DNA from: an uncultured bacterium
Lineage (GTDB): Bacteria; UBA8248; JACPRG01; G963555815
Assembly: GCA_964437725.1 (NCBI GenBank)
Contig: CAYTIB010000114.1
Span: forward strand, 2,695 to 66,694
Direction: 5' to 3'
DNA: 64,000 nt
Shown: in pieces, positions 1-64,000 of the stretch
Layout: each line of letters starts with the position of its first letter
How positions within the stretch are numbered: the stretch's first letter is position 1
Notes under the pieces: model-generated
Databases searched by the model: none
What the model saw: the letters and a program-made list of their open reading frames with translations, nothing else
Told to the model about the DNA's origin: nothing
Translations under genes and position numbers: made by a program

Positions 1-1658
1 CCATACTGAACAACTTCTCAATAGAAACGATGCGAGAAGGGGATGTCTTCTTGCACAATGATTCATACCTTTCGGAAGGGGGGATAGGCCACCTTCCGGA
101 TATTTGTAGCACCGTACCCATATTCTATGCGGGCCAGTTAGTGGCTTTCGCAGTGGTTTTTGGCCACCACGATGACATCGGTGGAATGGTTCCGGGAAGT
201 ATGCCTACCAGCGCAACGGAGATTTTTCAGGAAGGGATCATGATTCCCCCTATAAGGCTCTATGACGCGGGAGTTCTTAACAAAGCTGCCTATAGCATCC
301 TGTTTCGGAATTCGCGTCTGGAGGAACATCTTCGAGCAGACATTGATGCGGAGATTGGTGCTTGCCGGGCCGGGGCCGAACGGGTTGTTGAGCTTTTTAA
401 CCGTTATGGGAAGGAGGCGGTATTTGGCTGTTTTAACGCCCTACTCGATCGATGTGAGAAGGTTGTCTCACGAGAGTTGCTTTCAAAAATCCCTGACGGA
501 TCCTATGCCTGGGAAGATTTCGTAGAAAACGATGGTGTTACACCGGACCACGTTCACAAAATTCGTCTAACGGTCACCAAGGCGAAGGGTAGGCTTTTGC
601 TAGATTTTTCCGGCACAGATCCTCAGGCAAAGGGACCCATTAACTGGCCCGGAAATTACGCAGGGGGAAAATTTTTAAAAAAGTGGATTGGCCCAATACT
701 CCGAAATCTTGCTGATACACCTGAACGGGCAAACGAAATCGACATTAATGAAGGAGTGTGTCGGCTTATAGATGTCAAATTTCCTCCAGAAGGGTCATTG
801 ATCACCCCAAAATTTCCAGCTCCAACGAATATGATAATGTTCACCACCCTGCGTCTACTAGGCATTTTTTGTGCATGTTTAGCTAAAGCAGTCAAAGGTA
901 AGGTGCCGGCTGACCAGGAAACCATTCGGATTTGGGGACTGCATGGGATGGATAGCAGTGGAGAGCTGTTTATCTTTCGTGAGGTTCTGGGGGGTGGCTC
1001 AGGGGGGCGGCACTATGCAGATGGAGAGGATGTCATCCATATTGTCCCGAATTCACGAAATTTACCCGCCGAATTTTCTGAAACCCGCTATGCTGTCCGG
1101 GTCGATAGTCTTGGCTTATGCACTGACTCTGGTGGACCCGGAAAACGGCGAGGTGGCCTTGGGTACTTGAAAGAATTTATGGTTCTATGTGATGCGAGAG
1201 TTTTTTCCTTGGCAGATCGATCCAAGTTGGCGTGCTGGGGTGTGAACGGTGGAGAGGCAGGGGGAAATTACCAGATCATTCTTAACCCGGACACGAAAAA
1301 AGAATGCGTACTTCCCGCCTTATGTGACAATATTCGTGTTAAAAAAGGAGATCGAATTCGCGTTGTTACAACAGGTGGAGGAGGGTGGGGTGATCCCCTG
1401 GACCGGGAAATTGATAGGGTTCGGATGGATGTGGTCCAAGGAAAGGTGTCCCGAGAAGGAGCGGAGCGGGATTACGGTGTCGTAATTGGAAAGGGCGAGA
1501 GACACAGGGTTGATGTTGAGGCGACGGTCACTCTTCGTAAAAAGCTTAGGAAAAACCGAAAAAAGAAGTTAATAAATCGAGGTGAGTACTATGAAAAAGT
1601 TTTGGGGAAGAGGACGAACAATAATGTGTCTAAGAAAAAAGCTCTGATTGGACGTTAA
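1..1658 (+). CDS. Hydantoinase B/oxoprolinase family protein (HyuB-like), N-terminus cut by the window edge
   Basis: The frame is open from the window edge, with no stop in the codons upstream of the first Met at 30. Family hallmarks are EGDVFLHNDSY...GGIGHLPD near the start and TTGGGGWGDPLDR near the C-terminus. It ends in an unusual Lys/Arg-rich tail. Confidence 0.85.
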   Translation, partial: ILNNFSIETMREGDVFLHNDSYLSEGGIGHLPDICSTVPIFYAGQLVAFAVVFGHHDDIGGMVPGSMPTSATEIFQEGIMIPPIRLYDAGVLNKAAYSILFRNSRLEEHLRADIDAEIGACRAGAERVVELFNRYGKEAVFGCFNALLDRCEKVVSRELLSKIPDGSYAWEDFVENDGVTPDHVHKIRLTVTKAKGRLLLDFSGTDPQAKGPINWPGNYAGGKFLKKWIGPILRNLADTPERANEIDINEGVCRLIDVKFPPEGSLITPKFPAPTNMIMFTTLRLLGIFCACLAKAVKGKVPADQETIRIWGLHGMDSSGELFIFREVLGGGSGGRHYADGEDVIHIVPNSRNLPAEFSETRYAVRVDSLGLCTDSGGPGKRRGGLGYLKEFMVLCDARVFSLADRSKLACWGVNGGEAGGNYQIILNPDTKKECVLPALCDNIRVKKGDRIRVVTTGGGGWGDPLDREIDRVRMDVVQGKVSREGAERDYGVVIGKGERHRVDVEATVTLRKKLRKNRKKKLINRGEYYEKVLGKRTNNNVSKKKALIGR

Positions 1659-1828
1659 TTCCATTATGTGACTGTCGAAGTGTTTCCCTAAATGAACTTT
1701 TTCATTAGTTTCGTGTTTTCCTCTTTGAATTTTCAGGGCTAGATATTTACCTAGTCGTTACTCCCAATAGTCTCTGGAGTGGGTCAAACGAAATCGACCT
1801 GAATGTTCAGACAGAGTGGTGAACTGAA

Positions 1829-3157
1829 ATGGGTACAAAAGAGTTCCTTTCACTGATTTCGGAAGAGGCAGATAAGCGAAAGGATGAGGCCGTTCGGATG
1901 CGTCGAGATTTTCACCGCCATGCTGAACGCGGATGGCTAGAGTTTCGAACAAGTTCAATCCTTGCGTCTCGCTTGGAGTCCCTTGGGTATCAAGTTCAAA
2001 TTGGGTCACAAGTTATCGATAGTTGTTCGCAAATGGGTTTGCCTCCCAAGGAGGAAAGAGAAGAAGCGTTTCTCTGGGCTTTGGAACGGGGAGCAGAGGA
2101 AGAGTGGCTTTCGAAAATGCGAGGTGGGATTACCGGTGTAGTAGGAGTTTTAGAGAGTGACGAAGATGGTCCTACGGTTGCGATGAGATTTGATATCGAT
2201 GCCAATTCGAGTGAGGAGGCTCAGGACGAAAAACATTTACCCTTCCGAGATGGGTTTGCTTCTATCAATCCGGGTGTGATGCATAATTGTGGCCATGATG
2301 GACACGCTACAATCGGGATTTCTGTTGCTTCCCTCCTGGCAAGTAACAGAAATCTGTGGAGGGGTCGATTGAAGATTGTTTTCCAACCTGCTGAAGAGGG
2401 TGGACGTGGGGCTTTGCCTATGGTCGAAGCGGGCGTAGTCGATAACGTGGATTATTTTTTGGCTCCACATTTGGGAGTCCGTGCTAATCGGACAGGCAAA
2501 ATTGTGTGTGGCGCCAAAGGGTTTCAGGCAACAACAAAAATGGATGCCACGTTTCTCGGTCAAAGTGCCCACGCAGGACTCGAACCTGAATTAGGACGGA
2601 ATGCCTTGTCAGCGGCTGCAACGGCCCTGCTCCAACTTCAGGCTATACCGCGCAATAGTCAAGGTAATACGCGGGTTAATGTCGGGATGATGGAGGGGGG
2701 CTCCGGTCGGAACATTATTCCAGACAGGGCTTTGTTGAAGCTTGAGACTAGGGGTGAGACAGTATCACTTGATTCCTATATGGAAGGGCGTGCTCGTGAG
2801 ATTCTCGAGGCCAGTGCCGCTATGCATGGAGTAAGAGTGAATATCGAAAAAATGGGGCAGACTATCTCGGGAAGAAGTGATCCCGAGATGCAAAACCTTA
2901 TAGCCGAGGTAGCATCTGATATACCGGATTTTGACGATATCGTTCTGGAGGAAAACTTTGGAGCTGGGGATGATGCGGCTATCATGATGAATCGTGTTCA
3001 ACAGGATGGAGGGAAAGCTTCCTACATTGTTCTTGGGACGGAGTTACCTAGTGGTCACCATACCCCGTTTTTCGATTTCAACGAGGAGGTCTTAGTTTCC
3101 GGAACAAAACTTTTCTCTGCCGTAGTTTGCCGATTAACTCATGGTTTTGGCGAGTAG
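1829..3157 (+). CDS. M20D-family amidohydrolase (aminoacylase / hippurate-hydrolase-like)
   Basis: 442-aa ORF with M20 metal-binding motifs HNCGHDGH and FQPAEEGGRGA. It lies immediately downstream of the hyuB-like gene on the same strand. Confidence 0.8.
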   Translation: MGTKEFLSLISEEADKRKDEAVRMRRDFHRHAERGWLEFRTSSILASRLESLGYQVQIGSQVIDSCSQMGLPPKEEREEAFLWALERGAEEEWLSKMRGGITGVVGVLESDEDGPTVAMRFDIDANSSEEAQDEKHLPFRDGFASINPGVMHNCGHDGHATIGISVASLLASNRNLWRGRLKIVFQPAEEGGRGALPMVEAGVVDNVDYFLAPHLGVRANRTGKIVCGAKGFQATTKMDATFLGQSAHAGLEPELGRNALSAAATALLQLQAIPRNSQGNTRVNVGMMEGGSGRNIIPDRALLKLETRGETVSLDSYMEGRAREILEASAAMHGVRVNIEKMGQTISGRSDPEMQNLIAEVASDIPDFDDIVLEENFGAGDDAAIMMNRVQQDGGKASYIVLGTELPSGHHTPFFDFNEEVLVSGTKLFSAVVCRLTHGFGE

Positions 3158-3239
3158 TGCGCCATGAAACGTAGAAGGGATAACTCCTGTTTTAGGATTT
3201 CTCCCTCTCATTGGCCGGGGGCCTTCGTTTTGTGACTCC

Positions 3240-3277
3240 AAAAAAAGAAGGGGCTAGGCTCTTGTTGGCCTAACCCC
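3240..3277 (-). terminator. Rho-independent terminator downstream of tRNA-Asn
   Basis: On the minus strand a 10-bp stem (3268-3277 pairing with 3250-3259, one mismatch) and an 8-nt loop are followed by TTC plus a T7 run (complement of the A-run at 3240-3246). Confidence 0.7.
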
Positions 3278-3289
3278 CTCCCTGAAATT

Positions 3290-3365
3290 TGGCTCCCCGG
3301 GCCGGACTCGAACCAGCGACATGGTGGTTAACAGCCACCCGCTCTGCCAACTGAGCTACCGGGGA
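3290..3365 (-). tRNA. tRNA-Asn: tRNA-Asn (anticodon GTT), CCA encoded
   Basis: The reverse complement folds as a canonical 76-nt cloverleaf. Acceptor TCCCCGG/CCGGGGA, D-arm GCTC-AGTTGGCA-GAGC, anticodon arm GGTGG-CTGTTAA-CCACC (anticodon GTT), T-arm GCTGG-TTCGAGT-CCGGC, discriminator G, terminal CCA. Confidence 0.95.
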
Positions 3366-3503
3366 AAAATATTTCACAGATTCATTTTGATTCACGGCAA
3401 AAAAAGTGCCACCGAACGGGTTCTGGAGAATATGGCGTCTTCCCCAATCAAAGTCAAGGTAGCGAGCATCTCAAGCATACTGCTTCCCATGGCGAATATT
3501 AGG

Positions 3504-4532
3504 TTAGCTGCTATTCGATGGTAGATTGTTTCCTGTCGATTCTCGAATAATTTTCTGGACTGGATCCAAAACACGCGGAATGGCTTCCTCTAGTGGTCCA
3601 GGCACTCGGATGCCTGCAGCAAAGGGGTGTCCACCTCCACCAAGACCCATGGCGACTTCATTCACTCGTACCAGCCCCTTTGACCGCATGCTGACCCGGA
3701 TGATGTCGGAATCTAGTTCGATGAATAATATGCTCACCTGGACTCCATTAAGCATTCGCGGAAAATCTACGAAATCTTCTGTGTCCTGAGGTTTGGCACC
3801 TGCCTTCTTAAGTAATTCCTGAGTTACGACAATCCAACCAACCAGTCCATCCGAGGAAACTTTTAATTCGCTCAGGGTAAGTCCGAGTAGGTGTAGTCGA
3901 GCCGGATGTGTTGATTCGTAGATATTCGAGTACATGACATTTGGCTGAACGCCCACGCTTAATAGTTCTCCCGCGATTTGATGAGTCCTGACATTCGTGT
4001 TATTAAATCGAAATGAACCTGTGTCGGTCATTATCGCAGAGTAGATGGATTCGGCTACAGGCAAGGAAAGTGTGTGGCCGCAGGATTTGACAAGATCGAA
4101 GATAATCTCACCGGTTGCACAAGCACTATCGTTGATGATCTGTGGGTGGCCGAAGGGACCCTCGCTCGGATGATGATCGATGCAAAGGACGGGGAGCCCT
4201 GATTTTCGGGCTGCCTCGGTCATGGGTCCCATTCGTTCCCACTTGCCAAAGTCCAAAGCAATGATCAAGTCTACGTCCTGAGGGAAGGGATGATCAGGCC
4301 GAAACTCCTGGATGATTTCCTCGGTATCCAAGAACTTACAAAAAAAGGGCGTAGGTGAGCAGTTCATCACGGACGCTCTTCGCCCTTGCTCCCTGAGAAA
4401 CCCGTAAAGAGCCATTTCTGACCCAATCCCGTCGCAATCAGGGTTTACATGGGTTGTGATCAAGGGGTGCCTGTATTGGGCCAGTGTATCGCGAATAAGT
4501 ATGAGCTCGTCTTCGGACGTTCCTGAATTCAC
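3504..4532 (-). CDS. nrnA: DHH-family phosphoesterase, NrnA-like (oligoribonuclease / pAp phosphatase)
   Basis: 342 aa with DHH-family motifs HVNPDCDGIGS, IALDFG, CIDHH and the C-terminal DHHA1 motif GGGGHPFAAG. Confidence 0.8.
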   Translation of the reverse strand: MNSGTSEDELILIRDTLAQYRHPLITTHVNPDCDGIGSEMALYGFLREQGRRASVMNCSPTPFFCKFLDTEEIIQEFRPDHPFPQDVDLIIALDFGKWERMGPMTEAARKSGLPVLCIDHHPSEGPFGHPQIINDSACATGEIIFDLVKSCGHTLSLPVAESIYSAIMTDTGSFRFNNTNVRTHQIAGELLSVGVQPNVMYSNIYESTHPARLHLLGLTLSELKVSSDGLVGWIVVTQELLKKAGAKPQDTEDFVDFPRMLNGVQVSILFIELDSDIIRVSMRSKGLVRVNEVAMGLGGGGHPFAAGIRVPGPLEEAIPRVLDPVQKIIRESTGNNLPSNSS

Positions 4533-4533
4533 T

Positions 4534-5727
4534 TTATTGGCCAGGCTCTATTTCGGGTAGGTGATCTAATTGGGTCAGGACTCTTTCACGAATTTCCGCG
4601 GCTGAAAACAATTGACGTACAACTCGACCGTTCTCAATCAACTGGGTCAGAAGATCTACACGGCTTTCTCCCATTTTCTCGTGAGCTTCTTTTAAGGAAA
4701 TAATTTCATCCTTGAGTGTTTCTGGGTTTCGGAGAACCGTTTTCGCTCCTGAGCATTTGCCGCGTTTGGCGATCGGTTTATCATCGATTTCAACAATATC
4801 CATGGAAAAATCTACAACTGCCGCGCTACTAATACTTGTTCCCACACCGAAACCGTCAACGTAAGGGCGAAGATCGGATATCGCTGCTTCGTCAAGTCCA
4901 CCACTTACAAAAATTTGGATATCCTGGTGACCGCGAAGATCAAGCTCCCAACGGACTTCTTGAAGAATTTGGATGAAGTCGCCTCGGCGAGAGGACGGGG
5001 TATCCAGGCGAACAGCGGCTAAACGGTCTCCCAAAGCTTCTGCAACCCGAACAGCTTCAAATTTTTCATCGGCAAAGGTGTCAATAAGTGCGACGCGCTT
5101 TGCTTCAGGTTCAATGATCTCGTCGAATGCGTTCATAGCAGTGACCGTATCCCCCATTAGTAGCGTGAGAGTATGAGGGATAGTTCCGGAAGCTTGTAAG
5201 CCAATAATCTCACTACTCTTGACTGCTGCAACCCCGTCGCATCCGCCTATGTAGGCATTTCTCTCAACCATCGGAGAGATTGTTGGGTGAATTCGACGGG
5301 CACCAAACATGATCAAGGGAACTTGTATTGCGAGAATCCGACAACGTGCTCCCTTCGTAGCAATACCAGTTGCCTGACAAAGGTATCCTAAAATAGCTGT
5401 TTCGTAGATTCCAAAATCGGCATAGTCCCCTTCTATTTCCAACACGGGTTGAAATGGCCGGAAAATAGTTCCTTCTTCCATGCAGCGGACATTCACGGGA
5501 AGATTCCGGAACAAATCAACAGTTTCTTCCACTCCAGCCAAAACTGCCCATGGCCATCCGTTGGGGAAGGACTTTACAGCAAATTCGGCGCGGACCCGCT
5601 TTTCAATACCTTTGGCTTGTAGAATTTCAAGGGTTCGCTGGAAATAGATATCGGAAACTTGCCCTTCTTTGATTTCTTCATGGGTGGCCGTTTGGCGGAC
5701 GAGTTTGTCTGGATCAATGGGTGACAT
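4534..5727 (-). CDS. pncB: Nicotinate phosphoribosyltransferase (archaeal/short type)
   Basis: 397 aa alignable by eye to the type II phosphoribosyltransferase (NAPRTase/QPRTase) family (…YFQRT..IL…, RLDTPSSRRG, FVSGGLDE). Its stop is 1 nt before the nrnA-like start, which suggests an operon. Confidence 0.7.
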   Translation of the reverse strand: MSPIDPDKLVRQTATHEEIKEGQVSDIYFQRTLEILQAKGIEKRVRAEFAVKSFPNGWPWAVLAGVEETVDLFRNLPVNVRCMEEGTIFRPFQPVLEIEGDYADFGIYETAILGYLCQATGIATKGARCRILAIQVPLIMFGARRIHPTISPMVERNAYIGGCDGVAAVKSSEIIGLQASGTIPHTLTLLMGDTVTAMNAFDEIIEPEAKRVALIDTFADEKFEAVRVAEALGDRLAAVRLDTPSSRRGDFIQILQEVRWELDLRGHQDIQIFVSGGLDEAAISDLRPYVDGFGVGTSISSAAVVDFSMDIVEIDDKPIAKRGKCSGAKTVLRNPETLKDEIISLKEAHEKMGESRVDLLTQLIENGRVVRQLFSAAEIRERVLTQLDHLPEIEPGQ

Positions 5728-5767
5728 GATTTAAGGCTCGAATGGAGTCAAAGAAGTGGCAAGGAAA

Positions 5768-6226
5768 TCAGTTTTTATACTCTACGGGTTGCCACTCCAG
5801 GACCTCAAGAAGCTGCTCCATGTTCAGAGTCTGCTCCCGTCGGTTGTCGGTTGCCATCTCATAATGAGGAGAGTGGATTATGGACTTTGGGTCCGTAGGG
5901 CAGGCCTCTACGCAAAGCCCGCACCACATGCAACGAGTGAAATCGATAAGAAACTCCTTGGCACGTCGTTCTTTTCCCTGGCCGATTGGCTGAATGGTGA
6001 TACAGTCTGTGGGGCAAGCAATTTCGCACAATAGACAACCAATGCAATAAGCCTCTCCCTCGTCGTCCTTGGTGAGGGCGAGAACCCCGCGGGAGCGTTC
6101 AGGAAGCACGGGTCGCTCCACGGGATATTGAAGTGTGATGGGTTTTTTGAACAGATGTTTTAATGTGGTAGCTAGTCCTTTTCTGATGTCTCCCAGAAAC
6201 AGACTACTCAGGACTTTACTCAGCAT
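5768..6226 (-). CDS. NuoI-like 2x[4Fe-4S] ferredoxin (NADH-quinone oxidoreductase subunit I family)
   Basis: 152 aa with two CxxCxxCxxxCP motifs (CIGCLLCEIACP, CMWCGLCVEACP) and the NuoI-type N-terminus (…KKPITLQYPVERP…PERSRG). No other nuo genes are adjacent. Confidence 0.7.
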   Translation of the reverse strand: MLSKVLSSLFLGDIRKGLATTLKHLFKKPITLQYPVERPVLPERSRGVLALTKDDEGEAYCIGCLLCEIACPTDCITIQPIGQGKERRAKEFLIDFTRCMWCGLCVEACPTDPKSIIHSPHYEMATDNRREQTLNMEQLLEVLEWQPVEYKN

Positions 6227-6307
6227 GGAGTTTCTTCTCCCTCACCCAATCGGTCAAAATCTTGATCTTAAACTGTTCCTTCAAAGTATCCTAATTTCTC
6301 TGAGCTA

Positions 6308-7255
6308 TTAGGAGCTTATTGCGACGGTCTTTGCGTCGTGAAGAGATTCAATGTATTTCTCAGCTGCAACGGCAGCTGTGGTTGCATCCCCTACGGCTGT
6401 GGTTAACTGGCGGGCCACTTGAGTCCGAACGTCCCCAATGGCAAAGATCCCCGAAATATTAGTCATCATTGTCTCATCGGTTAGGTAGTAGCCGTTTTCA
6501 TCTTTTTCCAGATGGTCACGAACCAACCCGCTGTTAGGAGTAAACCCAATGAACACGAAAACACCACCTAGCTCCAACTCGCTCGATTCTCCAGTTTTGA
6601 CATTTTTGAGGCGAATGGACTTTACTTCCTTGTCGTCGCCAACGATTTCCTCAGCGACTGTATCCCATATAAATTCAATCTTTTCTTCTTTAAAGGCCCG
6701 TTCTTGAATGATTTTCTGGGCACGGAGTCGGTCTCGCCGGTGTACAATCAACACCTTGCTTCCGTACTTTGTAAGGAAAAGACCCTCCTCGACAGCGGCA
6801 TCGCCGCCGCCTACGACAGCAATAACCTGATCCTGGAAGAAAGCGCCATCGCAAATCGCGCAATAAGAAACCCCTTTTCCCCAGTATTCTTTTTCCCCGG
6901 GGATCTCCAGGTAAACGGGACTCCCACCGGCGGAAAGGATAACGACCTTCGATCTGTATTCATTCTCGTTTGTGCGTGTTACCCGATCCTCTCCATCGCA
7001 GTATACTTCTTCGACCTCCTCCATGCGAATTTCGGCGCCAAACTTCTTGCAATGATCTTCCATTTTTTGGGCCAGCTCTGGCCCCATGATATGTTCAAAC
7101 CCAGGATAATCTTCTACATCGCCTGTGTTAACAATTTGTCCTCCCGGGATTCCTTTCTCCAGGACAACAGTTTTCAGCTTGGCCCTGCCAGAATAAAGAC
7201 CCGCGCAACGCCCTGCCGGCCCTCCACCGACAACGACAATATCGACATTCTCCAT
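6308..7255 (-). CDS. trxB: Thioredoxin-disulfide reductase
   Basis: Motifs are GGGPAG (FAD), redox CAICDG, GGGDAAVEE plus HRRDRLRA (NADPH) and GDV near the C-terminus. ATG 7255 fits the family N-terminus. The ORF stays open to a GTG at 7312 that is preceded by AAGGGGGGG, so the start is ambiguous. Confidence 0.9.
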   Translation of the reverse strand: MENVDIVVVGGGPAGRCAGLYSGRAKLKTVVLEKGIPGGQIVNTGDVEDYPGFEHIMGPELAQKMEDHCKKFGAEIRMEEVEEVYCDGEDRVTRTNENEYRSKVVILSAGGSPVYLEIPGEKEYWGKGVSYCAICDGAFFQDQVIAVVGGGDAAVEEGLFLTKYGSKVLIVHRRDRLRAQKIIQERAFKEEKIEFIWDTVAEEIVGDDKEVKSIRLKNVKTGESSELELGGVFVFIGFTPNSGLVRDHLEKDENGYYLTDETMMTNISGIFAIGDVRTQVARQLTTAVGDATTAAVAAEKYIESLHDAKTVAISS

Positions 7256-7488
7256 CTTAGTTCCTAATGTGAGTCCTAAGGATATTAAACCTAGGAGCGG
7301 TCTGGAGGGCACCTTGTCCCCCCTTAGATACTACCAAATTCGAATATCGGAGCGGATAGCAGGATCTTCGTCTCTATGTTGAACGTTGAAGTAGAACTGA
7401 ATCCTGGAACTCCGAATTTCGTTAAATGATATGGGGGCTCAGAAGGTCTGTCAACGGGCGGTCCGGATGTCACCCTGACCTCCTGAGA

Positions 7489-8322
7489 TCAAAGCTTCCG
7501 GTATGTCTTTTGTAAGATGAGAGCATCTTCCTCGAGAATTGGACTTTCGCAAATCAGTAATCCGCCGGCTCCGAAATCACTTAAGGCTTTTAGGACCCCA
7601 TTGTAATTGAAGTTCGTTTCTTTAAGAATAACGTGATTTTTCTCACCTTTTGGACCATATTCGATACCTGAAATATGGATATGAAGATCCTTTAGGGCTG
7701 CTTTCCCAAGCGTAGCGTGAACCGATTCTAAAATATTGCAAAATTCATCGTAAGAATTTAATTCACCGGTGCCCCGGGCGTAGATATGAGAAAAATCGAT
7801 GCAGGGTTTTACACCTTTAACATCTTTTGCAAGTTTTAGGGTTTCTTCCAACGAACCAAACTGCGAACCTTTTCCTGTTGTTTCGGGGTCGAGGGAGACA
7901 CTAACCTTTTCTTTTCTCAGTTGGGCAGTTAGATCCTTTAAGTGTTTTCGAACCTTTGGGTAAACCTCTTTAGACGTTGCCCCCATGTAGAAAGCAGGGT
8001 GGAAGGCGACTCCCGTTGCCTGGAAACAATTTCCTATCCGAGCGGAGTTTAATATTCGTTCACGGCTAGCTTCAATTTTTTCGGGCTCCTTGGAATTCAA
8101 GTTGATCCAGTAGGGGCCATGAACGGAAAGAGCGACGTCGTTTTCCTTTGCAACCTTTCCAATCTCGAGAGCCGTAGCTTCTTTCATTCGAACACCCTGA
8201 ACAAATTCTACTTCCATACAATCCAGGCCCAACTCACGAATGCGTCGGACTCCATCGATTGTTCCCTTTCTCCCTCCAGAGCTTGATGGAACGCCGGCAG
8301 TACCGAATCGAAGTTCGCTCAT
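7489..8322 (-). CDS. nfo: Endonuclease IV family AP endonuclease (TIM-barrel, archaeal/Thermotoga-like type)
   Basis: 277 aa. The metal-ligand pattern parallels E. coli Nfo: HGPY, FHPA, LDPETTG (like IENTAG), CIDFSH (like CIDTCH), HIHISG, ICESP. Confidence 0.75.
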   Translation of the reverse strand: MSELRFGTAGVPSSSGGRKGTIDGVRRIRELGLDCMEVEFVQGVRMKEATALEIGKVAKENDVALSVHGPYWINLNSKEPEKIEASRERILNSARIGNCFQATGVAFHPAFYMGATSKEVYPKVRKHLKDLTAQLRKEKVSVSLDPETTGKGSQFGSLEETLKLAKDVKGVKPCIDFSHIYARGTGELNSYDEFCNILESVHATLGKAALKDLHIHISGIEYGPKGEKNHVILKETNFNYNGVLKALSDFGAGGLLICESPILEEDALILQKTYRKL

Positions 8323-8466
8323 AACGCCCTTTCATCATCATGTGCTGGGATAGTGTTGGTATTACAAAGGAAAATATACTCACGAAATTTTTCTTTTGCC
8401 AATCGTTTTGTGTCAGGTGTTAGATGTTTGTCTGGATTTGACGGAACCCTCCGAACCTTTGCTAAT

Positions 8467-9066
8467 TTAGCCTCCGGAGCGAATCCAGAGATTAAGGCGT
8501 TGCCAAAGAACACCTTTGCCTGACCCTTTGTCTGAGGAAAACAAAATTGGTTCATCCACCCTAAGTAATAATTCTTTCCTTACCTGCACCGCAGCGGTGG
8601 CCTGTTTTGATTTTGACAACTTGTCGGCTTTGGTTAAAACAACCAAGGTATCGATTCGTTTTGAGGTTAGCCAATTGAGCAAGCCTAGGTCCATTTCCAT
8701 CACACCTCGCCGAATATCCATAATTACGACAACACCTCGCAATTCTCGACGCTGTTCCAGGTATGTGTCGATCATGTTTTTCCAAGACACCCGAACTTGA
8801 TGGGGTACCTTAGCGTACCCGTAACCTGGCAAGTCAACGAACCGAAACTCTGAATTTCCTGACTGAATCCGAAAAAAGTTTAAGGTTCTTGTTTTACCTG
8901 GTGTGCCACTTGTTTTGACCAAGCCTTTCCTTCCCAGAAGGGTATTCATCATCGAGGATTTACCGACATTGGAACGACCTGCGAAGGCAACCTCTGGAAG
9001 TGAACCTCTGGGATAGTCTTTGAAATGGACTACTGATTTCTCGAACTCTGCTCTAGATATTTTCAA
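8467..9066 (-). CDS. engB: Ribosome-biogenesis GTPase EngB/YsxC/YihA
   Basis: 199 aa with G1 GRSNVGKSS, G3 DLPGYG and G4 TKADK. The layout is typical of EngB. Confidence 0.9.
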   Translation of the reverse strand: MKISRAEFEKSVVHFKDYPRGSLPEVAFAGRSNVGKSSMMNTLLGRKGLVKTSGTPGKTRTLNFFRIQSGNSEFRFVDLPGYGYAKVPHQVRVSWKNMIDTYLEQRRELRGVVVIMDIRRGVMEMDLGLLNWLTSKRIDTLVVLTKADKLSKSKQATAAVQVRKELLLRVDEPILFSSDKGSGKGVLWQRLNLWIRSGG

Positions 9067-9075
9067 TAGTGTTCC

Positions 9076-9858
9076 CTAAATCGACGCCTGCCGCTCGGAA
9101 AGAACAGCTTTGGCCAGTTGCGGTAAGATTTCCCCTGCTCGTCCTTTCAGAATAACATCAGCTTGTGCATCTAATGGGGTTTCTTCCTGGTTTAAAATGA
9201 TCAGGCGTGACCCACGAGATTTTGCCCTAGATGGTAAATTTGCAACGGGTTGGACAACGAGAGATGTCCCTACCACGAGGAAGACATCGGCGTTGTTCGC
9301 CCACTGGGTAGCCGGCTTCATAAGATTTGGCGGGATTCCTTCGCCGAAAAAAACAACATCCGTTTTTTGAATCCCACCACAATTCTGACAATAGGGGGGT
9401 AGCTCACCCCTAGCCACTCGTTCATTGACCGAATCTCTGCTTTCTCTATTGATACAATCAAGACATTTTACCCAGTGCGAGTTTCCGTGGATTTCAATAA
9501 GATCGCATTTTGGATAGCCTGCTTTTTGGTGCATGCCGTCAGTGTTCTGCGTAATGAGTTGGCGAATGGCTCCGCCTCTATGCAATTCCGCAAAAGCCTG
9601 CTGCCCTGCGTGAGGAAGCGCTTCCTTGTAACGTTTGTACATTTGAGGAGTTGTTTTCCAGTAGCGAATGCGCGACTCGATGTCATTCACATAGTATCGA
9701 TATGTAAAATCCTTTTGGTCCATGTGCGCCCAAATTCCTCCGGGCGATCGAAAATCGGGGATTCCGGATTCCGTGCTCAGGCCCGCACCAGTCATGGCTA
9801 CAGCGGATCGGCTTTCCGCCAATATCTTTGTAGCTTTTTGTAGTAACTTTGTTTTCAT
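9076..9858 (-). CDS. cobB: NAD-dependent protein deacylase, Sir2 family
   Basis: 260 aa with GAGLSTESGIPDFR, TQNTDGMH, catalytic HG, and Zn-ribbon cysteines (CLDC…CQNCGG). Confidence 0.9.
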   Translation of the reverse strand: MKTKLLQKATKILAESRSAVAMTGAGLSTESGIPDFRSPGGIWAHMDQKDFTYRYYVNDIESRIRYWKTTPQMYKRYKEALPHAGQQAFAELHRGGAIRQLITQNTDGMHQKAGYPKCDLIEIHGNSHWVKCLDCINRESRDSVNERVARGELPPYCQNCGGIQKTDVVFFGEGIPPNLMKPATQWANNADVFLVVGTSLVVQPVANLPSRAKSRGSRLIILNQEETPLDAQADVILKGRAGEILPQLAKAVLSERQASI

Positions 9859-9920
9859 GTCTCAGCTTGATTTGATAAGTTTAATCAAATGAGCGTGATT
9901 GTCCGTCATGCATACCCATG

Positions 9921-10940
9921 TTACAAAAAGAATATCCCTATCAGAATTAGGTACAACAAGTACGTGCCTACGAGAGCACTCCCTTGGGCTTTGCTGAGGT
10001 GGTTTCCCCGCAACCCGAATACCAGAAGTAATGAAACTATTAAAATAGAGAATGGGACATCAAGCACCCTTGTCTGAGTGACTATGGGTAATGGATTGGC
10101 CAGAGCGCTTACACCAATGACCCAAAAAATATCCAGTACGTTGGCGCCAAGAATATTTCCCAGACTTAAGTCGACGTTCCCCCGGATTATGGATGTGATT
10201 GCGAGTACAATCTCTGGAAGGGACGTACCAACGGCTACGATGGTCAAACCAATTATGAGCTCTGAGACTCCAGTGTACCGAGCTATTTGAGCTCCATTTT
10301 CCACCAAGAGGATGCATCCCACACTGACACAGCCGGCTCCAGCAATAAACCACAATATCGGAGAGAGCCAATCTTTTGGGGAAATCTTAGGAGGGGATTT
10401 GTCGAATTCCTTTTTTGTTGAGGACTGTTTCCAACTAAGGAAAAGAAATGCACATAGAGCGAGCGTAAAGATTATTCCAATAGTTTTTCCAATCTCCTGG
10501 CCAAGGGTTGCAATCGCCATTGCGATTGCTGCAGCAAGAGCACAAAGTCCTTGGAACTGAAAATTCTCTTTGGGAATGGGATATGACTTAATCATCGCGG
10601 CCAAACCCACAATTAATCCGATGTTGAAAAGGTAGGAACCCAACGCGTTTCCAACAGACATCAAGGTTTTTCCGGAGGAAGCCGCAATGAAGGAGGTTAA
10701 GAACTCTGGAAAGGTAGTAGCAAGACTTACAATGGTGGCACCTACTACCACTTTGGGGATATTTGCTGCTTTGGCAATAAAAATAGCTCCGGATTCAAAT
10801 TTTGTTGCCCCCCATACTACCAACATTGTCCCCAGGGAAAACAAAGTTAAGTTTGCAAAAAAACTTAGATCCAGAAAATAGGATTCCAACAGATAATCCT
10901 CAGGTTCGGTTCGTCCCTTTTTCGTGCGGGGACTCCTCAT
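9921..10940 (-). CDS. Ca2+/Na+ antiporter, CaCA (YrbG-like) family
   Basis: 339-aa polytopic membrane protein with the two alpha-repeat signatures (GTSLPE… GNILGAN and …GNALGS). Confidence 0.8.
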   Translation of the reverse strand: MRSPRTKKGRTEPEDYLLESYFLDLSFFANLTLFSLGTMLVVWGATKFESGAIFIAKAANIPKVVVGATIVSLATTFPEFLTSFIAASSGKTLMSVGNALGSYLFNIGLIVGLAAMIKSYPIPKENFQFQGLCALAAAIAMAIATLGQEIGKTIGIIFTLALCAFLFLSWKQSSTKKEFDKSPPKISPKDWLSPILWFIAGAGCVSVGCILLVENGAQIARYTGVSELIIGLTIVAVGTSLPEIVLAITSIIRGNVDLSLGNILGANVLDIFWVIGVSALANPLPIVTQTRVLDVPFSILIVSLLLVFGLRGNHLSKAQGSALVGTYLLYLILIGIFFL

Positions 10941-11348
10941 TTACGTAGCGAGAGTACCTAGGTTTTTTTCAGCGGGATAGCATGTAAGTCATTGAAATCA
11001 AAAGAATATTAAAATGTAACCACCGTATCACCAACTACGCCATTTTCTTACCATCGAACTAGGCAGATACATATCCTTAGGAATCATATTCTTTATCCTC
11101 AAATCCAACAACCCCCAATTATATGTATATGTTGGGTGCAGGCTGTGTGTATTGTATGGCTACCCTAAAATATTGGCTAGGCCCAAAACAAGAAGGCAGG
11201 GCGTACATTTAATTATTGCCAGTATCAATTTTTGAAACGAACCAACACCAACTGTCACCAATCGGGACCAGGGGGTTTAGGGCGAGAGCCCTGTGAACAT
11301 TGGGTGTGGAAAACCACCGGTATTTGGGTTGGATGATTTAGGATTAGT

Positions 11349-12062
11349 TTAGGATTGCGATTTGATATTTTGAGGCGCAATTAGGACGACAAACTCACCT
11401 TTAGGTTTTTTCTTAGTGATCTCTTTGGCGACTTCTTCTGCCGTACCGTGAAATTTTTCTTCATAAATTTTTGTCATCTCGCGGATAACGACGATCTGTC
11501 GCTCTCCTACCGTTTCTTGAAGTTCCTGGAGAAGCTTCTTAATCCGGTGGGGAGATTCGTAGAGGACAACCGTGCGAGACTCCATTCTAAGGTTTTCAAG
11601 CTGGCGGAGTCGTCGACCCGACTTGACAGGCAGAAATCCCTCGAAGGCGAATCGGTCGGTCGGTAGGCCACCGCACGACAAAGCAGCGATGACAGCCGAT
11701 GGGCCCGGAATTGGAACGACTGTCACCCCAGCCTCCACAGCACGTTTCACCAAATAATACCCCGGGTCGGAAATGCCAGGGGTTCCAGAATCCGTTACCA
11801 GTGCCACAGTGATTCCTTCATGCAGCTGCTGAAGCAAAGAAGGGGTCCGCGCTTCTTTATTATGATCGTGATAGCTTTCGAGCTTTTTCCCCGTAATTCC
11901 GTGTCTAGAGAGTAACTTTCGAGTGTGTCTGGTGTCCTCGGCTGCAATGAGATCTGCGGCTTCAAGGGTTTTTAGGGCCCTCAGGGTAATGTCTTCCAAG
12001 TTTCCTATGGGGGTGGCAACGACAAATAGTGTGCCAGTACCACCTTCTCCTCGAGCAATCAT
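11349..12062 (-). CDS. rsmI: 16S rRNA (cytidine1402-2'-O)-methyltransferase RsmI
   Basis: 237 aa with the tetrapyrrole-methylase fold signature (LFVVATPIGNLEDIT.RAL… AEDTR.T..LL… SDSGTPGISDPG). Confidence 0.9.
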   Translation of the reverse strand: MIARGEGGTGTLFVVATPIGNLEDITLRALKTLEAADLIAAEDTRHTRKLLSRHGITGKKLESYHDHNKEARTPSLLQQLHEGITVALVTDSGTPGISDPGYYLVKRAVEAGVTVVPIPGPSAVIAALSCGGLPTDRFAFEGFLPVKSGRRLRQLENLRMESRTVVLYESPHRIKKLLQELQETVGERQIVVIREMTKIYEEKFHGTAEEVAKEITKKKPKGEFVVLIAPQNIKSQS

Positions 12063-12242
12063 TTTGTCATTCTAAGCGACTAAAGGGTCTCTCGACGAGG
12101 GCTTCCAAGAATTTTAATCAATTCGCCCTTGTCTCCCATCTTAAATAGGATACTATGATGACGGAATATGATTTGTGCTTACAAGTCTCGTTCACAAAGC
12201 CTGATTAGCAAATGGTAACCTCTTTTGGGGAAGATGCGAGCT

Positions 12243-13307
12243 ATGAAGTTTTATGAACATCTGATTCGGCCTGCGTTGTTCACACTTTCTGCGGAGCGAG
12301 CACATGAAGTTGCAAAGCGAGTCCTTGGATTTGAAACTCCTTGGCGACAGCTTGCAGGTCGGTTTGAATTTTGTGATCGTCGACTGGAAACACGGGTGGG
12401 AGGTCTTCACCAGTCTAGTCCCATCGGTCTAACAGCAGGGTTAGATAAGGATGCTGAAGCCTTACCAGGTCTTTTCCACCTAGGCTTTGGTAGCCTCACT
12501 ATCGGAACTATTATGCCATCGGTCAGGAAGGGAAACCCCAAGCCTCGCATGGTGCGTCTTCCTGATCGGATGGCCGTTATCGATCATATGGGTCTGCCGT
12601 CAAAGGGCATAGAATATGGAGTGTCAAGGCTGAAATTGTTTCGTGATTGCCACCCAATAGGTCAGGGTCCTCCTGTTATCGTCAGTTTGGGTGGGCTTAC
12701 CATTGACGAACTTTTGACATCCCACCGATCTGTTGAGCCGCTATCGGATGCCATCGAATTTGATTTGACTTGTCCAAACGTTACTGAAAGAGGAGATTTC
12801 GAAACCGTTGACGGTATTGAACAATTTGTAAGGAGACTTGTTGATGTGCGGAGTAAGCCGTGCTTTTTTCGATTACCCCTTCGTCTTTCAGACGAGAATT
12901 GGCGCAAGTCTCTTGCCATCAGTGAGATTGTCATAAAGTATGGTATGGATGGAGTAACGCCAGCCGGTGGTGTTGCCATTGATGATGACCGTTTAGCTTT
13001 GAAAAAAGGTGCATTAGCGGGCAAGCCTCTCTTGGAGAATTCAATTCAGATTCTCCGGGATTTGAGGAGCGCATTTGGCGAGGAAATCGTGATACGTATT
13101 GCAGGGGGAGCGACGAGTGGTGAAGATGTTTTCAGAATGCTGGAAGCGGGTGCAGATGCCGTCAATGTTCTAACGGCTTTTATTTTTAGAGGTCCCGGTG
13201 CGGTGGCAGCCATGAACAGGGAGTTGATTGAAAAAATGGATTTAGAGGGAGTGGGATCCATCGGGGAAATCCGATCCCGGGCAACTTCTAAAGTACCCAG
13301 TTCTTGA
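12243..13307 (+). CDS. Dihydroorotate-dehydrogenase-like flavoenzyme, divergent paralog A
   Basis: DHOD-fold motifs are ERAHE N-terminal helix, GLTAGLDKD, GNPKPR, DLTCPNV and GGATSGEDV. The ORF opens at TTG 12225. ATG 12243 has GGGGAAG upstream, and ATG 12234 is also possible. Confidence 0.75.
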   Translation: MKFYEHLIRPALFTLSAERAHEVAKRVLGFETPWRQLAGRFEFCDRRLETRVGGLHQSSPIGLTAGLDKDAEALPGLFHLGFGSLTIGTIMPSVRKGNPKPRMVRLPDRMAVIDHMGLPSKGIEYGVSRLKLFRDCHPIGQGPPVIVSLGGLTIDELLTSHRSVEPLSDAIEFDLTCPNVTERGDFETVDGIEQFVRRLVDVRSKPCFFRLPLRLSDENWRKSLAISEIVIKYGMDGVTPAGGVAIDDDRLALKKGALAGKPLLENSIQILRDLRSAFGEEIVIRIAGGATSGEDVFRMLEAGADAVNVLTAFIFRGPGAVAAMNRELIEKMDLEGVGSIGEIRSRATSKVPSS

Positions 13308-13355
13308 CGCTAGTTTTTCTTGGTTTCCATAGTTTTAAGGCGAGAGAACTTTAGT

Positions 13356-14399
13356 ATGGGTTTTTACACTCGGACAGTTCGTCCTGTTCTTTTCGCACTA
13401 CCCGCTGAAAGTGCACATAACTTAGCCAAACGAGCTTTATCTTTCGAATTTCCTTGGCGTATTTTTGGGGAACAGCTGAAGGTTTTTAGCCCACGGTTGG
13501 AATGTGAGGTTGCAGGACTTTTCCAGCTTAGCCCGTTTGGTCTTACGGCAGGTTTCGATAAAGACGCCTTGGCCCTTCCAGGTCTTTCGCACCTCGGATT
13601 CGGAAGTGTTACTGTTGGGGCCATTTTGCCGAAGTATAGGGCGGGAAATCCGAAACCTCGTTTAGCTAGATGCCCAGCGGAAGCGGCGTTGGTCAACTGT
13701 ATGGGGCTCCCTTCTAAAGGTCTCGACTACGCTGTTAATAATCTTCAACGTTATCATGCAGTTCGTCCTGTTGATGGCCCGCCGATTATTGCGAATGTCG
13801 GAGGATTTTCCATCGATGAGATTCTGGCTACATTCAGAGCTACGGAACCATATGTGGACGCTGTTGAGTTGGATCTAACCTGTCCAAACGTGATGATGGA
13901 AGGAGAACTGTCAAAGCTTGAAGGTATCCGGTCCGCCATGGAGCAAGTAGTGGTGGAGAGGACCAAGCCGGTATTTACGAAGCTTCCATTACGAACGTCT
14001 GAAAAAGATTGGGGGAAAGCGATCGAAATGTCCATCGCTGCAGCCGAAGCAGGGTTGGATGGGATCACGGCTGCGGGGAATCTTCGTGTCCAGGACCAGC
14101 GGCTTTCAAAATCCGAAGCATCTTTGACTGGTCGACCGTGCTTCGAAAATACTTTGAAGGTCGTCCGCGAGTTGCGGGGGGCCATCGGTAGGCGTTTGGC
14201 AGTTCGAGTGTCCGGTGGGGTATCGTCCGGAGAGGATGTCTATCGTCTGCTGCAGGCTGGAGCAGATGCTGCAAATGCCTACACGTCATTTGTTTACCAT
14301 GGACCCTCAATTGCAGCCCGAATCAACCAGGAGTTACTTTTAAAGATGGATGAAGAAGGCGTGGGGTCTGTAAATGAGTTGAAAGAGTGGCGGTTTTGA
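13356..14399 (+). CDS. Dihydroorotate-dehydrogenase-like flavoenzyme, divergent paralog B
   Basis: Alignable end to end with paralog A (AESAHN, GLTAGFDKD, GNPKPR, DLTCPNV, GGVSSGEDV). ATG 13356 is preceded by AAGGCGAGAG. The ORF opens at 13320. Confidence 0.75.
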   Translation: MGFYTRTVRPVLFALPAESAHNLAKRALSFEFPWRIFGEQLKVFSPRLECEVAGLFQLSPFGLTAGFDKDALALPGLSHLGFGSVTVGAILPKYRAGNPKPRLARCPAEAALVNCMGLPSKGLDYAVNNLQRYHAVRPVDGPPIIANVGGFSIDEILATFRATEPYVDAVELDLTCPNVMMEGELSKLEGIRSAMEQVVVERTKPVFTKLPLRTSEKDWGKAIEMSIAAAEAGLDGITAAGNLRVQDQRLSKSEASLTGRPCFENTLKVVRELRGAIGRRLAVRVSGGVSSGEDVYRLLQAGADAANAYTSFVYHGPSIAARINQELLLKMDEEGVGSVNELKEWRF

Positions 14400-14525
14400 T
14401 CCAGCAAAGAGCCCTCATTCGGGTGCTAACCTGGTCTCTACCAGATCCCACATTTGTTGGATCTGGGCAGTGCCAACTTATCTGTGCGATAGAGATCCTT
14501 CATCCATTCTCGCGGGCTTTGTCCG

Positions 14526-15260
14526 ATGAATAGAAATATCCTTCGAATTTCACTTCCAATCTTACGCAAGTTGTTTTCGCTAGTTTATTCCAGCTCTCAC
14601 CCGAAAGGATTAAAGAAAGAGGATGCGGAATTTTTGAAAAAGCTTGATCTCGAGGGACGTACTGTCTATGACGTTGGTGCCTACAAGGGTTACTATAGTC
14701 TGTTTTTTGCCCGGGCGGTTGGGTCTCAGGGTCGGGTTATATCATTTGAACCACACCCCTTGAATTTTCAAAAATTGACGAAACGGATCAAGAGAAACCT
14801 GCTTGAAAATGTTGAAGTGCGCCAGATTGCCATAGGAAAAGAAAGTGGGCGGAGGGTATTAGCGTTTCGGATGTCTGGAACAGGAACGGCGAGTCTTCAA
14901 GAAGGTTTAAAGGGAAATATTTCCCGAGAAGGTGGGAGCCAAACTATTAATGTTGACGTGGACTCGTTAGATCATTTGATATCCGTCCAAAAATTGCCAC
15001 AACCGGATTTCATGAAGGTCGATGTCGAGGGTCTCGAGATGGAAGTTCTTTCGGGGATGAAGGGCACGTTAAAGCAGTACAAGCCAGAGCTACTCATTGA
15101 AATTCACGGGGCAGAACGAGAGAGCAAATTGAAAAATGCAGGGAAAATTGTCGATTTTCTAATAGATCAGAGATATTCCCTTCGACATGTTGAATCCAAT
15201 TTGGAAATTACCGCCAATAATTTTGAAATTGCTAGGGAAGGACATTTGTATTGTTTCTAG
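14526..15260 (+). CDS. FkbM-family SAM-dependent methyltransferase
   Basis: 244 aa with the SAM motif VYDVGAYKGYYS and FkbM-like downstream blocks (FEP.P.N…, DF.K.DVEG.E..VL.G). Confidence 0.7.
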   Translation: MNRNILRISLPILRKLFSLVYSSSHPKGLKKEDAEFLKKLDLEGRTVYDVGAYKGYYSLFFARAVGSQGRVISFEPHPLNFQKLTKRIKRNLLENVEVRQIAIGKESGRRVLAFRMSGTGTASLQEGLKGNISREGGSQTINVDVDSLDHLISVQKLPQPDFMKVDVEGLEMEVLSGMKGTLKQYKPELLIEIHGAERESKLKNAGKIVDFLIDQRYSLRHVESNLEITANNFEIAREGHLYCF

Positions 15261-15273
15261 CCTTTTTCTTAGG

Positions 15274-15303
15274 AAGATGGAGAGGGTTGTCCGCATCTTT
15301 TTT
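15274..15303 (+). terminator. Possible intrinsic terminator after the FkbM-like gene
   Basis: Stem AAGATG (15274-15279) pairs with CATCTT (15294-15299) and is followed by a T-run through 15303. The loop is long (14 nt), so this is a weak call. Confidence 0.35.
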
Positions 15304-15383
15304 GATAAATCCGGGCAACTCGAAATGCTCTGAAAGGGTTAGTCCAAATTTTAAATCATAGTTTGTTGCGTGAGATACCTTGA

Positions 15384-15875
15384 TCAATTTGGTGCGACAG
15401 ATGATGCGGCAATGTTCCAATCCTTCCACTCTTTGAATACTTTTTCTGCCTGCTCTTCGAGGACACCCCGAATGACCTGAATGGTTAGACCGCTCAATTC
15501 CACCACCCGCTCTATGGTGTAATCCTTTAAATCGTATCGTCCGCTAGAAAGCCGGCGAAGAACTTCTGGGCCGGCGCCAATGACAACCGTACTTACACCA
15601 GAATAAATTGCTGCTCCGGCACACATAGGGCAAGGATCACAGTTAGCGTACATTGTACAACCACGCATGTCGCCGGTGCCCAAAAATTGAGCGGCCTGGC
15701 GAATTGCATTCATCTCGGCGTGTGCTGTTGGGTCTTTTGTGGCTACTCCTGTACTTTTTCCCTTACCGATGACTTGATCATTTTTTACGATAATGCCGCC
15801 GTATGGTAAGAATCCATTTTGGACGCCGTCTTCAGCTTCCTGAATGGCCATGGCCATATATTTTGCATGGTCCAT
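15384..15875 (-). CDS. CDA-fold (cytidine/deoxycytidylate deaminase family) nucleobase deaminase, guanine-deaminase-like, copy 1 (most divergent)
   Basis: Zn motifs HAE and PCPMC are intact (…DPTAHAEMNAIR… TMYANCDPCPMCAGA…). ATG 15875 (MDHAKYMAMAI) is preceded by CGGAGAAA. The longer ORF to 15959 would overlap copy 2. Confidence 0.8.
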   Translation of the reverse strand: MDHAKYMAMAIQEAEDGVQNGFLPYGGIIVKNDQVIGKGKSTGVATKDPTAHAEMNAIRQAAQFLGTGDMRGCTMYANCDPCPMCAGAAIYSGVSTVVIGAGPEVLRRLSSGRYDLKDYTIERVVELSGLTIQVIRGVLEEQAEKVFKEWKDWNIAASSVAPN

Positions 15876-15903
15876 CAAGATTTTTCTCCGTATTTTGTAG
15901 TTT

Positions 15904-16407
15904 CTATTGACCGGACCGTAATACATTTGGAGAGACGATCGATAAATCACCAAATTCACGAAAAGCGACCTTAACCTCTTCTTCCAGTATTCCTGTCCGG
16001 ACCTCCATTTCGAAACCGGTTAACTTTAATAAATGGTCGATGTTGTACTTATTCAGATCGTAATACCCTCTGGACTCATTTAGTAACGTTTCCATACTGG
16101 CCCCGATGACGATGGCTTTAACCCCTGAGGCGACAGTTGCCCACGCGCACATAGGACAGGGGTGGCATGAAGTATAAAGTGTGCAATTGGTGAGTTTCGA
16201 GGTTTTAAGGTTTTTTGCAGCATTTCGAACTGCCTCGATCTCCGCGTGTGCAGTCGGATCCCCAGTCGAATTGACGACATTACGTCCTTGTCCCACTACA
16301 TTTCCGTCACGCACGACGATGGACCCAAATGGCCGATCACCAGATTGAACCGCAGCACGCATTTCCCCAATGGCCATAGCCATAAATTTTTCGTGGTCCG
16401 CTTCCAT
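15904..16407 (-). CDS. CDA-fold nucleobase deaminase, guanine-deaminase-like, copy 2
   Basis: MEADHEKFMAMAI… DPTAHAEIEAVR… TLYTSCHPCPMC. The sequence closely parallels the B. subtilis GuaD pattern (GPFGAVIV…DPTAHAE…LYTSCEPCPMC). Confidence 0.85.
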   Translation of the reverse strand: MEADHEKFMAMAIGEMRAAVQSGDRPFGSIVVRDGNVVGQGRNVVNSTGDPTAHAEIEAVRNAAKNLKTSKLTNCTLYTSCHPCPMCAWATVASGVKAIVIGASMETLLNESRGYYDLNKYNIDHLLKLTGFEMEVRTGILEEEVKVAFREFGDLSIVSPNVLRSGQ

Positions 16408-16456
16408 CCAAAATCTCCCGATTCGGACTCATTGTTTTTTCAAACGGAAATTCTGG

Positions 16457-16924
16457 TTAAGAAATCGACCAGTCGTATTCGGTGAGAGCCTGTTCAGCAT
16501 CGTCCTGAAGCACTCCCCGGGTGATTTCAAGGGATGCGTGCATCTGTTCGGCGAGGTTTTCTGCCGTATATGTTCTACCCGGCACATTTTGAACCTCCGC
16601 TAGTTTTGCGGATCGGGCCCCTATGAACAATCGCTCAATCTGAGCCATCATTATTGCTCCGGCACACATAGGACAGGGGTCGCAGGACGTATAAAGGGTA
16701 CAACCTGCCAAACTTGCAGTCTTCATGTTGACCGAAGCGTCACGAACTGCATTAACCTCCGCGTGTGTGGTTGGATCTCCAGAGGAGTTAACCACATTGA
16801 AGGCTCGTCCAACGATATTCCCATCGCGCACTACGACTGATCCAAAGGGTTGCTCACCATTTCGGAGCCCTTTACGAGCTTCTGCAATAGCCACAGCCAT
16901 AAACTTCTCATGTTCGGTGCTCAT
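16457..16924 (-). CDS. CDA-fold nucleobase deaminase, guanine-deaminase-like, copy 3
   Basis: MSTEHEKFMAVAI… DPTTHAEVNAVR… TLYTSCDPCPMC. Start ATG 16924 is chosen by alignment with copies 2 and 4 and the upstream GGGAAGGGAAGG. The ORF is open to 16939. Confidence 0.85.
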   Translation of the reverse strand: MSTEHEKFMAVAIAEARKGLRNGEQPFGSVVVRDGNIVGRAFNVVNSSGDPTTHAEVNAVRDASVNMKTASLAGCTLYTSCDPCPMCAGAIMMAQIERLFIGARSAKLAEVQNVPGRTYTAENLAEQMHASLEITRGVLQDDAEQALTEYDWSIS

Positions 16925-16954
16925 TCCTTCCCTTCCCATGTTTGAGGTAAAGCA

Positions 16955-17443
16955 TCAGGTTTGCCGAATTTTCGAATCTAGTATCCATTGGTATTTTGCT
17001 AGTACGAGTTCTGCTTCCTCCTGCAGGACACCCCAGATAACTTGGAGGTCCATTTTGTACATTTCAGCAAGCCGGTCGGGATTGTATGTTCGCTCGCCTG
17101 TCTGGCCTCTCAGTTTAACTAGTGTGCTGCCCCGGCCGGCAATAACTAATGTTCCTATCCTGGCGTTAAGGATAGCTCCGCAACACATCGGACAAGGTTC
17201 ACAAGAAGTATATAGAGTGCTGCCTTCGAGGTTCGGAGTTTTCAATCGTACGGAAGTCTCCCTAACTACTTTGGTTTCCGCGTGTGCAGTGGGGTCGAAC
17301 GAAGAATTGACGGTGTTGTAGGCACTTCCGATCACCTCGTCGTCCCGAACGATAGCACTTCCGAATGGGGCCTCCCCACCACTCAGACCCTTGCGGGATT
17401 CCTCGATGGCCATGGCCATAAACTTCTCATGGTTTTCACTCAT
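16955..17443 (-). CDS. CDA-fold nucleobase deaminase, guanine-deaminase-like, copy 4
   Basis: MSENHEKFMAMAI… DPTAHAETKVVR… TLYTSCEPCPMC. ATG 17443-17441 overlaps the TGA stop (17442-17440) of the upstream LLM gene as an ATGA coupling. Confidence 0.85.
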   Translation of the reverse strand: MSENHEKFMAMAIEESRKGLSGGEAPFGSAIVRDDEVIGSAYNTVNSSFDPTAHAETKVVRETSVRLKTPNLEGSTLYTSCEPCPMCCGAILNARIGTLVIAGRGSTLVKLRGQTGERTYNPDRLAEMYKMDLQVIWGVLQEEAELVLAKYQWILDSKIRQT

Positions 17444-18453
17444 GTTGGAGCTCCTTTTTCGCGATTCCATTGTTCTGCCACAAGTCTAAGAGCATGTTTT
17501 CGGCTCTCCGGGGACCCGCGAAGAGCCAGGATGGGAATTTCAAGTCCCGTCTTGAGGTATTCTGATATACGATCGGTTGCCATCTTCGGCGTACCTGTTA
17601 CCGTAAAGGCATGAACGATTTTCTCTGGCAAAAGACGGCGCATGGTTATCCAGTCTTCCTTGACAAGTGCATTATTAACCGCATCGATATCAAGATTCAC
17701 TCCAGTTAGTTCAAGATTTGTCCGTAATCCAGGATTTCGGAGCAAATAGCCGAGCCCCTTTTGCGCTTCAAGGAGAGCGTCTTCGTAATTTTCTGAAATA
17801 GAGGTCATTATTAGACTGGCATATGTGAAGTTCCCCCCATCATTCCCGCTTCTCTTTCGGCCAATCTCGGTTTGTTCCATGGCCCATTCGATGTACTGGG
17901 GTGATACGGATGCGGAGAAAACGACCCCGTCGGATACTTCTCCGGCAAGTTGGCACATCTTCTCGCCGATGGCCGCAAGATAAATAGGAATTGAGGGTCC
18001 TGGAATTTCGAAGTCAATGTGGGCTCCCTTGAGGCTCAAGGTCTCACCGGTGAACTCTACTCGGTTCCTTTTGGCATCCCAAATTTGTCGTATAGAGCAA
18101 ATCATATCCCGCATATGGGCTAGTGGTTTCTTTAAAGGGATCCCCATCTCACGTATCACCTGTGCATTGGCTGTTCCAGCACAGAGAGCTGTGCGGCCTG
18201 GAGCGTACTCCGCTAATGTTGCTACCCCCATCGCCCAAAAAAGGGGATGAGCAACGTAGGGACTAAGTGCGGTAGGTATGACGAGTGTGTTTTTTGTTTC
18301 TGCTAGAAAGGCGATCGATGAAGAAACGGCATCTCGATATCCTAGGTGTTGATCAGCCCAGATGGAATGAAAACCCGCCTCGTCGGCAATTCGGCACATA
18401 TCAACCATGTCGGAGAGCGAAATGCGTCCATCCAAATCGATACCAAGCTTCAT
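17440..18453 (-). CDS. LLM-class (luciferase-like) flavin/F420-dependent oxidoreductase, Mer-like
   Basis: 337 aa from ATG 18453, which has GGAGG 6 nt upstream. It has the typical LLM N-terminus (MKLGIDLDG…AGFHSIWADQHL…) and a TIM-barrel pattern resembling methylene-H4MPT reductase-type F420 enzymes. Confidence 0.75.
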   Translation of the reverse strand: MKLGIDLDGRISLSDMVDMCRIADEAGFHSIWADQHLGYRDAVSSSIAFLAETKNTLVIPTALSPYVAHPLFWAMGVATLAEYAPGRTALCAGTANAQVIREMGIPLKKPLAHMRDMICSIRQIWDAKRNRVEFTGETLSLKGAHIDFEIPGPSIPIYLAAIGEKMCQLAGEVSDGVVFSASVSPQYIEWAMEQTEIGRKRSGNDGGNFTYASLIMTSISENYEDALLEAQKGLGYLLRNPGLRTNLELTGVNLDIDAVNNALVKEDWITMRRLLPEKIVHAFTVTGTPKMATDRISEYLKTGLEIPILALRGSPESRKHALRLVAEQWNREKGAPT

Positions 18454-18600
18454 TGAAACCTCCAACCAAAAACAAAACTTGTCACCACTTAGTCCGGATA
18501 CCCTCAGACGGTATATGTGCAGCAAAATCCGATGAAAGCGCACCACAGATGACTCGAAAAGAGGAAATCCCTCTCTTCTGAATTCGGGTGGGCATTCCTT

Positions 18601-20907
18601 TTAGCCCCCGTTAGAGGTGATTCCCTTTGCCCGGATGGCTTGGAGCAGGTCCTGGGGTCGGATTGGAACCTTATGACAACGGATGCCTACTGCGTCGTGA
18701 ATTGCATTTGCAATTGCCGCAGCAACAGGATTTACAGGCCCTTCGGAGCAGCCTTTGGCCCCGAGCGGGCCGAGGGGGTCATCCGATTCAATGAAATCGT
18801 GGCGGATAGGTGGCATAGCTTCAGCCTTGGGGACGGCATAGTCGGCCAGGTTTCCGTTTACCGGTTGACCGTTCTCAAACACCATTTCCTCAAAATACGC
18901 CCATCCTAATCCTTGAGAAATGGCACCCTCCGTTTGGCTTTCAGCTCCGAGTGCGGATATGACTCTCCCTACATCGTCCACCGTGACGAATTCCAGAATA
19001 TCCACTTGACCGGTTTCTACATCCACTTCAACCTCGGCAATCTGCGCCACGAATTCATAGCCGGGGGCCACGTTACCATCCAGAAGCGGTGGCCGGATGG
19101 TTTCATTTTCAGCCTCGTAATGGCCGACGGCCATGACTGGGCCCTCATTATTTTGTTCCTTCTTGACAGCTTCTCCGATACTCATTCCCCGGTCAGGGGA
19201 TCCCTTAACGAAAATCCGGCCTTGTTCAAAAACAAGATCATCCGAGTCCACCTCGTACTCTTTGGACACGACGGCTGCAAGTTTCTTTTTCAGCTCCACT
19301 GCTGCCCGATGAACGGCGTTACCACCAATCATAGTGATTCGGCTTGCAAAGGACCCAAGAGTGTAAGGGGCGACATCGGTGTCTGGCTCGCACATGTCAA
19401 TATCTTTGACATCCACGCCGAGCTCTTCCGCAGCGAACATACTAAGAACTGTGGGTGCGCCTTGTCCGTTATCCCCTTCCCCAATGAGCAAACCGATTCG
19501 CCCGTCGTCGTGGGCGTGGAGAATCGCTGTGGAGCCTTCCCACCCTGCAATCACACGGTTTCCGCTTACGTGATTGGCGCATGCTAATCCAATACCTCGT
19601 CGGCGGGTTCCGGAGTCCGACTGACGGGTTTCCTCGCGTTTGCGTTTCCAATCAGTCATTTCTACAGCACGCTCGACGCATTCGGGAAGAGCATTTGTAA
19701 TTGCGTTCCACTTGTGAATCGAGAGCTCACCAGGGTTGAGCACATTTTGAAGACGTAGATCCGGAGGGTCGATATTCAACTGTTCAGCAAGCATGTCCAT
19801 CATGATTTCACCGGGAACCGTTGTTTGCGGTGTCCCAAATCCCCTAAATGCGCCCTTCGGAGGATTGTTGGTGTACATTAATTTTGCCTTCACGCCGCAG
19901 GCTTTCCATCGATAAAGTGATGGCCAACGGGTTACCATCGTATTGACGATACCCGGAGAGGCCCCAGCGTGCGCTCCACATTCTGCGACAATGTTCAGGG
20001 AATGCGCAGTGAGGGTTCCATTTTTCATGGCCCCGATTTTGAGTTGGACCTTTGCGGGCACCCGCATTCGTGTTGCCCCCCGAAAGGATTCAGTTCGGAG
20101 GTTTTCAAGCTTAACTGGACGACCAGACTTCAGGGCCAGTAGTCCGTTGATAAGAGCATTGGGATCATCAATTGATTTTCCACCGAAGGAGCCACCAACA
20201 TAAGGCTGAACCAGTCGAACCTTGGAAGTTTCCAGCCCCAACCCCATTGCGATCCTGTCTCTGCCAAGAAAAACTTTTAGGCAGGGGACATACATGACCA
20301 GCTTGTTTCCATCGGTTGGATCGGCAACGGTACAGTTTGGTTCGGTAAAGGCGTGATACTGTGTTTTTACTATAAATTCTTCTTCTAGAACGATATCGGA
20401 AGCTGCAAAGGTGGTTTCCAGGTTCTCACCTTTCTGAAAATCTAATTCGTGACAGATGTTATTTGGGGCCTCGTCGTGAATGAGAAGGGCGTTATCCGCC
20501 ATCGCGTCTTCGGGAGTGAGGTAGGCAGGAAGCGTTTCATACTCTACTTTTATGCGATCAATGGCTTCCTCGGCGATCTCCCGAGACACTGCGGCAACCG
20601 CCGCAACCTCGTGACCGATGAACCATACTTTGTTTATAGCGAGGGCGGTTTGATCTTTCCGTAATGTTCCAAATCCTGCACCCGGAGGGATGTCCTGACC
20701 AGTCACAATTGTCTTGACACCGGGAACCTTCAAGGCTTCAGAGGTGTCAATTTTCAGAATTCGCGCGTGAGAATGCACACTTCGCAATACCTTGCCATGC
20801 AGCAGACCCGGAAAATTCATATCTGTAGCAAACTTGGCTTGCCCCGATACCTTCACCGGGGACCCAACCATCGGGGTACGCGAACCTATCACTCTAAATG
20901 AACTCAT
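18601..20907 (-). CDS. Xanthine dehydrogenase/aldehyde oxidase family molybdopterin-binding large subunit
   Basis: 768 aa with the N-terminal a/b hammerhead (…RTPMVGSPVKVSGQAKFATDM…HGKVLRS.H.HA.I…), GGSFGGK, and the C-terminal GAKGCSEGP block containing the catalytic Glu position. No fused or adjacent 2Fe-2S or FAD subunit is present. Confidence 0.85.
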   Translation of the reverse strand: MSSFRVIGSRTPMVGSPVKVSGQAKFATDMNFPGLLHGKVLRSVHSHARILKIDTSEALKVPGVKTIVTGQDIPPGAGFGTLRKDQTALAINKVWFIGHEVAAVAAVSREIAEEAIDRIKVEYETLPAYLTPEDAMADNALLIHDEAPNNICHELDFQKGENLETTFAASDIVLEEEFIVKTQYHAFTEPNCTVADPTDGNKLVMYVPCLKVFLGRDRIAMGLGLETSKVRLVQPYVGGSFGGKSIDDPNALINGLLALKSGRPVKLENLRTESFRGATRMRVPAKVQLKIGAMKNGTLTAHSLNIVAECGAHAGASPGIVNTMVTRWPSLYRWKACGVKAKLMYTNNPPKGAFRGFGTPQTTVPGEIMMDMLAEQLNIDPPDLRLQNVLNPGELSIHKWNAITNALPECVERAVEMTDWKRKREETRQSDSGTRRRGIGLACANHVSGNRVIAGWEGSTAILHAHDDGRIGLLIGEGDNGQGAPTVLSMFAAEELGVDVKDIDMCEPDTDVAPYTLGSFASRITMIGGNAVHRAAVELKKKLAAVVSKEYEVDSDDLVFEQGRIFVKGSPDRGMSIGEAVKKEQNNEGPVMAVGHYEAENETIRPPLLDGNVAPGYEFVAQIAEVEVDVETGQVDILEFVTVDDVGRVISALGAESQTEGAISQGLGWAYFEEMVFENGQPVNGNLADYAVPKAEAMPPIRHDFIESDDPLGPLGAKGCSEGPVNPVAAAIANAIHDAVGIRCHKVPIRPQDLLQAIRAKGITSNGG

Positions 20908-21050
20908 GATTAACTCCTGTTAAACAAGGGGCCTCTTGGCGATTCCCGAATTCAAATGGACACCGCCCCCTATACATTGAAGGTTTGGGTACTACCCCAG
21001 CGTTTCCTCTGGTTTATTCAACAGACCTTATCATTGAAACAGGCGGTTGC

Positions 21051-21929
21051 TCAACTCCTTAGAAGCATGATCAGGACGACGCCGAGGACGATAGATGCGG
21101 TCCCGGCGTATGTCCTTCTCGTTATATTTTCTAAGTCTCCCAAAAAGAACGCCGCCATGGAGATAGATAAAAGCGGGGTAGCGCCGAGAATTGCCATGAC
21201 TCGCGAGACCTCTCCCAAAGAGATGGCAGAAAACAGAAAAAACAAGGTGACGGCAAGAGTGATTCCTGCGAGAAGGAAAAACCCCAATGCTCTGGTAGAA
21301 CAGACCAGCCGCATATTTTTTGGGAACATTTTATAGGTCATTCCAAGGACTATTAGGGCAGAAAATGTGGAAATCAAAATGGCTATGTGAGGGAGCGGGA
21401 TGACCGATAATCCGACCTTTCGGATAACAGCGGCTAGACCCCAGAAGAATCCTGCGGCCAGGGGAAGGATCGCTTCTCTCAACTTTAGTGGTGTTTCCCC
21501 TTTTGGGTGCATAATCACCCAAATTCCTCCAACGATCAGAACGGTGCCGACATACAAAGTCCAGTGGGGTCGTTCGCCCAAGAGCAGAACGCTGAGTATA
21601 ACTGAGAAGAGAGGATTTGAGCCCATCCCTATGGGGGCTGCTCGCCCAACTCCCAAGCGACTTAGAGCGATGTAGTACATCGTCATGGACAAGGCAGGGG
21701 AACTGATACCTCCCAGCAAAAACCAGAGCACACCCTTTTGTGACAAATCCGTCCATTGGACCCCAAGGGAGGCGCATACTCCAGTATAGGCAATTAAAAC
21801 GGTTAGGTTAATGACCACAGCGGCGACGTAGGGAGAGCCGGTTTGTAGCCCTTGACGGGTCAGAGTGCTCATAAACGACATGGCAAAGACAGCGATGAGA
21901 GCCAGGAAATCAGCGGGTATGGCTTGCAA
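21051..21929 (-). CDS. EamA/DMT-superfamily transporter, paralog 1
   Basis: 292 aa with about 10 predicted TM segments and duplicated EamA-type halves. It aligns over its full length with the next gene. Confidence 0.75.
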   Translation of the reverse strand: MQAIPADFLALIAVFAMSFMSTLTRQGLQTGSPYVAAVVINLTVLIAYTGVCASLGVQWTDLSQKGVLWFLLGGISSPALSMTMYYIALSRLGVGRAAPIGMGSNPLFSVILSVLLLGERPHWTLYVGTVLIVGGIWVIMHPKGETPLKLREAILPLAAGFFWGLAAVIRKVGLSVIPLPHIAILISTFSALIVLGMTYKMFPKNMRLVCSTRALGFFLLAGITLAVTLFFLFSAISLGEVSRVMAILGATPLLSISMAAFFLGDLENITRRTYAGTASIVLGVVLIMLLRS

Positions 21930-21980
21930 TTTGTATTTCCATTTAAAGGGAAAAGTATTCTAGTTGAAAAGAAAAGTGTG

Positions 21981-22868
21981 CTAGGTCCTGAGCAATGTAA
22001 TGATGATAATGCCTACTACAATGGCTACTGTACCTCCATAGGTTCTGGCGGTTATCCTTTCTAAATTTCCGAGGAATATGGCAGCCATGGCGATGGTTAA
22101 AAGCGGAATAATTCCCATTATAGACATCACCTTGGAAACCTGCCCCAAAGCGAGAGCGGAGTAAAGAAAATAAAGGGATGTGGCAAAGGCAATTCCCGCG
22201 CAAAGGAAGAACTTCGCGGCCTTCCGGGAGCACACAAGTCGTTTTCCTTTTGGGACAAACCAATATGTCAGGATTAAAAATGTTAAGGCTGTTGCCGCGG
22301 AGATGGCAATACCAACGTGAGGTAGTGAGATATAAGACAAGCCGATCTTCCGAAAAACAGAAGCCAATCCCCAGAAAAAGCCAGCGCTCAAAGGAATCAG
22401 GGATTCCTTCCACGTTAACGGTGGCAGACCTTTCGGTCTAGTAATCACCCAAATCCCACTGATGACTAAGATTGTTCCCAAGTATAAAGACCAATTTGGT
22501 CTCTCGCCCAAAAGTATGATCGCCAAAGTTACCGAGGCTAGAGGATTTGCACCCATAGCAATGGGAGCGGCTTGTGCGACGCCAAAACGACTTAGTCCAT
22601 AGTAGTAAATAGTCATCGAAAGGGCAGGGGAACTGATACCGGCTATCAGAAACCACATGACTCCGGTTAGCGGAAGTTTTGTCCATTGGACTCCTAGAAC
22701 AGTACAAACTACAAAATAAATAATTAGAACCGTTGTGTTCATTATGATTGCCGCCATGTAGGGGGATCCTGTTTGGAGACCCTGACGGTTCAAGACACTA
22801 AGGAAAGACATTGCAAAGGCAGCAAGAAGCGCAATGAAGGGTACTGGGATGGTTTGAATGAAGGACAA
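21981..22868 (-). CDS. EamA/DMT-superfamily transporter, paralog 2
   Basis: 295 aa. It shares blocks with paralog 1 (…RQGLQTGSPY.AA…, GISSPALSMT.YY..LSR.GV..AAPI.MG.NPL.SV…LLGERP.W.LY.GT.L…). Confidence 0.75.
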   Translation of the reverse strand: MSFIQTIPVPFIALLAAFAMSFLSVLNRQGLQTGSPYMAAIIMNTTVLIIYFVVCTVLGVQWTKLPLTGVMWFLIAGISSPALSMTIYYYGLSRFGVAQAAPIAMGANPLASVTLAIILLGERPNWSLYLGTILVISGIWVITRPKGLPPLTWKESLIPLSAGFFWGLASVFRKIGLSYISLPHVGIAISAATALTFLILTYWFVPKGKRLVCSRKAAKFFLCAGIAFATSLYFLYSALALGQVSKVMSIMGIIPLLTIAMAAIFLGNLERITARTYGGTVAIVVGIIIITLLRT

Positions 22869-22927
22869 GAGAAACCTTCCAGTCAGACGTAAGTGAAGTG
22901 GCGTTGCTTCTTTCGAGATGGCTATTA

Positions 22928-22944
22928 GCCGATTGCGAATCGGC
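22928..22944. promoter_or_regulatory. Perfect 7-3-7 palindrome upstream of the transporter/deaminase operon (candidate operator or hairpin)
   Basis: GCCGATT-GCG-AATCGGC lies about 60 nt upstream of the first EamA start (22868) in the 205-bp intergenic region. Confidence 0.25.
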
Positions 22945-23072
22945 AGTTAAGCTTCCAGGGGGTAGAAAGTCAATCCTGGTGTAAAGAAAGTATTATCGTA
23001 CGAAGGTCATTTTTTATTTGTACGTTGTCACTCAAACGGGCTAGTCAAAGCAAGTTTGAAACTTCGAAGTTT

Positions 23073-23543
23073 TTAAAAGGGCAAAGCTTCTGGATCTGTT
23101 GCCCAGGCGATTTTCCACCCATGATAGAAGTCCCCCTCTAAGCAAACGGTTGTAGCCTCCCGGAATGTAATGATGTCCCAGGCCTCGCTGCCCATCACCA
23201 ACTGAGACACCAGTTTGGATAGGAAGGGCAGGTGGCTAACAATCATCAGGGATTTTCCCAATTGAGCTACTTCGTCGGCAATGGGGGCGACTGGGTCCAT
23301 GGGGTTGAGTCCTTCACGTTCGCGCATGCAGGATACAGATTGAACCGAAGAACTCAGCCCCTTCGCTGTCTGAGCTGCTCTCAGTTTTTTACTGTGCCAG
23401 ATGGCGTAGACTGAGATCTCCTTTGCCTTTAAAAAGCGTGACATCACCTCGGCTTGTTCCCAACCCTTTGTTGCGAGAGGACGGTTGGAGTCTCGTTCTT
23501 CTGGTACGGCCTCGCCGTGTCTAACAAGGTAAAGATACATCAA
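23073..23543 (-). CDS. sixA: Phosphohistidine phosphatase SixA
   Basis: 156 aa with the histidine-phosphatase RHG motif at the N-terminus (YLVRHGEA), a later SHLP block, and overall colinearity with E. coli SixA. Confidence 0.8.
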   Translation of the reverse strand: MMYLYLVRHGEAVPEERDSNRPLATKGWEQAEVMSRFLKAKEISVYAIWHSKKLRAAQTAKGLSSSVQSVSCMREREGLNPMDPVAPIADEVAQLGKSLMIVSHLPFLSKLVSQLVMGSEAWDIITFREATTVCLEGDFYHGWKIAWATDPEALPF

Positions 23544-23725
23544 TGAATTCCTTATGCAGTGTTAGGTAACTCTAGTCATTTTGGAAACTCCGAGGTATTG
23601 TAACGAGAATTCCAATGAAAATCTGAAGTTTGTTAAACAGTCAGAGTGCCGGAGGGGTTTTCGATACCCTAGAACTTTTTTGAGTATAACCATTAGCCAT
23701 CGAACCATGAAAGGAGAATAAGCTA

Positions 23726-24799
23726 TTGAGTGGAAAAAACGATGCGCTTGCCGAGGTGATGGAAAGTAGCAAGGGGCGGATGATAGGGGATGGATTAGAA
23801 GCAGCTGATATTGATGAGATTCTAGATCGGTGTTCAGGCTGGGCGAACTGGTATGAGGTGGTAACCGGGATAGGAGATCGATATGAACAGCTAGCAGAAG
23901 AGCGTCTTGCCAACAGCTGCGGTATCTCCGCGGGCGTTTATTTTTGGCGAGCTTGTATGTACTACCACTACGCACAATTTTATATGTTTGAACGCCCAGA
24001 TTTGAGGGAAGCTGGCCAGAAAAAGAAGGTTGAGCTTTACGAACGAGCAGCACCTTTATTTTTCCCGCCTGCCGAACGTGTCGATATCCCATTCGAGGGA
24101 TTCACCATTCCCGGTTATTTTCGAAAACCCCGCGGTGTTGAAAAACCAAGGTGTGCTGTGTTGATTGGAGGTTTGGAGAGCACCAAAGAGGAAAGCTATT
24201 TTTTCGAGCACATGTGCCATGACCGAGGAATGGCAACATTTGCATTTGACGGTCCCGGTCAGGGCGAGATGTTTTTTCAGACGAAGATTCGGCCCGATTT
24301 TGAACGATTCACATCTGCGGTTTTGGATTATTTAGAGACTAGGGAGGATATCGATACATCAAGATTTGGTGTTTTAGGAAGAAGCTTTGGAGGTTATTAC
24401 GCACCGAGAAGTGCAGCCCATGACGGACGAATAGCTGTCTGCGTTTGCTGGGGTGTTTTGTATGAGCTTGAAACATACTGGTGGAATATGCACGATATCA
24501 CACGAAACGGATTTACTTATTGCGCTGGTGAAACAGATCCTGAGAAGGGAATGGAGACATTGAAGTGCATTAACCTCTCCGATTGTTCTGACAAGATTAC
24601 CTGCGCACTGTATCTTCAGCATGGCATGAAGGATGATTTAATTCCTTTTAATCAAGCCACCCGATTAGAGAAGGAAGCTGTGAACGCTAGGGAAATTGTT
24701 ACCCAGTATGAACCAGATGGTATTCATTGTTGCCACAACCTTTATCATTTAACTCGTTTGCCCATGGCCGATTACTTAGCTAAATACTTGGTTGACTAA
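23726..24799 (+). CDS. Alpha/beta hydrolase (FrsA / 2,6-dihydropseudooxynicotine-hydrolase-like architecture)
   Basis: 357 aa with an N-terminal helical region followed by an alpha/beta fold and the nucleophile elbow GRSFGG. The TTG start at 23726 is preceded by AAGGAG at 9-nt spacing. Confidence 0.55.
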   Translation: MSGKNDALAEVMESSKGRMIGDGLEAADIDEILDRCSGWANWYEVVTGIGDRYEQLAEERLANSCGISAGVYFWRACMYYHYAQFYMFERPDLREAGQKKKVELYERAAPLFFPPAERVDIPFEGFTIPGYFRKPRGVEKPRCAVLIGGLESTKEESYFFEHMCHDRGMATFAFDGPGQGEMFFQTKIRPDFERFTSAVLDYLETREDIDTSRFGVLGRSFGGYYAPRSAAHDGRIAVCVCWGVLYELETYWWNMHDITRNGFTYCAGETDPEKGMETLKCINLSDCSDKITCALYLQHGMKDDLIPFNQATRLEKEAVNAREIVTQYEPDGIHCCHNLYHLTRLPMADYLAKYLVD

Positions 24800-24893
24800 C
24801 GGAAGTTCAAGGAAAATTGGAAATAGCACGACGGTAGGGTCCGGTTATAGATGCGCCATTAAAGTGCAGCGATATGTTTGAGGGGAGCAGGAT

Positions 24894-26231
24894 TTGAGTG
24901 AAGTCCGTTTGATTTGTGAAAAAGCGCGCGAAGCATTCCTGAGTTTTTCTTCATTGGGTCTAGACGTGCGTAATGTGGCTCTGGAAGCAATGGCAGAGGC
25001 TTTGGATCGAGGAGCTAAAGAACTCTTAGCTGCCAATCAGGAGGATTGTCGTGACGCAGAGGAAGCAGTAAGCTCAGGTAACATGTCTCATGCTGTCTTC
25101 AAGCGTCTTTCTCTTGATATAAACAAACTTCAATCTATGGTGGATAATCTACACGCTGTTCGAGAACTAGATAATCCACTCGGTTCTTGCGATTACGCTT
25201 GTCGCTTGGACGATGGACTGGTGCTTCGCCGTGTAACCTGCCCTTTGGGAGTCGTTGCTGCAATTTTTGAAGCACGTCCTGATGCGATTTCCCAAATAGC
25301 TTCCCTTTGTATCAAGTCTGGTAATGCTGTCATCCTCAAAGGAGGAAAGGAGGCGCTACGGACGAATCGTACGACCGCCCGTATCCTGAAAGAAGCGGTT
25401 GCGTTGGCAGGTGTTCCATCTGATGCTCTGCAACTTTTGGAAGCCCGCGAAGAAGTTAGAGATTTGCTAGATATGGACGATCTCGTGGATTTGATTGTTC
25501 CACGAGGAGGCAATGCGTTTGTGCGATACATTCGAGAGAATACGCGCACGCCTGTGCTCGGACATGCAGACGGGATTTGCCACCTTTATGTGGATCGCGC
25601 TGTAGACCGATTTGAATCTTTTCAAACCGCGATTGCCATCGTTTTAGATGCCAAGACGAATTACCCAGCGGCATGCAATTCTGTTGAAACTATTTTGGTA
25701 CATGAAGAGGTGGCGATGGATTTCTTGCCTCTTATGATTTCAGCACTGGGGAAAGCAGGCGTCGAGGTCAGGGGATGTTCAAAGACCTGCCAAATCGTTT
25801 CCGACTTGGTTCCTGCAACAGATGATGATTGGGATACAGAGTTTCTGGATTTAATCGTTTCGGTTCGGATCGTAACGGATTTAACGGATGCTGTGGGGCA
25901 CATTAATCAACATGGTTCAAAACATACGGATGGGATCATAACGGAAGACAAAATAACAGCCGAGAGATTTTTGAATGGTGTAGACGCTTCGAGTGTTTTG
26001 TGGAACGCTTCAACCCGCTTTGCGGACGGATATCGTTACGGGTTGGGAGCTGAGGTTGGAATCAGCACCGAAAAGCTCCATGCACGTGGTCCAGTCGGAC
26101 TCGAGGGGTTGGTGACATATAAGTATCAAGTTGTCGGATCAGGTCATTGTGTTAATGATTACATGGGAGAGAATGCACGGGCTTTCCAACATGCTCCCCT
26201 ATCAAAAGATACCGATATTTTCTCACAATAA
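24894..26231 (+). CDS. proA: Glutamate-5-semialdehyde dehydrogenase (gamma-glutamyl phosphate reductase)
   Basis: 445 aa with ProA blocks (…PLGVV..IFEARP.…, ILKGGKEA, catalytic-Cys region …YPAACNS.ETILVH…, GSKHTD.I.TE). TTG start with GAGGGGAG upstream. Confidence 0.9.
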   Translation: MSEVRLICEKAREAFLSFSSLGLDVRNVALEAMAEALDRGAKELLAANQEDCRDAEEAVSSGNMSHAVFKRLSLDINKLQSMVDNLHAVRELDNPLGSCDYACRLDDGLVLRRVTCPLGVVAAIFEARPDAISQIASLCIKSGNAVILKGGKEALRTNRTTARILKEAVALAGVPSDALQLLEAREEVRDLLDMDDLVDLIVPRGGNAFVRYIRENTRTPVLGHADGICHLYVDRAVDRFESFQTAIAIVLDAKTNYPAACNSVETILVHEEVAMDFLPLMISALGKAGVEVRGCSKTCQIVSDLVPATDDDWDTEFLDLIVSVRIVTDLTDAVGHINQHGSKHTDGIITEDKITAERFLNGVDASSVLWNASTRFADGYRYGLGAEVGISTEKLHARGPVGLEGLVTYKYQVVGSGHCVNDYMGENARAFQHAPLSKDTDIFSQ

Positions 26232-26420
26232 AAGACCGTTGCCCGTTGAATGCACCTATTTGTCCAGGCGAGATTTTTGGGTTGGATTTCCCACGGTAAA
26301 GATATCGAGACCCCCCGTGTACCAAATACACCCTGGCCATGCCGCATCCTGAACAGACAAGAAAGTATGTGGGGGTTGACCTTTGGGAGTTTTGTTATTT
26401 AGTTCATCAATATATGGTGA

Positions 26421-26666
26421 TCAGCCGTCCTGCCCTTGCAGTCTTTCCTTTTTCCATTTTTTTTTCAGGTAATTTGTAATCAAAATTTCCATCATTTCTT
26501 CTGCGTCTTCTCGATCTTCTCCAATGCCGTAAAAATCCCGTTCGACGGCATTCTCGTCATTGTCCGCTTTCGCCGCTTCCTCGTATAGGTCAGCCCATAC
26601 TTCCCATTTTCCATCCCCTTCGGAAAACCTTATTTTAACGCGGCGTCCTAAGATATCTTTTTCCAC
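26421..26666 (-). CDS. Small acidic hypothetical protein (81 aa)
   Basis: The ORF has AAAGGA upstream. No family is recognised. It has an acidic core and a Lys-rich C-terminus. Confidence 0.4.
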   Translation of the reverse strand: MEKDILGRRVKIRFSEGDGKWEVWADLYEEAAKADNDENAVERDFYGIGEDREDAEEMMEILITNYLKKKWKKERLQGQDG

Positions 26667-26693
26667 GACCGTGTCCTTTCAGGGATTGAGAAC

Positions 26694-27227
26694 TCAAATT
26701 CCTGATGGAGTTTCACTTTTGGGTGCAAAGATATCCCCCGAGACCGCACGACAGGAGTCCGCGTTAGCTTTGACTACATGATCCACGGCAATGGCTAAGG
26801 TGTTCCTGTCGATGCCCATTTCCCGGGCGATATCTAATTGGTTGCGAGTACTAGATTCTGTTCCTCGGGTTATGCTGACGGCTAGTTGGATGAACAGCTC
26901 TTCACGGTTTGTCAACGGGCTGAGCTCTTCTGGATCTGAATATTGATTGCTCGATTCTTCGTCCCATCCAGTTGGAACATTGACATAAGCCCCCCTGCCA
27001 TTTTCCTCCATGTCTTGTCCGAAATCAGCTAAACGAACGTTGACGGCTTGTAGCCCTTGGGTGAATTGTGTCACCTCAAATTCGACGAGCTGATTTTCTT
27101 GTAAGCTAGCAAACTCAGTATCGTGTAGTTTCGAGCAATGGAAAAAAAGATCTTTTCCGCTGGATGTCTCAATAAATCCAAAGCCTCGACTTGTAACCAT
27201 TCGCTTGATTCGACCCGTTGGCATCAA
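26694..27227 (-). CDS. Cold-shock-domain protein with C-terminal extension (possible HTH)
   Basis: The N-terminal CSD carries RNP motifs (GRIKRMVTSRGFGFIE…DLFFH). The roughly 110-aa C-terminal extension contains an HTH-like stretch (TRNQLDIAREMGIDRNTLAIAVD). Confidence 0.7.
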   Translation of the reverse strand: MMPTGRIKRMVTSRGFGFIETSSGKDLFFHCSKLHDTEFASLQENQLVEFEVTQFTQGLQAVNVRLADFGQDMEENGRGAYVNVPTGWDEESSNQYSDPEELSPLTNREELFIQLAVSITRGTESSTRNQLDIAREMGIDRNTLAIAVDHVVKANADSCRAVSGDIFAPKSETPSGI

Positions 27228-27448
27228 GTACGTATCCTTTTACCTGGCCCTGGATGTAAAATGAATCAGGCGTTCCGTCCGCCAGTTGGACAGCCGTCTA
27301 TGAATCGTTCGACTTTCTGTCCGATCGGTGATTGAGATCCATTTCAGAAATTGATCGAAATTAAATGATTGAAAATGAAGCATCTATAAAATGTTACCTG
27401 ATCATTTTATTGGCAATCGACAGCCTGGCGGTTTCTATATGTTTTTTA

Positions 27449-27634
27449 CTATATTTCGAGGAGAGCTTTCTTTACGTTGAATAGTTTTCCATCTTCGTTC
27501 TGGATCAAGATGAGATCTCCCTCCCAATCTTGAATGACGGTAACTTCTTCTCCCTCACTAAATTCAACGGGCTCCGGATCACCATCCTTTCCCATTCTAA
27601 TATAAGCTGTGAAGTCCTCTTTGACCTTAGCCAT
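27449..27634 (-). CDS. Small hypothetical protein (61 aa)
   Basis: ATG 27634 is preceded by AGGAG at about 11 nt. The ORF is open to 27682. No family is recognised. Confidence 0.4.
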   Translation of the reverse strand: MAKVKEDFTAYIRMGKDGDPEPVEFSEGEEVTVIQDWEGDLILIQNEDGKLFNVKKALLEI

Positions 27635-27903
27635 TGTGGCGAATCTCCTGGTCAGCCGCCCGCATTTACGAACGTCCGACACTCCCTTGTGGTAGTGTGA
27701 AATAACTCAAATAATAGGTTGCCGAATCAAGATCCGAACGATAACCCCTTGGTTCCCTTTGCATTATATCCGACACAGCAAAATCGTCAATAATCTCTTC
27801 GAAATTTTTCCAGGCTCACAGCAGTTCATAGCACCTTGAGGACATGTTCCCAAACCAGTGGCCCTTCGGTCTTCAGGATTTTCGCCCATAACTTCAGACC
27901 TGT

Positions 27904-28767
27904 TTATTCCCTGTCGTTTTCATTGGAGTTCTTAGTTAAATTGGGATACTTGCGTTTTTCTGCAGGCCGATGCTTCCGTAGCGTCTCGATGAATTCAACC
28001 CCGTTTCCAATGATGGCCTGCCACAATTTTTCGCCCTTTTCCACATTGGCGACAGTTGGATCGCCGATGTGTGCTGGGGGAGTATAAAAGCTCTGATCGT
28101 CTGCAGTTATCGTTATTGGAATTTTGTCGCCGGATGCAAAATTGTCGTGGGAAAAAAACCGACTTTCAAAGTAAAGGTTTCCCCGGTGTTCGAAGGCCTT
28201 ATCCATTTGGACCATCTCGGGACGTTTGAATAGCATATGGGACGTTTCAAACTCACCGCCATGCTGCCCCGCGCCCGGATTCTCACAGACCTCTTTATGG
28301 GTTGAGGAAGCAATGATTAAAGGATCGTACAAAGCAAAAAAGGTTTCTGGATTTTCTTGTTTAATGGTTTTGCTTGCAATCCCAATTGCAGCGACGTTGG
28401 CTAGCCGGTGGCCATTGAAGGTGATAATGTTTTTAAATCCATGTTTTATGAGGCTGCGATAAATATCCTTAAGTAGATCGACTACTGTTTCTGGCCTAAG
28501 CGAAATCCCAGGTTTGTGCATGTGGTGCTGGGCGTCTCCAAACCAGCTTGGTGGTGTGCACAAGACATTCGCGGCCTTTGCTATCCCTTCCGAATAATCA
28601 ATAGCTTCGAACCCATCGACCCCAATGGGAAGATGTGGACCGTGTGGTTCGGTACTTCCAATAGGTACGATTACGATGTCTTCCTGTTCCAGGTATTCGG
28701 CAATCTCTTCCCAAGTAAGATCCTGCATCCAAATTGATTTGAGTTTCTTTTTCCGCGCGGTAGCCAT
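27904..28767 (-). CDS. Creatininase-family amidohydrolase
   Basis: Hallmark motif VPIGSTEPHGPHLP (family pattern GS.EQHGPHLP) plus a later GGEFETS block. ATG 28767 is preceded by AAAGGAG. The track start (TTG 28791) is less likely. Confidence 0.8.
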   Translation of the reverse strand: MATARKKKLKSIWMQDLTWEEIAEYLEQEDIVIVPIGSTEPHGPHLPIGVDGFEAIDYSEGIAKAANVLCTPPSWFGDAQHHMHKPGISLRPETVVDLLKDIYRSLIKHGFKNIITFNGHRLANVAAIGIASKTIKQENPETFFALYDPLIIASSTHKEVCENPGAGQHGGEFETSHMLFKRPEMVQMDKAFEHRGNLYFESRFFSHDNFASGDKIPITITADDQSFYTPPAHIGDPTVANVEKGEKLWQAIIGNGVEFIETLRKHRPAEKRKYPNLTKNSNENDRE

Positions 28768-29103
28768 GCGTTCTTTTCTCCTTTGCGACAAACGGTGTTT
28801 TGTCGTTGCGTTAGTAGAATATAGGCTAACTTTGTTCCTCAGAGATTATGCTGTAGTCTCGGTTGCTCGGATAGGTTCATTGCGAAATCGAGTCGTATGG
28901 GAATGAACCGGAGCGACAGCTTTTCTGCTTTTGTCGAATTTTCTCCGGGTGGGTATGGCAACTCACGGTTTGTACTTGAAGGTGTGTCGACATCGGTACC
29001 GCCACCTTCGCGGTTCCTGGGGGTTCAACGAGAATGTTCTCCCAGGTAGGTGATTTTCCCACCCTCTCACGGAGCAGAGATACCTCTTGCTGGTGAGAAG
29101 TGC

Positions 29104-29469
29104 TCAGTTCGTGAATTCGTTTTTAGCGTATTCCGAGCTTTCCATTTTTTCACCGAACTCCACTACCAGGTCTCGTATAAGGCGGTAGCGAGGTACGGGT
29201 TCCACGACCATCCCTTCCTCAAGCGGAATCTGACAGGAAAGGACAGATTTCCCATTAACTCGCATTTGACAAGTACGGCAATCTTCAATCCGGCACGACC
29301 ACCGGACGGCGAGCGAATGGTCAATCTCTTCTTGAATGTAGCGCAATGCATCGAGGACTTTAATGCCCTCCCACTTCGGGACGACAAACTCCTCTAAACG
29401 ACCTTCCGTCTCTCCTGCATCTGGATCCCGACGATATACCTTAAACCGCAATTTGGGGTCGCTCATCAA
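29104..29469 (-). CDS. SdhB/FrdB N-terminal-domain-only [2Fe-2S] protein
   Basis: 121 aa. The sequence …FKVYRRDPD…VLDALRYIQEE.DHSLA.RWSCRIEDCRTCQMRVNGKSVLSC…IRDLVVE matches the 2Fe-2S domain of SdhB (C-x4-C-x2-C-x11-C). It stops where the 4Fe-4S/3Fe-4S domain would begin, and it overlaps the 3' end of the flavoprotein gene. Confidence 0.7.
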   Translation of the reverse strand: MMSDPKLRFKVYRRDPDAGETEGRLEEFVVPKWEGIKVLDALRYIQEEIDHSLAVRWSCRIEDCRTCQMRVNGKSVLSCQIPLEEGMVVEPVPRYRLIRDLVVEFGEKMESSEYAKNEFTN

Positions 29470-31234
29470 TGACCTCCTTTGGATCGACCGTTGTGACCTT
29501 AAGCGGTTCCGTCCGGAGTTCTACGTCTCCCCCGTTGCCCCGCCGCAGATAGGTGTTTTTTAGCCAATTACTATTATCCATGGCTAGATAGTCATCTCGG
29601 TGATGATTCCCACGACTTTCCTTCCGCTCCAACGCAGCATGGGCAACCAGCATACAGGTGTCGAGCTGGCGGGGAAGGGTTATGGCCGTTGCCCATTCCC
29701 AATTGAAGGGTAACGCTTTGGACTTCATTTTAGCTTGTGGCAGTAACTCATTTTTCGCCTCAGCAAACCAATCTATAGCGGACTTCAGATCGGTCTCGTT
29801 TCGGATTACCCCTACCTTTTCCCACATGGTCTCTTGCATCTTCTGGCGGATTTTAATGGGACTCTCACCCTTCCCGTTCCCATCCGTCCAGCCAAAAACC
29901 CTCTCATGTTCCAGATCAATCTTGGCATCGGTAACCTTCGGTGCAGATGTATTGGCAGCGTAAGCTGCCGCTTCCCGTCCTGCCACGCGGCCAAAGGCAG
30001 CCACATGGGTGAGTGCGTTACCACCCAAACGGTTTGCACCATGAACACCGCCCTGGGTTTCGCCCGCCGCGTATAGTCCTTCGACATTTGTCATCATGTC
30101 CAAACCTGTTCGAACACCTCCGCCGGTGAAGTGAGATTTAGCACCCACCTCCATCGGCTCCTCGGAAAGATCAAATCCAACGCGCTCACAGCGAACGCGA
30201 TAGCTCTTTGGAACCGATTTTCCACCTTGGAACTTATCGAATTCATAAATGAGGATATCTTTTGGTACAGAGGTCAGATCCATATAACAGCCACCGTGAG
30301 GGGAGCCTCTGCCAGCCCGAACCTCACTGTAAATACCAAATGAGCGAACGTCCCGGGTTGTGTTCCATGCCCGTACGCCATCATATTTTGCGAGAAAGTT
30401 CTCGCCCTCTGAGTTTATGAATCGCCCGTGCTCTCGTATTTGGGGACGCCAACCTGGAAAATTGGTTATGGTGACATTGATGTGTGTGATCCTTGGATCC
30501 ACCTGAGAGGGGAGAAATTGAATAAATTCCATGTCGACCATGTCCGCGCCTACCTCATAGGCCATTCCATGGACATCTCCCCCGCACTCAACGGCGGTAG
30601 TAGTAAACCGCATAGGCCAGAGTGTGGCATATCCCCCTGCCGCCAGGATGACTGCTTTGGCTTTGAAAATTAGGAACTCACCGGTTTTCCAGTCTATGCC
30701 TGTTACGCCTCCGACCTTCCCATCTTCGACAAGGATGCTGGTAACCAGGATACTCTCCATCCATGGCACGTCTATCCGGTCGATCTCTCTTCGGAGTGCC
30801 CACATCATTCGCGGGCCCGTCATAAATCCATAGTGAACCGATCTTTTGCGAGAGTGGCCTCCAGGAGGCCAGACCAGGTCGAATTTTCCGTCTTTGTCTT
30901 TCCGAAACGTTTTGCCGCCGCCCCACTCATCCAATTCATGTAATGTTTCGGGAGATTCCTTGGCGTAGAGCTCAACAAGCGGCTGATCCGGCATGCAATA
31001 CCCACCAATAACAGTATCGCGAAAGTGCAGCTCCGGTGTATCATCGTCCCCGACTGCCCCTGTGCAAGTGTGGCCGGCTGTTATGGTTGCTCCACTGCGA
31101 CCAAAATTTCCTCGGTCCAGAATCAGAACCTTTGCCCCTCCCTTTTGAGCATGGATAGCTGCTTCAGCACCGGCGCCACCGGACCCTACAACAAGGACGT
31201 CCACATCGATAGTGCGCTGAGACTTTGAGTTCAA
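29441..31234 (-). CDS. Succinate dehydrogenase/fumarate reductase-family FAD flavoprotein (divergent)
   Basis: 597 aa with VVGSGGAGAEAA (FAD), SHFTGGG, GANRLGGNAL and ESRGNHHRDDY, all matching SdhA/FrdA blocks. RSGAT replaces RSHT (the covalent-FAD His) and QFLPS replaces QFHPT. Confidence 0.75.
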   Translation of the reverse strand: MNSKSQRTIDVDVLVVGSGGAGAEAAIHAQKGGAKVLILDRGNFGRSGATITAGHTCTGAVGDDDTPELHFRDTVIGGYCMPDQPLVELYAKESPETLHELDEWGGGKTFRKDKDGKFDLVWPPGGHSRKRSVHYGFMTGPRMMWALRREIDRIDVPWMESILVTSILVEDGKVGGVTGIDWKTGEFLIFKAKAVILAAGGYATLWPMRFTTTAVECGGDVHGMAYEVGADMVDMEFIQFLPSQVDPRITHINVTITNFPGWRPQIREHGRFINSEGENFLAKYDGVRAWNTTRDVRSFGIYSEVRAGRGSPHGGCYMDLTSVPKDILIYEFDKFQGGKSVPKSYRVRCERVGFDLSEEPMEVGAKSHFTGGGVRTGLDMMTNVEGLYAAGETQGGVHGANRLGGNALTHVAAFGRVAGREAAAYAANTSAPKVTDAKIDLEHERVFGWTDGNGKGESPIKIRQKMQETMWEKVGVIRNETDLKSAIDWFAEAKNELLPQAKMKSKALPFNWEWATAITLPRQLDTCMLVAHAALERKESRGNHHRDDYLAMDNSNWLKNTYLRRGNGGDVELRTEPLKVTTVDPKEVIDERPQIAV

Positions 31235-31394
31235 GTTATAGCCTCCACTTGAATGTAAGTTAAAAAAATTGCTTTGCCGATACGAAGAGATGCCTGTTGA
31301 GATCCCAGGGCTACTACCTCAGTTTTGACTATAATCGACTTGGAAGATTTTCACCGCAAGTTGATTATCCGGTTTTCACTTCCGGTCGTCTTGC

Positions 31395-31424
31395 TTGACG
31401 CCTTTTAAACGGCTCCGCTACTAT
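31395..31424 (+). promoter_or_regulatory. Candidate sigma70-type promoter upstream of kbl
   Basis: TTGACG (31395-31400), an 18-nt spacer, then TACTAT (31419-31424), about 130 nt upstream of the kbl ATG. This is a motif match only. Confidence 0.25.
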
Positions 31425-31553
31425 GGCCGTGTTTCCCTGTAAGACGACACGGAAAGTTATCATTCATGAACCCTTTGAGAGTGTCAAGAGGGATTCGTTG
31501 AATGGTAGCGGGTGGAATTAACGGACCTCTATACCTAGGGCGGATTTACTCCT

Positions 31554-32738
31554 ATGCTGAGTAGTTTATCTCAAAGGCTTCAAGCCAACCTGGAACAACT
31601 CGAAAAAGAGAAAAGGTATCGGACAGTTCCTATTTTGGAAACAGCCCAGAGCGCTCATGTTCGGATGAATGGGCGGGATGTCATCATGCTTTCCTCAAAC
31701 AACTATTTGGGGTTGGCAAATCATCCCAAATTAGTTGAAGCTGCGCAGGAAGGGCTTCGTCGCTATGGCTGTGGAACGGCTTCTGTACGATTTATCTGCG
31801 GAACTTTGGACATACACCGTGAGTTAGAGGCAAAAATTGCAGAATTCGTTGGCACGGAAGATGCGCTTCTTTATTCTTCCTGTGCGACTGCTAATGAGGG
31901 TTTAATTCCGGCATTGATGGGGGAGGGGGATCTGATTTGTAGCGATGTCCTTAACCACGCCAGTATTATAGATGGGATTCGTCTGAGTCGCGCCAATCGG
32001 CACATCTTCCCGCACCGAGATTTGCATTCACTGGAAGAAGGTTTGAAGGGAAATAAGGATGCCAATCTCAAAATGGTTGTAACAGATGGGGTTTTTAGCA
32101 TGGAGGGGAATTTGTCTCCTCTACCGGAGATGGCAGACTTAGCAGACCGTTATGGCGCATTCCTGGTGGTGGACGAATCCCACGCCCTCGGAGTTTTGGG
32201 TGATAGTGGAAGAGGGACGGCCGAACATCTTGGTGTTGAAGAGCGGGTCCAAATCCAGACGGGGACATTGGGTAAGTCTTTAGGTGGAGCGATGGGGGGA
32301 TATGTGGCAGGGAGCCGAGATCTTATCAATTTTTTAACCCAGAGCTCACGCCCTTACATTTTCTCAAATGCTTTGCCGCCTGCTGTTATATTTGTAGGTA
32401 TGGCCGCGCTTGAATTGATTCAAAAGGATCCGGGACCCCGGATTCGTCTCATGGAAAATACTGATTATTTTCGTAAAGAAATTGTTAGTTCCGGTTTTGA
32501 CATTATCAAGGGGTTTCACCCAATTGTTCCTGTCATGATCGGAGAAACCCCGAAAGCATTGGAGATGAGCGCAGCGCTCCTCGAGGATGGGATCTTCGTC
32601 ACTGGGTTTGGTTTTCCAGTTGTTCCAAAGGGTGAGGCACGTCTTCGGGTTCAGCTTTCTGCTGCCCATAACAGAGACGATCTTGACCGTTGTCTTGAGG
32701 TGTTCCGAAAGGTAGGGAAACAGCTTGGAATTGTCTGA
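31554..32738 (+). CDS. kbl: Glycine C-acetyltransferase (2-amino-3-ketobutyrate CoA ligase)
   Basis: 394 aa, nearly colinear with E. coli Kbl (NNYLGLANHP, SVRFICGT, ALNHASIIDG.RL, DGVFSM.G, GTLGKSLGGA, SRPY.FSN.L.P, YPVVPKG.AR.R.Q.SAAH). Confidence 0.9.
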   Translation: MLSSLSQRLQANLEQLEKEKRYRTVPILETAQSAHVRMNGRDVIMLSSNNYLGLANHPKLVEAAQEGLRRYGCGTASVRFICGTLDIHRELEAKIAEFVGTEDALLYSSCATANEGLIPALMGEGDLICSDVLNHASIIDGIRLSRANRHIFPHRDLHSLEEGLKGNKDANLKMVVTDGVFSMEGNLSPLPEMADLADRYGAFLVVDESHALGVLGDSGRGTAEHLGVEERVQIQTGTLGKSLGGAMGGYVAGSRDLINFLTQSSRPYIFSNALPPAVIFVGMAALELIQKDPGPRIRLMENTDYFRKEIVSSGFDIIKGFHPIVPVMIGETPKALEMSAALLEDGIFVTGFGFPVVPKGEARLRVQLSAAHNRDDLDRCLEVFRKVGKQLGIV

Positions 32739-32838
32739 GAAGGTATGTGGTCAGGAAATTTCTTAGTACGATGAAACTTTGGTAGCTTATAACGAATGAA
32801 TTGAAGGATTGGTTTTTCTGAAAGGGGGTATTGGATTG

Positions 32839-33735
32839 ATGGCCGATAAGCGCCGCGAACGGCAAGTTTACATTAACGGTAAGTTTTCTCCGGAGAGCAA
32901 GGCATCCATTTCGGTGTTCGATCATGGTCTCCTTTATGGGGATGGCATCTATGACACGATGTGCTCTTGGAACTACTCAATTTTCCGGCTCCAAGAGCAT
33001 ATTGATCGCCTCTATCGCTCTGCACATGCCATCAAGATAAAGATCCCATTGTCGAAAAAAAAATTCTCAGAGGCCGTCATTAATACAGTTCGTAAGTCGA
33101 AGTTGCGAAACGCTTATATCAAGTGTGTGGTAACGCGGGGTGTTGGACCTCAGCCTTTACTGGATCCCCGTGGGTGTACCCCCAACGTAATCATATTTTG
33201 TCGCCCATATATGTGGCTAGCAGGTTCAAGTAAAGGGAAAGGAATTCGATGCAAAATCACGCAAACGCGTCAGATTCCCAACGATGCTCTCAGTCGCCAG
33301 GTTAAGAACCTGAATTATATGAATTTTGTTCTAGCAAAGATTGAGGCCATCGAAACGGGATTTGACAATGCATTAATGCCAAACTTGTCAGGAGAAGTGC
33401 TTGAGGGGCCAGGGCTGAATTTTTTTATAGTTGAAAAGGGTGCTTTAGTTACTCCCCCAAAGGGAGAAATTCTGGAAGGCATCACGCGGACAGCCATTAT
33501 GGATATGGCAGTGGAGCTAGATATCTCTGTCGAAGAGAGGAGCCTGTCCCCGTATGATTGTTACACAGCTGACGAGGCGTTTTTTTGTAGCACGGCTGGG
33601 GGTGTGGTTCCCATAATAGACATCGATGGCAGAAAGATTGGCAATGGGGGAATGGGCCGTATTTCCTCTAAACTGGAGCGAACCTACTTTGAATGGTTGG
33701 ACGATGGACGAGATGGAACCAATGTCACAGGGTGA
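32839..33735 (+). CDS. Class IV (fold type IV) aminotransferase (BCAT / D-amino-acid aminotransferase-like)
   Basis: The N-terminal pattern …YINGKF.P….A.ISV.DHGLLYGDG.YDT… and later …EGITR… are typical of fold-type IV PLP enzymes. ATG 32839 has AAGGGGG upstream. The ORF is open from 32809. Confidence 0.75.
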   Translation: MADKRRERQVYINGKFSPESKASISVFDHGLLYGDGIYDTMCSWNYSIFRLQEHIDRLYRSAHAIKIKIPLSKKKFSEAVINTVRKSKLRNAYIKCVVTRGVGPQPLLDPRGCTPNVIIFCRPYMWLAGSSKGKGIRCKITQTRQIPNDALSRQVKNLNYMNFVLAKIEAIETGFDNALMPNLSGEVLEGPGLNFFIVEKGALVTPPKGEILEGITRTAIMDMAVELDISVEERSLSPYDCYTADEAFFCSTAGGVVPIIDIDGRKIGNGGMGRISSKLERTYFEWLDDGRDGTNVTG

Positions 33736-33903
33736 TTTTTGGGGGCAATTTTTTCCGATTAAGGCGCGAGTTAATGTAAGAGGCGGTTTTGATGGTCTAA
33801 CGGTTTTGTACTTTAGGTGTATTAGGCGATTCTCCGATGTAGAAGTTTCGAAGTGGGTTGTCCCATAACACACTAGGCTCAGGACTAAGAAAGGGAGGGG
33901 CTT

Positions 33904-34692
33904 ATGCCGGAGGCGTCGGTTAACGGTATTCAGCTTCATTATGAAATTCATGGTGAAGGGGATCCGGTTATGTTGATCACAGGTCTAGGTGGGTCTGGTA
34001 CGGGGTGGGGGCCGCAGGCGCAACTTTTTGGAAAAGATTACTTAACAGTTGTTCCAGATCACAGGGGAGCCGGCCAGTCGACTTTTGCCGAAGACGGCTA
34101 CACAATTGAACAACATGCTTCCGACATGGCTGAAACGCTTCGCAAAATAAATTGTGGCCCTGCTCACATCATAGGTTCATCCACAGGTGGAGCTATCGCC
34201 ACGGTGATGGCACTTGATGAGCCTGATGTTGTGCGCTCCATTGTTGTTTGTTCGTCGTGGGCAAAAACGGATAGCTATTTTCGCCATCAGTTCGAGACAC
34301 GCAAGTTGACGCTAGTTGACTCAGGTATTAGAGCAGCTCAGGAAGCGAATGCACTTTTCCTCTTTGCTCCGACCTATTTGCGTGATCATTACGACAAGGT
34401 TGAAGAATGGATCGAGATGATTTCTTCCATTCCAGCGGATGTCGACATAATGGTGAAGAGGATCGATATGATTATTGCTCACGATCAGCTAAATCGTCTT
34501 CCAGATATACAAATACCCTGTTTAGTTATAGTTGGAGAAGAGGACTTTTGTACTCCTCCCTACCTTTCGAGAGAATTGGCGAGCGTAATCCCCGGAGCGG
34601 AACTTGCTATCATGGAAGGAGGGCACTTCTTTTACAAAGAACGTCCAATGGAGTTCTACGGTCGTGTCCGAGAATTCCTTGAAAGCCAATAA
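33904..34692 (+). CDS. Alpha/beta hydrolase (RutD / 3-oxoadipate enol-lactonase-like)
   Basis: 262 aa. ITGLGGSGTGWGPQ resembles the RutD ISGLGGSGSYWLPQ block. Nucleophile elbow GSSTGG, C-terminal GGH. Confidence 0.65.
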   Translation: MPEASVNGIQLHYEIHGEGDPVMLITGLGGSGTGWGPQAQLFGKDYLTVVPDHRGAGQSTFAEDGYTIEQHASDMAETLRKINCGPAHIIGSSTGGAIATVMALDEPDVVRSIVVCSSWAKTDSYFRHQFETRKLTLVDSGIRAAQEANALFLFAPTYLRDHYDKVEEWIEMISSIPADVDIMVKRIDMIIAHDQLNRLPDIQIPCLVIVGEEDFCTPPYLSRELASVIPGAELAIMEGGHFFYKERPMEFYGRVREFLESQ

Positions 34693-34949
34693 AGACCCTG
34701 GATTTGAAGTGGGGTGGTAGTGGCAGATATTGGGACGGAAGCGCTGTGTCTAACAGACTTCTTACTGATGTCCGACTAGGTGGTTTTGGTCAGTAGGATA
34801 CTAAAGTAACAGATCGACCACGATTCCATTGAAGAAAGATGAAATTGCATAAATCAACACACTCTTAACTCTGTTTGAACGAGAAAATAAGGCTCTCTTC
34901 TTTTCTTCTGTCTTTGAGGTCGCGACTTGCAGGAAAGGGGGGTAACCAT

Positions 34950-36050
34950 GTGAGAACTTTTTTGTTGGGTACCGCCAACGGCGTTTGGCTTGCAGATGCC
35001 ACCCAGTGCGATCGAGTTGGTTTAGAGGGTGAGCGGGTTACGGTCATTGCCTCCTCCCCCGAGTCAAATGTCCTATATGCTGCAACGGCAAGCAGCCGTG
35101 TCTACAAGAGTGAAAACCAAGGACAAAGTTGGAATTTGCAATTTTACTCGGGAGACCCCCACAATCGATTTATGAGCCTTGCTGTCTCGCCTCATTTTCC
35201 GCATCCAGTCTTTGCAGGTACTTGGCCGGCGAAGATTTTTCGCTCTCTAGACGGACAGACATGGAATGAGGCGAAACGTTTTCTTGAAACGGAGGGATCC
35301 AAGTATTGGTGTTTTCCCCCACCTCCTCATGAACCTCGTCTAGTTTCTATCCTCTTTCATCACGGGAATCCGAATATTGTTTATGCAACTGTGGAGATGG
35401 GGGGTCTTATGAAAAGCCTGGATGGCGGAGAGACCTGGAAGTCGATGACCCATGAAGTCAACCGGGATACCCACGTGGTGGTTATACACCCCAAAGACCC
35501 GGAGACGCTTTATCTTACGACTGGGTTCGCGTCCGCTTTTCGTCCTGGTGTCTACTGGTCGCGAGATGGTGGAGGGTCATGGGAGTATCGATATCGAGAT
35601 ATGCACCCTATGTACACTTGGCGAATTTGCATAGACCCTGTTCGGCCGGAAGTGCTTCACTTGGTCGCCTATCCTTATGCGCCGAGCGATTGGCACATGC
35701 CGACTGGCACGGGCGGTACTGTGCTCCGGACCGAAGATGGGGGTGAGACTTGGACAAAGCCACATGACGGGACTCATCTGCCCTCTGTTAACTATTTTCC
35801 GAAGATCATGCCAGACTATGACTGTCCGGGGGCAGTCCTTTTTGGCTTATCACCTTATCTAAGGCCCTCCACCAATCCTAAGGATGATTTGCCATTGAAA
35901 TATTTTAATGTCGATGGTTTTGTTTCACCCAGTGTTGACTCGCCGACGGAGAAGGGACGTATTGTCCGCTCCGGTGAGGATGGAAAGAGTTGGGAAGTGG
36001 TTCTAGAAAATCTTCCTCCATTTCTCGATTTTTTGCCGCTTGATTCGTAA
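34950..36050 (+). CDS. BNR/Asp-box repeat beta-propeller protein
   Basis: Five Asp-box (S/T-x-D-G-G-x-T/S-W) repeats are present: SLDGQTW, SLDGGETW, SRDGGGSW, TEDGGETW, GEDGKSW. In-frame GTG 34950 is preceded by AGGAAAGGGGGG. The ORF is open from TTG 34875. Confidence 0.7.
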   Translation: MRTFLLGTANGVWLADATQCDRVGLEGERVTVIASSPESNVLYAATASSRVYKSENQGQSWNLQFYSGDPHNRFMSLAVSPHFPHPVFAGTWPAKIFRSLDGQTWNEAKRFLETEGSKYWCFPPPPHEPRLVSILFHHGNPNIVYATVEMGGLMKSLDGGETWKSMTHEVNRDTHVVVIHPKDPETLYLTTGFASAFRPGVYWSRDGGGSWEYRYRDMHPMYTWRICIDPVRPEVLHLVAYPYAPSDWHMPTGTGGTVLRTEDGGETWTKPHDGTHLPSVNYFPKIMPDYDCPGAVLFGLSPYLRPSTNPKDDLPLKYFNVDGFVSPSVDSPTEKGRIVRSGEDGKSWEVVLENLPPFLDFLPLDS

Positions 36051-36122
36051 GTGTTCTGCAATGCGAGAGATACCTACTAAAGGAAAAGTGCTGCGATTCT
36101 GAGTCCTAAGTTGGAGATAGAA

Positions 36123-37106
36123 ATGAGTCAGAGCGAAGAGTTGTTGAAGAAGTTCAAAGATGTGCCGCCCCCACATAAACCGGACTGGGAGACAAAGGGA
36201 GTCGATTTCCGTGTTCAGGAACCATGGGCAATTAATGAGAAATTTTTTATCAGTGCTGCTGTGGTTGGTAGCTTTGTAGGCAAGGATCAAAACCCAAAGC
36301 AGCCCACATTTCCCGAAGAGGTACAAGAAGCTTTTTTTGCTGCTATAGAGGCTGGTGCCTCGGGGATCCACGTACACGTTCGGGATTACGATGAAAAGCC
36401 CACAGCAAAGGCAGAAATCTACCATAAAGTTTTAGATCCAATCATTTCCAAATACGGAGACGATATCATTATCGATGGCGGGACAATGACCGGGCGCACC
36501 TTTGAGGAATGCATGATTCCGGTTACGGAGGGCCTGTTTGATCTTTGTATCGTTAATCCTACCTCGGGTTTGCTGGGAGATCGGTTGCGGGCGATGCGCC
36601 CTGTGACCATGCAGGCCCAAGCCGATTATTACAATGCGATGGGAGTTCGAAATATTATTGACGTCCATGAGGCATCGAGTATTTGGAATGCTAAGCGTCA
36701 CCTAATTGAGACGGGAGTTTTGAAGCCCCCATTTGTCTGGCATCTTTTACCGGGATTGCCAGGAACTCTTTATATGCCTAACGTGCGGGCGACATGGGAT
36801 GGGGTGACCTTTCTGGTGGATCGAATTCGAGAAATAGATCCTGATTCCATCATTATTGCTAGCGATGCAGGTCGAGCGTCGATTTATGGAACGGCCATCA
36901 ACCACCTTCTCGGTTTGCACCTTCGTGTTGGTATGGAAGACGTGCTCTACAAGTATCCGCACAGGAACGATTTGATTGAATCCACCGCGGAGGCAGTCCA
37001 CGAAGCCATTGAATTAGGAAATATGTTGGGTCGGGAACCCATGTCAGCTAAAGAATTTCGCGCTCTCGCCAATCTGGGAAGCCGCAGCGAGAGTGATGCC
37101 ACATAG
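36123..37106 (+). CDS. Beta-keto acid cleavage enzyme family (BKACE / DUF849, 3-keto-5-aminohexanoate cleavage enzyme-like)
   Basis: TIM-barrel pattern with the Zn-ligand block GASGIHVHVRD and a later …RVGMED… block characteristic of BKACE. ATG 36123 is preceded by GGAGA. Confidence 0.7.
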   Translation: MSQSEELLKKFKDVPPPHKPDWETKGVDFRVQEPWAINEKFFISAAVVGSFVGKDQNPKQPTFPEEVQEAFFAAIEAGASGIHVHVRDYDEKPTAKAEIYHKVLDPIISKYGDDIIIDGGTMTGRTFEECMIPVTEGLFDLCIVNPTSGLLGDRLRAMRPVTMQAQADYYNAMGVRNIIDVHEASSIWNAKRHLIETGVLKPPFVWHLLPGLPGTLYMPNVRATWDGVTFLVDRIREIDPDSIIIASDAGRASIYGTAINHLLGLHLRVGMEDVLYKYPHRNDLIESTAEAVHEAIELGNMLGREPMSAKEFRALANLGSRSESDAT

Positions 37107-37193
37107 TTGGCGGGTTGAAGTGGATCCTCTCGGGACGTGGTTTAGAGCGTGTAGGGGCCCAATTTCATAGAATAGACACTACCGATTTCAGGT

Positions 37194-37928
37194 TTGTCTG
37201 GGCGCTTTGCGTTTATCAAAAAACAAAAAATTACTAGGGGAGGGGTGAGGTTGGATACATCAGCTATGGGGATGCTTTTATCTCAAATGGAGTGTCCGGC
37301 TTCGTTGGAGGCCGATTTTCACAAATGGTATAACGATGAGCATATCCCGGAGCGGATGGCCGTTCCCGGATTTCTGAGTGCCGCGCGCTATGAAGTGGTC
37401 GGAAGGGGTCCGAGATTTCTCGCCCGCTACAATTTGAAGGATCTGAGTGCTCTGGATCACCCCGATTATGTAAAAGTAAAAAAGCATCAGTCTGAGGAAA
37501 CCGAAAAGATTCTCTCCTCAGTTTCTGTTTTCACCCGTTACCTTGCAACTGTCTGTTCGGTTCGTCGGCGGGAGGATGTTCCAGAACAACCTGGGGATTC
37601 TCCCTATATTGTGATTGATGCACTTAGCGTCCCCGAGGAAGCTCGGGAGGACCTGGTAAGTTGGTATGAGCAAGAGCTTGTGGACAACTTACTCAGTGTG
37701 GAGGGATGGTGGAGATGCTTACGACTCAGTGTTGTCTCTGGGGAACCTGAATCCTGGACTGATATTTTCATCCACGAGGTGGCTAGTCTTGAGGCGCTAG
37801 AGGCTCCTGAGAGGCAAGACTCGTGGGAGACGTCTTGGGCTCAACGTCTCCGCAGTCAGTCTTGTTTCGAAGCAAGGCAGACGATCCTCTATGAAAAATT
37901 TTTGGATTGGCAAACTCAAATTATGTAG
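37194..37928 (+). CDS. Hypothetical protein with two internally repeated ferredoxin-like (EthD/DABB-like) halves
   Basis: Two related segments are present: LEADFHKWYNDEHIPERMAVPGFLSAARYEVV and AREDLVSWYEQELVDNLLSVEGWWRCLRLSVV. The family is not firmly recognised and the start is uncertain (internal Met codons near 37260). Confidence 0.4.
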   Translation: MSGRFAFIKKQKITRGGVRLDTSAMGMLLSQMECPASLEADFHKWYNDEHIPERMAVPGFLSAARYEVVGRGPRFLARYNLKDLSALDHPDYVKVKKHQSEETEKILSSVSVFTRYLATVCSVRRREDVPEQPGDSPYIVIDALSVPEEAREDLVSWYEQELVDNLLSVEGWWRCLRLSVVSGEPESWTDIFIHEVASLEALEAPERQDSWETSWAQRLRSQSCFEARQTILYEKFLDWQTQIM

Positions 37929-37961
37929 AACCCCAATCTGGGGTCTCAGGGAGAAAAGCTG

Positions 37962-39164
37962 ATGACTTCGCTTGCCCTCACGAACATCGAATCCGTCATT
38001 TCCGGTTCACTCGAAACTGGGCTGATTGATGCAGACACCATTTTGGTTGAGGACGGTAGGATCAAGGAACTGGGACAGGGGTTGGATACTTCCGCTTGTG
38101 ACAGGATTTTAAATTGTGTCGGTACTACTGTTGCACCCGGCCTAATTGATGGACACCTCCACGTGGTTATTGGGGATTATACACCCCGACAAAAGACCGT
38201 CGGTTTTTTAGAAAGTTGGGTGCATGGGGGAGTTACCAGTGGTGTTTCTCCTAGCGAAGTCCATGCGCCGGGACGCCCTAAAGACCCTGTGGGTGTTAAG
38301 GCCTTGGCTATTGCTGCACACAAATGCTTCAGTCAATTTCGCCCGGGCGGGTTCAAGATGCATGCAGGTTCAGTAATTATTGAACCAGGGTTGGAGGAAA
38401 AAGACTTTAAAGAGATGGCGGCCGCGGGTGTCTGGCTTGCTAAAGTTGGTTTTGGAGATTTTGAAAACCAGGCGGATTGTGCGCCAATCGTTCGTATTGC
38501 TCAGCAATATGGTTTCAAAGTCCTTTGCCACACGGGTGGGGCTTCTATCCCTGGTAGTTCCCCGGTGATGGCCGAGGATCTTTTGGAGATCCGGCCAGAT
38601 ATAGCCGCTCACATCAACGGAGGCACGAAGGCCTTATCTGATGAAGGATTAGAACGGGTCATTCATGAAACGGATATCGATTTGCAAATATGCCAGTGCG
38701 GTAACTTGCGTAGCGCACTGCTCACCGTCGAGCGTTGCAAAGGGCTGGGCCAATTAGATCGAATCGATATTGCTAGCGACTCACCGTCTGGAACAGGAAT
38801 TTTACCGATGGGGGTAATCAAATCCATTGTCGAGCTTGCGTCTCTTGCCGACCTCAAAGCTCAAGAAGTTTGGGCACTGGGAAGCGGGACTCCAGCTAAG
38901 CATTGGGGGCTGAAGGATCAAGGTACGATTCAGGTGGGTGCCGCAGCGGATTTGGTTATCATGGACGCTCCATTGGGTTCTGTGGCAACAAATGCTTTGG
39001 AGGCAATCGAATTAGGAGACATTCCCGGGATTACAGGTGTTTTGATCGATGGCCGAGTTTGGGCTATGAAGAGTCGGAATACACCCGCTGCTACTCGATT
39101 TTGTGAATGGGAACGCGTGGGGTCTGGGGATTCTCCTAATGTGGCTGATCACCTGGGTTGGTAG
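37962..39164 (+). CDS. Metal-dependent amidohydrolase-superfamily protein (enamidase-like)
   Basis: 400 aa. The N-terminal beta-sandwich is followed by PGLIDGHLHVVIGDYTPRQ (HxH metal motif), with later H…H and D ligand positions typical of the amidohydrolase fold. Confidence 0.6.
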   Translation: MTSLALTNIESVISGSLETGLIDADTILVEDGRIKELGQGLDTSACDRILNCVGTTVAPGLIDGHLHVVIGDYTPRQKTVGFLESWVHGGVTSGVSPSEVHAPGRPKDPVGVKALAIAAHKCFSQFRPGGFKMHAGSVIIEPGLEEKDFKEMAAAGVWLAKVGFGDFENQADCAPIVRIAQQYGFKVLCHTGGASIPGSSPVMAEDLLEIRPDIAAHINGGTKALSDEGLERVIHETDIDLQICQCGNLRSALLTVERCKGLGQLDRIDIASDSPSGTGILPMGVIKSIVELASLADLKAQEVWALGSGTPAKHWGLKDQGTIQVGAAADLVIMDAPLGSVATNALEAIELGDIPGITGVLIDGRVWAMKSRNTPAATRFCEWERVGSGDSPNVADHLGW

Positions 39165-39409
39165 GGAGTATGATCAAGCAGTCAAGACTGAATTGACTAG
39201 GTTTTAATTTTCGCCCTACTTCCTTTTGCCAAACCCCCGGTTAGCCTTGTGGTACGGATGTTGCGAGGTTCCTTGCAACGTGGAAAGTGCCAGTTCTATT
39301 GATAATCATGGATCGTAAGCCAGGTAAATCAGCAAAATTGTAATTCAAGGGTGTTGTGGATACCCTTTTAGCTCAGTTTCACCGATACCCAAGGGAAAGG
39401 GGATGATAC

Positions 39410-40003
39410 ATGGCCTGGATTTGTACCGTTGATGAATCAAAGGCTGAGGGGCTTCTCAAGGAAAACTATGAAATTCTCAAGAAATCACGAGGGGATATTC
39501 CGAACGTCCACAAAGTCCATAGCATTAAGCCGGAGCTTATGGCGGCCTATCGTGAATTCGGATCTGCCGTAACCTTCGGTGCAACAAGTTTGGGAAGAGA
39601 ACGAGAGGAAATACTCGCCGTGGTTATCTCCGCGTTATTAGGGTGTAAGTACTGAACTGTTTCTCACGGAGAGTTTCTCTGTGATGTTACCTCAGGAGAT
39701 GCAAAATCTAAGGCTATTGCCCTGAAGGAAGATTATCGGAAAGCTGGTCTTACCCCAGCTGATCAAGCAATGGTGGAGTTCGCGGAGAAAATCACTCTCA
39801 AGCCTAGTACCATCGTCTGTTCGGATGTCGAAAATCTACGGACGCATGGATTCGACGATCGGGCCATTCTGGAAATTGTGACAGTTTCGGCCTATCGAAA
39901 TTACATTGCTCGTATAGCCAGTGCCTTGGGAGTAGAGGTTGACGAAAGTATATTTCGCAATGATCCGGAAGTGCGGGCCAGATTGGAAGAGGGACTAGCT
40001 TAG
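39410..40003 (+). CDS. AhpD/carboxymuconolactone-decarboxylase-like peroxidase-related selenoprotein (in-frame UGA = Sec at 39653-39655)
   Basis: Track ORFs 39410-39655 and 39770-40003 share a frame, and TGA 39653 is the only stop between them. Read-through gives 197 codons of continuous CMD/AhpD-like sequence with the TGA at the second Cys of the CxxC motif (GC-K-Y-U-TVSHG). A SECIS-like hairpin follows, and selA/selB are in the window. Confidence 0.8.
39664..39684 (+). promoter_or_regulatory. SECIS-like hairpin for the AhpD-like selenoprotein
   Basis: 8-bp stem (39664-39671 pairing with 39677-39684, one G.U) with apical loop AGUUU (39672-39676). The stem begins 9 nt after the UGA. Confidence 0.6.
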
Positions 40004-40089
40004 TGAGGATCGTCTGTTGTAGGTAAATCCCAAAAAATGAGCCCGTGGGCTTTTCGACGTAATTTGGAGGCTGACCTAAGGTTTGTTGC

Positions 40090-40401
40090 TCAGGGTCTTT
40101 TTTCCTTCTTGAGAGGGTGCTTAGCTCGGGCTTCTCCTTCCGCATGAAGTTTTGTGTCGTGTTCCCAAAGGATTTTTTCCATTGTTTTTCGAACTTCTTC
40201 TGCCTCTTCGGATATTTCTAGTGCTACGAGACACTTCAAGGATATTGAGAGTGCTTTGTAGTTGTAAGGGTATAAATTTGGGAGGGTAAGGTAGGCTTCG
40301 CGGGCCAATGCCAAGGCTTTTTCTGCATCACTGTTTTTGAGAGCAGAGTTTGAGGATTCTAAAAGCTCATGATGATGCTCCAGGTTTGGGTCAGTGTCCA
40401 T
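40090..40401 (-). CDS. Small helical (TPR-like) hypothetical protein
   Basis: 103-aa ORF. It is helical, carries an Ala/Leu repeat and has a basic tail. No family is recognised. Confidence 0.35.
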   Translation of the reverse strand: MDTDPNLEHHHELLESSNSALKNSDAEKALALAREAYLTLPNLYPYNYKALSISLKCLVALEISEEAEEVRKTMEKILWEHDTKLHAEGEARAKHPLKKEKRP

Positions 40402-40554
40402 TGTTTTTCCTCAATCTTTGGAAGTCCGTTCCCCTCTTTTTCGATTCGATAAAAATTGTGTAGCTAATCAAAAAAGATCATTCAAATGCAATTTGTAAAA
40501 GAGAATTCAATTACGCTAAACAGTTTCCTATGAATTAGGGTTTCCAGGTTTCCT

Positions 40555-41427
40555 TTATAGTGGGGCGGACTGGATGACTTCCTGCCATGCTAATAGGCGG
40601 TCCCTTTTTTGCTCGGCCCCGTTGGCATCATAATTTGCAATCAGATTTTGACACATGCGTGTGAGAATCGCCCTACTACCCGCCGGTTTTTCTAATTCAT
40701 TTTGGACGGAATGACCCATAGCACGGAGGAAAGCTAAGCATTCTTGGTGATTCATATTTCGTCCGCCATGGAAAGTGTCGATGTAGATGAATTCCATTTC
40801 TGTCCGCTCTCTTCGGAACCTGACTAAGAAATGGCCTGGGGCAGAGATTCCTTCAAGGGGCAATCCGATCCGTCGTGCAACCAAAAGATACAGCGAGGAC
40901 AAACTAATCGGAATTCCAAGTTTTCGGTCTAGCACGCAGTTTATATAGCTATTTTCAGGTTCTCGATACCCTTGGACATTTCCGCGAAATTCGGATTCGA
41001 AATGGAGATAGCGTTGGAAAACCTTGAGAGCTTCTATATCTTGGGCTCCCCGCAAAAGAGGGTCAATGTCAGCTGCCATCTCATCTAACTGCCTCCGGTA
41101 ATGGTCTTCATTAAAGTCTGGATATTCGAGCTGGGTAAGAAGAAACCAACCTTCCTCAAGGTCCGGTTCTGGCCCACCCGGGTCCACCCAACGGCGAAGA
41201 CGCCCCAGCATTGACTGCTCATGAATCTTCCCGAGTGTCTCTCGCGCTCGAAGTCGTACTATAGAATACTTACCCCCATCCGCTTCTCGCTGAAGCTGCC
41301 CAAGAATGTTTTCCCCTAGATTTAAAAGTTGTTTCTCAATTGATAACCAAACATGCGGATCTGGGTCACGCATCAATGAAATAAGCGCATCTATCGAGCT
41401 TCTGGATATTGTTTTTTTGTTTTTCAT
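40555..41427 (-). CDS. SirB1/UPF0162-type transglutaminase-like protein
   Basis: 290 aa. The core F.GN...Y.EPENSY.N.VLDRK.GIPISLS.LYLLVARR.GLPLEG...PGHFLVRF is the signature of the SirB1 N-terminal (transglutaminase-like) family. Confidence 0.7.
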   Translation of the reverse strand: MKNKKTISRSSIDALISLMRDPDPHVWLSIEKQLLNLGENILGQLQREADGGKYSIVRLRARETLGKIHEQSMLGRLRRWVDPGGPEPDLEEGWFLLTQLEYPDFNEDHYRRQLDEMAADIDPLLRGAQDIEALKVFQRYLHFESEFRGNVQGYREPENSYINCVLDRKLGIPISLSSLYLLVARRIGLPLEGISAPGHFLVRFRRERTEMEFIYIDTFHGGRNMNHQECLAFLRAMGHSVQNELEKPAGSRAILTRMCQNLIANYDANGAEQKRDRLLAWQEVIQSAPL

Positions 41428-41489
41428 TTTTTGATCCCCGATGGATCGTCAGGATACATTCTCCATCTTAACGTAATGTGTCCCTATAC

Positions 41490-41918
41490 TCACGGTTGGT
41501 GACCAATGGAAACAGGTCGGTTCAATTGTGGATTGCGCTCAGAATAGAGAATCTGGATCGTATCTCCTATTTTTGTATTCGTCCACTTTTCGTGTTTTGC
41601 AGAAGACTGGCCCTTTATAAACCTTCCTTTTTGTGTCTGGAAGCGGTAGATGATACGCGTTGCCATTGTCCCTGTAACATCTTGAAAAGGCTCTTTTGCA
41701 ATCACCCAACCTTCTGCCAAGACGGGGTACTCGTCAATTGGCTTTTGCCCGAAAAGTGGAAAGTACCAAAAATGGAGAGAAAGGGTGGCCGCTAGTATTA
41801 AGCCTGCTACAGAGCCGAATAGCAGCCGTCCACGACGGCTTAGTTTAGGGCTCGGTGCCCGTTTTTTTGTCACACGCCAATTCCGAATCGGATAATTGTT
41901 TTTGAAAGCGGCATACAA
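41490..41918 (-). CDS. DUF3592-like membrane protein
   Basis: 142 aa. One TM helix (LLFGSVAGLILAATLSLHFWYF) is followed by a beta-rich domain with a Y.F…G…G..I.ILYSERNP pattern. An antisense ORF (41478-41795) has no such features. Confidence 0.45.
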   Translation of the reverse strand: MYAAFKNNYPIRNWRVTKKRAPSPKLSRRGRLLFGSVAGLILAATLSLHFWYFPLFGQKPIDEYPVLAEGWVIAKEPFQDVTGTMATRIIYRFQTQKGRFIKGQSSAKHEKWTNTKIGDTIQILYSERNPQLNRPVSIGHQP

Positions 41919-42271
41919 GAGGAACTCAGCACTGGGCCCCGATTATAGCACGAGTAAATAAGGAAACGTGAGGAAGGGTATAAAGGTGACGCCCATGCGG
42001 TTTGCAGGGTTATTTCAGTTGGGGTGGGTGCCTCAGGCATGAATGTTCGCCTGTTTACAATAAGGTTTCCCTTTGGGGTGCAAGAGTTACCTAATATCTC
42101 AAAACGCTTTCTATGTATTTGAAGTGTAATCGGTTAAAGAACTTGCACTGTTGGAATTTCTTGACTTTTCGATGGTGCGGTGCTAAGTGACTAGTGGCTG
42201 CTCGGCAGTAGTAATCTTCCTTTGAACTGAAGATCACCTTTTTAAATTTTATCAACCGAGGTCCGAAATTA

Positions 42272-43021
42272 ATGTCCGGTCATTCAAAGTGGTCTAGCAT
42301 CAAGCACAAAAAGGCTGCGACCGACTCCAAAAGGGGCAAGATTTTTAGCAAGTTGATTAAGGAGATAACGGTCTCTGCTCGATTAGGCGGCAAGGATCCG
42401 GAAGGCAATCCGAGGCTTCGGACTGCCATTGCGACTGCTAAGAACGCCAATATGCCTCACGATAATATAGACCGAGCAATCCTCAAGGGTGCTGGTGAGC
42501 TTGAAGGCGTTACTTATGATGAGGTTACTTACGAAGGTTACGGTGCAGGGGGAGTTGCCGTATTGATACAGGTATTGACGGATAATCGAAACCGGACCGT
42601 TGCGGAGTTACGGCACATCTTTTCAAAATCTGGTGGAAATCTGGCTGAAGCCGGCTCGGTAGCTTGGATGTTCGAGAAAAAAGGAATTATCTTTGTGGCA
42701 TTGGAGAAGGTGATAGAGGATGAGTTGATGGAAATAGTTTTAGAGGCAGGTGCTGATGACCTTATTATGGAGGAGGATTATTTTGTCATCGCTACTTCGC
42801 CTGAGTTGCTCGAGGGTGTCCGTAATACTTTAATTGAACGAGGTATTGCAATTTATTCGGCGGAACAAACCATGGTTCCCCAGAGCCCACTCGCAATAAC
42901 AGGCGAAAAAGCTCGCAATGTTCTCACCCTGATGGATGTGCTCGATGACCATGATGATGTACAAAATGTCTATACGAACGCTGATATTCCCAACTCAATT
43001 GTAGAGGAAGTAGAAGCTTAG
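42272..43021 (+). CDS. yebC: YebC/PmpR-family transcriptional regulator
   Basis: 249 aa with the N-terminus MSGHSKWSSIKHKKAATDSKRGKIFSKLIKEI, the invariant YebC signature. Confidence 0.95.
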   Translation: MSGHSKWSSIKHKKAATDSKRGKIFSKLIKEITVSARLGGKDPEGNPRLRTAIATAKNANMPHDNIDRAILKGAGELEGVTYDEVTYEGYGAGGVAVLIQVLTDNRNRTVAELRHIFSKSGGNLAEAGSVAWMFEKKGIIFVALEKVIEDELMEIVLEAGADDLIMEEDYFVIATSPELLEGVRNTLIERGIAIYSAEQTMVPQSPLAITGEKARNVLTLMDVLDDHDDVQNVYTNADIPNSIVEEVEA

Positions 43022-43074
43022 CTTTCCACTTTCCCAATTACCTTTTGTTTCAATAAGAGCCAATTGGTTTTTTG

Positions 43075-44211
43075 TCACCCTGTAAATTCTAAAATTTCTA
43101 AGCCATCGAATCGATCCAATAAATAGATCAAACCGTCGGTGTCCATAAATACGTCGTTACTTTGGACCATTGTTTGGTCTTTGCCCGGTTCCGGGACAAA
43201 GTGCCCTACCTCCTGAGGTTTGTAGGGGTTGCTGATATCCAGTACTCGCATTCCGCCCGCAAACCAAGTTAGGGATAGGATGTTGTGTTCATACACTTGC
43301 TCTTGGGGCTGATGAGCACCGAACCATTCTCCACCGTCGAATTCGTGGTCTTGTTCACATGACCAGGTGGAAACTGGAATGGGATTGGTTTCATCTGTGA
43401 TGTCGACCATCCAAAACCAACCGTTGGGTTTGGAAGCAAGTCTGTCACCGATATCTTCGTCCGTGGCAGCCATAAATCGACGGCCCTTCAAGTCGTGAGG
43501 GATGGGAAGCGCTGTGTGGGTTGGACAGACATAAGGAGGGCTCCAGTCCAAGTGGCTGACCATTTTGGGTTGACTCATGTCTGCAATATCCAAAATCACA
43601 AATCCACCCAACCAATAACTGACGTAGAGTCGGTTACCAAGTTTGAGTGGGTGATGGCATTTGTGTTGGGTACCTTCCCATGTGGGAGTTTCTCCGCCGT
43701 CCACCCATTGCCCTGGCATCCACCAGCGTCCGACTTCTTCGGGGTTCTCCGGATTGTTTAAATCAGCAATCAGGACAATGTTTCCTAAGTACCCCTCCAT
43801 GAAGGGAGAGAAATAAGCGTAGCGGCCATCAAAGTCGAAACGGTGAACGCCCCCCTCCGCAGTTTGGAAAAGAGCGATCTCTTTGGGTTTAGTGGGATCA
43901 GAAACGTCATACACCTTGAGGCCGGCACCATTACCGGGTCCGTTTCCGTAGTTTTCAACGTTGGTAAGCATGATCCCATCATGCACACGCACTTTATGGG
44001 TGTGAACACCTTCAGGAATTTGTATATGTGAAAGTGTCCGTATGTTCTTTGGATCGGAGACGTCTAAGATTGTAGTTCCATGGGGTGCTTTCATGTGGCC
44101 AATATAGGCTCGCTTATCAACGACTGTAACTTGACCACCGCCTGGGATATCGATCCGTCCGATTCGTTGGACGTTTTTTGAGCTTCCATGAAATTGCTTA
44201 TATTTTGACAT
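43075..44211 (-). CDS. LVIVD-repeat beta-propeller protein
   Basis: Repeated blocks GLKVYDVSDPTKP, GFVILDIADMSQP, GMRVLDISNPYKP and GLEILEF match the LVIVD repeat pattern. Confidence 0.65.
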   Translation of the reverse strand: MSKYKQFHGSSKNVQRIGRIDIPGGGQVTVVDKRAYIGHMKAPHGTTILDVSDPKNIRTLSHIQIPEGVHTHKVRVHDGIMLTNVENYGNGPGNGAGLKVYDVSDPTKPKEIALFQTAEGGVHRFDFDGRYAYFSPFMEGYLGNIVLIADLNNPENPEEVGRWWMPGQWVDGGETPTWEGTQHKCHHPLKLGNRLYVSYWLGGFVILDIADMSQPKMVSHLDWSPPYVCPTHTALPIPHDLKGRRFMAATDEDIGDRLASKPNGWFWMVDITDETNPIPVSTWSCEQDHEFDGGEWFGAHQPQEQVYEHNILSLTWFAGGMRVLDISNPYKPQEVGHFVPEPGKDQTMVQSNDVFMDTDGLIYLLDRFDGLEILEFTG

Positions 44212-44398
44212 TACTTAAGTCCTCTCGAATTTTGTACTGTCCTGTATTTTAACATGCACAACGGAGTATGAAGGGAAATCGGGATCTTGAGCCTTTTATA
44301 CACCCGCAATTCATTGCGGGAAAGAACAGAAGGTAGCTGTCTAAACGAAGTGAAATTAAAAACCTTTCGTTAGGCTTTCGAGTTTTCAGCAATTCAAG

Positions 44399-45049
44399 CT
44401 AGTGTGGGCGGAGCTTAACAATTTTTTCCCAGGGGATAGCACCTTCCCTGATCAGAACAGGTTCCTTCTTTCGCACGTCGACCATTGTCGATGGTAAGCC
44501 ACCTGGTGTTTCCCCTGCCTCGAGAACCAGATCTAGGTGCTCCCCTATGTTGCGAATAACATCCTCTGGAGTTTTTGGAGGGTTTGTTCCCGAATAATTT
44601 GCACTCGTTGCAGTTAAGGGGACTTTTGCTTGACGCGTGACTTCAGCAGCTAGCCGACACCCTGGTACGCGAACGCTTACGCCGTTTCCTTCACCCAAAA
44701 CTCCCTTTGGCAGATTCTGCTTTGCGTCCAGAATTAGACTGAGGGGTCCTGGCCAAAATTCCTCTATGAGTGTCACGGCGAATGGAGGGATATTTGTCGT
44801 AACCATCTCGATCATGTTTCTGTCGGCCAATAGAAGGCCTAACGGTTTTCCATCGGGTCTTCCTTTCGCCGCGAGGACTCGATCCACTGCGTTCCGATTT
44901 AGGCCGTTGGCAGCAAGAGCGTAGAAGGTTTCTGTTGGCAGGCCAACGAGCCCCACCTTTTTTATGATCCTCGCTGCTTCTGTTACGGTGGAGGAATTTG
45001 GATTGTCCGGATCGACAGTAATCCTTTGTATTCCAGAGGGTTTTGGCAT
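44399..45049 (-). CDS. tsaC: L-threonylcarbamoyladenylate synthase (YrdC/TsaC domain)
   Basis: YrdC-domain blocks are VGLPTETFYALAAN, …K.RP..KPL…, and LTATSANYSG. ATG 45049 is preceded by GGAGA. The ORF is open to 45142. Confidence 0.8.
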   Translation of the reverse strand: MPKPSGIQRITVDPDNPNSSTVTEAARIIKKVGLVGLPTETFYALAANGLNRNAVDRVLAAKGRPDGKPLGLLLADRNMIEMVTTNIPPFAVTLIEEFWPGPLSLILDAKQNLPKGVLGEGNGVSVRVPGCRLAAEVTRQAKVPLTATSANYSGTNPPKTPEDVIRNIGEHLDLVLEAGETPGGLPSTMVDVRKKEPVLIREGAIPWEKIVKLRPH

Positions 45050-45265
45050 CAAGGAAGATCTCCGATGACTGCTAAAGATTAGCTGTCGATCTGAATTCTT
45101 GACAAAGAAATAATGGGCCCTAGTTAGCACGCAAGAGATCATGAGTCAATGGGAAGTAGAAGACACAATCGGATTTTCAACCGAATACAAGCTTGACTTC
45201 ATGAAAGGCTCCCTCCTATTCTCAGAAATTATGAAATCTGTGAATATTCAGACAATGAGCTGTGG

Positions 45266-46678
45266 ATGAAAAAATCTATGGATCTGTTTGAAGACGATGA
45301 CTCGGCAGAATTAGAGTTTCGATCCTCAGGGCATTCTTTTTTTGATGAGAGGGAAGGGGTTGCTGATAGTCAGGAGCCCTTCCGTCCCCTTGCAGATCGA
45401 ATGCGTGCGGATTGTCTGAAAGATTTCCTCGGGCAGGATCATGTTCTCGGCCCTGGGCAGGTTCTGCGCCGAATTGTGGAAGTAGATGAGCCGACCTCTA
45501 TCATTCTCTGGGGGCCTCCCGGGTCGGGTAAAACTACCCTTGCCCATATCATTGCGAAGAGGACAGATGCTAATTTCATCTCTTTCAGTGCAGTCCTGGG
45601 TGGGGTGAAAGAATTACGAGACATTGTCAAAGTTGCTCAGAAAGCGCAGAAGGTTCAGCGCCGGCGGACTGTTCTATTCGTTGACGAGATTCATCGGTTC
45701 AACAAAGCTCAGCAGGATGCTTTCCTTCCTCACGTTGAGTGTGGGTTGATCACTCTAATTGGAGCCACTACAGAAAATCCATCTTTCGAAGTCAATTCGT
45801 CGCTACTTTCGCGGTGCCAGGTATTTGTTTTGGAAGGATTGACAGTTGGTCAGATTCGGGAATTGCTTTGCCGTGCGTTAGTGGATCAAAAAGGACTTGC
45901 GTCGCTCCGGGTGAAAATTGAAGAAGATGCCTTGGAACATCTATCAAAGATGTCTAATGGTGATGCCCGAATTTCTCTTAATGCGCTGGAAATGGCCACC
46001 CTTGCTGCAAAACCGGACTCGGAGGGGTGGCGTCATGTTTCATTGTCCGACGCTGAAGATGCTCTTCAACGACGCGTCCCTCTTTATGATCGTGCGGGCG
46101 AAGAACACTTCAATATTATTTCAGCCTTTCACAAAAGTCTTCGGGGCAGCGATCCTGATGCTTCTCTTTACTGGCTAGCCCGAATGATCGAAGCGGGTGA
46201 GGATCCACTATACGTAGCCAGAAGGATGGTTCGTTTTGCCTCAGAGGATATAGGTGTGGCGGATCCAAATGCTCTGTCGCAAGCTGTTGCAGCCAAGGAG
46301 GCCTTTCACTTTATCGGTCCACCGGAGGGATACCTGGCTTTGGCCCAAGCGGCCGTATATCTTGCCGTTGCCCCAAAGAGCAACGCCGTCTATCGTGCAT
46401 ATACGAACGCCGTTCGGGATGTGAAGGAAACTATAAATGAGCCAGTCCCACATCATATCCGAAATGCACCCACTCGGTTGATGTCTAAACTAGGGTACGG
46501 GAAAGGGTATCAATATGCCCATGATAACGAAGATGGTTTTACTCCCGGTCAGACTTATCTTCCGAAGAACCTGGACGGTCGAATTTACTACCACCCGACT
46601 AATCGGGGTTTTGAGACGACCGTTGCCGAGCGCCTTGCTCATTGGAGGGATCTGGTGAAAAAAGATCAGAGTTCTTGA
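45266..46678 (+). CDS. rarA: Replication-associated recombination protein A (AAA+ ATPase)
   Basis: 470 aa with Walker A GPPGSGKTT, Walker B LFVDEIHRFNK, GATTENPSFEV, and the C-terminal MgsA domain (HFN.ISAFHKS.RGSDPDA.LYW.ARM…GYGKGYQYAHD). Confidence 0.95.
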   Translation: MKKSMDLFEDDDSAELEFRSSGHSFFDEREGVADSQEPFRPLADRMRADCLKDFLGQDHVLGPGQVLRRIVEVDEPTSIILWGPPGSGKTTLAHIIAKRTDANFISFSAVLGGVKELRDIVKVAQKAQKVQRRRTVLFVDEIHRFNKAQQDAFLPHVECGLITLIGATTENPSFEVNSSLLSRCQVFVLEGLTVGQIRELLCRALVDQKGLASLRVKIEEDALEHLSKMSNGDARISLNALEMATLAAKPDSEGWRHVSLSDAEDALQRRVPLYDRAGEEHFNIISAFHKSLRGSDPDASLYWLARMIEAGEDPLYVARRMVRFASEDIGVADPNALSQAVAAKEAFHFIGPPEGYLALAQAAVYLAVAPKSNAVYRAYTNAVRDVKETINEPVPHHIRNAPTRLMSKLGYGKGYQYAHDNEDGFTPGQTYLPKNLDGRIYYHPTNRGFETTVAERLAHWRDLVKKDQSS

Positions 46679-46805
46679 CGGAAAATCAATCACCTTAGTG
46701 CAACGCTCTGATCGATGGATCTATGCGGATCAGCTTATTTGGTATGCCTGAATCGTGGTAATATTCCAACTGAGCCAATGGTTTTCCGACTTGGAGATTG
46801 CTTAG

Positions 46806-47477
46806 ATGGCCGCAATGGATTCGCGAAGTTTTGTTCAGCATTTGCAAAATGTTTATACAGAGGCTGTATCCGATCGGCGTTTTATATATGCGGAGTGGTT
46901 CAAGCAAAAGGGTGATAGGCTTCGGGAAGCTTATCGGCAGTTGGCGTGTGCCTACTGGGCTAGCTCGGAAGTACATGCAAAGGCTCAGGCACGATTTGAA
47001 CAAGTTCTACGAATCGACACCAAAATCAAGTTGGCTCGTCAAGTTTGGGAGGAAGCCCGGCATTGCAAGGATGTTACTCGTCTGCTCAAAGAATCATTCA
47101 GGGAAAATTTTAAAGCTGATGACTACGAACCGGTACCTGAACTGACGAAATGTTTTTATGATTACTATGGGAACATTGATGACGTGGGTGGTTATTTTGC
47201 CGCGCATAACATGGCAGGAGAACGTACGGCTCTTCTTATGCTTGAAGAGGCCGCCGTATTTGCTAGGGCGGAGAGCATGGGGAGCCTGGCTCGGTTTGCG
47301 GAGAAAGTTATACCCGAGGAACGCCTTCATGTTCGTTTAGGTGAGGAAATTGTGGGAGAATTCGCCGTCGATGAAGATACACAAGAAAGGTTGGAGGAAC
47401 ACTTTAAAAAGGGACTAGAAGCTCATTGGAATTACACAGAGGGGGTTTATCAGAAAATTACCAGTCTAAATGGGTGA
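46806..47477 (+). CDS. Ferritin-like di-iron-carboxylate-type protein, paralog 1 (first ligand Glu substituted)
   Basis: 223 aa. Helix-bundle pattern with WEEARH and PEERLH (two ExxH) and AGERTAL. The position aligned to the first Glu of paralog 2 (LACAEY) is Tyr (LACAYW). Confidence 0.55.
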   Translation: MAAMDSRSFVQHLQNVYTEAVSDRRFIYAEWFKQKGDRLREAYRQLACAYWASSEVHAKAQARFEQVLRIDTKIKLARQVWEEARHCKDVTRLLKESFRENFKADDYEPVPELTKCFYDYYGNIDDVGGYFAAHNMAGERTALLMLEEAAVFARAESMGSLARFAEKVIPEERLHVRLGEEIVGEFAVDEDTQERLEEHFKKGLEAHWNYTEGVYQKITSLNG

Positions 47478-47579
47478 TACATGTTTCCTTTTGCAAAAGT
47501 CGCTATTAACATCTTATAGATGCGGGCCGAAGAGAGAACAAATAGGCTCAAAGATAGGCTATATGAGGAGAGGTGGTCG

Positions 47580-48257
47580 ATGACACCGAAAGAATTTGTC
47601 CAGCACCTTCGGAAAGTTTACGACGAAACGATCTCGGAGCGGACATTCGTCTATGCCGAATGGTTCAAGGAAACGGGGGAACCTCTTCGGGAAGCTTATC
47701 GCCAGCTTGCCTGTGCAGAGTATGCTAGTTCCTGGGTCCATTCGACATTGTTGGAACGCTTTCCTGAGCTTGAACTCGATCTTAAAATCAAGGTTGCGCG
47801 ACAAGTTTGGGAGGAGGCGCGTCATAGTAAGGATGTGAAATCTCTTCTCAAGGAGGCGTTTGACGAAGACTTCGCGATGCAGGATTTCACTCCTGTGAAG
47901 GAATTGACGGATTGCTTTTATGGCTATTACGCGGACATAGATGATCCCGGTGCTTATTTTGCTGCGCACAATGCAGCGGGTGAGCGAACTGCATTGCGGA
48001 TGTTAGAAAAAGTTAGTGCCTATGCCCGCGAGGTAGGGATGCATAGCCTAGCGCGGGTGGCTGAGAAGATTGTCCCGGAGGAGCGCTTTCACGTTCGATT
48101 GGGTGAGCAAGTGGTTGAAAAATTTGCGACAACTGAAGAACGCCAGAAGAAACTAGAGGAATACTTCCGGTCGGGTTTAGATGCGCACTGGAATTATACG
48201 GAAGGGGTGTATCGGAAAATCAACTCCATGAAGAGTACTGAGGACGTTACTGCCTGA
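47580..48257 (+). CDS. Ferritin-like di-iron-carboxylate-type protein, paralog 2 (full E…ExxH…E…ExxH set)
   Basis: LACAEYAS, WEEARH, AGERTAL and PEERFH give the classical di-iron ligand spacing. ATG 47580 is preceded by GAGGAGAGG. The ORF is open from 47520. Confidence 0.55.
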   Translation: MTPKEFVQHLRKVYDETISERTFVYAEWFKETGEPLREAYRQLACAEYASSWVHSTLLERFPELELDLKIKVARQVWEEARHSKDVKSLLKEAFDEDFAMQDFTPVKELTDCFYGYYADIDDPGAYFAAHNAAGERTALRMLEKVSAYAREVGMHSLARVAEKIVPEERFHVRLGEQVVEKFATTEERQKKLEEYFRSGLDAHWNYTEGVYRKINSMKSTEDVTA

Positions 48258-48286
48258 TTTTGGCAGATTTGGGAGGATCAAGAGGC

Positions 48287-48556
48287 ATGGCCCGAATTGT
48301 CGCAATTGAATCCATCCAGGCCTGGGTGTCGGATAAGCTGCACCTTGAAATTTACAAAAGAGAAGCAGCTGACCTTGGAAGACTCGGTCCAAATGAGGAT
48401 CCTCCACTGACTTGGAAGGAGATTTTCCAAAAGGCCGTAGAGGAAGGCAGCCTTACGCCCGAGGAAGTTCCCTATTGGCTAGGAATCGCGACCAAAGGCG
48501 AAGGTGAGGGCAATGTTGAAGATATTGAGCAAGACTATGAAGCTATCCATGTATAG
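48287..48556 (+). CDS. Small acidic hypothetical protein (89 aa)
   Basis: ATG 48287 is preceded by GGGAGGA and lies 30 nt after the stop of the di-iron paralog 2 gene. No family is recognised. Confidence 0.45.
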   Translation: MARIVAIESIQAWVSDKLHLEIYKREAADLGRLGPNEDPPLTWKEIFQKAVEEGSLTPEEVPYWLGIATKGEGEGNVEDIEQDYEAIHV

Positions 48557-48592
48557 CCCTCAGAGTTGCTTTCTTGATTAGGGGTTAGCGAA

Positions 48593-48898
48593 TTGGTGAA
48601 GACCACCAAAGAAATTTGCGAAAATTACTACAACCTTTTTCTCCAGATGGATGATGGTGAGTGGGAAAAAGTGGACCGTCAACTGGCTGGTGATTACACA
48701 CCCGATGAAGTTGAAGCTATTCAGAAAGATTTTGTCGCATTTACACAGTTTGTTTGGTCGAATTTCATCGGCCTCAAATTGGAGTTTGAGGATCCTATCA
48801 TCGAACGAATCATTGCAGCACATGGCTCTGGTGTTTTGGATCAGTTAGATGTTAGTCAGGAGAGCCTGGAAGCTTTGAGGCTCGATTCCACTGGTTAA
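48593..48898 (+). CDS. Small acidic hypothetical protein (101 aa)
   Basis: The ORF follows the previous gene by 37 nt on the same strand (TTG/GTG start at 48593/48596). No family is recognised. Confidence 0.4.
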   Translation: MVKTTKEICENYYNLFLQMDDGEWEKVDRQLAGDYTPDEVEAIQKDFVAFTQFVWSNFIGLKLEFEDPIIERIIAAHGSGVLDQLDVSQESLEALRLDSTG

Positions 48899-48952
48899 CC
48901 CGTTTTATTTATTGCAGATTTCGCAAGTTCCCCATAGACCGTGATATGTAAG

Positions 48953-49966
48953 TTATTGGCCCAGCACTTCTGCAACATCAACAGCACGGCCTTCTTCCGC
49001 TGAACGAGTAGCTGCCACTACTACCGCTAGTGCATTTAAGCCTTCTTCCCCTCCAGTCTCGGGTTTTGATTGAGTTCTGATGCAGTCCGCAAAATGCTCC
49101 AGTTCGTCCTTTACAATGTCCACACCGGGGTATGGTACAGCGACGCGGGCTTCGTCCGTTTCCTTATGGTAGAGACCTTCATACCGATCGTAAAAAAGGT
49201 TACCCATGGTGCTGTAAACGTTGACAAAGTAAGTCCAACGGGGACTAGCAAAGTTACTTCCCACATATCCTTGAACCCCAGACTCGAACTCTACAATGGT
49301 ACTTGTCACATCAGGAATTTCAGCTTTCGTCACCTTTTTTCCCATAAAGGAGGACACCCGAGAAATTGGTCCACCGAGATAATTTAAGGTATCCACGTGG
49401 TGGACACCTAGTTGTGTCAAGGCCCCAGCAGGACTTTCTCCTTTATACCAAAGCCAATCATCCTCCTTGACGGTTATTCCTAGTGGACTGGAGATGTTTG
49501 CATCAATCATCACGAGTTCGCCGAGTTTACCGTTTTCAATCCATTCCTTCTGGACGCGGTGTCCACCGAGGCGCCTTGAGCTGTGGCCGACCATCAGTAT
49601 AATTTCCGCCTTTTTACAGGCGGCAATTACCCGATGACTCTCTTTAATGTCATTTGTGATGGGTTTTTCAACAAACACGTGTTTCCCAGCTTCTGCGGCG
49701 AGAACGGATAGAATTGTGTGAGCGTTGTTCGGGGCGGAAATAATGACCCCTTCAATGTCCTCTCGTCTCAGAATCTCTTCATATGAAGATACCATGTCTA
49801 TTTTATGCTTTTTTGCGCACACCTCCCTTTTTTCTAAGGAACGACTAAAACCCGCAGCAATTTCGATTTTTTCGCTCTTTGCAGCGGCATTTATCAGAAG
49901 TTCACTCCACCTTCCCAGTCCAATCTGTGCAACACGTACTACCCCATTTGATTCTGCTGTTCCCAT
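48953..49966 (-). CDS. Gfo/Idh/MocA-family NAD(P)-dependent oxidoreductase
   Basis: 337 aa with an N-terminal Rossmann motif (VAQIGLGRWS…), the EKP block (VFVEKPI), and a C-terminal alpha/beta domain typical of the family. Confidence 0.8.
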   Translation of the reverse strand: MGTAESNGVVRVAQIGLGRWSELLINAAAKSEKIEIAAGFSRSLEKREVCAKKHKIDMVSSYEEILRREDIEGVIISAPNNAHTILSVLAAEAGKHVFVEKPITNDIKESHRVIAACKKAEIILMVGHSSRRLGGHRVQKEWIENGKLGELVMIDANISSPLGITVKEDDWLWYKGESPAGALTQLGVHHVDTLNYLGGPISRVSSFMGKKVTKAEIPDVTSTIVEFESGVQGYVGSNFASPRWTYFVNVYSTMGNLFYDRYEGLYHKETDEARVAVPYPGVDIVKDELEHFADCIRTQSKPETGGEEGLNALAVVVAATRSAEEGRAVDVAEVLGQ

Positions 49967-50012
49967 CCTCGCTCCTCAATCTGAACCTTCCTTGGGTTTT
50001 TGAAAATGAGAT

Positions 50013-51062
50013 TTATCCGGAAGAAGATGTCTCACCTCTCAGGTGATCATAGCTAACGACTGTAATGGGTTCTTCTCGTCCCTGGCGTAAAAGTTTTATG
50101 CCTTTATCAGGGGTCGTAATACACCCGATCGGCGTAAGGACTGTTCCGGTTTCCTGAAAAACGCGTGTAGCCAGGTTTTCCGACTCATCCGCTCTAGCGG
50201 TCAGAAGTAACTCGTAATCCTCTCCCCCTTGAAGGGCTAATGTGATTGGATCGCGATTCCATGATTTGGCAACGCTTCGTAGGGCATCTGAAATAGGAAA
50301 CTGCTCACAATGAAGAAGAACTCCGGTGTTGCTAGCCTGGCAAAGGTGTGAAACATCTCCGGAGATACCGTCACTTAAATCGATCATTGCTGTTGCCATC
50401 TTAGATCTTGAAATGGATTGTCCCTCAAGGACGCGGGGAGTTGGTAGGAGAAATGCGTCGACAAGGGGTTTGATGTTGCTAGAAAGGGCCTCGGTTTTCT
50501 CCAGTTTTTTCGGTTCACTATCGTATAAGAGCCGAAAACCTGCCGTTGCATCTCCAAGCGTACCCGTGACCATCAGAACATCACCGGGCTGTGCTCCCGA
50601 TCGGAGAAGGGTAAGGCTTGGATCCGACTCTCCCAACAAATGCACGTCTAAGACCATTGCATTGGCTGAGCGCGAAATATTTCCACCCACAATAGTCGTT
50701 TGGTGTTTCTCACCCTCCTCTCTGAGTCCATCGTAGATACTTTCCAGATATTCTGTTGGCGTTCCCTCGTGAATAGCGATGGAGATTAGCGCATACTTTG
50801 GGTAGCCGCCCATGGCAGCAATGTCGCTGATATTAATGGCCAACGCTTTTTGTCCGAGTTGCTTGGGGGTAGCGTGCTTTTGGAGGAAATGTTCGCCTTC
50901 AACCATCGCATCACTTGTTGCCAACACACAGCGACCCTGGGTGAAGGCTAGCCCCGCACAGTCATCCCCATTTGGGAATATAATCCCTTCGCTAGTCTGT
51001 GGCCCGAGGCGTTTTTTTAAACGGCTTATTAGGCCAAACTCTCCAATGTCTGATAAATGCAC
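50013..51062 (-). CDS. thiL: Thiamine-monophosphate kinase
   Basis: 349 aa. AIR-synthase-related fold with the ThiL N-terminus (IGEFGLISRLKKRL…GDDCA…, …DISD.AAMGG.P…GGN.S…). Confidence 0.8.
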   Translation of the reverse strand: MHLSDIGEFGLISRLKKRLGPQTSEGIIFPNGDDCAGLAFTQGRCVLATSDAMVEGEHFLQKHATPKQLGQKALAINISDIAAMGGYPKYALISIAIHEGTPTEYLESIYDGLREEGEKHQTTIVGGNISRSANAMVLDVHLLGESDPSLTLLRSGAQPGDVLMVTGTLGDATAGFRLLYDSEPKKLEKTEALSSNIKPLVDAFLLPTPRVLEGQSISRSKMATAMIDLSDGISGDVSHLCQASNTGVLLHCEQFPISDALRSVAKSWNRDPITLALQGGEDYELLLTARADESENLATRVFQETGTVLTPIGCITTPDKGIKLLRQGREEPITVVSYDHLRGETSSSG

Positions 51063-51205
51063 GTGCCGAATCTCCTATCGACGAAACAAAATCTTCAACA
51101 TAGGTAGCATAACGCTTGAACATCATCATTGTCTCGTCAACAATGTTCTTTTGAAGAAGGCGTGTATTGTGAAGTGCGAGTGAATTTAGTGAGGAAACTC
51201 GATCT

Positions 51206-52381
51206 TTGATTAGTAAAGACATGCTCCATTTTCAGCAAGAGGCACGAAAATTCCACCGGATCGGACGATGGATAGGCTTGTTGCGAATAGCCCTGGTATT
51301 TCTCTTTCTTGGATTTTTTTTAGTCTCAGGTTTTTCCATGAAATTGGAAGATTGGATACGCAGCATTGTTGTAAACCCTTGGGGGGTGCTAGCTATTTAT
51401 CTTTTTGTATTGCAGTTAGGGATCGAAATACTTAACTTCCCCATGGACTTTCTAAGTGGTTATCGGTTGGCGCATCGTTTCGGTGTTTCCCATCAGGCTT
51501 TTTCAGCCTGGCTAGGGGATCATATTAAGGCATCGACCATACAATTCGCGCTAGTTATTGCAGGTTTTGAAATTTTATATTGGCTGATGCGAGAATCGAG
51601 CCAAACTCTTTTTCCCTGGTGGGCGGGATTGGGGTTTCTTTTGTTTCTCTTGGTTAGCTGTTGGCTGACTCCCGTAATGTTGTTGCCAGCTTTTTTTAGA
51701 GTTCAGCCAGTTCTTGATGGTGGGCTTGAGAAAAAGCTAACGGAGTTGGCGTGTCAATCCGGGACAAAAATTCAGGGAATTTTTCAATATGATCTCAGTC
51801 GAAAAAGTCGAACTGCAAATGCAGCGCTAATCGGGTTAGGTAAAACACGGCGAATATTACTCAGCGATAATCTTTTGAGAGAGTTCACCCAAAGTGAAAT
51901 CTCCGTTGTTCTTGCTCATGAGATTGCTCACCACAAAAAACGTCACATCTTGAAACTTATTTTTATCCAGACGTTGTTGGGTGTAGGAACGTGCTACTTG
52001 GTCTATTTCTTGTTAAGAGTTCTCGGCTCTCCCCTAGGAATCTTACATCCGACGGATCCCTCTGGGTTGCCTCTTTTTCTTGTGATTTTAGTCGTTGGCG
52101 GATTTTTGATTTCCCCACTCGGACACTGGATATCCAGGCGGATGGAACGTGGATGTGATAGTTACGCACTAGAACTGACTCAGGATCCAATTTCATTTTT
52201 GTCTGCTATGCGTAAGCTCTCGCGTTTTAATTTAGCGGAAGAATCTCCATCTCGCTGGGTGGAACTGCTTTTTTATAGTCATCCGCCAATATCCCGGCGC
52301 CTCGAACATGGAGAGCGTTTCAGACGCGAACAACTTGGACTTTCTGTGGAAATGTCTATGCGAGATGACAATTCCAAGTAA
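51206..52381 (+). CDS. M48-family (Ste24/HtpX-like) membrane zinc metalloprotease
   Basis: 391 aa, polytopic, with HExxH (LAHEIAHHKK) and a downstream E in …SRRMERGCD…, plus the C-terminal HPP..RR motif. The start is ambiguous (TTG 51206 or ATG 51221). Confidence 0.8.
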   Translation: MISKDMLHFQQEARKFHRIGRWIGLLRIALVFLFLGFFLVSGFSMKLEDWIRSIVVNPWGVLAIYLFVLQLGIEILNFPMDFLSGYRLAHRFGVSHQAFSAWLGDHIKASTIQFALVIAGFEILYWLMRESSQTLFPWWAGLGFLLFLLVSCWLTPVMLLPAFFRVQPVLDGGLEKKLTELACQSGTKIQGIFQYDLSRKSRTANAALIGLGKTRRILLSDNLLREFTQSEISVVLAHEIAHHKKRHILKLIFIQTLLGVGTCYLVYFLLRVLGSPLGILHPTDPSGLPLFLVILVVGGFLISPLGHWISRRMERGCDSYALELTQDPISFLSAMRKLSRFNLAEESPSRWVELLFYSHPPISRRLEHGERFRREQLGLSVEMSMRDDNSK

Positions 52382-52528
52382 CATGAAAAAGCGCGATATT
52401 GCGCCTCCCGGAATGAACTATTCAACTAATAATTAAGTAAGATTGTTATGATTTCTTGGGTATGGTGAAAGATTATATGTAACTGCCTTCATACTCGTCC
52501 GGGAAATACTGTTTCGGGAGATTTGAAA

Positions 52529-53212
52529 ATGTTCGATAGAAACCATTTTTTGCCCAGACCTCCTGGTCCCCTTTTTGGTCTTTGGTCCTGGAGGTACTTA
52601 AATAAATTCAAGACCTTAAAGTTGGTAAGTAGTAAGAGGGTTAAATCGTTTTATGAAAAATTCAAAAATCTCTATCCACCTGGGTCGAAGTTCCCAACGG
52701 TTGAGCTGAAAACCTCAGATGGACATGTGGTCAAAACCTCAGATTTTCTTGGCAAAAAACATTTCGTTCTTTTTACAGGGGCGATCACTTGACCACCATT
52801 CCGGCGACAGTTGTTGCCTATGGAAGAATTGAAAACGAAATATATGGGAAGAGACGTAGAATTCTTTGCAATGTATGTTCGCGAACCGCATGCTGGCGAA
52901 AATTGGTTTAAACAATTTCGTAATCACGAAAGTTATGAGCATAAACGCGAGGTTGCTGAGGAGTTGGTCCAAATCAAAAATTTGACGATTGCTGTTCTCG
53001 TGGACAGAATTGACGAGAAATACCACGGGTTACTTGGAAATTTGCCGAATTTCTGCTATGTGGTGAACAAACAAGGGTTTGTGGAATACAAGGCGACCTG
53101 GTTACTTGCTGATGCGGTAGATGAGGTTTTAGCGGAGATGGTAACCAGGGACGACCCTACTCAGCCTATCAAAAAAACATTGGACACCTCAGGCGTTGGA
53201 ACGGAAATCTGA
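52529..53212 (+). CDS. Iodothyronine-deiodinase-like thioredoxin-fold selenoprotein (in-frame UGA = Sec at 52790-52792)
   Basis: Track ORFs 52523-52792 and 52811-53212 share a frame, and TGA 52790 is the only stop. Read-through gives …HFVLFTGAIT-U-PPFRRQL…VEFFAMYVREPHAGENW…. This matches the deiodinase active-site signature (FGS.T-U-PPF … F..IYI.EAH..DGW). A SECIS-like hairpin follows. ATG 52529 is preceded by GGGAGA. Confidence 0.85.
52796..52823 (+). promoter_or_regulatory. SECIS-like hairpin for the deiodinase-like selenoprotein
   Basis: Inner 6-bp stem 52803-52808 / 52813-52818 (one G.U) with apical loop AGUU (52809-52812). Outer stem CCAT/ATGG at 52796-52799 / 52820-52823. The loop lies about 17-20 nt after the UGA. 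Confidence 0.6.
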
Positions 53213-53251
53213 TTTATTTAGTAGTTTTTACTGTCTGATATACACGAATTT

Positions 53252-55177
53252 TTATTTTTTGCGGAGTACCCGATTGTCACCGACACGCATAGTGAAACGA
53301 GTCGAGTCAAGATGCTCAAGTAACGGAATCGCATGCTTTCTTGTAATACCGAGCAAGTCCCGGAACCCTGACGCGGAGATCTCATTTTTCTCTTTAAGAA
53401 ATGTTGTCAAAGAATCTTTTATGCTTTCCAGGGTTTCTTGGTGATAAAGCAAGTCGTCCTTTACCCGAATCAAAATTCCTTCGCTGACCAGAACCTGAAT
53501 AATTTCTCGGTCTTTCTTATTTGTAATTCCGAGTTTTTCACAGGCCTCGTCAAGCTTCGGGGGTTGATATCCGGACCCTCGGTATAATTGGTCAATTTCA
53601 TCACGTAGTTTGAGCTGATCAGCGACCAGGCTGACTTCATGGCTTGCAAGTCTCACGATTTCCCCGTCGACCACGACCCCCGTTTTCCCGACTTCTTTCA
53701 AAAGGGTTCCAAAAACCTTTTCTGGCACATTTGGAAGGCGGCTTCGAAGCTCTTCCTTTGGGAGCCCTGGGCGGAGGGGGTTCTCGCGGTGAAAATGGTC
53801 AAGGTAGTCATGGACCGTGGATTGTAATATCCCTAAGGCCTCCTGATGGACTGACCATCCTGACGGACTATCGACCCAGATGACTGTACCTTCCTTTTCG
53901 AAATTAGCCAATATCTCTATCAGGTCTTTACGCCCGGTTGCGGTTCGAGGAAGAAGGTCGCATTGAGGTATCCCACTAGACCCTGCCTCATGTAGGAAGA
54001 GACGCACTCGGGCGGCATCATCGGCTTTGTCCAATGCCTCAAACCGTTTCGAAACTTCCGGTCGCATTCGCCGGTGTTTGGGAGGATGACTATCAAGGAT
54101 TTTTCCTCCACTGATGGTGGTAACGGGTGAGTATGACCGAAGTACATAGCGATCTTCCGGACGAACCACGACCGGTCGCTCCAGGCGAAATTGTGCGTAT
54201 CCAGATTCCCCCGGTTGAAGGCGGTCCGTTCCGATTAATGCTACCCTTCCGATGGCCTCAACGGTCCCCTGATGAAAGCGTATTCGATCCCGATTTTTTA
54301 GAGGTCTCGGTGAATTAGGCAGGTGTTGCAGGGTCGCGTCGACCATATAGGAAGGTGCTAAGCTATCTGGGGCAGCCAGGACATCACCTCGCTCCACAGT
54401 CTCTTTGTCTTGTCCTTGGAGATTGATAGCTGTGCGCTGCCCGGCAGTTGCTTCTTTGACATTTTCCCCGTGTACCTGAAGACCTCGTACTCGGGCAGTG
54501 ATGTTCTTTGGATGGAGTATGACTCGCTCATCTAGGTGGACTCTACCGGAAAACAAAGTTCCTGTTACAACCATACCAAATCCTCGCATTGTAAATACAC
54601 GGTCGATAGGAAGGCGAAAGGGGCTGTCCTCATTCCTAACCCCAACATCAGCTGCCCGTATTGCAAGGGCGGATCTGATAGCATCCACGCCCTCACCCGT
54701 TTGTGAGGAGACCGGGATGATGGGCTTATTCTCTAGAAAAGAGTCACTAAGAAATTCATGTACATCTTCCGTTACCAGCTCCAGCCATTCCTCATCGACC
54801 AGATCCTTTTTCGTCAGCGCCACAATGCCATCTCGAATATCGAGTAGTTGGCAGATTGCAAGATGTTCACGCGTTTGTGGCATTACCCCCTCGTCGGCCG
54901 CTATCACAAACATAACTAGATCGATTCCCCCAGCTCCTGCCAACATATTCCGAACAAAACGTTCGTGACCGGGAACGTCGACTACTCCGGCCCGGACGTT
55001 GCCCGGTAGGTCTAGGGAAGCGAACCCCAGGTCGATCGTAATCCCTCTCTCCTTTTCTTCTTTGAGGCGGTCCGTGTTTACACCCGTCAAAGCTTGCACA
55101 AGTGCAGTTTTTCCATGATCGATGTGACCGGCAGTACCTAGAACGACCTGTTTCAAGGCAATCTCCGTTGGATGCAC
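53252..55177 (-). CDS. selB: Selenocysteine-specific translation elongation factor SelB
   Basis: 641 aa with an EF-Tu-like GTPase ([23 protein letters not shown]) followed by long C-terminal winged-helix domains typical of bacterial SelB. It lies immediately downstream of selA. Confidence 0.9.
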
Positions 55178-55201
55178 CGGCTGGAATGAAGGGGAGAAAT
55201 C

Positions 55202-56629
55202 CTAACGTGCCAGCTCTTCGCTTATAGATTCGAGGGCAGCCAGAATATCATGCTCTTCGTTTTGGAAGACAGTTCGCAAATCTAAGAGAAGCAGATCCTC
55301 TTGAATCCGACCAATAATAGGAGGATCAAAGGAGCGGAGTTGCGCTTCGGTTTTCTTGATATCTATTTTCGATATGGGATCTGGACTTATAGCGATGAGT
55401 GCCGTTGGGATTTCCTCTGTTGGCAGAGTTCCACCGCCTGCGCGAGAGCTCCCCGAGATGACACTAGGTCGGAGTTGCTTTGTGGCACGGGTAGAAAGCT
55501 TGGACAAGAGAGAGACCGCACGGTCCCGGACATCTGCTTCAGTTGTCGATAGAAAAGCGATGCTCGGTATTTTGTCAGTTACAGATTGTGGATCCAAATG
55601 TGCCAAAAGGGTTTCTTCGAGAATTGACAAGGACAGCTTATCAAGACGCAAAGCCCTCATTAGCGGGTGCTCTTTTGCTAGATCTGTACATTTGCGATCT
55701 CCTGCAAAAATACCTGCTTGGGGTCCACCGAGAAGTTTATCACCACTGAAAGTGACGAGGTTGGCTCCCTGCCCGAGAATGTCTGATGGGGTTTTCTCCT
55801 TTATGACTCCCAACTTTTTGAGATTCGTTATGTATCCACTTCCTAAGTTCACCATGAAAGGGATCTTATGCTTTCGGCCAAGCTGTGCAAGATCTCGAAT
55901 GCTGACCTCCTCTGTAAACCCCACGATACGGTAATTGCTAGTGTGAACTTTCAACAAAAGGGCAGTGTTTTCCCCTATGGCGTTTGCGTAGTCCATTAGG
56001 CGGGTTTTGTTGGTAGTACCCACTTCATGAAGAATGGCGCCACTTTGTCGCATTACTTCCGGAATGCGAAATCCTCCTCCAATTTCGACCAGTTCACCCC
56101 GAGAGACTATTACTTCTTTTCCTGTGGCTAAAGCCGCAAGGCAAAGTAGGACGGCTCCAGCATTATTATTTACAGCCCCAGCGGATTCTGCTCCGGTTAG
56201 TCGTTGCACTAGCTGCTCAATGGCGGAATCCCGTTGGCCTCTTTTGCCATTTTCTAGATCGAACTCCAGGTTGGAATAGCCTCCGGCGACTTCTGTAGCT
56301 CGCTTCAAGATATCGGTTCCTAAAGGGGCCCTCCCGAGATTTGTATGGAGGACTACACCGCTTGCGTTTACCACTTTCCGAAGTTTTGGCGTCAGAGTTT
56401 CCTGGAGCCGGACCAGTGCTTCGTTTGCGATCTTTTCCGGAGACATATCGATCTCTGATGTGTCTTGAGCTTCGAGAATTGTTTTTCGGTGGTGGGCTAG
56501 TGTTTCGCGCACGCAGTCAGTTGCAGTTTTTTCCGGAAGATCATGGATAGGTTTCTTACGTAGAACTTGAAGTACTTCATCAACAGAGGGTAGTTCCTGG
56601 AGCTCTTTTTGTGTTCCTTTTTTTTTCAT
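55202..56629 (-). CDS. selA: L-seryl-tRNA(Sec) selenium transferase SelA
   Basis: 475 aa with SelA blocks (…VVNASGVVLHTNLGRAPL…, NNNAGAVLL, the PLP-Lys region FSGDKLLGGPQAG). ATG is followed by an A9 run. Confidence 0.9.
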   Translation of the reverse strand: MKKKGTQKELQELPSVDEVLQVLRKKPIHDLPEKTATDCVRETLAHHRKTILEAQDTSEIDMSPEKIANEALVRLQETLTPKLRKVVNASGVVLHTNLGRAPLGTDILKRATEVAGGYSNLEFDLENGKRGQRDSAIEQLVQRLTGAESAGAVNNNAGAVLLCLAALATGKEVIVSRGELVEIGGGFRIPEVMRQSGAILHEVGTTNKTRLMDYANAIGENTALLLKVHTSNYRIVGFTEEVSIRDLAQLGRKHKIPFMVNLGSGYITNLKKLGVIKEKTPSDILGQGANLVTFSGDKLLGGPQAGIFAGDRKCTDLAKEHPLMRALRLDKLSLSILEETLLAHLDPQSVTDKIPSIAFLSTTEADVRDRAVSLLSKLSTRATKQLRPSVISGSSRAGGGTLPTEEIPTALIAISPDPISKIDIKKTEAQLRSFDPPIIGRIQEDLLLLDLRTVFQNEEHDILAALESISEELAR

Positions 56630-56789
56630 TCAGATCCGTCCAAAATAGATGTCTAAGCCGGGTGCGAATTCTCTTACCAAAAACCATGAAAATCAGAAGC
56701 CCTGTTTGATTTTCCTGTGGGGGTTCTAAACCTTATGAATTTATTTTCCGCGGTGCTCAAGGGAAATTGTTTGTTCTCGTTTGAGTTAG

Positions 56790-58304
56790 TCACCTTCTAG
56801 GCCGATCCGTCGCAGGTTCTCGGTTGTCTCGCCGACTTATCCAGATGGAAGCGCCTGCAAGAATAGCCAGCCAGACCCAGCCCAAAGTAACTACCGCTGA
56901 CCATGGATAACCTCCGTAGGGTTTTTTTAGATCCTCGGACAAATTGAGCCCGATAATTAAAGCTAGGATAACTGGTACCAGGACCATTACACCGAAATCC
57001 CAACGGCGAGTCAGTTGAATGTTTTTGTCTTGGTTTAGATGATCCCGCACATACCGCGGCTTAAGAATATAGCCGACGAGAACAGCTTCTAAAATGCCAA
57101 CTACAACAAGTCCGTAGTTTGTAATGAACCGATCTACAATGTCCAACCAGAACAGGCCGCCCCCCGTTGTAAAGACCAAACTCAGCAGAAATCCAATGCT
57201 GCAGAGCATTGACACGGCACGACGGCGATTCATGTGGAATTTGTCCAAGAGTGCTGCTACAAATGCCTCGGTCAGCGAAATAGCTGAGCTCAGCCCCGCA
57301 AGGGCCAAGGCCAGGAAGAAGATCGCTCCAAAAAGAGGACGCAAAGCGGGAAGTTTGTTGATTGCCTCAGGGTAAGCAACAAAAGCTAATCCTACACTTT
57401 GTTTTACAACTTCGCCTACAGGTTTCCCAACCACGGCGGACATGTAGCCTAAGGTGGCGAAGATAGCAAATCCTGCAAATATCGCAAATAAGCTGTCCCC
57501 CAATCCAATTGCAAAGGAAGAGCGTCCGACCGGCTTATTTTTTGGGAGATAACTTGCGAAAGCAATCATGATGCCAAATCCGAGACTCATGCTAAAGAAG
57601 ATTTGTGCGTAAGCATCAATCCAGACTTTTGGACGTTTTAAGGCAGCAAAATCGGGGGTTAGGTACGCCCGGATTCCGGAACCGGCTCCTTCCAAAGTCA
57701 GACTCCAGAATACAAGGATTGCGATAAGTATGATCAGGACAGGCATGAATATTTTGTTGGCCAACTCTACCCCTCGACGCACTTCGCGTGAGGTGATTGC
57801 CCAGGTTGCTCCCCAAACTACAACAGTTCCGATAAGAATAGGCCAACGGAAACCACCCAATTCAGATGGTCCTGATGTTTGTCCAAGAAACTCCTGGCTG
57901 AAGAATGTTCCTGGATTCGGTCCCCAGCCTAAACTGAAGGCATACACAAAGTAATCAACAGTCCAGCCGATAACAACGCAGTAGTAGGGATTCACACCGA
58001 ACATTCCAATGAACAGTGCCCACCATCCCACCCATTCCCAACCTTTACCTGCTTTAGCAAGGGCCAGGGGTGCGCTTTTTCGGGTTCGGTGCCCTAGACC
58101 AAATTCAAGAAGTAACAGGGGAATGCCAACAGTGATCAAGGCAACCGCATAGGGGATTAAAAATGCGCCCCCGCCGTTGTTGTACGCCGTATAAGGGAAG
58201 CGCCAAATGTTTCCCAAACCTACTGCGGATCCCATAGCAGCCAGTATGAAACCCGAGCGGCTTCCCCAAGTATCACGGTTTGGCGGCTCGCTGAACTCTG
58301 GCAC
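56790..58304 (-). CDS. Neurotransmitter:sodium symporter (NSS/SNF) family transporter
   Basis: 504 aa, about 12 TM, with the N-terminal signature W.SR.GFILAA.GSAVGLGNIWRFPY. Confidence 0.9.
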   Translation of the reverse strand: MPEFSEPPNRDTWGSRSGFILAAMGSAVGLGNIWRFPYTAYNNGGGAFLIPYAVALITVGIPLLLLEFGLGHRTRKSAPLALAKAGKGWEWVGWWALFIGMFGVNPYYCVVIGWTVDYFVYAFSLGWGPNPGTFFSQEFLGQTSGPSELGGFRWPILIGTVVVWGATWAITSREVRRGVELANKIFMPVLIILIAILVFWSLTLEGAGSGIRAYLTPDFAALKRPKVWIDAYAQIFFSMSLGFGIMIAFASYLPKNKPVGRSSFAIGLGDSLFAIFAGFAIFATLGYMSAVVGKPVGEVVKQSVGLAFVAYPEAINKLPALRPLFGAIFFLALALAGLSSAISLTEAFVAALLDKFHMNRRRAVSMLCSIGFLLSLVFTTGGGLFWLDIVDRFITNYGLVVVGILEAVLVGYILKPRYVRDHLNQDKNIQLTRRWDFGVMVLVPVILALIIGLNLSEDLKKPYGGYPWSAVVTLGWVWLAILAGASIWISRRDNREPATDRPRR

Positions 58305-58607
58305 GGAGTTTCTCCTTCCTGTGGAGGAAATGGTGGTAATTTTATCATGATTTGTGGGGCATCTCGGGAGGGTTTTAACCTTTCATGCCGACATCTTGTA
58401 ATTTCTGCTCGGAACCCGCCCTGGTTGCAAGTGATAATGTGCTTATGAAATTGAGATATTTTTAATATTGGTTCTTTTGCATCTTCACTTCTGCGCTAGC
58501 CAAGAATGGGTACACAGAGGGTTCCGGTAAAGTCGTGAAGAAATGATATCCTGAGAACTCACTCCTTGTCGTGTGTTTCACTGGTGATAGCTGTAATCTA
58601 TTAAAAT

Positions 58608-59846
58608 TTAATCAGTAAATGTTTTATATGCAAACATCGTCAGTATTTGAGTAGCCTTAAGTAGTTGGTCTACAGAAATGCGTTCATTAGCCGTATGCGC
58701 CTCCGAGAAGTCCCCTGGGCCGAATACGACGGCCGGGATCCCGGCAGGAGGGAAGAGACGTGCATCTGTTCCAGCAACGTATCCCTGAGGTTTCTGCTTT
58801 GACCCGAGAATCTCAGAGGCGGAATTGAGAAGACGTTGAACATGTGGATTCTGGGGGTCTGTTTCAAAGTGGGGCATGCTCATCAATATTTCGACTTGCG
58901 CGTTAATTTCTAGGTCTTCAATCCGTAATTCGTTAATTATGGAGACAATCTCGTCCCGGATGGCCTCCGGCGTTTCGTCGGGGAGCATTCTTCGGTCCAT
59001 GATCATTTCGCAGTGGTCTGGGACCATATTTGGCTTTACGCCACCTTGGATGATCGCTACGTTTGCAACAGGGGAAGGTAGATAGGGATGACTTCGACGT
59101 TTTAAAGCGGGAAGGTAGTGTTTGTGAATTGCATTGATTATTAGACTCATTTTGTGAATCGAGTTAATTCCAGCATGATCAGCGATGCTACTGTGGGCTG
59201 ACTCCCCTTGAACGGTGATTTTGAAATGTGCTCCTCCCCTGTGTGCAATTACAATTCCGCACTCTGTTTGTTCACCGACAACGGCAAAATCGACATCATC
59301 CAGTAAGCCGGAATCGATAGCATGCTGTGTGCCAGCGGGATCGGCAGTTTCCTCGCAGGATGCAAAACACAAAACCAGATTTCCCCGCCACTCGTTTTTT
59401 CTTGCGGCTAGAATCTCGGCTACGCTTAACATCACCGCGATATCATTTTTGACGTCACAAGCCCCACGACCGTACACATAACCATTTTCTAGTGAACCGC
59501 CGAAGGGATCCTTTGTCCAATTCGCTGGATCACCAGGAGGAACTGTGTCGATGTGAGCGTGAAAACAGAGTGTAATGCCTGGCCCCTTCTTTCCACTTAG
59601 TCTACCTATAAAGTTTGGGCTCTCCTGACGTTGAGTTACCTCCATCACCTCAAAGCCCATGGCACGCATTCGGCGTGCACAATACTCTCCCATTTTCCGC
59701 TCAGAACCCGTGGGGCTTGGAATCCGAATGGTTTCTCTAAGAGTATTAACGAGAGAATCGACTTTAACCTCGTTGAGCCACACTTGAGCAGTATTCATAA
59801 CTTCGCCAATAGGGTTTTGGTAGGTTCGGAATTTATTGTCTTCCAT
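58608..59846 (-). CDS. M20-family metallopeptidase (ArgE/DapE/ACY1-like deacylase)
   Basis: 412 aa with HIDTVP, GRGACDVK, CEETA and a C-terminal H ligand region. Its first 19 nt lie inside the left 21-bp direct repeat. Confidence 0.8.
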   Translation of the reverse strand: MEDNKFRTYQNPIGEVMNTAQVWLNEVKVDSLVNTLRETIRIPSPTGSERKMGEYCARRMRAMGFEVMEVTQRQESPNFIGRLSGKKGPGITLCFHAHIDTVPPGDPANWTKDPFGGSLENGYVYGRGACDVKNDIAVMLSVAEILAARKNEWRGNLVLCFASCEETADPAGTQHAIDSGLLDDVDFAVVGEQTECGIVIAHRGGAHFKITVQGESAHSSIADHAGINSIHKMSLIINAIHKHYLPALKRRSHPYLPSPVANVAIIQGGVKPNMVPDHCEMIMDRRMLPDETPEAIRDEIVSIINELRIEDLEINAQVEILMSMPHFETDPQNPHVQRLLNSASEILGSKQKPQGYVAGTDARLFPPAGIPAVVFGPGDFSEAHTANERISVDQLLKATQILTMFAYKTFTD

Positions 59847-59848
59847 TA
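59828..59848. repeat. 21-bp perfect direct repeat, left copy (GGAATTTATTGTCTTCCATTA)
   Basis: Identical 21-mer to 62887-62907. It covers the ATG and the first codons (MEDNKF) of the M20 peptidase gene on the minus strand. Confidence 0.95.
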
Positions 59849-60301
59849 AGATGCATACTTCCTTACCCCCTTATATTACAGGGATTGACAGAGAAGGTAC
59901 AGGATCTACCTACACATCCATCCACCCACACCACGGAAAGAACCCCCTTGCTTCGCACCTATTTTGCTAGCTTTCAAAGCGTTTCCTGCGCCGTAGTAAT
60001 CTGCATATCTGGTGAATGTGTTCTTTACCATGGGCTCCTCCCTCAAGACTTCCGGAATTATTCTCTCGAAGAAAGTGAAAGGGGCCTACCTTGACATTCG
60101 TGAGACCGAAGGCCATATACAGCGCGATGTTTCTCGCGATCGCACGACATGCTTCCGGGCAATCGTAAGCACCCTATCCCGAGATAATTCTGAAAATTCC
60201 CGTCTCATCCAGGTGCGTGTGGAAAGAGGCGAAACGCCATGACGCGTCCGCTCGCCCTACTGGGCGCGCGGACGTTGTGACCCACTGAGGACTTCCATTT
60301 C

Positions 60302-61546
60302 ATGACCCACCGCTCCTTCATCGATCTCGGCGTGGCCGCGCCCCTTCGGCGTGCCCTGAAAACCGAGAACTATATCAACCCCACGCCGATCCAGGTACGA
60401 GCGATCCCGCTGCTTCTCGCCGAGAAAGACTTGATCGGCATTGCCCAGACCGGTACCGGCAAGACCGCGGCCTTCGCACTGCCGATCCTGCAGCAGCTCT
60501 CCGAGAGGCGCGAACGTGCCGTCCCCTGTGTTGCCCGTGCCCTCATTCTGTCGCCGACGCGCGAACTGGCACTCCAGATTGGAGACAGCTTAAAAACCTA
60601 CGGGCGACATCTTGGGCTTCGTCAGGCCGTCATAATGGGCGGTGTCGGGCAACATTCTCAGGTTCGGGCGCTTGCCCGCAGGGTCGACATCCTAATCGCC
60701 ACCCCAGGACGTTTGCTCGACCTGCTTAGTCAGGGCCACGTCCGACTCAACAAGGTGTCCTTTCTCGTTTTGGATGAAGCCGATCGCATGTTGGACATGG
60801 GCTTCATCCCGGATGTGCGAAAGATCATCGGAGCCCTGCCGAAGCAGCGTCAGTCGATGCTGTTTTCGGCGACGATGCCCCCGGATGTTGTGCATCTGGC
60901 CCGCGAGATCCTCCGTGAACCCGTTCGCGTCGAGGTCTCGCCGAAAACCGTGACCGTGGAACGGATCGACCAGAGAGTCTTCTTCGTCGGGAAAGGCAAC
61001 AAGCGCGCCCTGTTGGCCAGGTTGTTGTTGGACCCAGCGTTGGCCCGAGTCCTCGTCTTTACGCGCACCAAGCGCGGCGCCAACCGGGTGGCTGAGCAGC
61101 TCAGCAGAGCAGGCGTTGCGACTGAGGCGCTCCACGGCAACAAGTCCCAGAACGCTCGCCAGCTTGCCCTGAAGAAGTTCCGAACGGGTCGCTCGCGGGT
61201 CCTCGTCGCCACGGATGTTGCTTCGCGGGGGATCGACGTGGAGGACGTGACCCACGTTATCAACTACGAAGTTCCGGACCTGCCGGAGAGCTACGTCCAC
61301 CGTGTCGGCCGGACAGCCCGAGCAGGCGCTGAGGGCATCGCGCTCTCCTTCTGCGATCCGACTGAGCGCGCCTACCTCCGCAATATCGAGAGGCTGACGA
61401 AGCGCCCCATCGCCGTTGTCGAGAGTCGGCCGATTGATAACGAGAGCGGGTCCCCCCCGCGAGCCACGCCCTCGAGGCCGGCTCTGTCCGCTGCACCTAG
61501 ACGCCGCCGGCGCTCCCGAGGCGTTCAAGCGCGCCGAGCGGTGTGA
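60302..61546 (+). CDS. rhlE: DEAD-box ATP-dependent RNA helicase (RhlE-like)
   Basis: 414 aa with a Q-motif region, AQTGTGKT, PTRELA, DEAD, SAT, HRVGRTARAG and an Arg-rich C-terminal tail. Conspicuously GC-rich. Confidence 0.9.
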   Translation: MTHRSFIDLGVAAPLRRALKTENYINPTPIQVRAIPLLLAEKDLIGIAQTGTGKTAAFALPILQQLSERRERAVPCVARALILSPTRELALQIGDSLKTYGRHLGLRQAVIMGGVGQHSQVRALARRVDILIATPGRLLDLLSQGHVRLNKVSFLVLDEADRMLDMGFIPDVRKIIGALPKQRQSMLFSATMPPDVVHLAREILREPVRVEVSPKTVTVERIDQRVFFVGKGNKRALLARLLLDPALARVLVFTRTKRGANRVAEQLSRAGVATEALHGNKSQNARQLALKKFRTGRSRVLVATDVASRGIDVEDVTHVINYEVPDLPESYVHRVGRTARAGAEGIALSFCDPTERAYLRNIERLTKRPIAVVESRPIDNESGSPPRATPSRPALSAAPRRRRRSRGVQARRAV

Positions 61547-61571
61547 CCTGCCGGATTAGAGAGAGGTTTTC

Positions 61572-62660
61572 TTGACGGAACGAAAGATCGGATTTCCTGC
61601 CCGGGGCGAGTTCAACAGAACCGTGAGAAAGCGCGTGGAGCAGTATTTCACAGAGCACGGTTTTGCCAAGACGGGAAATTGGCGCATGCCGTTAAAAACG
61701 GCAATCATTCTACCATTGCTGCCGGCCTTTTATGTCCTCTTGGTGTTCTTTTCCTCATCGCCTCTCATGGCCGCGATCATAGCTTTCTGTATTGCGCAGG
61801 GGCTCGTGCTCATCGCTTTCAACATCATGCACGACAGCAACCACGGAAGCTATTCGAAAAGCGGCAAAATCAATCGCGTGTTGAGCTTCTCGATGGAGAT
61901 GATCGGAGGCAGCCATCTTCTGTGGCGGCAGAAGCACAACGTCCTGCATCACACCTACACCAATATCAATGAGATGGACAGTGACCTCCACACAGGCGGC
62001 CTGCTCCGTTTAAGCCCGGAGCAGGATTGGAGACCCTGGCATCGCCTTCAACACCTGTATGCTTTCCCGATCTACACCCTGTTGTCGCTGTCGTGGGTCA
62101 CCTACTCCGATTTCAGTAAGCTCTTTTCCGGCCGCATCGGACAATATCGGTTGCGCAAGGCGTCTCCTTCGGAAATGACCACGTTCTTTCTGGGCAAGGC
62201 TTCTTACTTCGGCTACACTCTCGTTCTGCCGCTCCTGTTCCATCCGGTCTTACACGTACTAATCGCATTTGTGGGAATCCATCTGCTGATGGGGTTTACG
62301 CTTTCCATCACCTTTCAACTGGCGCATACCTTGGAAGGGGCGACTTTTCCTAGGCCGGACACGGACACCGGCAGCATCGAAAACGAATGGGCCATTCATC
62401 AGGTCGAAACCACCGCAAACTTCGCACCGAAGAACAAGGTGGCCGTTTGGTATCTGGGAGGGTTGAATTACCAAATCGAGCACCATCTCTTTTCAGAAAT
62501 ATGCCATATTCATTACCCGGCAATCAGCGGAATCGTGAAGCAGACCTGCCGGGATTATTCCATCGACTATGTTAGCTATCCGACGCTCCGCTCCGCCATC
62601 GGCGCCCACTACCGATTTCTCAAAACACTCGGAAAAAGCCCCGCCCTTGTGCATCCTTAG
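61572..62660 (+). CDS. Membrane fatty-acid desaturase, front-end (DesD/delta-6-like) type without cytochrome b5 domain
   Basis: 362 aa with three His boxes, HDSNHG, HNVLHH and QIEHHLF. The Q in box 3 is typical of front-end desaturases. TTG start 26 nt after the helicase stop. Confidence 0.85.
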   Translation: MTERKIGFPARGEFNRTVRKRVEQYFTEHGFAKTGNWRMPLKTAIILPLLPAFYVLLVFFSSSPLMAAIIAFCIAQGLVLIAFNIMHDSNHGSYSKSGKINRVLSFSMEMIGGSHLLWRQKHNVLHHTYTNINEMDSDLHTGGLLRLSPEQDWRPWHRLQHLYAFPIYTLLSLSWVTYSDFSKLFSGRIGQYRLRKASPSEMTTFFLGKASYFGYTLVLPLLFHPVLHVLIAFVGIHLLMGFTLSITFQLAHTLEGATFPRPDTDTGSIENEWAIHQVETTANFAPKNKVAVWYLGGLNYQIEHHLFSEICHIHYPAISGIVKQTCRDYSIDYVSYPTLRSAIGAHYRFLKTLGKSPALVHP

Positions 62661-62886
62661 GGTATGGAAAAATGTAAAGGGATTCGCACTCCTGAATCTC
62701 TTCCAAAGTTCCTCATGGAAGTCAGGTAGATAACCCACACATTTACCCACACCCACCAGATACAAAACCGTCATATGACGTTTCTGGACGCTTTGGGGCA
62801 AAACCTAGCTAACTGCTCGATTGGGTATGGGGATACGGGGGATAAAGCCAGTGTTAGCAGGGTCTGACAGATACTCCGCAAAAGGG

Positions 62887-62907
62887 GGAATTTATTGTCT
62901 TCCATTA
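62887..62907. repeat. 21-bp perfect direct repeat, right copy (GGAATTTATTGTCTTCCATTA)
   Basis: Identical to 59828-59848. Here it is intergenic. On the minus strand it would start only a 44-codon ORF (MEDNKFPLLRS…). Confidence 0.95.
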
Positions 62908-63116
62908 TGACCTAATGGCATCGCCCTGTCTTTTGAGGTTGTAAACTTCCTTACTGTTCTCAAAGTTCATGGGCTGTTGACAGTCGATTCTGCCTGCTTC
63001 AAAAGCATATGGCTTGACGGCTTTATTTCAGCATGGTGAGATTGCCTATTCTACCTTCCGGGTAGATTTTACTTGAGTTTGCTAGCATTGAACTCTCACA
63101 GGTTGTCGAAAAGAAT

Positions 63117-64000
63117 ATGACTCGACGTATAGTTGGAATTCTCGGAATTGTGCTGCCGCTGTTTCTGCTATTACTGAATCCCCCACTAAAACTTCCTCCG
63201 CATGGTCTTAAGATTCTTGCCATGGTCATATTTGCGATTTGTTTTTTTGTTTCAGAGATTATTCCGCTCAGTGTAACCGGATTGTTGCTTCTCCTCTTTT
63301 TTACTCTGTCCGGCGTAGTCTCGCCAAGTGTGGCGTTCTCCGGGTTTACAACGCCTGCCCTTTGGTTGGTGTTCGCTGCCTATCTATTAGGAGGGGGAAT
63401 GCTTCAAACTGGGCTTGCTCGAAGAATGGCTTTTGCCATCGTGCGTGTGTTTGGCAATCGGTTTGATCGAATTGTCCAAGGATTTTGTTTAATTGGATTT
63501 ATCTTGAACTTTCTCATTCCTTCTGGAAACGCCCGTGTCGCCTTGCTCATTCCCATAGCACTGGAAATCCAGGATGCTTTTGGTCTAAAGCTCAAGTCTA
63601 GAGGTTCTGCTGCTCTGATTCTTGCAACGACTCTCTCTGCTTTTTTCCCGGGGTTTGCCCTGCTTACTGCGAACGTGCCGAATTTAGTGCACATTGGAGT
63701 CATTGAGTCAGTTGGAGGCCTAAACATTTCTTACGGCCTGTGGGCTTATTTACATCTTCCGGTCCTTGGCATTGCGCGGTTGGTGTTGATTTATGGGGTA
63801 GTTCGAATTTTTATCTGGCCCAAATCGCTACCTACTCTTCAGAGTGATTTTCTGTCTGGTTATAGCACTGATCGGCTAACTCTAAATGAGAAAAAGATGA
63901 TTGTTTTTCTTGTTATTGCGGTTGGACTTTGGGCGACAGATTTCTTGCACGGCGTCAAACCGGCTTGGGTTGGTTTATCGATTGCTCTAGTTGCTATGCT
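63117..64000 (+). CDS. DASS/SLC13-type (ArsB/NhaD permease superfamily) anion transporter, C-terminus beyond the window
   Basis: The frame is open from ATG 63117 to the window end, so it is absent from the ORF track because there is no stop. Hand translation gives MTRRIVGILGIVLPLFLLLL…LKILAMVIFAICFFVSEIIPLSVTGLL…PSGNARVALLIPIA…, typical of DASS-family permeases. Confidence 0.65.
   Translation, partial: MTRRIVGILGIVLPLFLLLLNPPLKLPPHGLKILAMVIFAICFFVSEIIPLSVTGLLLLLFFTLSGVVSPSVAFSGFTTPALWLVFAAYLLGGGMLQTGLARRMAFAIVRVFGNRFDRIVQGFCLIGFILNFLIPSGNARVALLIPIALEIQDAFGLKLKSRGSAALILATTLSAFFPGFALLTANVPNLVHIGVIESVGGLNISYGLWAYLHLPVLGIARLVLIYGVVRIFIWPKSLPTLQSDFLSGYSTDRLTLNEKKMIVFLVIAVGLWATDFLHGVKPAWVGLSIALVAM

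What the first reader, a model, noticed from the sequence alone, without database searches (positions are those of the whole stretch)
59828..62907. 3,059-bp GC-rich helicase+desaturase unit flanked by perfect 21-bp direct repeats, one overlapping a start codon
**Seen in the sequence**
- The 21-mer GGAATTTATTGTCTTCCATTA occurs twice in direct orientation, at 59828-59848 and 62887-62907, 3,059 bp apart. The flanks on either side of the copies show no further similarity.
- The left copy contains the ATG and the first six codons of the M20 peptidase gene on the minus strand. The right copy is intergenic.
- Between the copies lie about 450 bp of non-coding DNA, a DEAD-box helicase whose GC content is conspicuously higher than the rest of the window (sampled lines about 58-77% against about 35-48%), and a desaturase at intermediate GC. 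Composition returns to background after about 62660.
- By my estimate the chance expectation of any exact 21-nt direct repeat in 64 kb is of order 10^-3 or lower (about 2x10^9 position pairs against 4^21).

**Established knowledge**
- Direct repeats bracketing compositionally foreign DNA are the signature of site-specific integration (attL/attR) or of excisable, circularisable elements.
- DEAD-box helicases and membrane desaturases are both classic cold-acclimation functions.

**Inference**
- This may be a small acquired cold-adaptation cassette that lacks its own integrase and is mobilised in trans.
- Alternatively it may be a de Bruijn-graph assembly artefact. 21 is a common assembler k-mer length, so a foreign circular or repeat path sharing one 21-mer could be spliced in.
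Basis: partly seen in the sequence, partly recalled or inferred. Interest (0 to 1): 0.8.

Follow-up and report, generated by a model that had tools for sequence, protein, structure and literature searches.

The report
Foreign helicase–desaturase islet with duplicated target
A 3-kb piece of GC-rich foreign DNA carrying an RNA helicase and a membrane lipid desaturase really did insert just upstream of a peptidase gene in this Nitrospinota-like genome, duplicating a 21-bp target sequence. It is a genuine but fairly ordinary small genomic islet, not an assembly error.

Summary
The 21-mer is present exactly as described. It extends to 23 of 24 bases and is absent from shuffled sequence.

**It is not an assembly artefact.**
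- An independent JGI assembly (L007, 95.7% identical) is colinear across both junctions and carries diverged repeat copies.
- A third assembly (L057) confirms the left junction.

**A relative shows the empty site.** L013 is about 90% identical. Its DASS and M20 genes are adjacent, and one exact copy of the 21-mer sits where the window has the 3,038-bp insert (59849-62886).

**The cargo is foreign.**
- It is a RhlE-like DEAD-box helicase plus a fatty-acid desaturase in one operon.
- GC3 is 0.75 and 0.68, against 0.46±0.04 for the window's other genes.
- The window copy is drifting toward AT: 42 GC→AT changes against 2 AT→GC.
- Both genes are under purifying selection.
- The same pair occurs at 84-94% identity in unrelated, mostly GC-richer Nitrospinota/Tectomicrobia contexts.

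**The boundaries do not look active.**
- Only 60015-62712 is shared with those other contexts.
- The roughly 170-bp end segments match nothing I could search and evolve about neutrally, as do the repeat copies.
- There is no integrase or transposase in the insert or in the 64-kb window, and there are no terminal inverted repeats.

**Best reading:** a fossil, att-flanked islet without its own integrase (CIME-like). Current mobility in trans is unsupported. The left repeat lies in the M20 leader, not in its conserved coding sequence.

The parts
59828..59848 (+). Left copy of the 21-bp direct repeat (attL-like junction). It lies in the M20 leader, 30-50 bp upstream of the conserved M20 start codon.
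   Evidence: Exact match. The single copy in empty-site relative L013 is identical. L007 has a 1-nt variant, GGAATCTATTGTCTTCCATTA.
62887..62907 (+). Right copy of the 21-bp direct repeat (attR-like junction). It adjoins the native M20/DASS divergent intergenic region.
   Evidence: Exact match. It is followed by TGA, as in the empty site. L007 has a 2-nt variant, GAAATTTATTGTCTTTCATTA.
59849..62886 (+). The 3,038-bp insert, absent from the empty-site relative.
   Evidence: BLAST of the window against L013 aligns 58554-59851 and 62887-64000. The two alignments overlap by 24 bp in L013, and nothing lies between them.
59849..60014 (.). Left end segment 'a' (166 bp, GC about 47%). Origin unknown, non-coding, evolving about neutrally.
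   Evidence: No DNA or translated match in L001, L008, L009, L010, L013, L055 or the rest of the window. An exact 19-nt probe from it found nothing in viral contigs. BLAST of the whole insert against plasmids matched only the helicase. It is 88.6% identical to L007, against 97-98% for the genes.
60015..60301 (+). Helicase upstream region and leader, transferred together with the gene. It contains a conserved TTGACA (60091-60096), a 17-nt spacer and CATATA, which may be a promoter.
   Evidence: Shared at 90-95% with L007, L008 and L001. No Rfam family matches. The predicted fold is not exceptional, z = -1.5. The promoter is inferred from the sequence only.
60302..61546 (+). RhlE-like DEAD-box RNA helicase, 414 aa, GC 63.5%, GC3 0.75.
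   Evidence: Pfam DEAD (9e-51) and Helicase_C (8e-30). Motifs I, Ia, DEAD, SAT, V and VI are intact. The best NCBIfam hits are RhlE2 and RhlE, both below their equivalog cutoffs. dN/dS is 0.11-0.20.
61572..62660 (+). Membrane fatty-acid desaturase, 362 aa, starting 25 bp after the helicase stop (an operon). GC3 is 0.675.
   Evidence: Pfam FA_desaturase, 3e-30. Histidine boxes HDSNH, HNVLHH and QIEHH are present. Homologs of 360-362 aa cover 98-100% of it. dN/dS is 0.08-0.10.
62661..62712 (+). 3' tail of the transferred unit. Homology to every other context stops at 62710-62715.
   Evidence: BLAST end points against L008, L001-L006 and L055. L008, L001 and L055 continue to match one another for about 44 bp more, and the window does not.
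62713..62886 (.). Right end segment 'f' (174 bp, GC about 48%). Origin unknown. It holds two of the three ACCCACAC motifs that it shares with segment 'a'.
   Evidence: No match in any held locus or in the rest of the window. An exact 24-nt probe found nothing in viral contigs. It is 92% identical to L007, which also has a 12-bp deletion here. For the motif and the weak direct similarity to 'a', 3 of 1000 shuffles reach the observed score.
58608..59798 (-). M20 (ArgE/DapE-family) peptidase gene, the host gene whose leader was the target. The ORF can be extended to 59846 only in the insertion-bearing lineage.
   Evidence: Pfam and NCBIfam hits. All seven orthologs outside the insertion-bearing lineage (P0122-P0128) lack the MEDNKF extension, and five of them begin at or within one residue of Met17. 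The uORF in L013 is fused to M20 by a 1-bp insertion in the window.
62904..62932 (-). Promoter-like site (AAGACA, 17 nt, CATAAT). This may be the ancestral M20 promoter, now separated from M20 by the insert. Its -10 element overlaps the edge of the right repeat.
   Evidence: Consensus scan. The number of sites found does not exceed what shuffles give, so this is inference only.
63117..64000 (+). DASS/SLC13-type permease (5' part). It is the divergent neighbour of M20 in the empty site.
   Evidence: Pfam Na_sulph_symp and CitMHS. It is adjacent to M20 in L013 with a 257-bp spacer.

Best explanation
**What it is**
- The locus is a real, fixed, laterally acquired 3,038-bp islet (59849-62886) in a roughly 47%-GC Nitrospinota/Tectomicrobia-like genome.
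- Its cargo is a self-contained operon: about 250 bp of upstream leader, a RhlE-like DEAD-box RNA helicase, and a membrane acyl-lipid/acyl-CoA desaturase.
- The operon comes from GC-richer relatives and was kept because it is useful. The likely benefit is RNA remodelling plus membrane fluidity, for example at low temperature. That function is inferred, not tested.

**How it got there**
- The islet entered the leader of the M20 peptidase gene, between M20 and the divergently transcribed DASS permease gene.
- The 21-bp repeat is the single-copy target sequence, now present on both sides of the insert.
- The most likely mechanism is conservative site-specific recombination. A circular intermediate carrying the same 21-bp core would have recombined with the chromosome, catalysed by a recombinase encoded elsewhere or since lost.
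- What remains is an integrase-less, att-flanked remnant, CIME-like.

**Its state now**
- It is a fossil. The repeats and the roughly 170-bp arms drift neutrally.
- The insertion predates the split between the window and L007 lineages and post-dates the split from the empty-site lineage.

**Shown versus inferred**
- Shown: the insertion itself, the target duplication, the foreign origin, selection on the cargo, and decay of the borders.
- Inferred: the recombinase-mediated mechanism and the physiological role.
For: **Real, not chimeric**
- L007 (JGI) is colinear with window 59238-64000 at 95.7% and carries diverged repeat copies.
- L057 (ENA) matches 58462-61066 at 99.7-100%.

**Empty site**
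- L013 aligns to 48589-59851 and to 62887-64000 at about 90%. It has one exact 21-mer followed by TGA and a 257-bp M20-DASS spacer.
- The look-up grouped two further contigs with L013 as similar places not shown, meaning mostly the same neighbouring genes. I did not inspect them.

**Foreign origin**
- GC3 is 0.75 and 0.675 against 0.460±0.036 for 42 ORFs.
- The helicase is 90% identical in protein and DNA to one in 64%-GC Nitrospinota contigs (L001-L006). The M20 ortholog from the same metagenomes (L010-L012, also 64% GC) is only 67% identical.
- The helicase-desaturase pair also occurs in a 66%-GC Tectomicrobia MAG, L055, at 83-84% nt identity.
- The pair also sits next to an unrelated UbiD paralog in L008 at 93%.

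**Residence in the low-GC host**
- Derived changes are 42 GC→AT against 2 AT→GC.
- dS between the window and L007 is similar for cargo (0.07-0.09) and flank (0.06).

**Selection**
- dN/dS is 0.08-0.20, and the catalytic motifs are intact.

**Timing**
- The cargo's dS against L008 is 0.20-0.22, less than the host M20 dS against the empty-site relative, 0.36.

**No autonomous machinery**
- The insert has only two real ORFs.
- No integrase or transposase family appears among the non-overlapping ORFs of at least 150 aa in the window.
- There are no terminal inverted repeats.

**Why an att-type origin is favoured**
- A 21-bp exact duplication is far longer than DDE-transposon target duplications and falls in the range of att cores (established knowledge).
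- The two arms share a direct CA-rich motif: ACCCACAC occurs three times there and only twice elsewhere in the window. This could be relic arm-type binding sites.
Against: - I found no cognate integrase, no second element at this site, and no circular junction.
- The 21-mer scans of metagenome and genome collections returned only unrelated gut Firmicutes.
- The DNA shared with other contexts ends about 170 bp inside the repeats. The three contexts have three different boundaries, so there is no recurrent element with fixed ends.
- No 21-mer-like sequence lies next to the unit in L001, L008 or L055.
- The 21-mer has no convincing internal dyad symmetry of the kind expected for a core site. It has only GGAA/TTCC, plus a 5-bp dyad that lies partly outside it. 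I read this from the sequence.
- The arm motif is low-complexity and was chosen after the fact.
- The more distant relative L009 has two other, non-mobile-looking genes between DASS and M20. Ordinary gene flux at this spot is therefore possible.
- The cold-adaptation role rests on knowledge of the gene families only.
Confidence: 0.55

Rival explanations
1. The 21 bp are a true target-site duplication. Staggered cuts 21 bp apart were filled in after a linear fragment (a + unit + f) was inserted. The agent would be an unidentified transposase- or casposase-like enzyme, or end-joining repair.
For: The duplication is exact and ends abruptly on both sides. No 21-mer-like sequence accompanies the unit in the other contexts. 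No integrase is present. The orphan arms could simply be donor-context DNA carried along.
Against: There are no terminal inverted repeats and no transposase. By established knowledge, 21 bp exceeds the target duplications known for bacterial DDE transposons (2-14 bp) and casposons (about 14-15 bp). Only one insertion is known, so target variability cannot be assessed.
Confidence: 0.2
2. Two-step origin. A small element of about 340 bp (a+f) first inserted and created the 21-bp repeats. The helicase-desaturase unit later landed between a and f by illegitimate recombination. On this reading the repeats have nothing to do with the cargo.
For: Both arms have host-like GC and similar length (166 and 174 bp). 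They share a weak direct CA-rich repeat. The unit's homology to other contexts ends sharply at 60015 and 62712.
Against: No copy of a, f or a+f was found anywhere else in the window, the held loci, viral contigs or plasmids. I saw no intermediate state, and a+f has no terminal inverted repeats.
Confidence: 0.1
3. The cassette is still mobile. It would be excised and integrated in trans by a host- or element-encoded recombinase acting on the 21-bp repeats.
For: It has att-like direct repeats and no recombinase of its own. The helicase(-desaturase) unit appears in at least four genomic contexts at 84-97% identity.
Against: The repeats and arms are the least conserved parts between the window and L007, and the L007 copies differ at 3 of 21 positions. 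Other contexts share only the inner 2.7 kb and lack both the repeats and the arms. The site does not resemble a dif site; I judged that by eye.
Confidence: 0.08
4. De Bruijn-graph assembly artefact, in which a foreign path sharing one 21-mer was spliced in.
For: The repeat is exactly 21 nt, a common assembler k. The insert has a strong GC contrast.
Against: An independent assembly 4.3% diverged from the window (L007) has the same structure, and its repeat copies do not match each other. A third assembly (L057) confirms the left junction. Substitutions in the insert are biased toward the host's composition, and dS is similar in insert and flank.
Confidence: 0.02
5. The occupied state is ancestral, and the 'empty' L013 site arose by precise deletion between the two 21-bp repeats.
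For: Recombination between direct repeats would regenerate exactly the single-copy site seen in L013.
Against: The cargo's dS against its nearest non-syntenic copy (0.20-0.22) is smaller than the host's dS against L013 (0.36). The cargo is still far from host composition. This reading would also leave the origin of the repeats unexplained.
Confidence: 0.05

Closest known systems
CIME (cis-mobilizable element): the decayed remnant of an integrative element that keeps attL and attR but has lost its integrase and transfer genes (definition in PMC5704250)
   Same: It is flanked by direct repeats identical to the single-copy target in an empty site. It has no recombination or transfer genes, it carries adaptive cargo, and it sits at the end of a host gene.
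   Different: No parent ICE or IME, and no cognate integrase, is known for this site. The element is only 3 kb. The repeats and arms are decaying. The cargo found in other genomes lacks the att-like ends. The target is a 5' leader rather than the usual 3' end of a tRNA or protein gene.
SXT/R391-type integration into the 5' end of prfC (17-bp attP/attB core; recalled from the literature, not tested here)
   Same: Insertion at the 5' end or leader of a host gene, with a core duplication of about 20 bp. The element supplies new upstream sequence to the target gene.
   Different: SXT is a roughly 100-kb ICE with its own tyrosine integrase and conjugation genes. Neither is present here.
Pseudo-SCC elements of staphylococci (ccr-less cassettes flanked by direct repeats at rlmH; recalled from knowledge)
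   Same: Small cargo cassettes without their own recombinase, bounded by direct repeats of 15-20 bp at a specific chromosomal site.
   Different: A different phylum and a different target. The known trans-acting Ccr recombinases have no counterpart identified here.
Cold-shock DEAD-box helicases (CsdA/RhlE/CshA) and cold-induced membrane desaturases (Bacillus Des, cyanobacterial Des enzymes)
   Same: The same protein families, with intact catalytic motifs. A functional link between a DEAD-box helicase and membrane fatty-acid composition in the cold has been shown for S. aureus CshA (PMC7392221).
   Different: Here the two genes form one laterally transferred operon. I tested neither expression nor phenotype. 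The helicase scores below the RhlE equivalog cutoffs.

Membership tests
att-flanked integrative element remnant (CIME) | Direct repeats at both ends that equal a single-copy sequence at the unoccupied site | tested here: met
   L013 has one exact 21-mer at the M20/DASS junction. The window has two copies bracketing 3,038 bp.
att-flanked integrative element remnant (CIME) | No integrase or transfer genes inside the element | tested here: met
   Only the helicase and the desaturase are coding. The arms have no translated similarity to any held locus and no conserved ORF: L007's 55-aa call has no counterpart of at least 50 aa in the window.
att-flanked integrative element remnant (CIME) | Descent from, or mobilisation by, an integrase-encoding element that uses the same att site | tested here: inconclusive
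   No such element was found. L009 has two unrelated genes at this locus. The 21-mer scans returned only unrelated Firmicutes. The window holds no recombinase.
att-flanked integrative element remnant (CIME) | Excision to a circle, leaving an empty site, within a population | not testable with these tools
   This needs reads or PCR. The junction to look for is ...CCGCAAAAGGG-GGAATTTATTGTCTTCCATTA-AGATGCATACTTCC...
DDE transposon / IS-bounded unit | Terminal inverted repeats and a transposase gene | tested here: not met
   The inverted alignment of the two ends is at chance level; 134 of 1000 shuffles score as well. There is no transposase in the insert or the window.
Integron gene cassette | An attC recombination site at the cassette end and an integron integrase/attI platform nearby | tested here: not met
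   There is no integrase in 64 kb. The unit carries its own upstream region and two genes. I saw no imperfect-palindrome attC at the boundaries on inspection, but I did not run a dedicated attC model.
IMEX (integrates at dif using the host's XerCD) | The target is the chromosomal 28-bp dif site, with XerC and XerD arms around a 6-bp spacer | tested here: inconclusive
   The site lies in a promoter/leader region. It shows only a 5-bp dyad, CATTA-N5-TAATG, partly outside the repeat. It has no resemblance to proteobacterial or Firmicute dif consensus sequences as I recall them. The dif sequence of this phylum is not known to me.
De Bruijn assembly chimera | The structure is absent from independent assemblies, and the junction repeat equals the assembler's k | tested here: not met
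   L007 and L057 reproduce the junctions. The L007 repeat copies differ from each other at 3 of 21 positions.
DEAD-box RNA helicase (RhlE-like) | DEAD and Helicase_C domains with motifs I, Ia, II (DEAD), III (SAT), V and VI | tested here: met
   Pfam hits at 9e-51 and 8e-30, and the motifs were located. Assignment to the RhlE subfamily rests on best hit only, at 487 and 435 bits against cutoffs of 925 and 743.
Membrane fatty-acid desaturase (PF00487) | Three histidine boxes and hydrophobic membrane segments | tested here: met
   HDSNH at residue 87, HNVLHH at 122 and QIEHH at 301, with hydrophobic stretches at 39-89 and 213-252. The Pfam hit is 3e-30. Regiospecificity was not determined.

The most novel reading that the evidence does not exclude
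The helicase-desaturase operon may be the cargo of a new kind of minimal, recombinase-less integrative cassette in Nitrospinota. On this reading a roughly 3-kb circle carries a 21-bp core plus arms of about 170 bp with ACCCACAC-type binding sites. A chromosomally encoded recombinase would insert and excise it at gene leaders. That would explain how the same operon appears in several unrelated contexts at 84-97% identity without any visible mobility gene.
Probability: 0.08. Interest if true: 0.7.

Novelty: new member of a known kind. Interest (0 to 1): 0.35.

Why it matters
- It is a clean, well-bounded example of recent gene transfer in the poorly studied Nitrospinota/Tectomicrobia group: occupied site, empty site, and donor-like copies are all available.
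- It shows an RNA helicase plus lipid desaturase operon moving between lineages of very different GC content (64-66% to 47%) and being kept under selection while it drifts toward the new host's composition.
- It is a candidate marker for niche adaptation, possibly to temperature, and a useful case for timing that compositional drift.
- The mechanism that produced the 21-bp duplication is unresolved, and resolving it would be of modest interest to mobile-element specialists.
- As a genome feature it is an ordinary small genomic islet.

Tried and rejected
1. Exact-protein look-ups of the three window ORFs found nothing on record. Context had to come from homologs instead.
2. A genome-contig scan with the M20 protein found no relatives.
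3. Scans of metagenome contigs and genome contigs for the exact 21-mer returned 41 loci. All are about 33%-GC gut Firmicutes (Holdemanella and others) apart from one unrelated 56%-GC contig, and none has any similarity to the window.
4. Exact probes from arms a and f found nothing in viral contigs. BLAST of the whole insert against plasmids gave only 60-80% helicase hits on alphaproteobacterial megaplasmids.
5. Sensitive blastn and tblastx of a, f and the reconstructed f-21mer-a junction against all held loci and the rest of the window found nothing.
6. Repeat searches around the unit in L001, L008 and L009 found no flanking direct repeats there. A fuzzy search allowing up to 5 mismatches found no 21-mer near the unit in other contexts.
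7. Rfam found no family in 59500-63300. The helicase leader's fold is unexceptional, z = -1.5.
8. Partial matches to the 21-mer sit at the two inner breakpoints: 13/21 direct at 60013, and 10/12 inverted at 62713. I rejected them as evidence because matches of at least 13/21 occur about 70 times in the window.
9. UbiD neighbours in L001, L008 and L010 looked like possible shared context. They are 30-38% paralogs, so the contexts are unrelated.
10. A literature search for the sample and assembly accessions gave nothing useful.
11. I considered integron cassette, IMEX/dif and DDE transposon readings and did not adopt them (see the membership tests).

Full report
**1. The observation**

The 21-mer GGAATTTATTGTCTTCCATTA occurs exactly twice in the window, at 59828-59848 and 62887-62907 on the + strand. 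None of 100 dinucleotide-preserving shuffles contains it, even with up to three mismatches allowed. The match extends to 24 nt with one mismatch (…ATTA-A-GA against …ATTA-T-GA). Local alignment of the flanks finds nothing more.

- SelA, an SNF-family transporter and an M20 peptidase on the minus strand.
- 453 bp without a credible ORF.
- A DEAD-box helicase at 60302-61546 (+).
- A fatty-acid desaturase at 61572-62660 (+), starting 25 bp after the helicase stop.
- A DASS/SLC13 permease from 63117 (+).

GC is 59-66% across the helicase, against 45-52% in every other 2-kb bin of the window.

**2. Not an assembly artefact**

The helicase has close relatives in other public assemblies.
- L007 is a JGI metagenome contig. 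It is colinear with window 59238-64000 at 95.7% identity, running from M20 through the insert into the DASS gene.
- Its left repeat copy is GGAATCTATTGTCTTCCATTA and its right copy is GAAATTTATTGTCTTTCATTA. The two copies differ at three positions, so no shared 21-mer could have caused a mis-join there.
- L057 is an ENA scaffold from another sample. It matches 58462-61066 at 99.7-100%, apart from a run of N, and confirms the left junction.

That the repeat is exactly 21 nt long is a coincidence.

**3. The empty site**

The 98%-identity cluster of M20 proteins includes a Logan contig, L013, in which the DASS gene and M20 are directly adjacent and divergent, 257 bp apart.
- At the DNA level, L013 aligns at about 90% to window 48589-58434, to 58554-59851 and to 62887-64000.
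- The last two alignments overlap by 24 bp in L013.
- That overlap is a single, exact copy of the 21-mer followed by TGA, as at the window's right copy.

The window therefore carries a 3,038-bp insertion (59849-62886) with a 21-bp duplication of the target. The look-up grouped two further contigs with L013 as similar places not shown, meaning mostly the same neighbouring genes. I did not inspect them.

**4. Where exactly the target lies**

All seven M20 orthologs outside the insertion-bearing lineage (P0122-P0128) lack the MEDNKF extension. Five of them begin at or within one residue of Met17 of the window's longest ORF, whose ATG is at 59798.

In L013 the upstream ATG inside the 21-mer opens an out-of-frame 16-codon uORF, whose stop overlaps the M20 start. 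In the window, L007 and L057, a 1-bp insertion fuses it in frame with M20.

The repeat therefore lies in the M20 leader, not in conserved coding sequence. A weak promoter-like site (AAGACA, 17 nt, CATAAT, on the minus strand at 62932-62904) overlaps the outer edge of the right copy. If it is real, the insert has separated M20 from its old promoter. This is inference only, because the scan found no more sites than shuffles give.

**5. The cargo is foreign, resident and functional**

*Composition.* GC3 is 0.75 for the helicase and 0.675 for the desaturase. The 42 other ORFs of at least 200 aa average 0.460±0.036. Both genes are strong outliers. The desaturase's lower total GC reflects its membrane-protein amino-acid composition.

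*Copies in other contexts.*
- L008 matches window 60015-62710 at 93%, next to a UbiD-family gene.
- L001-L006 match the helicase unit (60052-61551) at 90% and the last 170 bp (62543-62712) at 90.6%. These are 64%-GC contigs, one of them labelled Nitrospinota. In them the desaturase has been deleted down to its last 118 bp.
- L055 is a 66%-GC Tectomicrobia MAG. It has the helicase-desaturase pair at 83-84%, followed by tRNA-Leu.
- The UbiD neighbours in L001, L008 and L010 are only 30-38% identical to one another, so the contexts are unrelated.

*Host genes are far more diverged.* The M20 ortholog in 64%-GC contigs from the same three metagenomes as L001-L003 is only 67% identical in protein. 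The helicase there is 90% identical.

*Direction of change.*
- Taking sites where L008 and L055 agree as ancestral, the window copy shows 42 GC→AT changes against 2 AT→GC.
- L007 shows the same bias.
- The copy in the GC-rich host (L001), polarised against the window and L008, shows the opposite, 47 AT→GC against 23 GC→AT.
- The insert has therefore been evolving inside a low-GC genome.

*Timing.* Between the window and L007, dS is 0.07-0.09 for the cargo and 0.06 for the flanking DASS gene. That fits co-inheritance since before their split. The cargo's dS against L008 (0.20-0.22) is smaller than the host M20 dS against the empty-site relative (0.36). That fits acquisition after the split from the empty-site lineage.

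*Selection and function.*
- dN/dS is 0.08-0.20.
- All helicase motifs and the three histidine boxes are intact.
- The helicase is RhlE-like by best hit but scores below the equivalog cutoffs. Its best structural relative by sequence is CshA.
- About 250 bp upstream of the helicase travels with it in every context. This stretch contains a conserved TTGACA, a 17-nt spacer and CATATA.
- It matches no Rfam family and is not unusually structured.

**6. Anatomy of the insert and what it says about mechanism**

Only 60015-62712 is shared with other contexts. The three contexts have three different boundaries. L008, L001 and L055 continue to match one another for about 44 bp beyond 62712, and the window does not.

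The outer segments are a (59849-60014) and f (62713-62886).
- Both have host-like GC.
- Neither has a DNA or translated match anywhere I could search.
- Neither has terminal inverted repeats.
- They are the least conserved parts of the locus between the window and L007: 88.6%, and 92% plus a 12-bp deletion. Genes are at 97-98% and the native intergenic region at 96%.
- Each repeat copy in L007 has also picked up changes.
- The arms share a weak direct CA-rich similarity. ACCCACAC occurs three times in them and only twice elsewhere in the window, and 3 of 1000 shuffles reach the alignment score.

No integrase, transposase or other recombinase family appears among the non-overlapping ORFs of at least 150 aa in the window.

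A chance 21-bp identity between a foreign circle and the chromosome is implausible. Either the element already carried the sequence, as an att core, or the duplication was made at insertion, as a true target-site duplication.
- By established knowledge, 21 bp is typical of att cores and much longer than bacterial transposon target duplications. I therefore favour site-specific integration by a recombinase encoded elsewhere, followed by decay.
- That matches the published definition of a CIME (PMC5704250).
- I could not show this. A staggered-cut duplication and a two-step origin, with a small a+f element first, both remain open.

**7. Comparison with what is known, and novelty**

The locus behaves like a small genomic islet or CIME. 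Its position at the 5' end of a gene recalls SXT at prfC, and pseudo-SCC cassettes are another recombinase-less analogue; both comparisons are from memory. It fails the tests for a DDE transposon, an integron cassette and an assembly chimera. The dif/IMEX test is inconclusive and unlikely.

The cargo families are classic cold-acclimation functions. A helicase-to-membrane-lipid link has been shown experimentally for S. aureus CshA (PMC7392221). Nothing here tests temperature.

I rate it a new member of a known kind.

**8. Verdict**

| Point | Result |
|---|---|
| Observation | Confirmed |
| Assembly artefact | Refuted |
| Acquired cassette with duplicated target | Confirmed by an empty site |
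| Currently mobilised in trans | Unsupported; the borders look like a fossil |
| Interest | Moderate to low, 0.35 |

The residual novel possibility is a recombinase-less minimal integrative cassette system in Nitrospinota. I give it about 8%.

Noticed in passing
window 15384-17470 (-): Four tandem paralogous cytidine/dCMP-deaminase-domain genes (160-191 aa) with a period of about 520 bp. They appear as direct-repeat families D1-D3.
   Followed up: partly
window 50013-59798: A selenium-related neighbourhood: a SelD-like AIRS protein (50013-51062), SelB (53252-55177) and SelA (55202-56629). The nearby M20 hydrolase hits the 'YgeY selenium metabolism-linked hydrolase' model below its cutoff (194 bits against 321). 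M20 stays close to SelA/SelB in L009, L010 and L013.
   Followed up: partly
window 59796-59846 (-); L013 9952-10003: In the empty-site relative, a 16-codon uORF (MEDNKFRNNKTLLVEL) ends at a TGA that overlaps the M20 start codon. In the window, L007 and L057, a 1-bp insertion fuses it in frame and gives M20 a 16-residue N-terminal extension. Whether the uORF is translated is unknown.
   Followed up: partly
L001-L006 (e.g. L001 5216-5228): In the 64%-GC Nitrospinota contigs the desaturase has been deleted, leaving 11 bp between the helicase stop and the last 118 bp of the desaturase. The helicase is annotated there as a 672-aa protein with a spurious Pyr_redox_2 hit, which looks like an over-extended ORF in GC-rich DNA.
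   Followed up: partly
window 59924, 62733, 62745 (+): ACCCACAC(C) occurs three times in the two orphan arms of the insert and only twice elsewhere in 64 kb. One copy falls within a 12-bp deletion in L007. These could be relic protein-binding sites or just low-complexity sequence.
   Followed up: partly
window 60013-60033 and 62713-62724: Partial matches to the 21-mer sit exactly at the two inner breakpoints of the insert: 13/21 direct, and 10/12 inverted (TCATGGAAGTCA against TAATGGAAGACA). Matches of this quality are common in the window (about 70 at 13/21 or better), so I did not count them as evidence.
   Followed up: yes
L014-L054: The exact 21-mer also occurs once each in dozens of roughly 33%-GC human-gut Firmicutes contigs (Holdemanella, Eubacterium). 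They are unrelated to this locus. It is a reminder that 21-mers recur by chance across very large collections.
   Followed up: yes
L009 6768-10001: In a more distant relative (M20 79% identical), two different genes sit between DASS and M20: a 233-aa hypothetical protein and a 548-aa pentapeptide-repeat protein. The SNF transporter gene is also absent from between M20 and SelA. This intergenic spot therefore varies in gene content.
   Followed up: partly
L055 1990-2076 (-): In the Tectomicrobia MAG, the helicase-desaturase pair is followed 177 bp downstream by tRNA-Leu(CAG), a classic integration hotspot. I did not examine that locus for repeats.
   Followed up: no
window 46806-48257 (+): Two tandem paralogous ORFs (223 and 245 aa, repeat family D4 at 77% over 71 nt) with no Pfam match.
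   Followed up: no
window 26694-27227 (-): A 177-aa protein with an N-terminal cold-shock domain. This is longer than the usual CspA of about 70 aa.
   Followed up: no
L007 1064-2197: The L007 helicase has a 40-nt deletion near its 3' end. This truncates the basic C-terminal tail, giving 377 aa against 414.
   Followed up: partly
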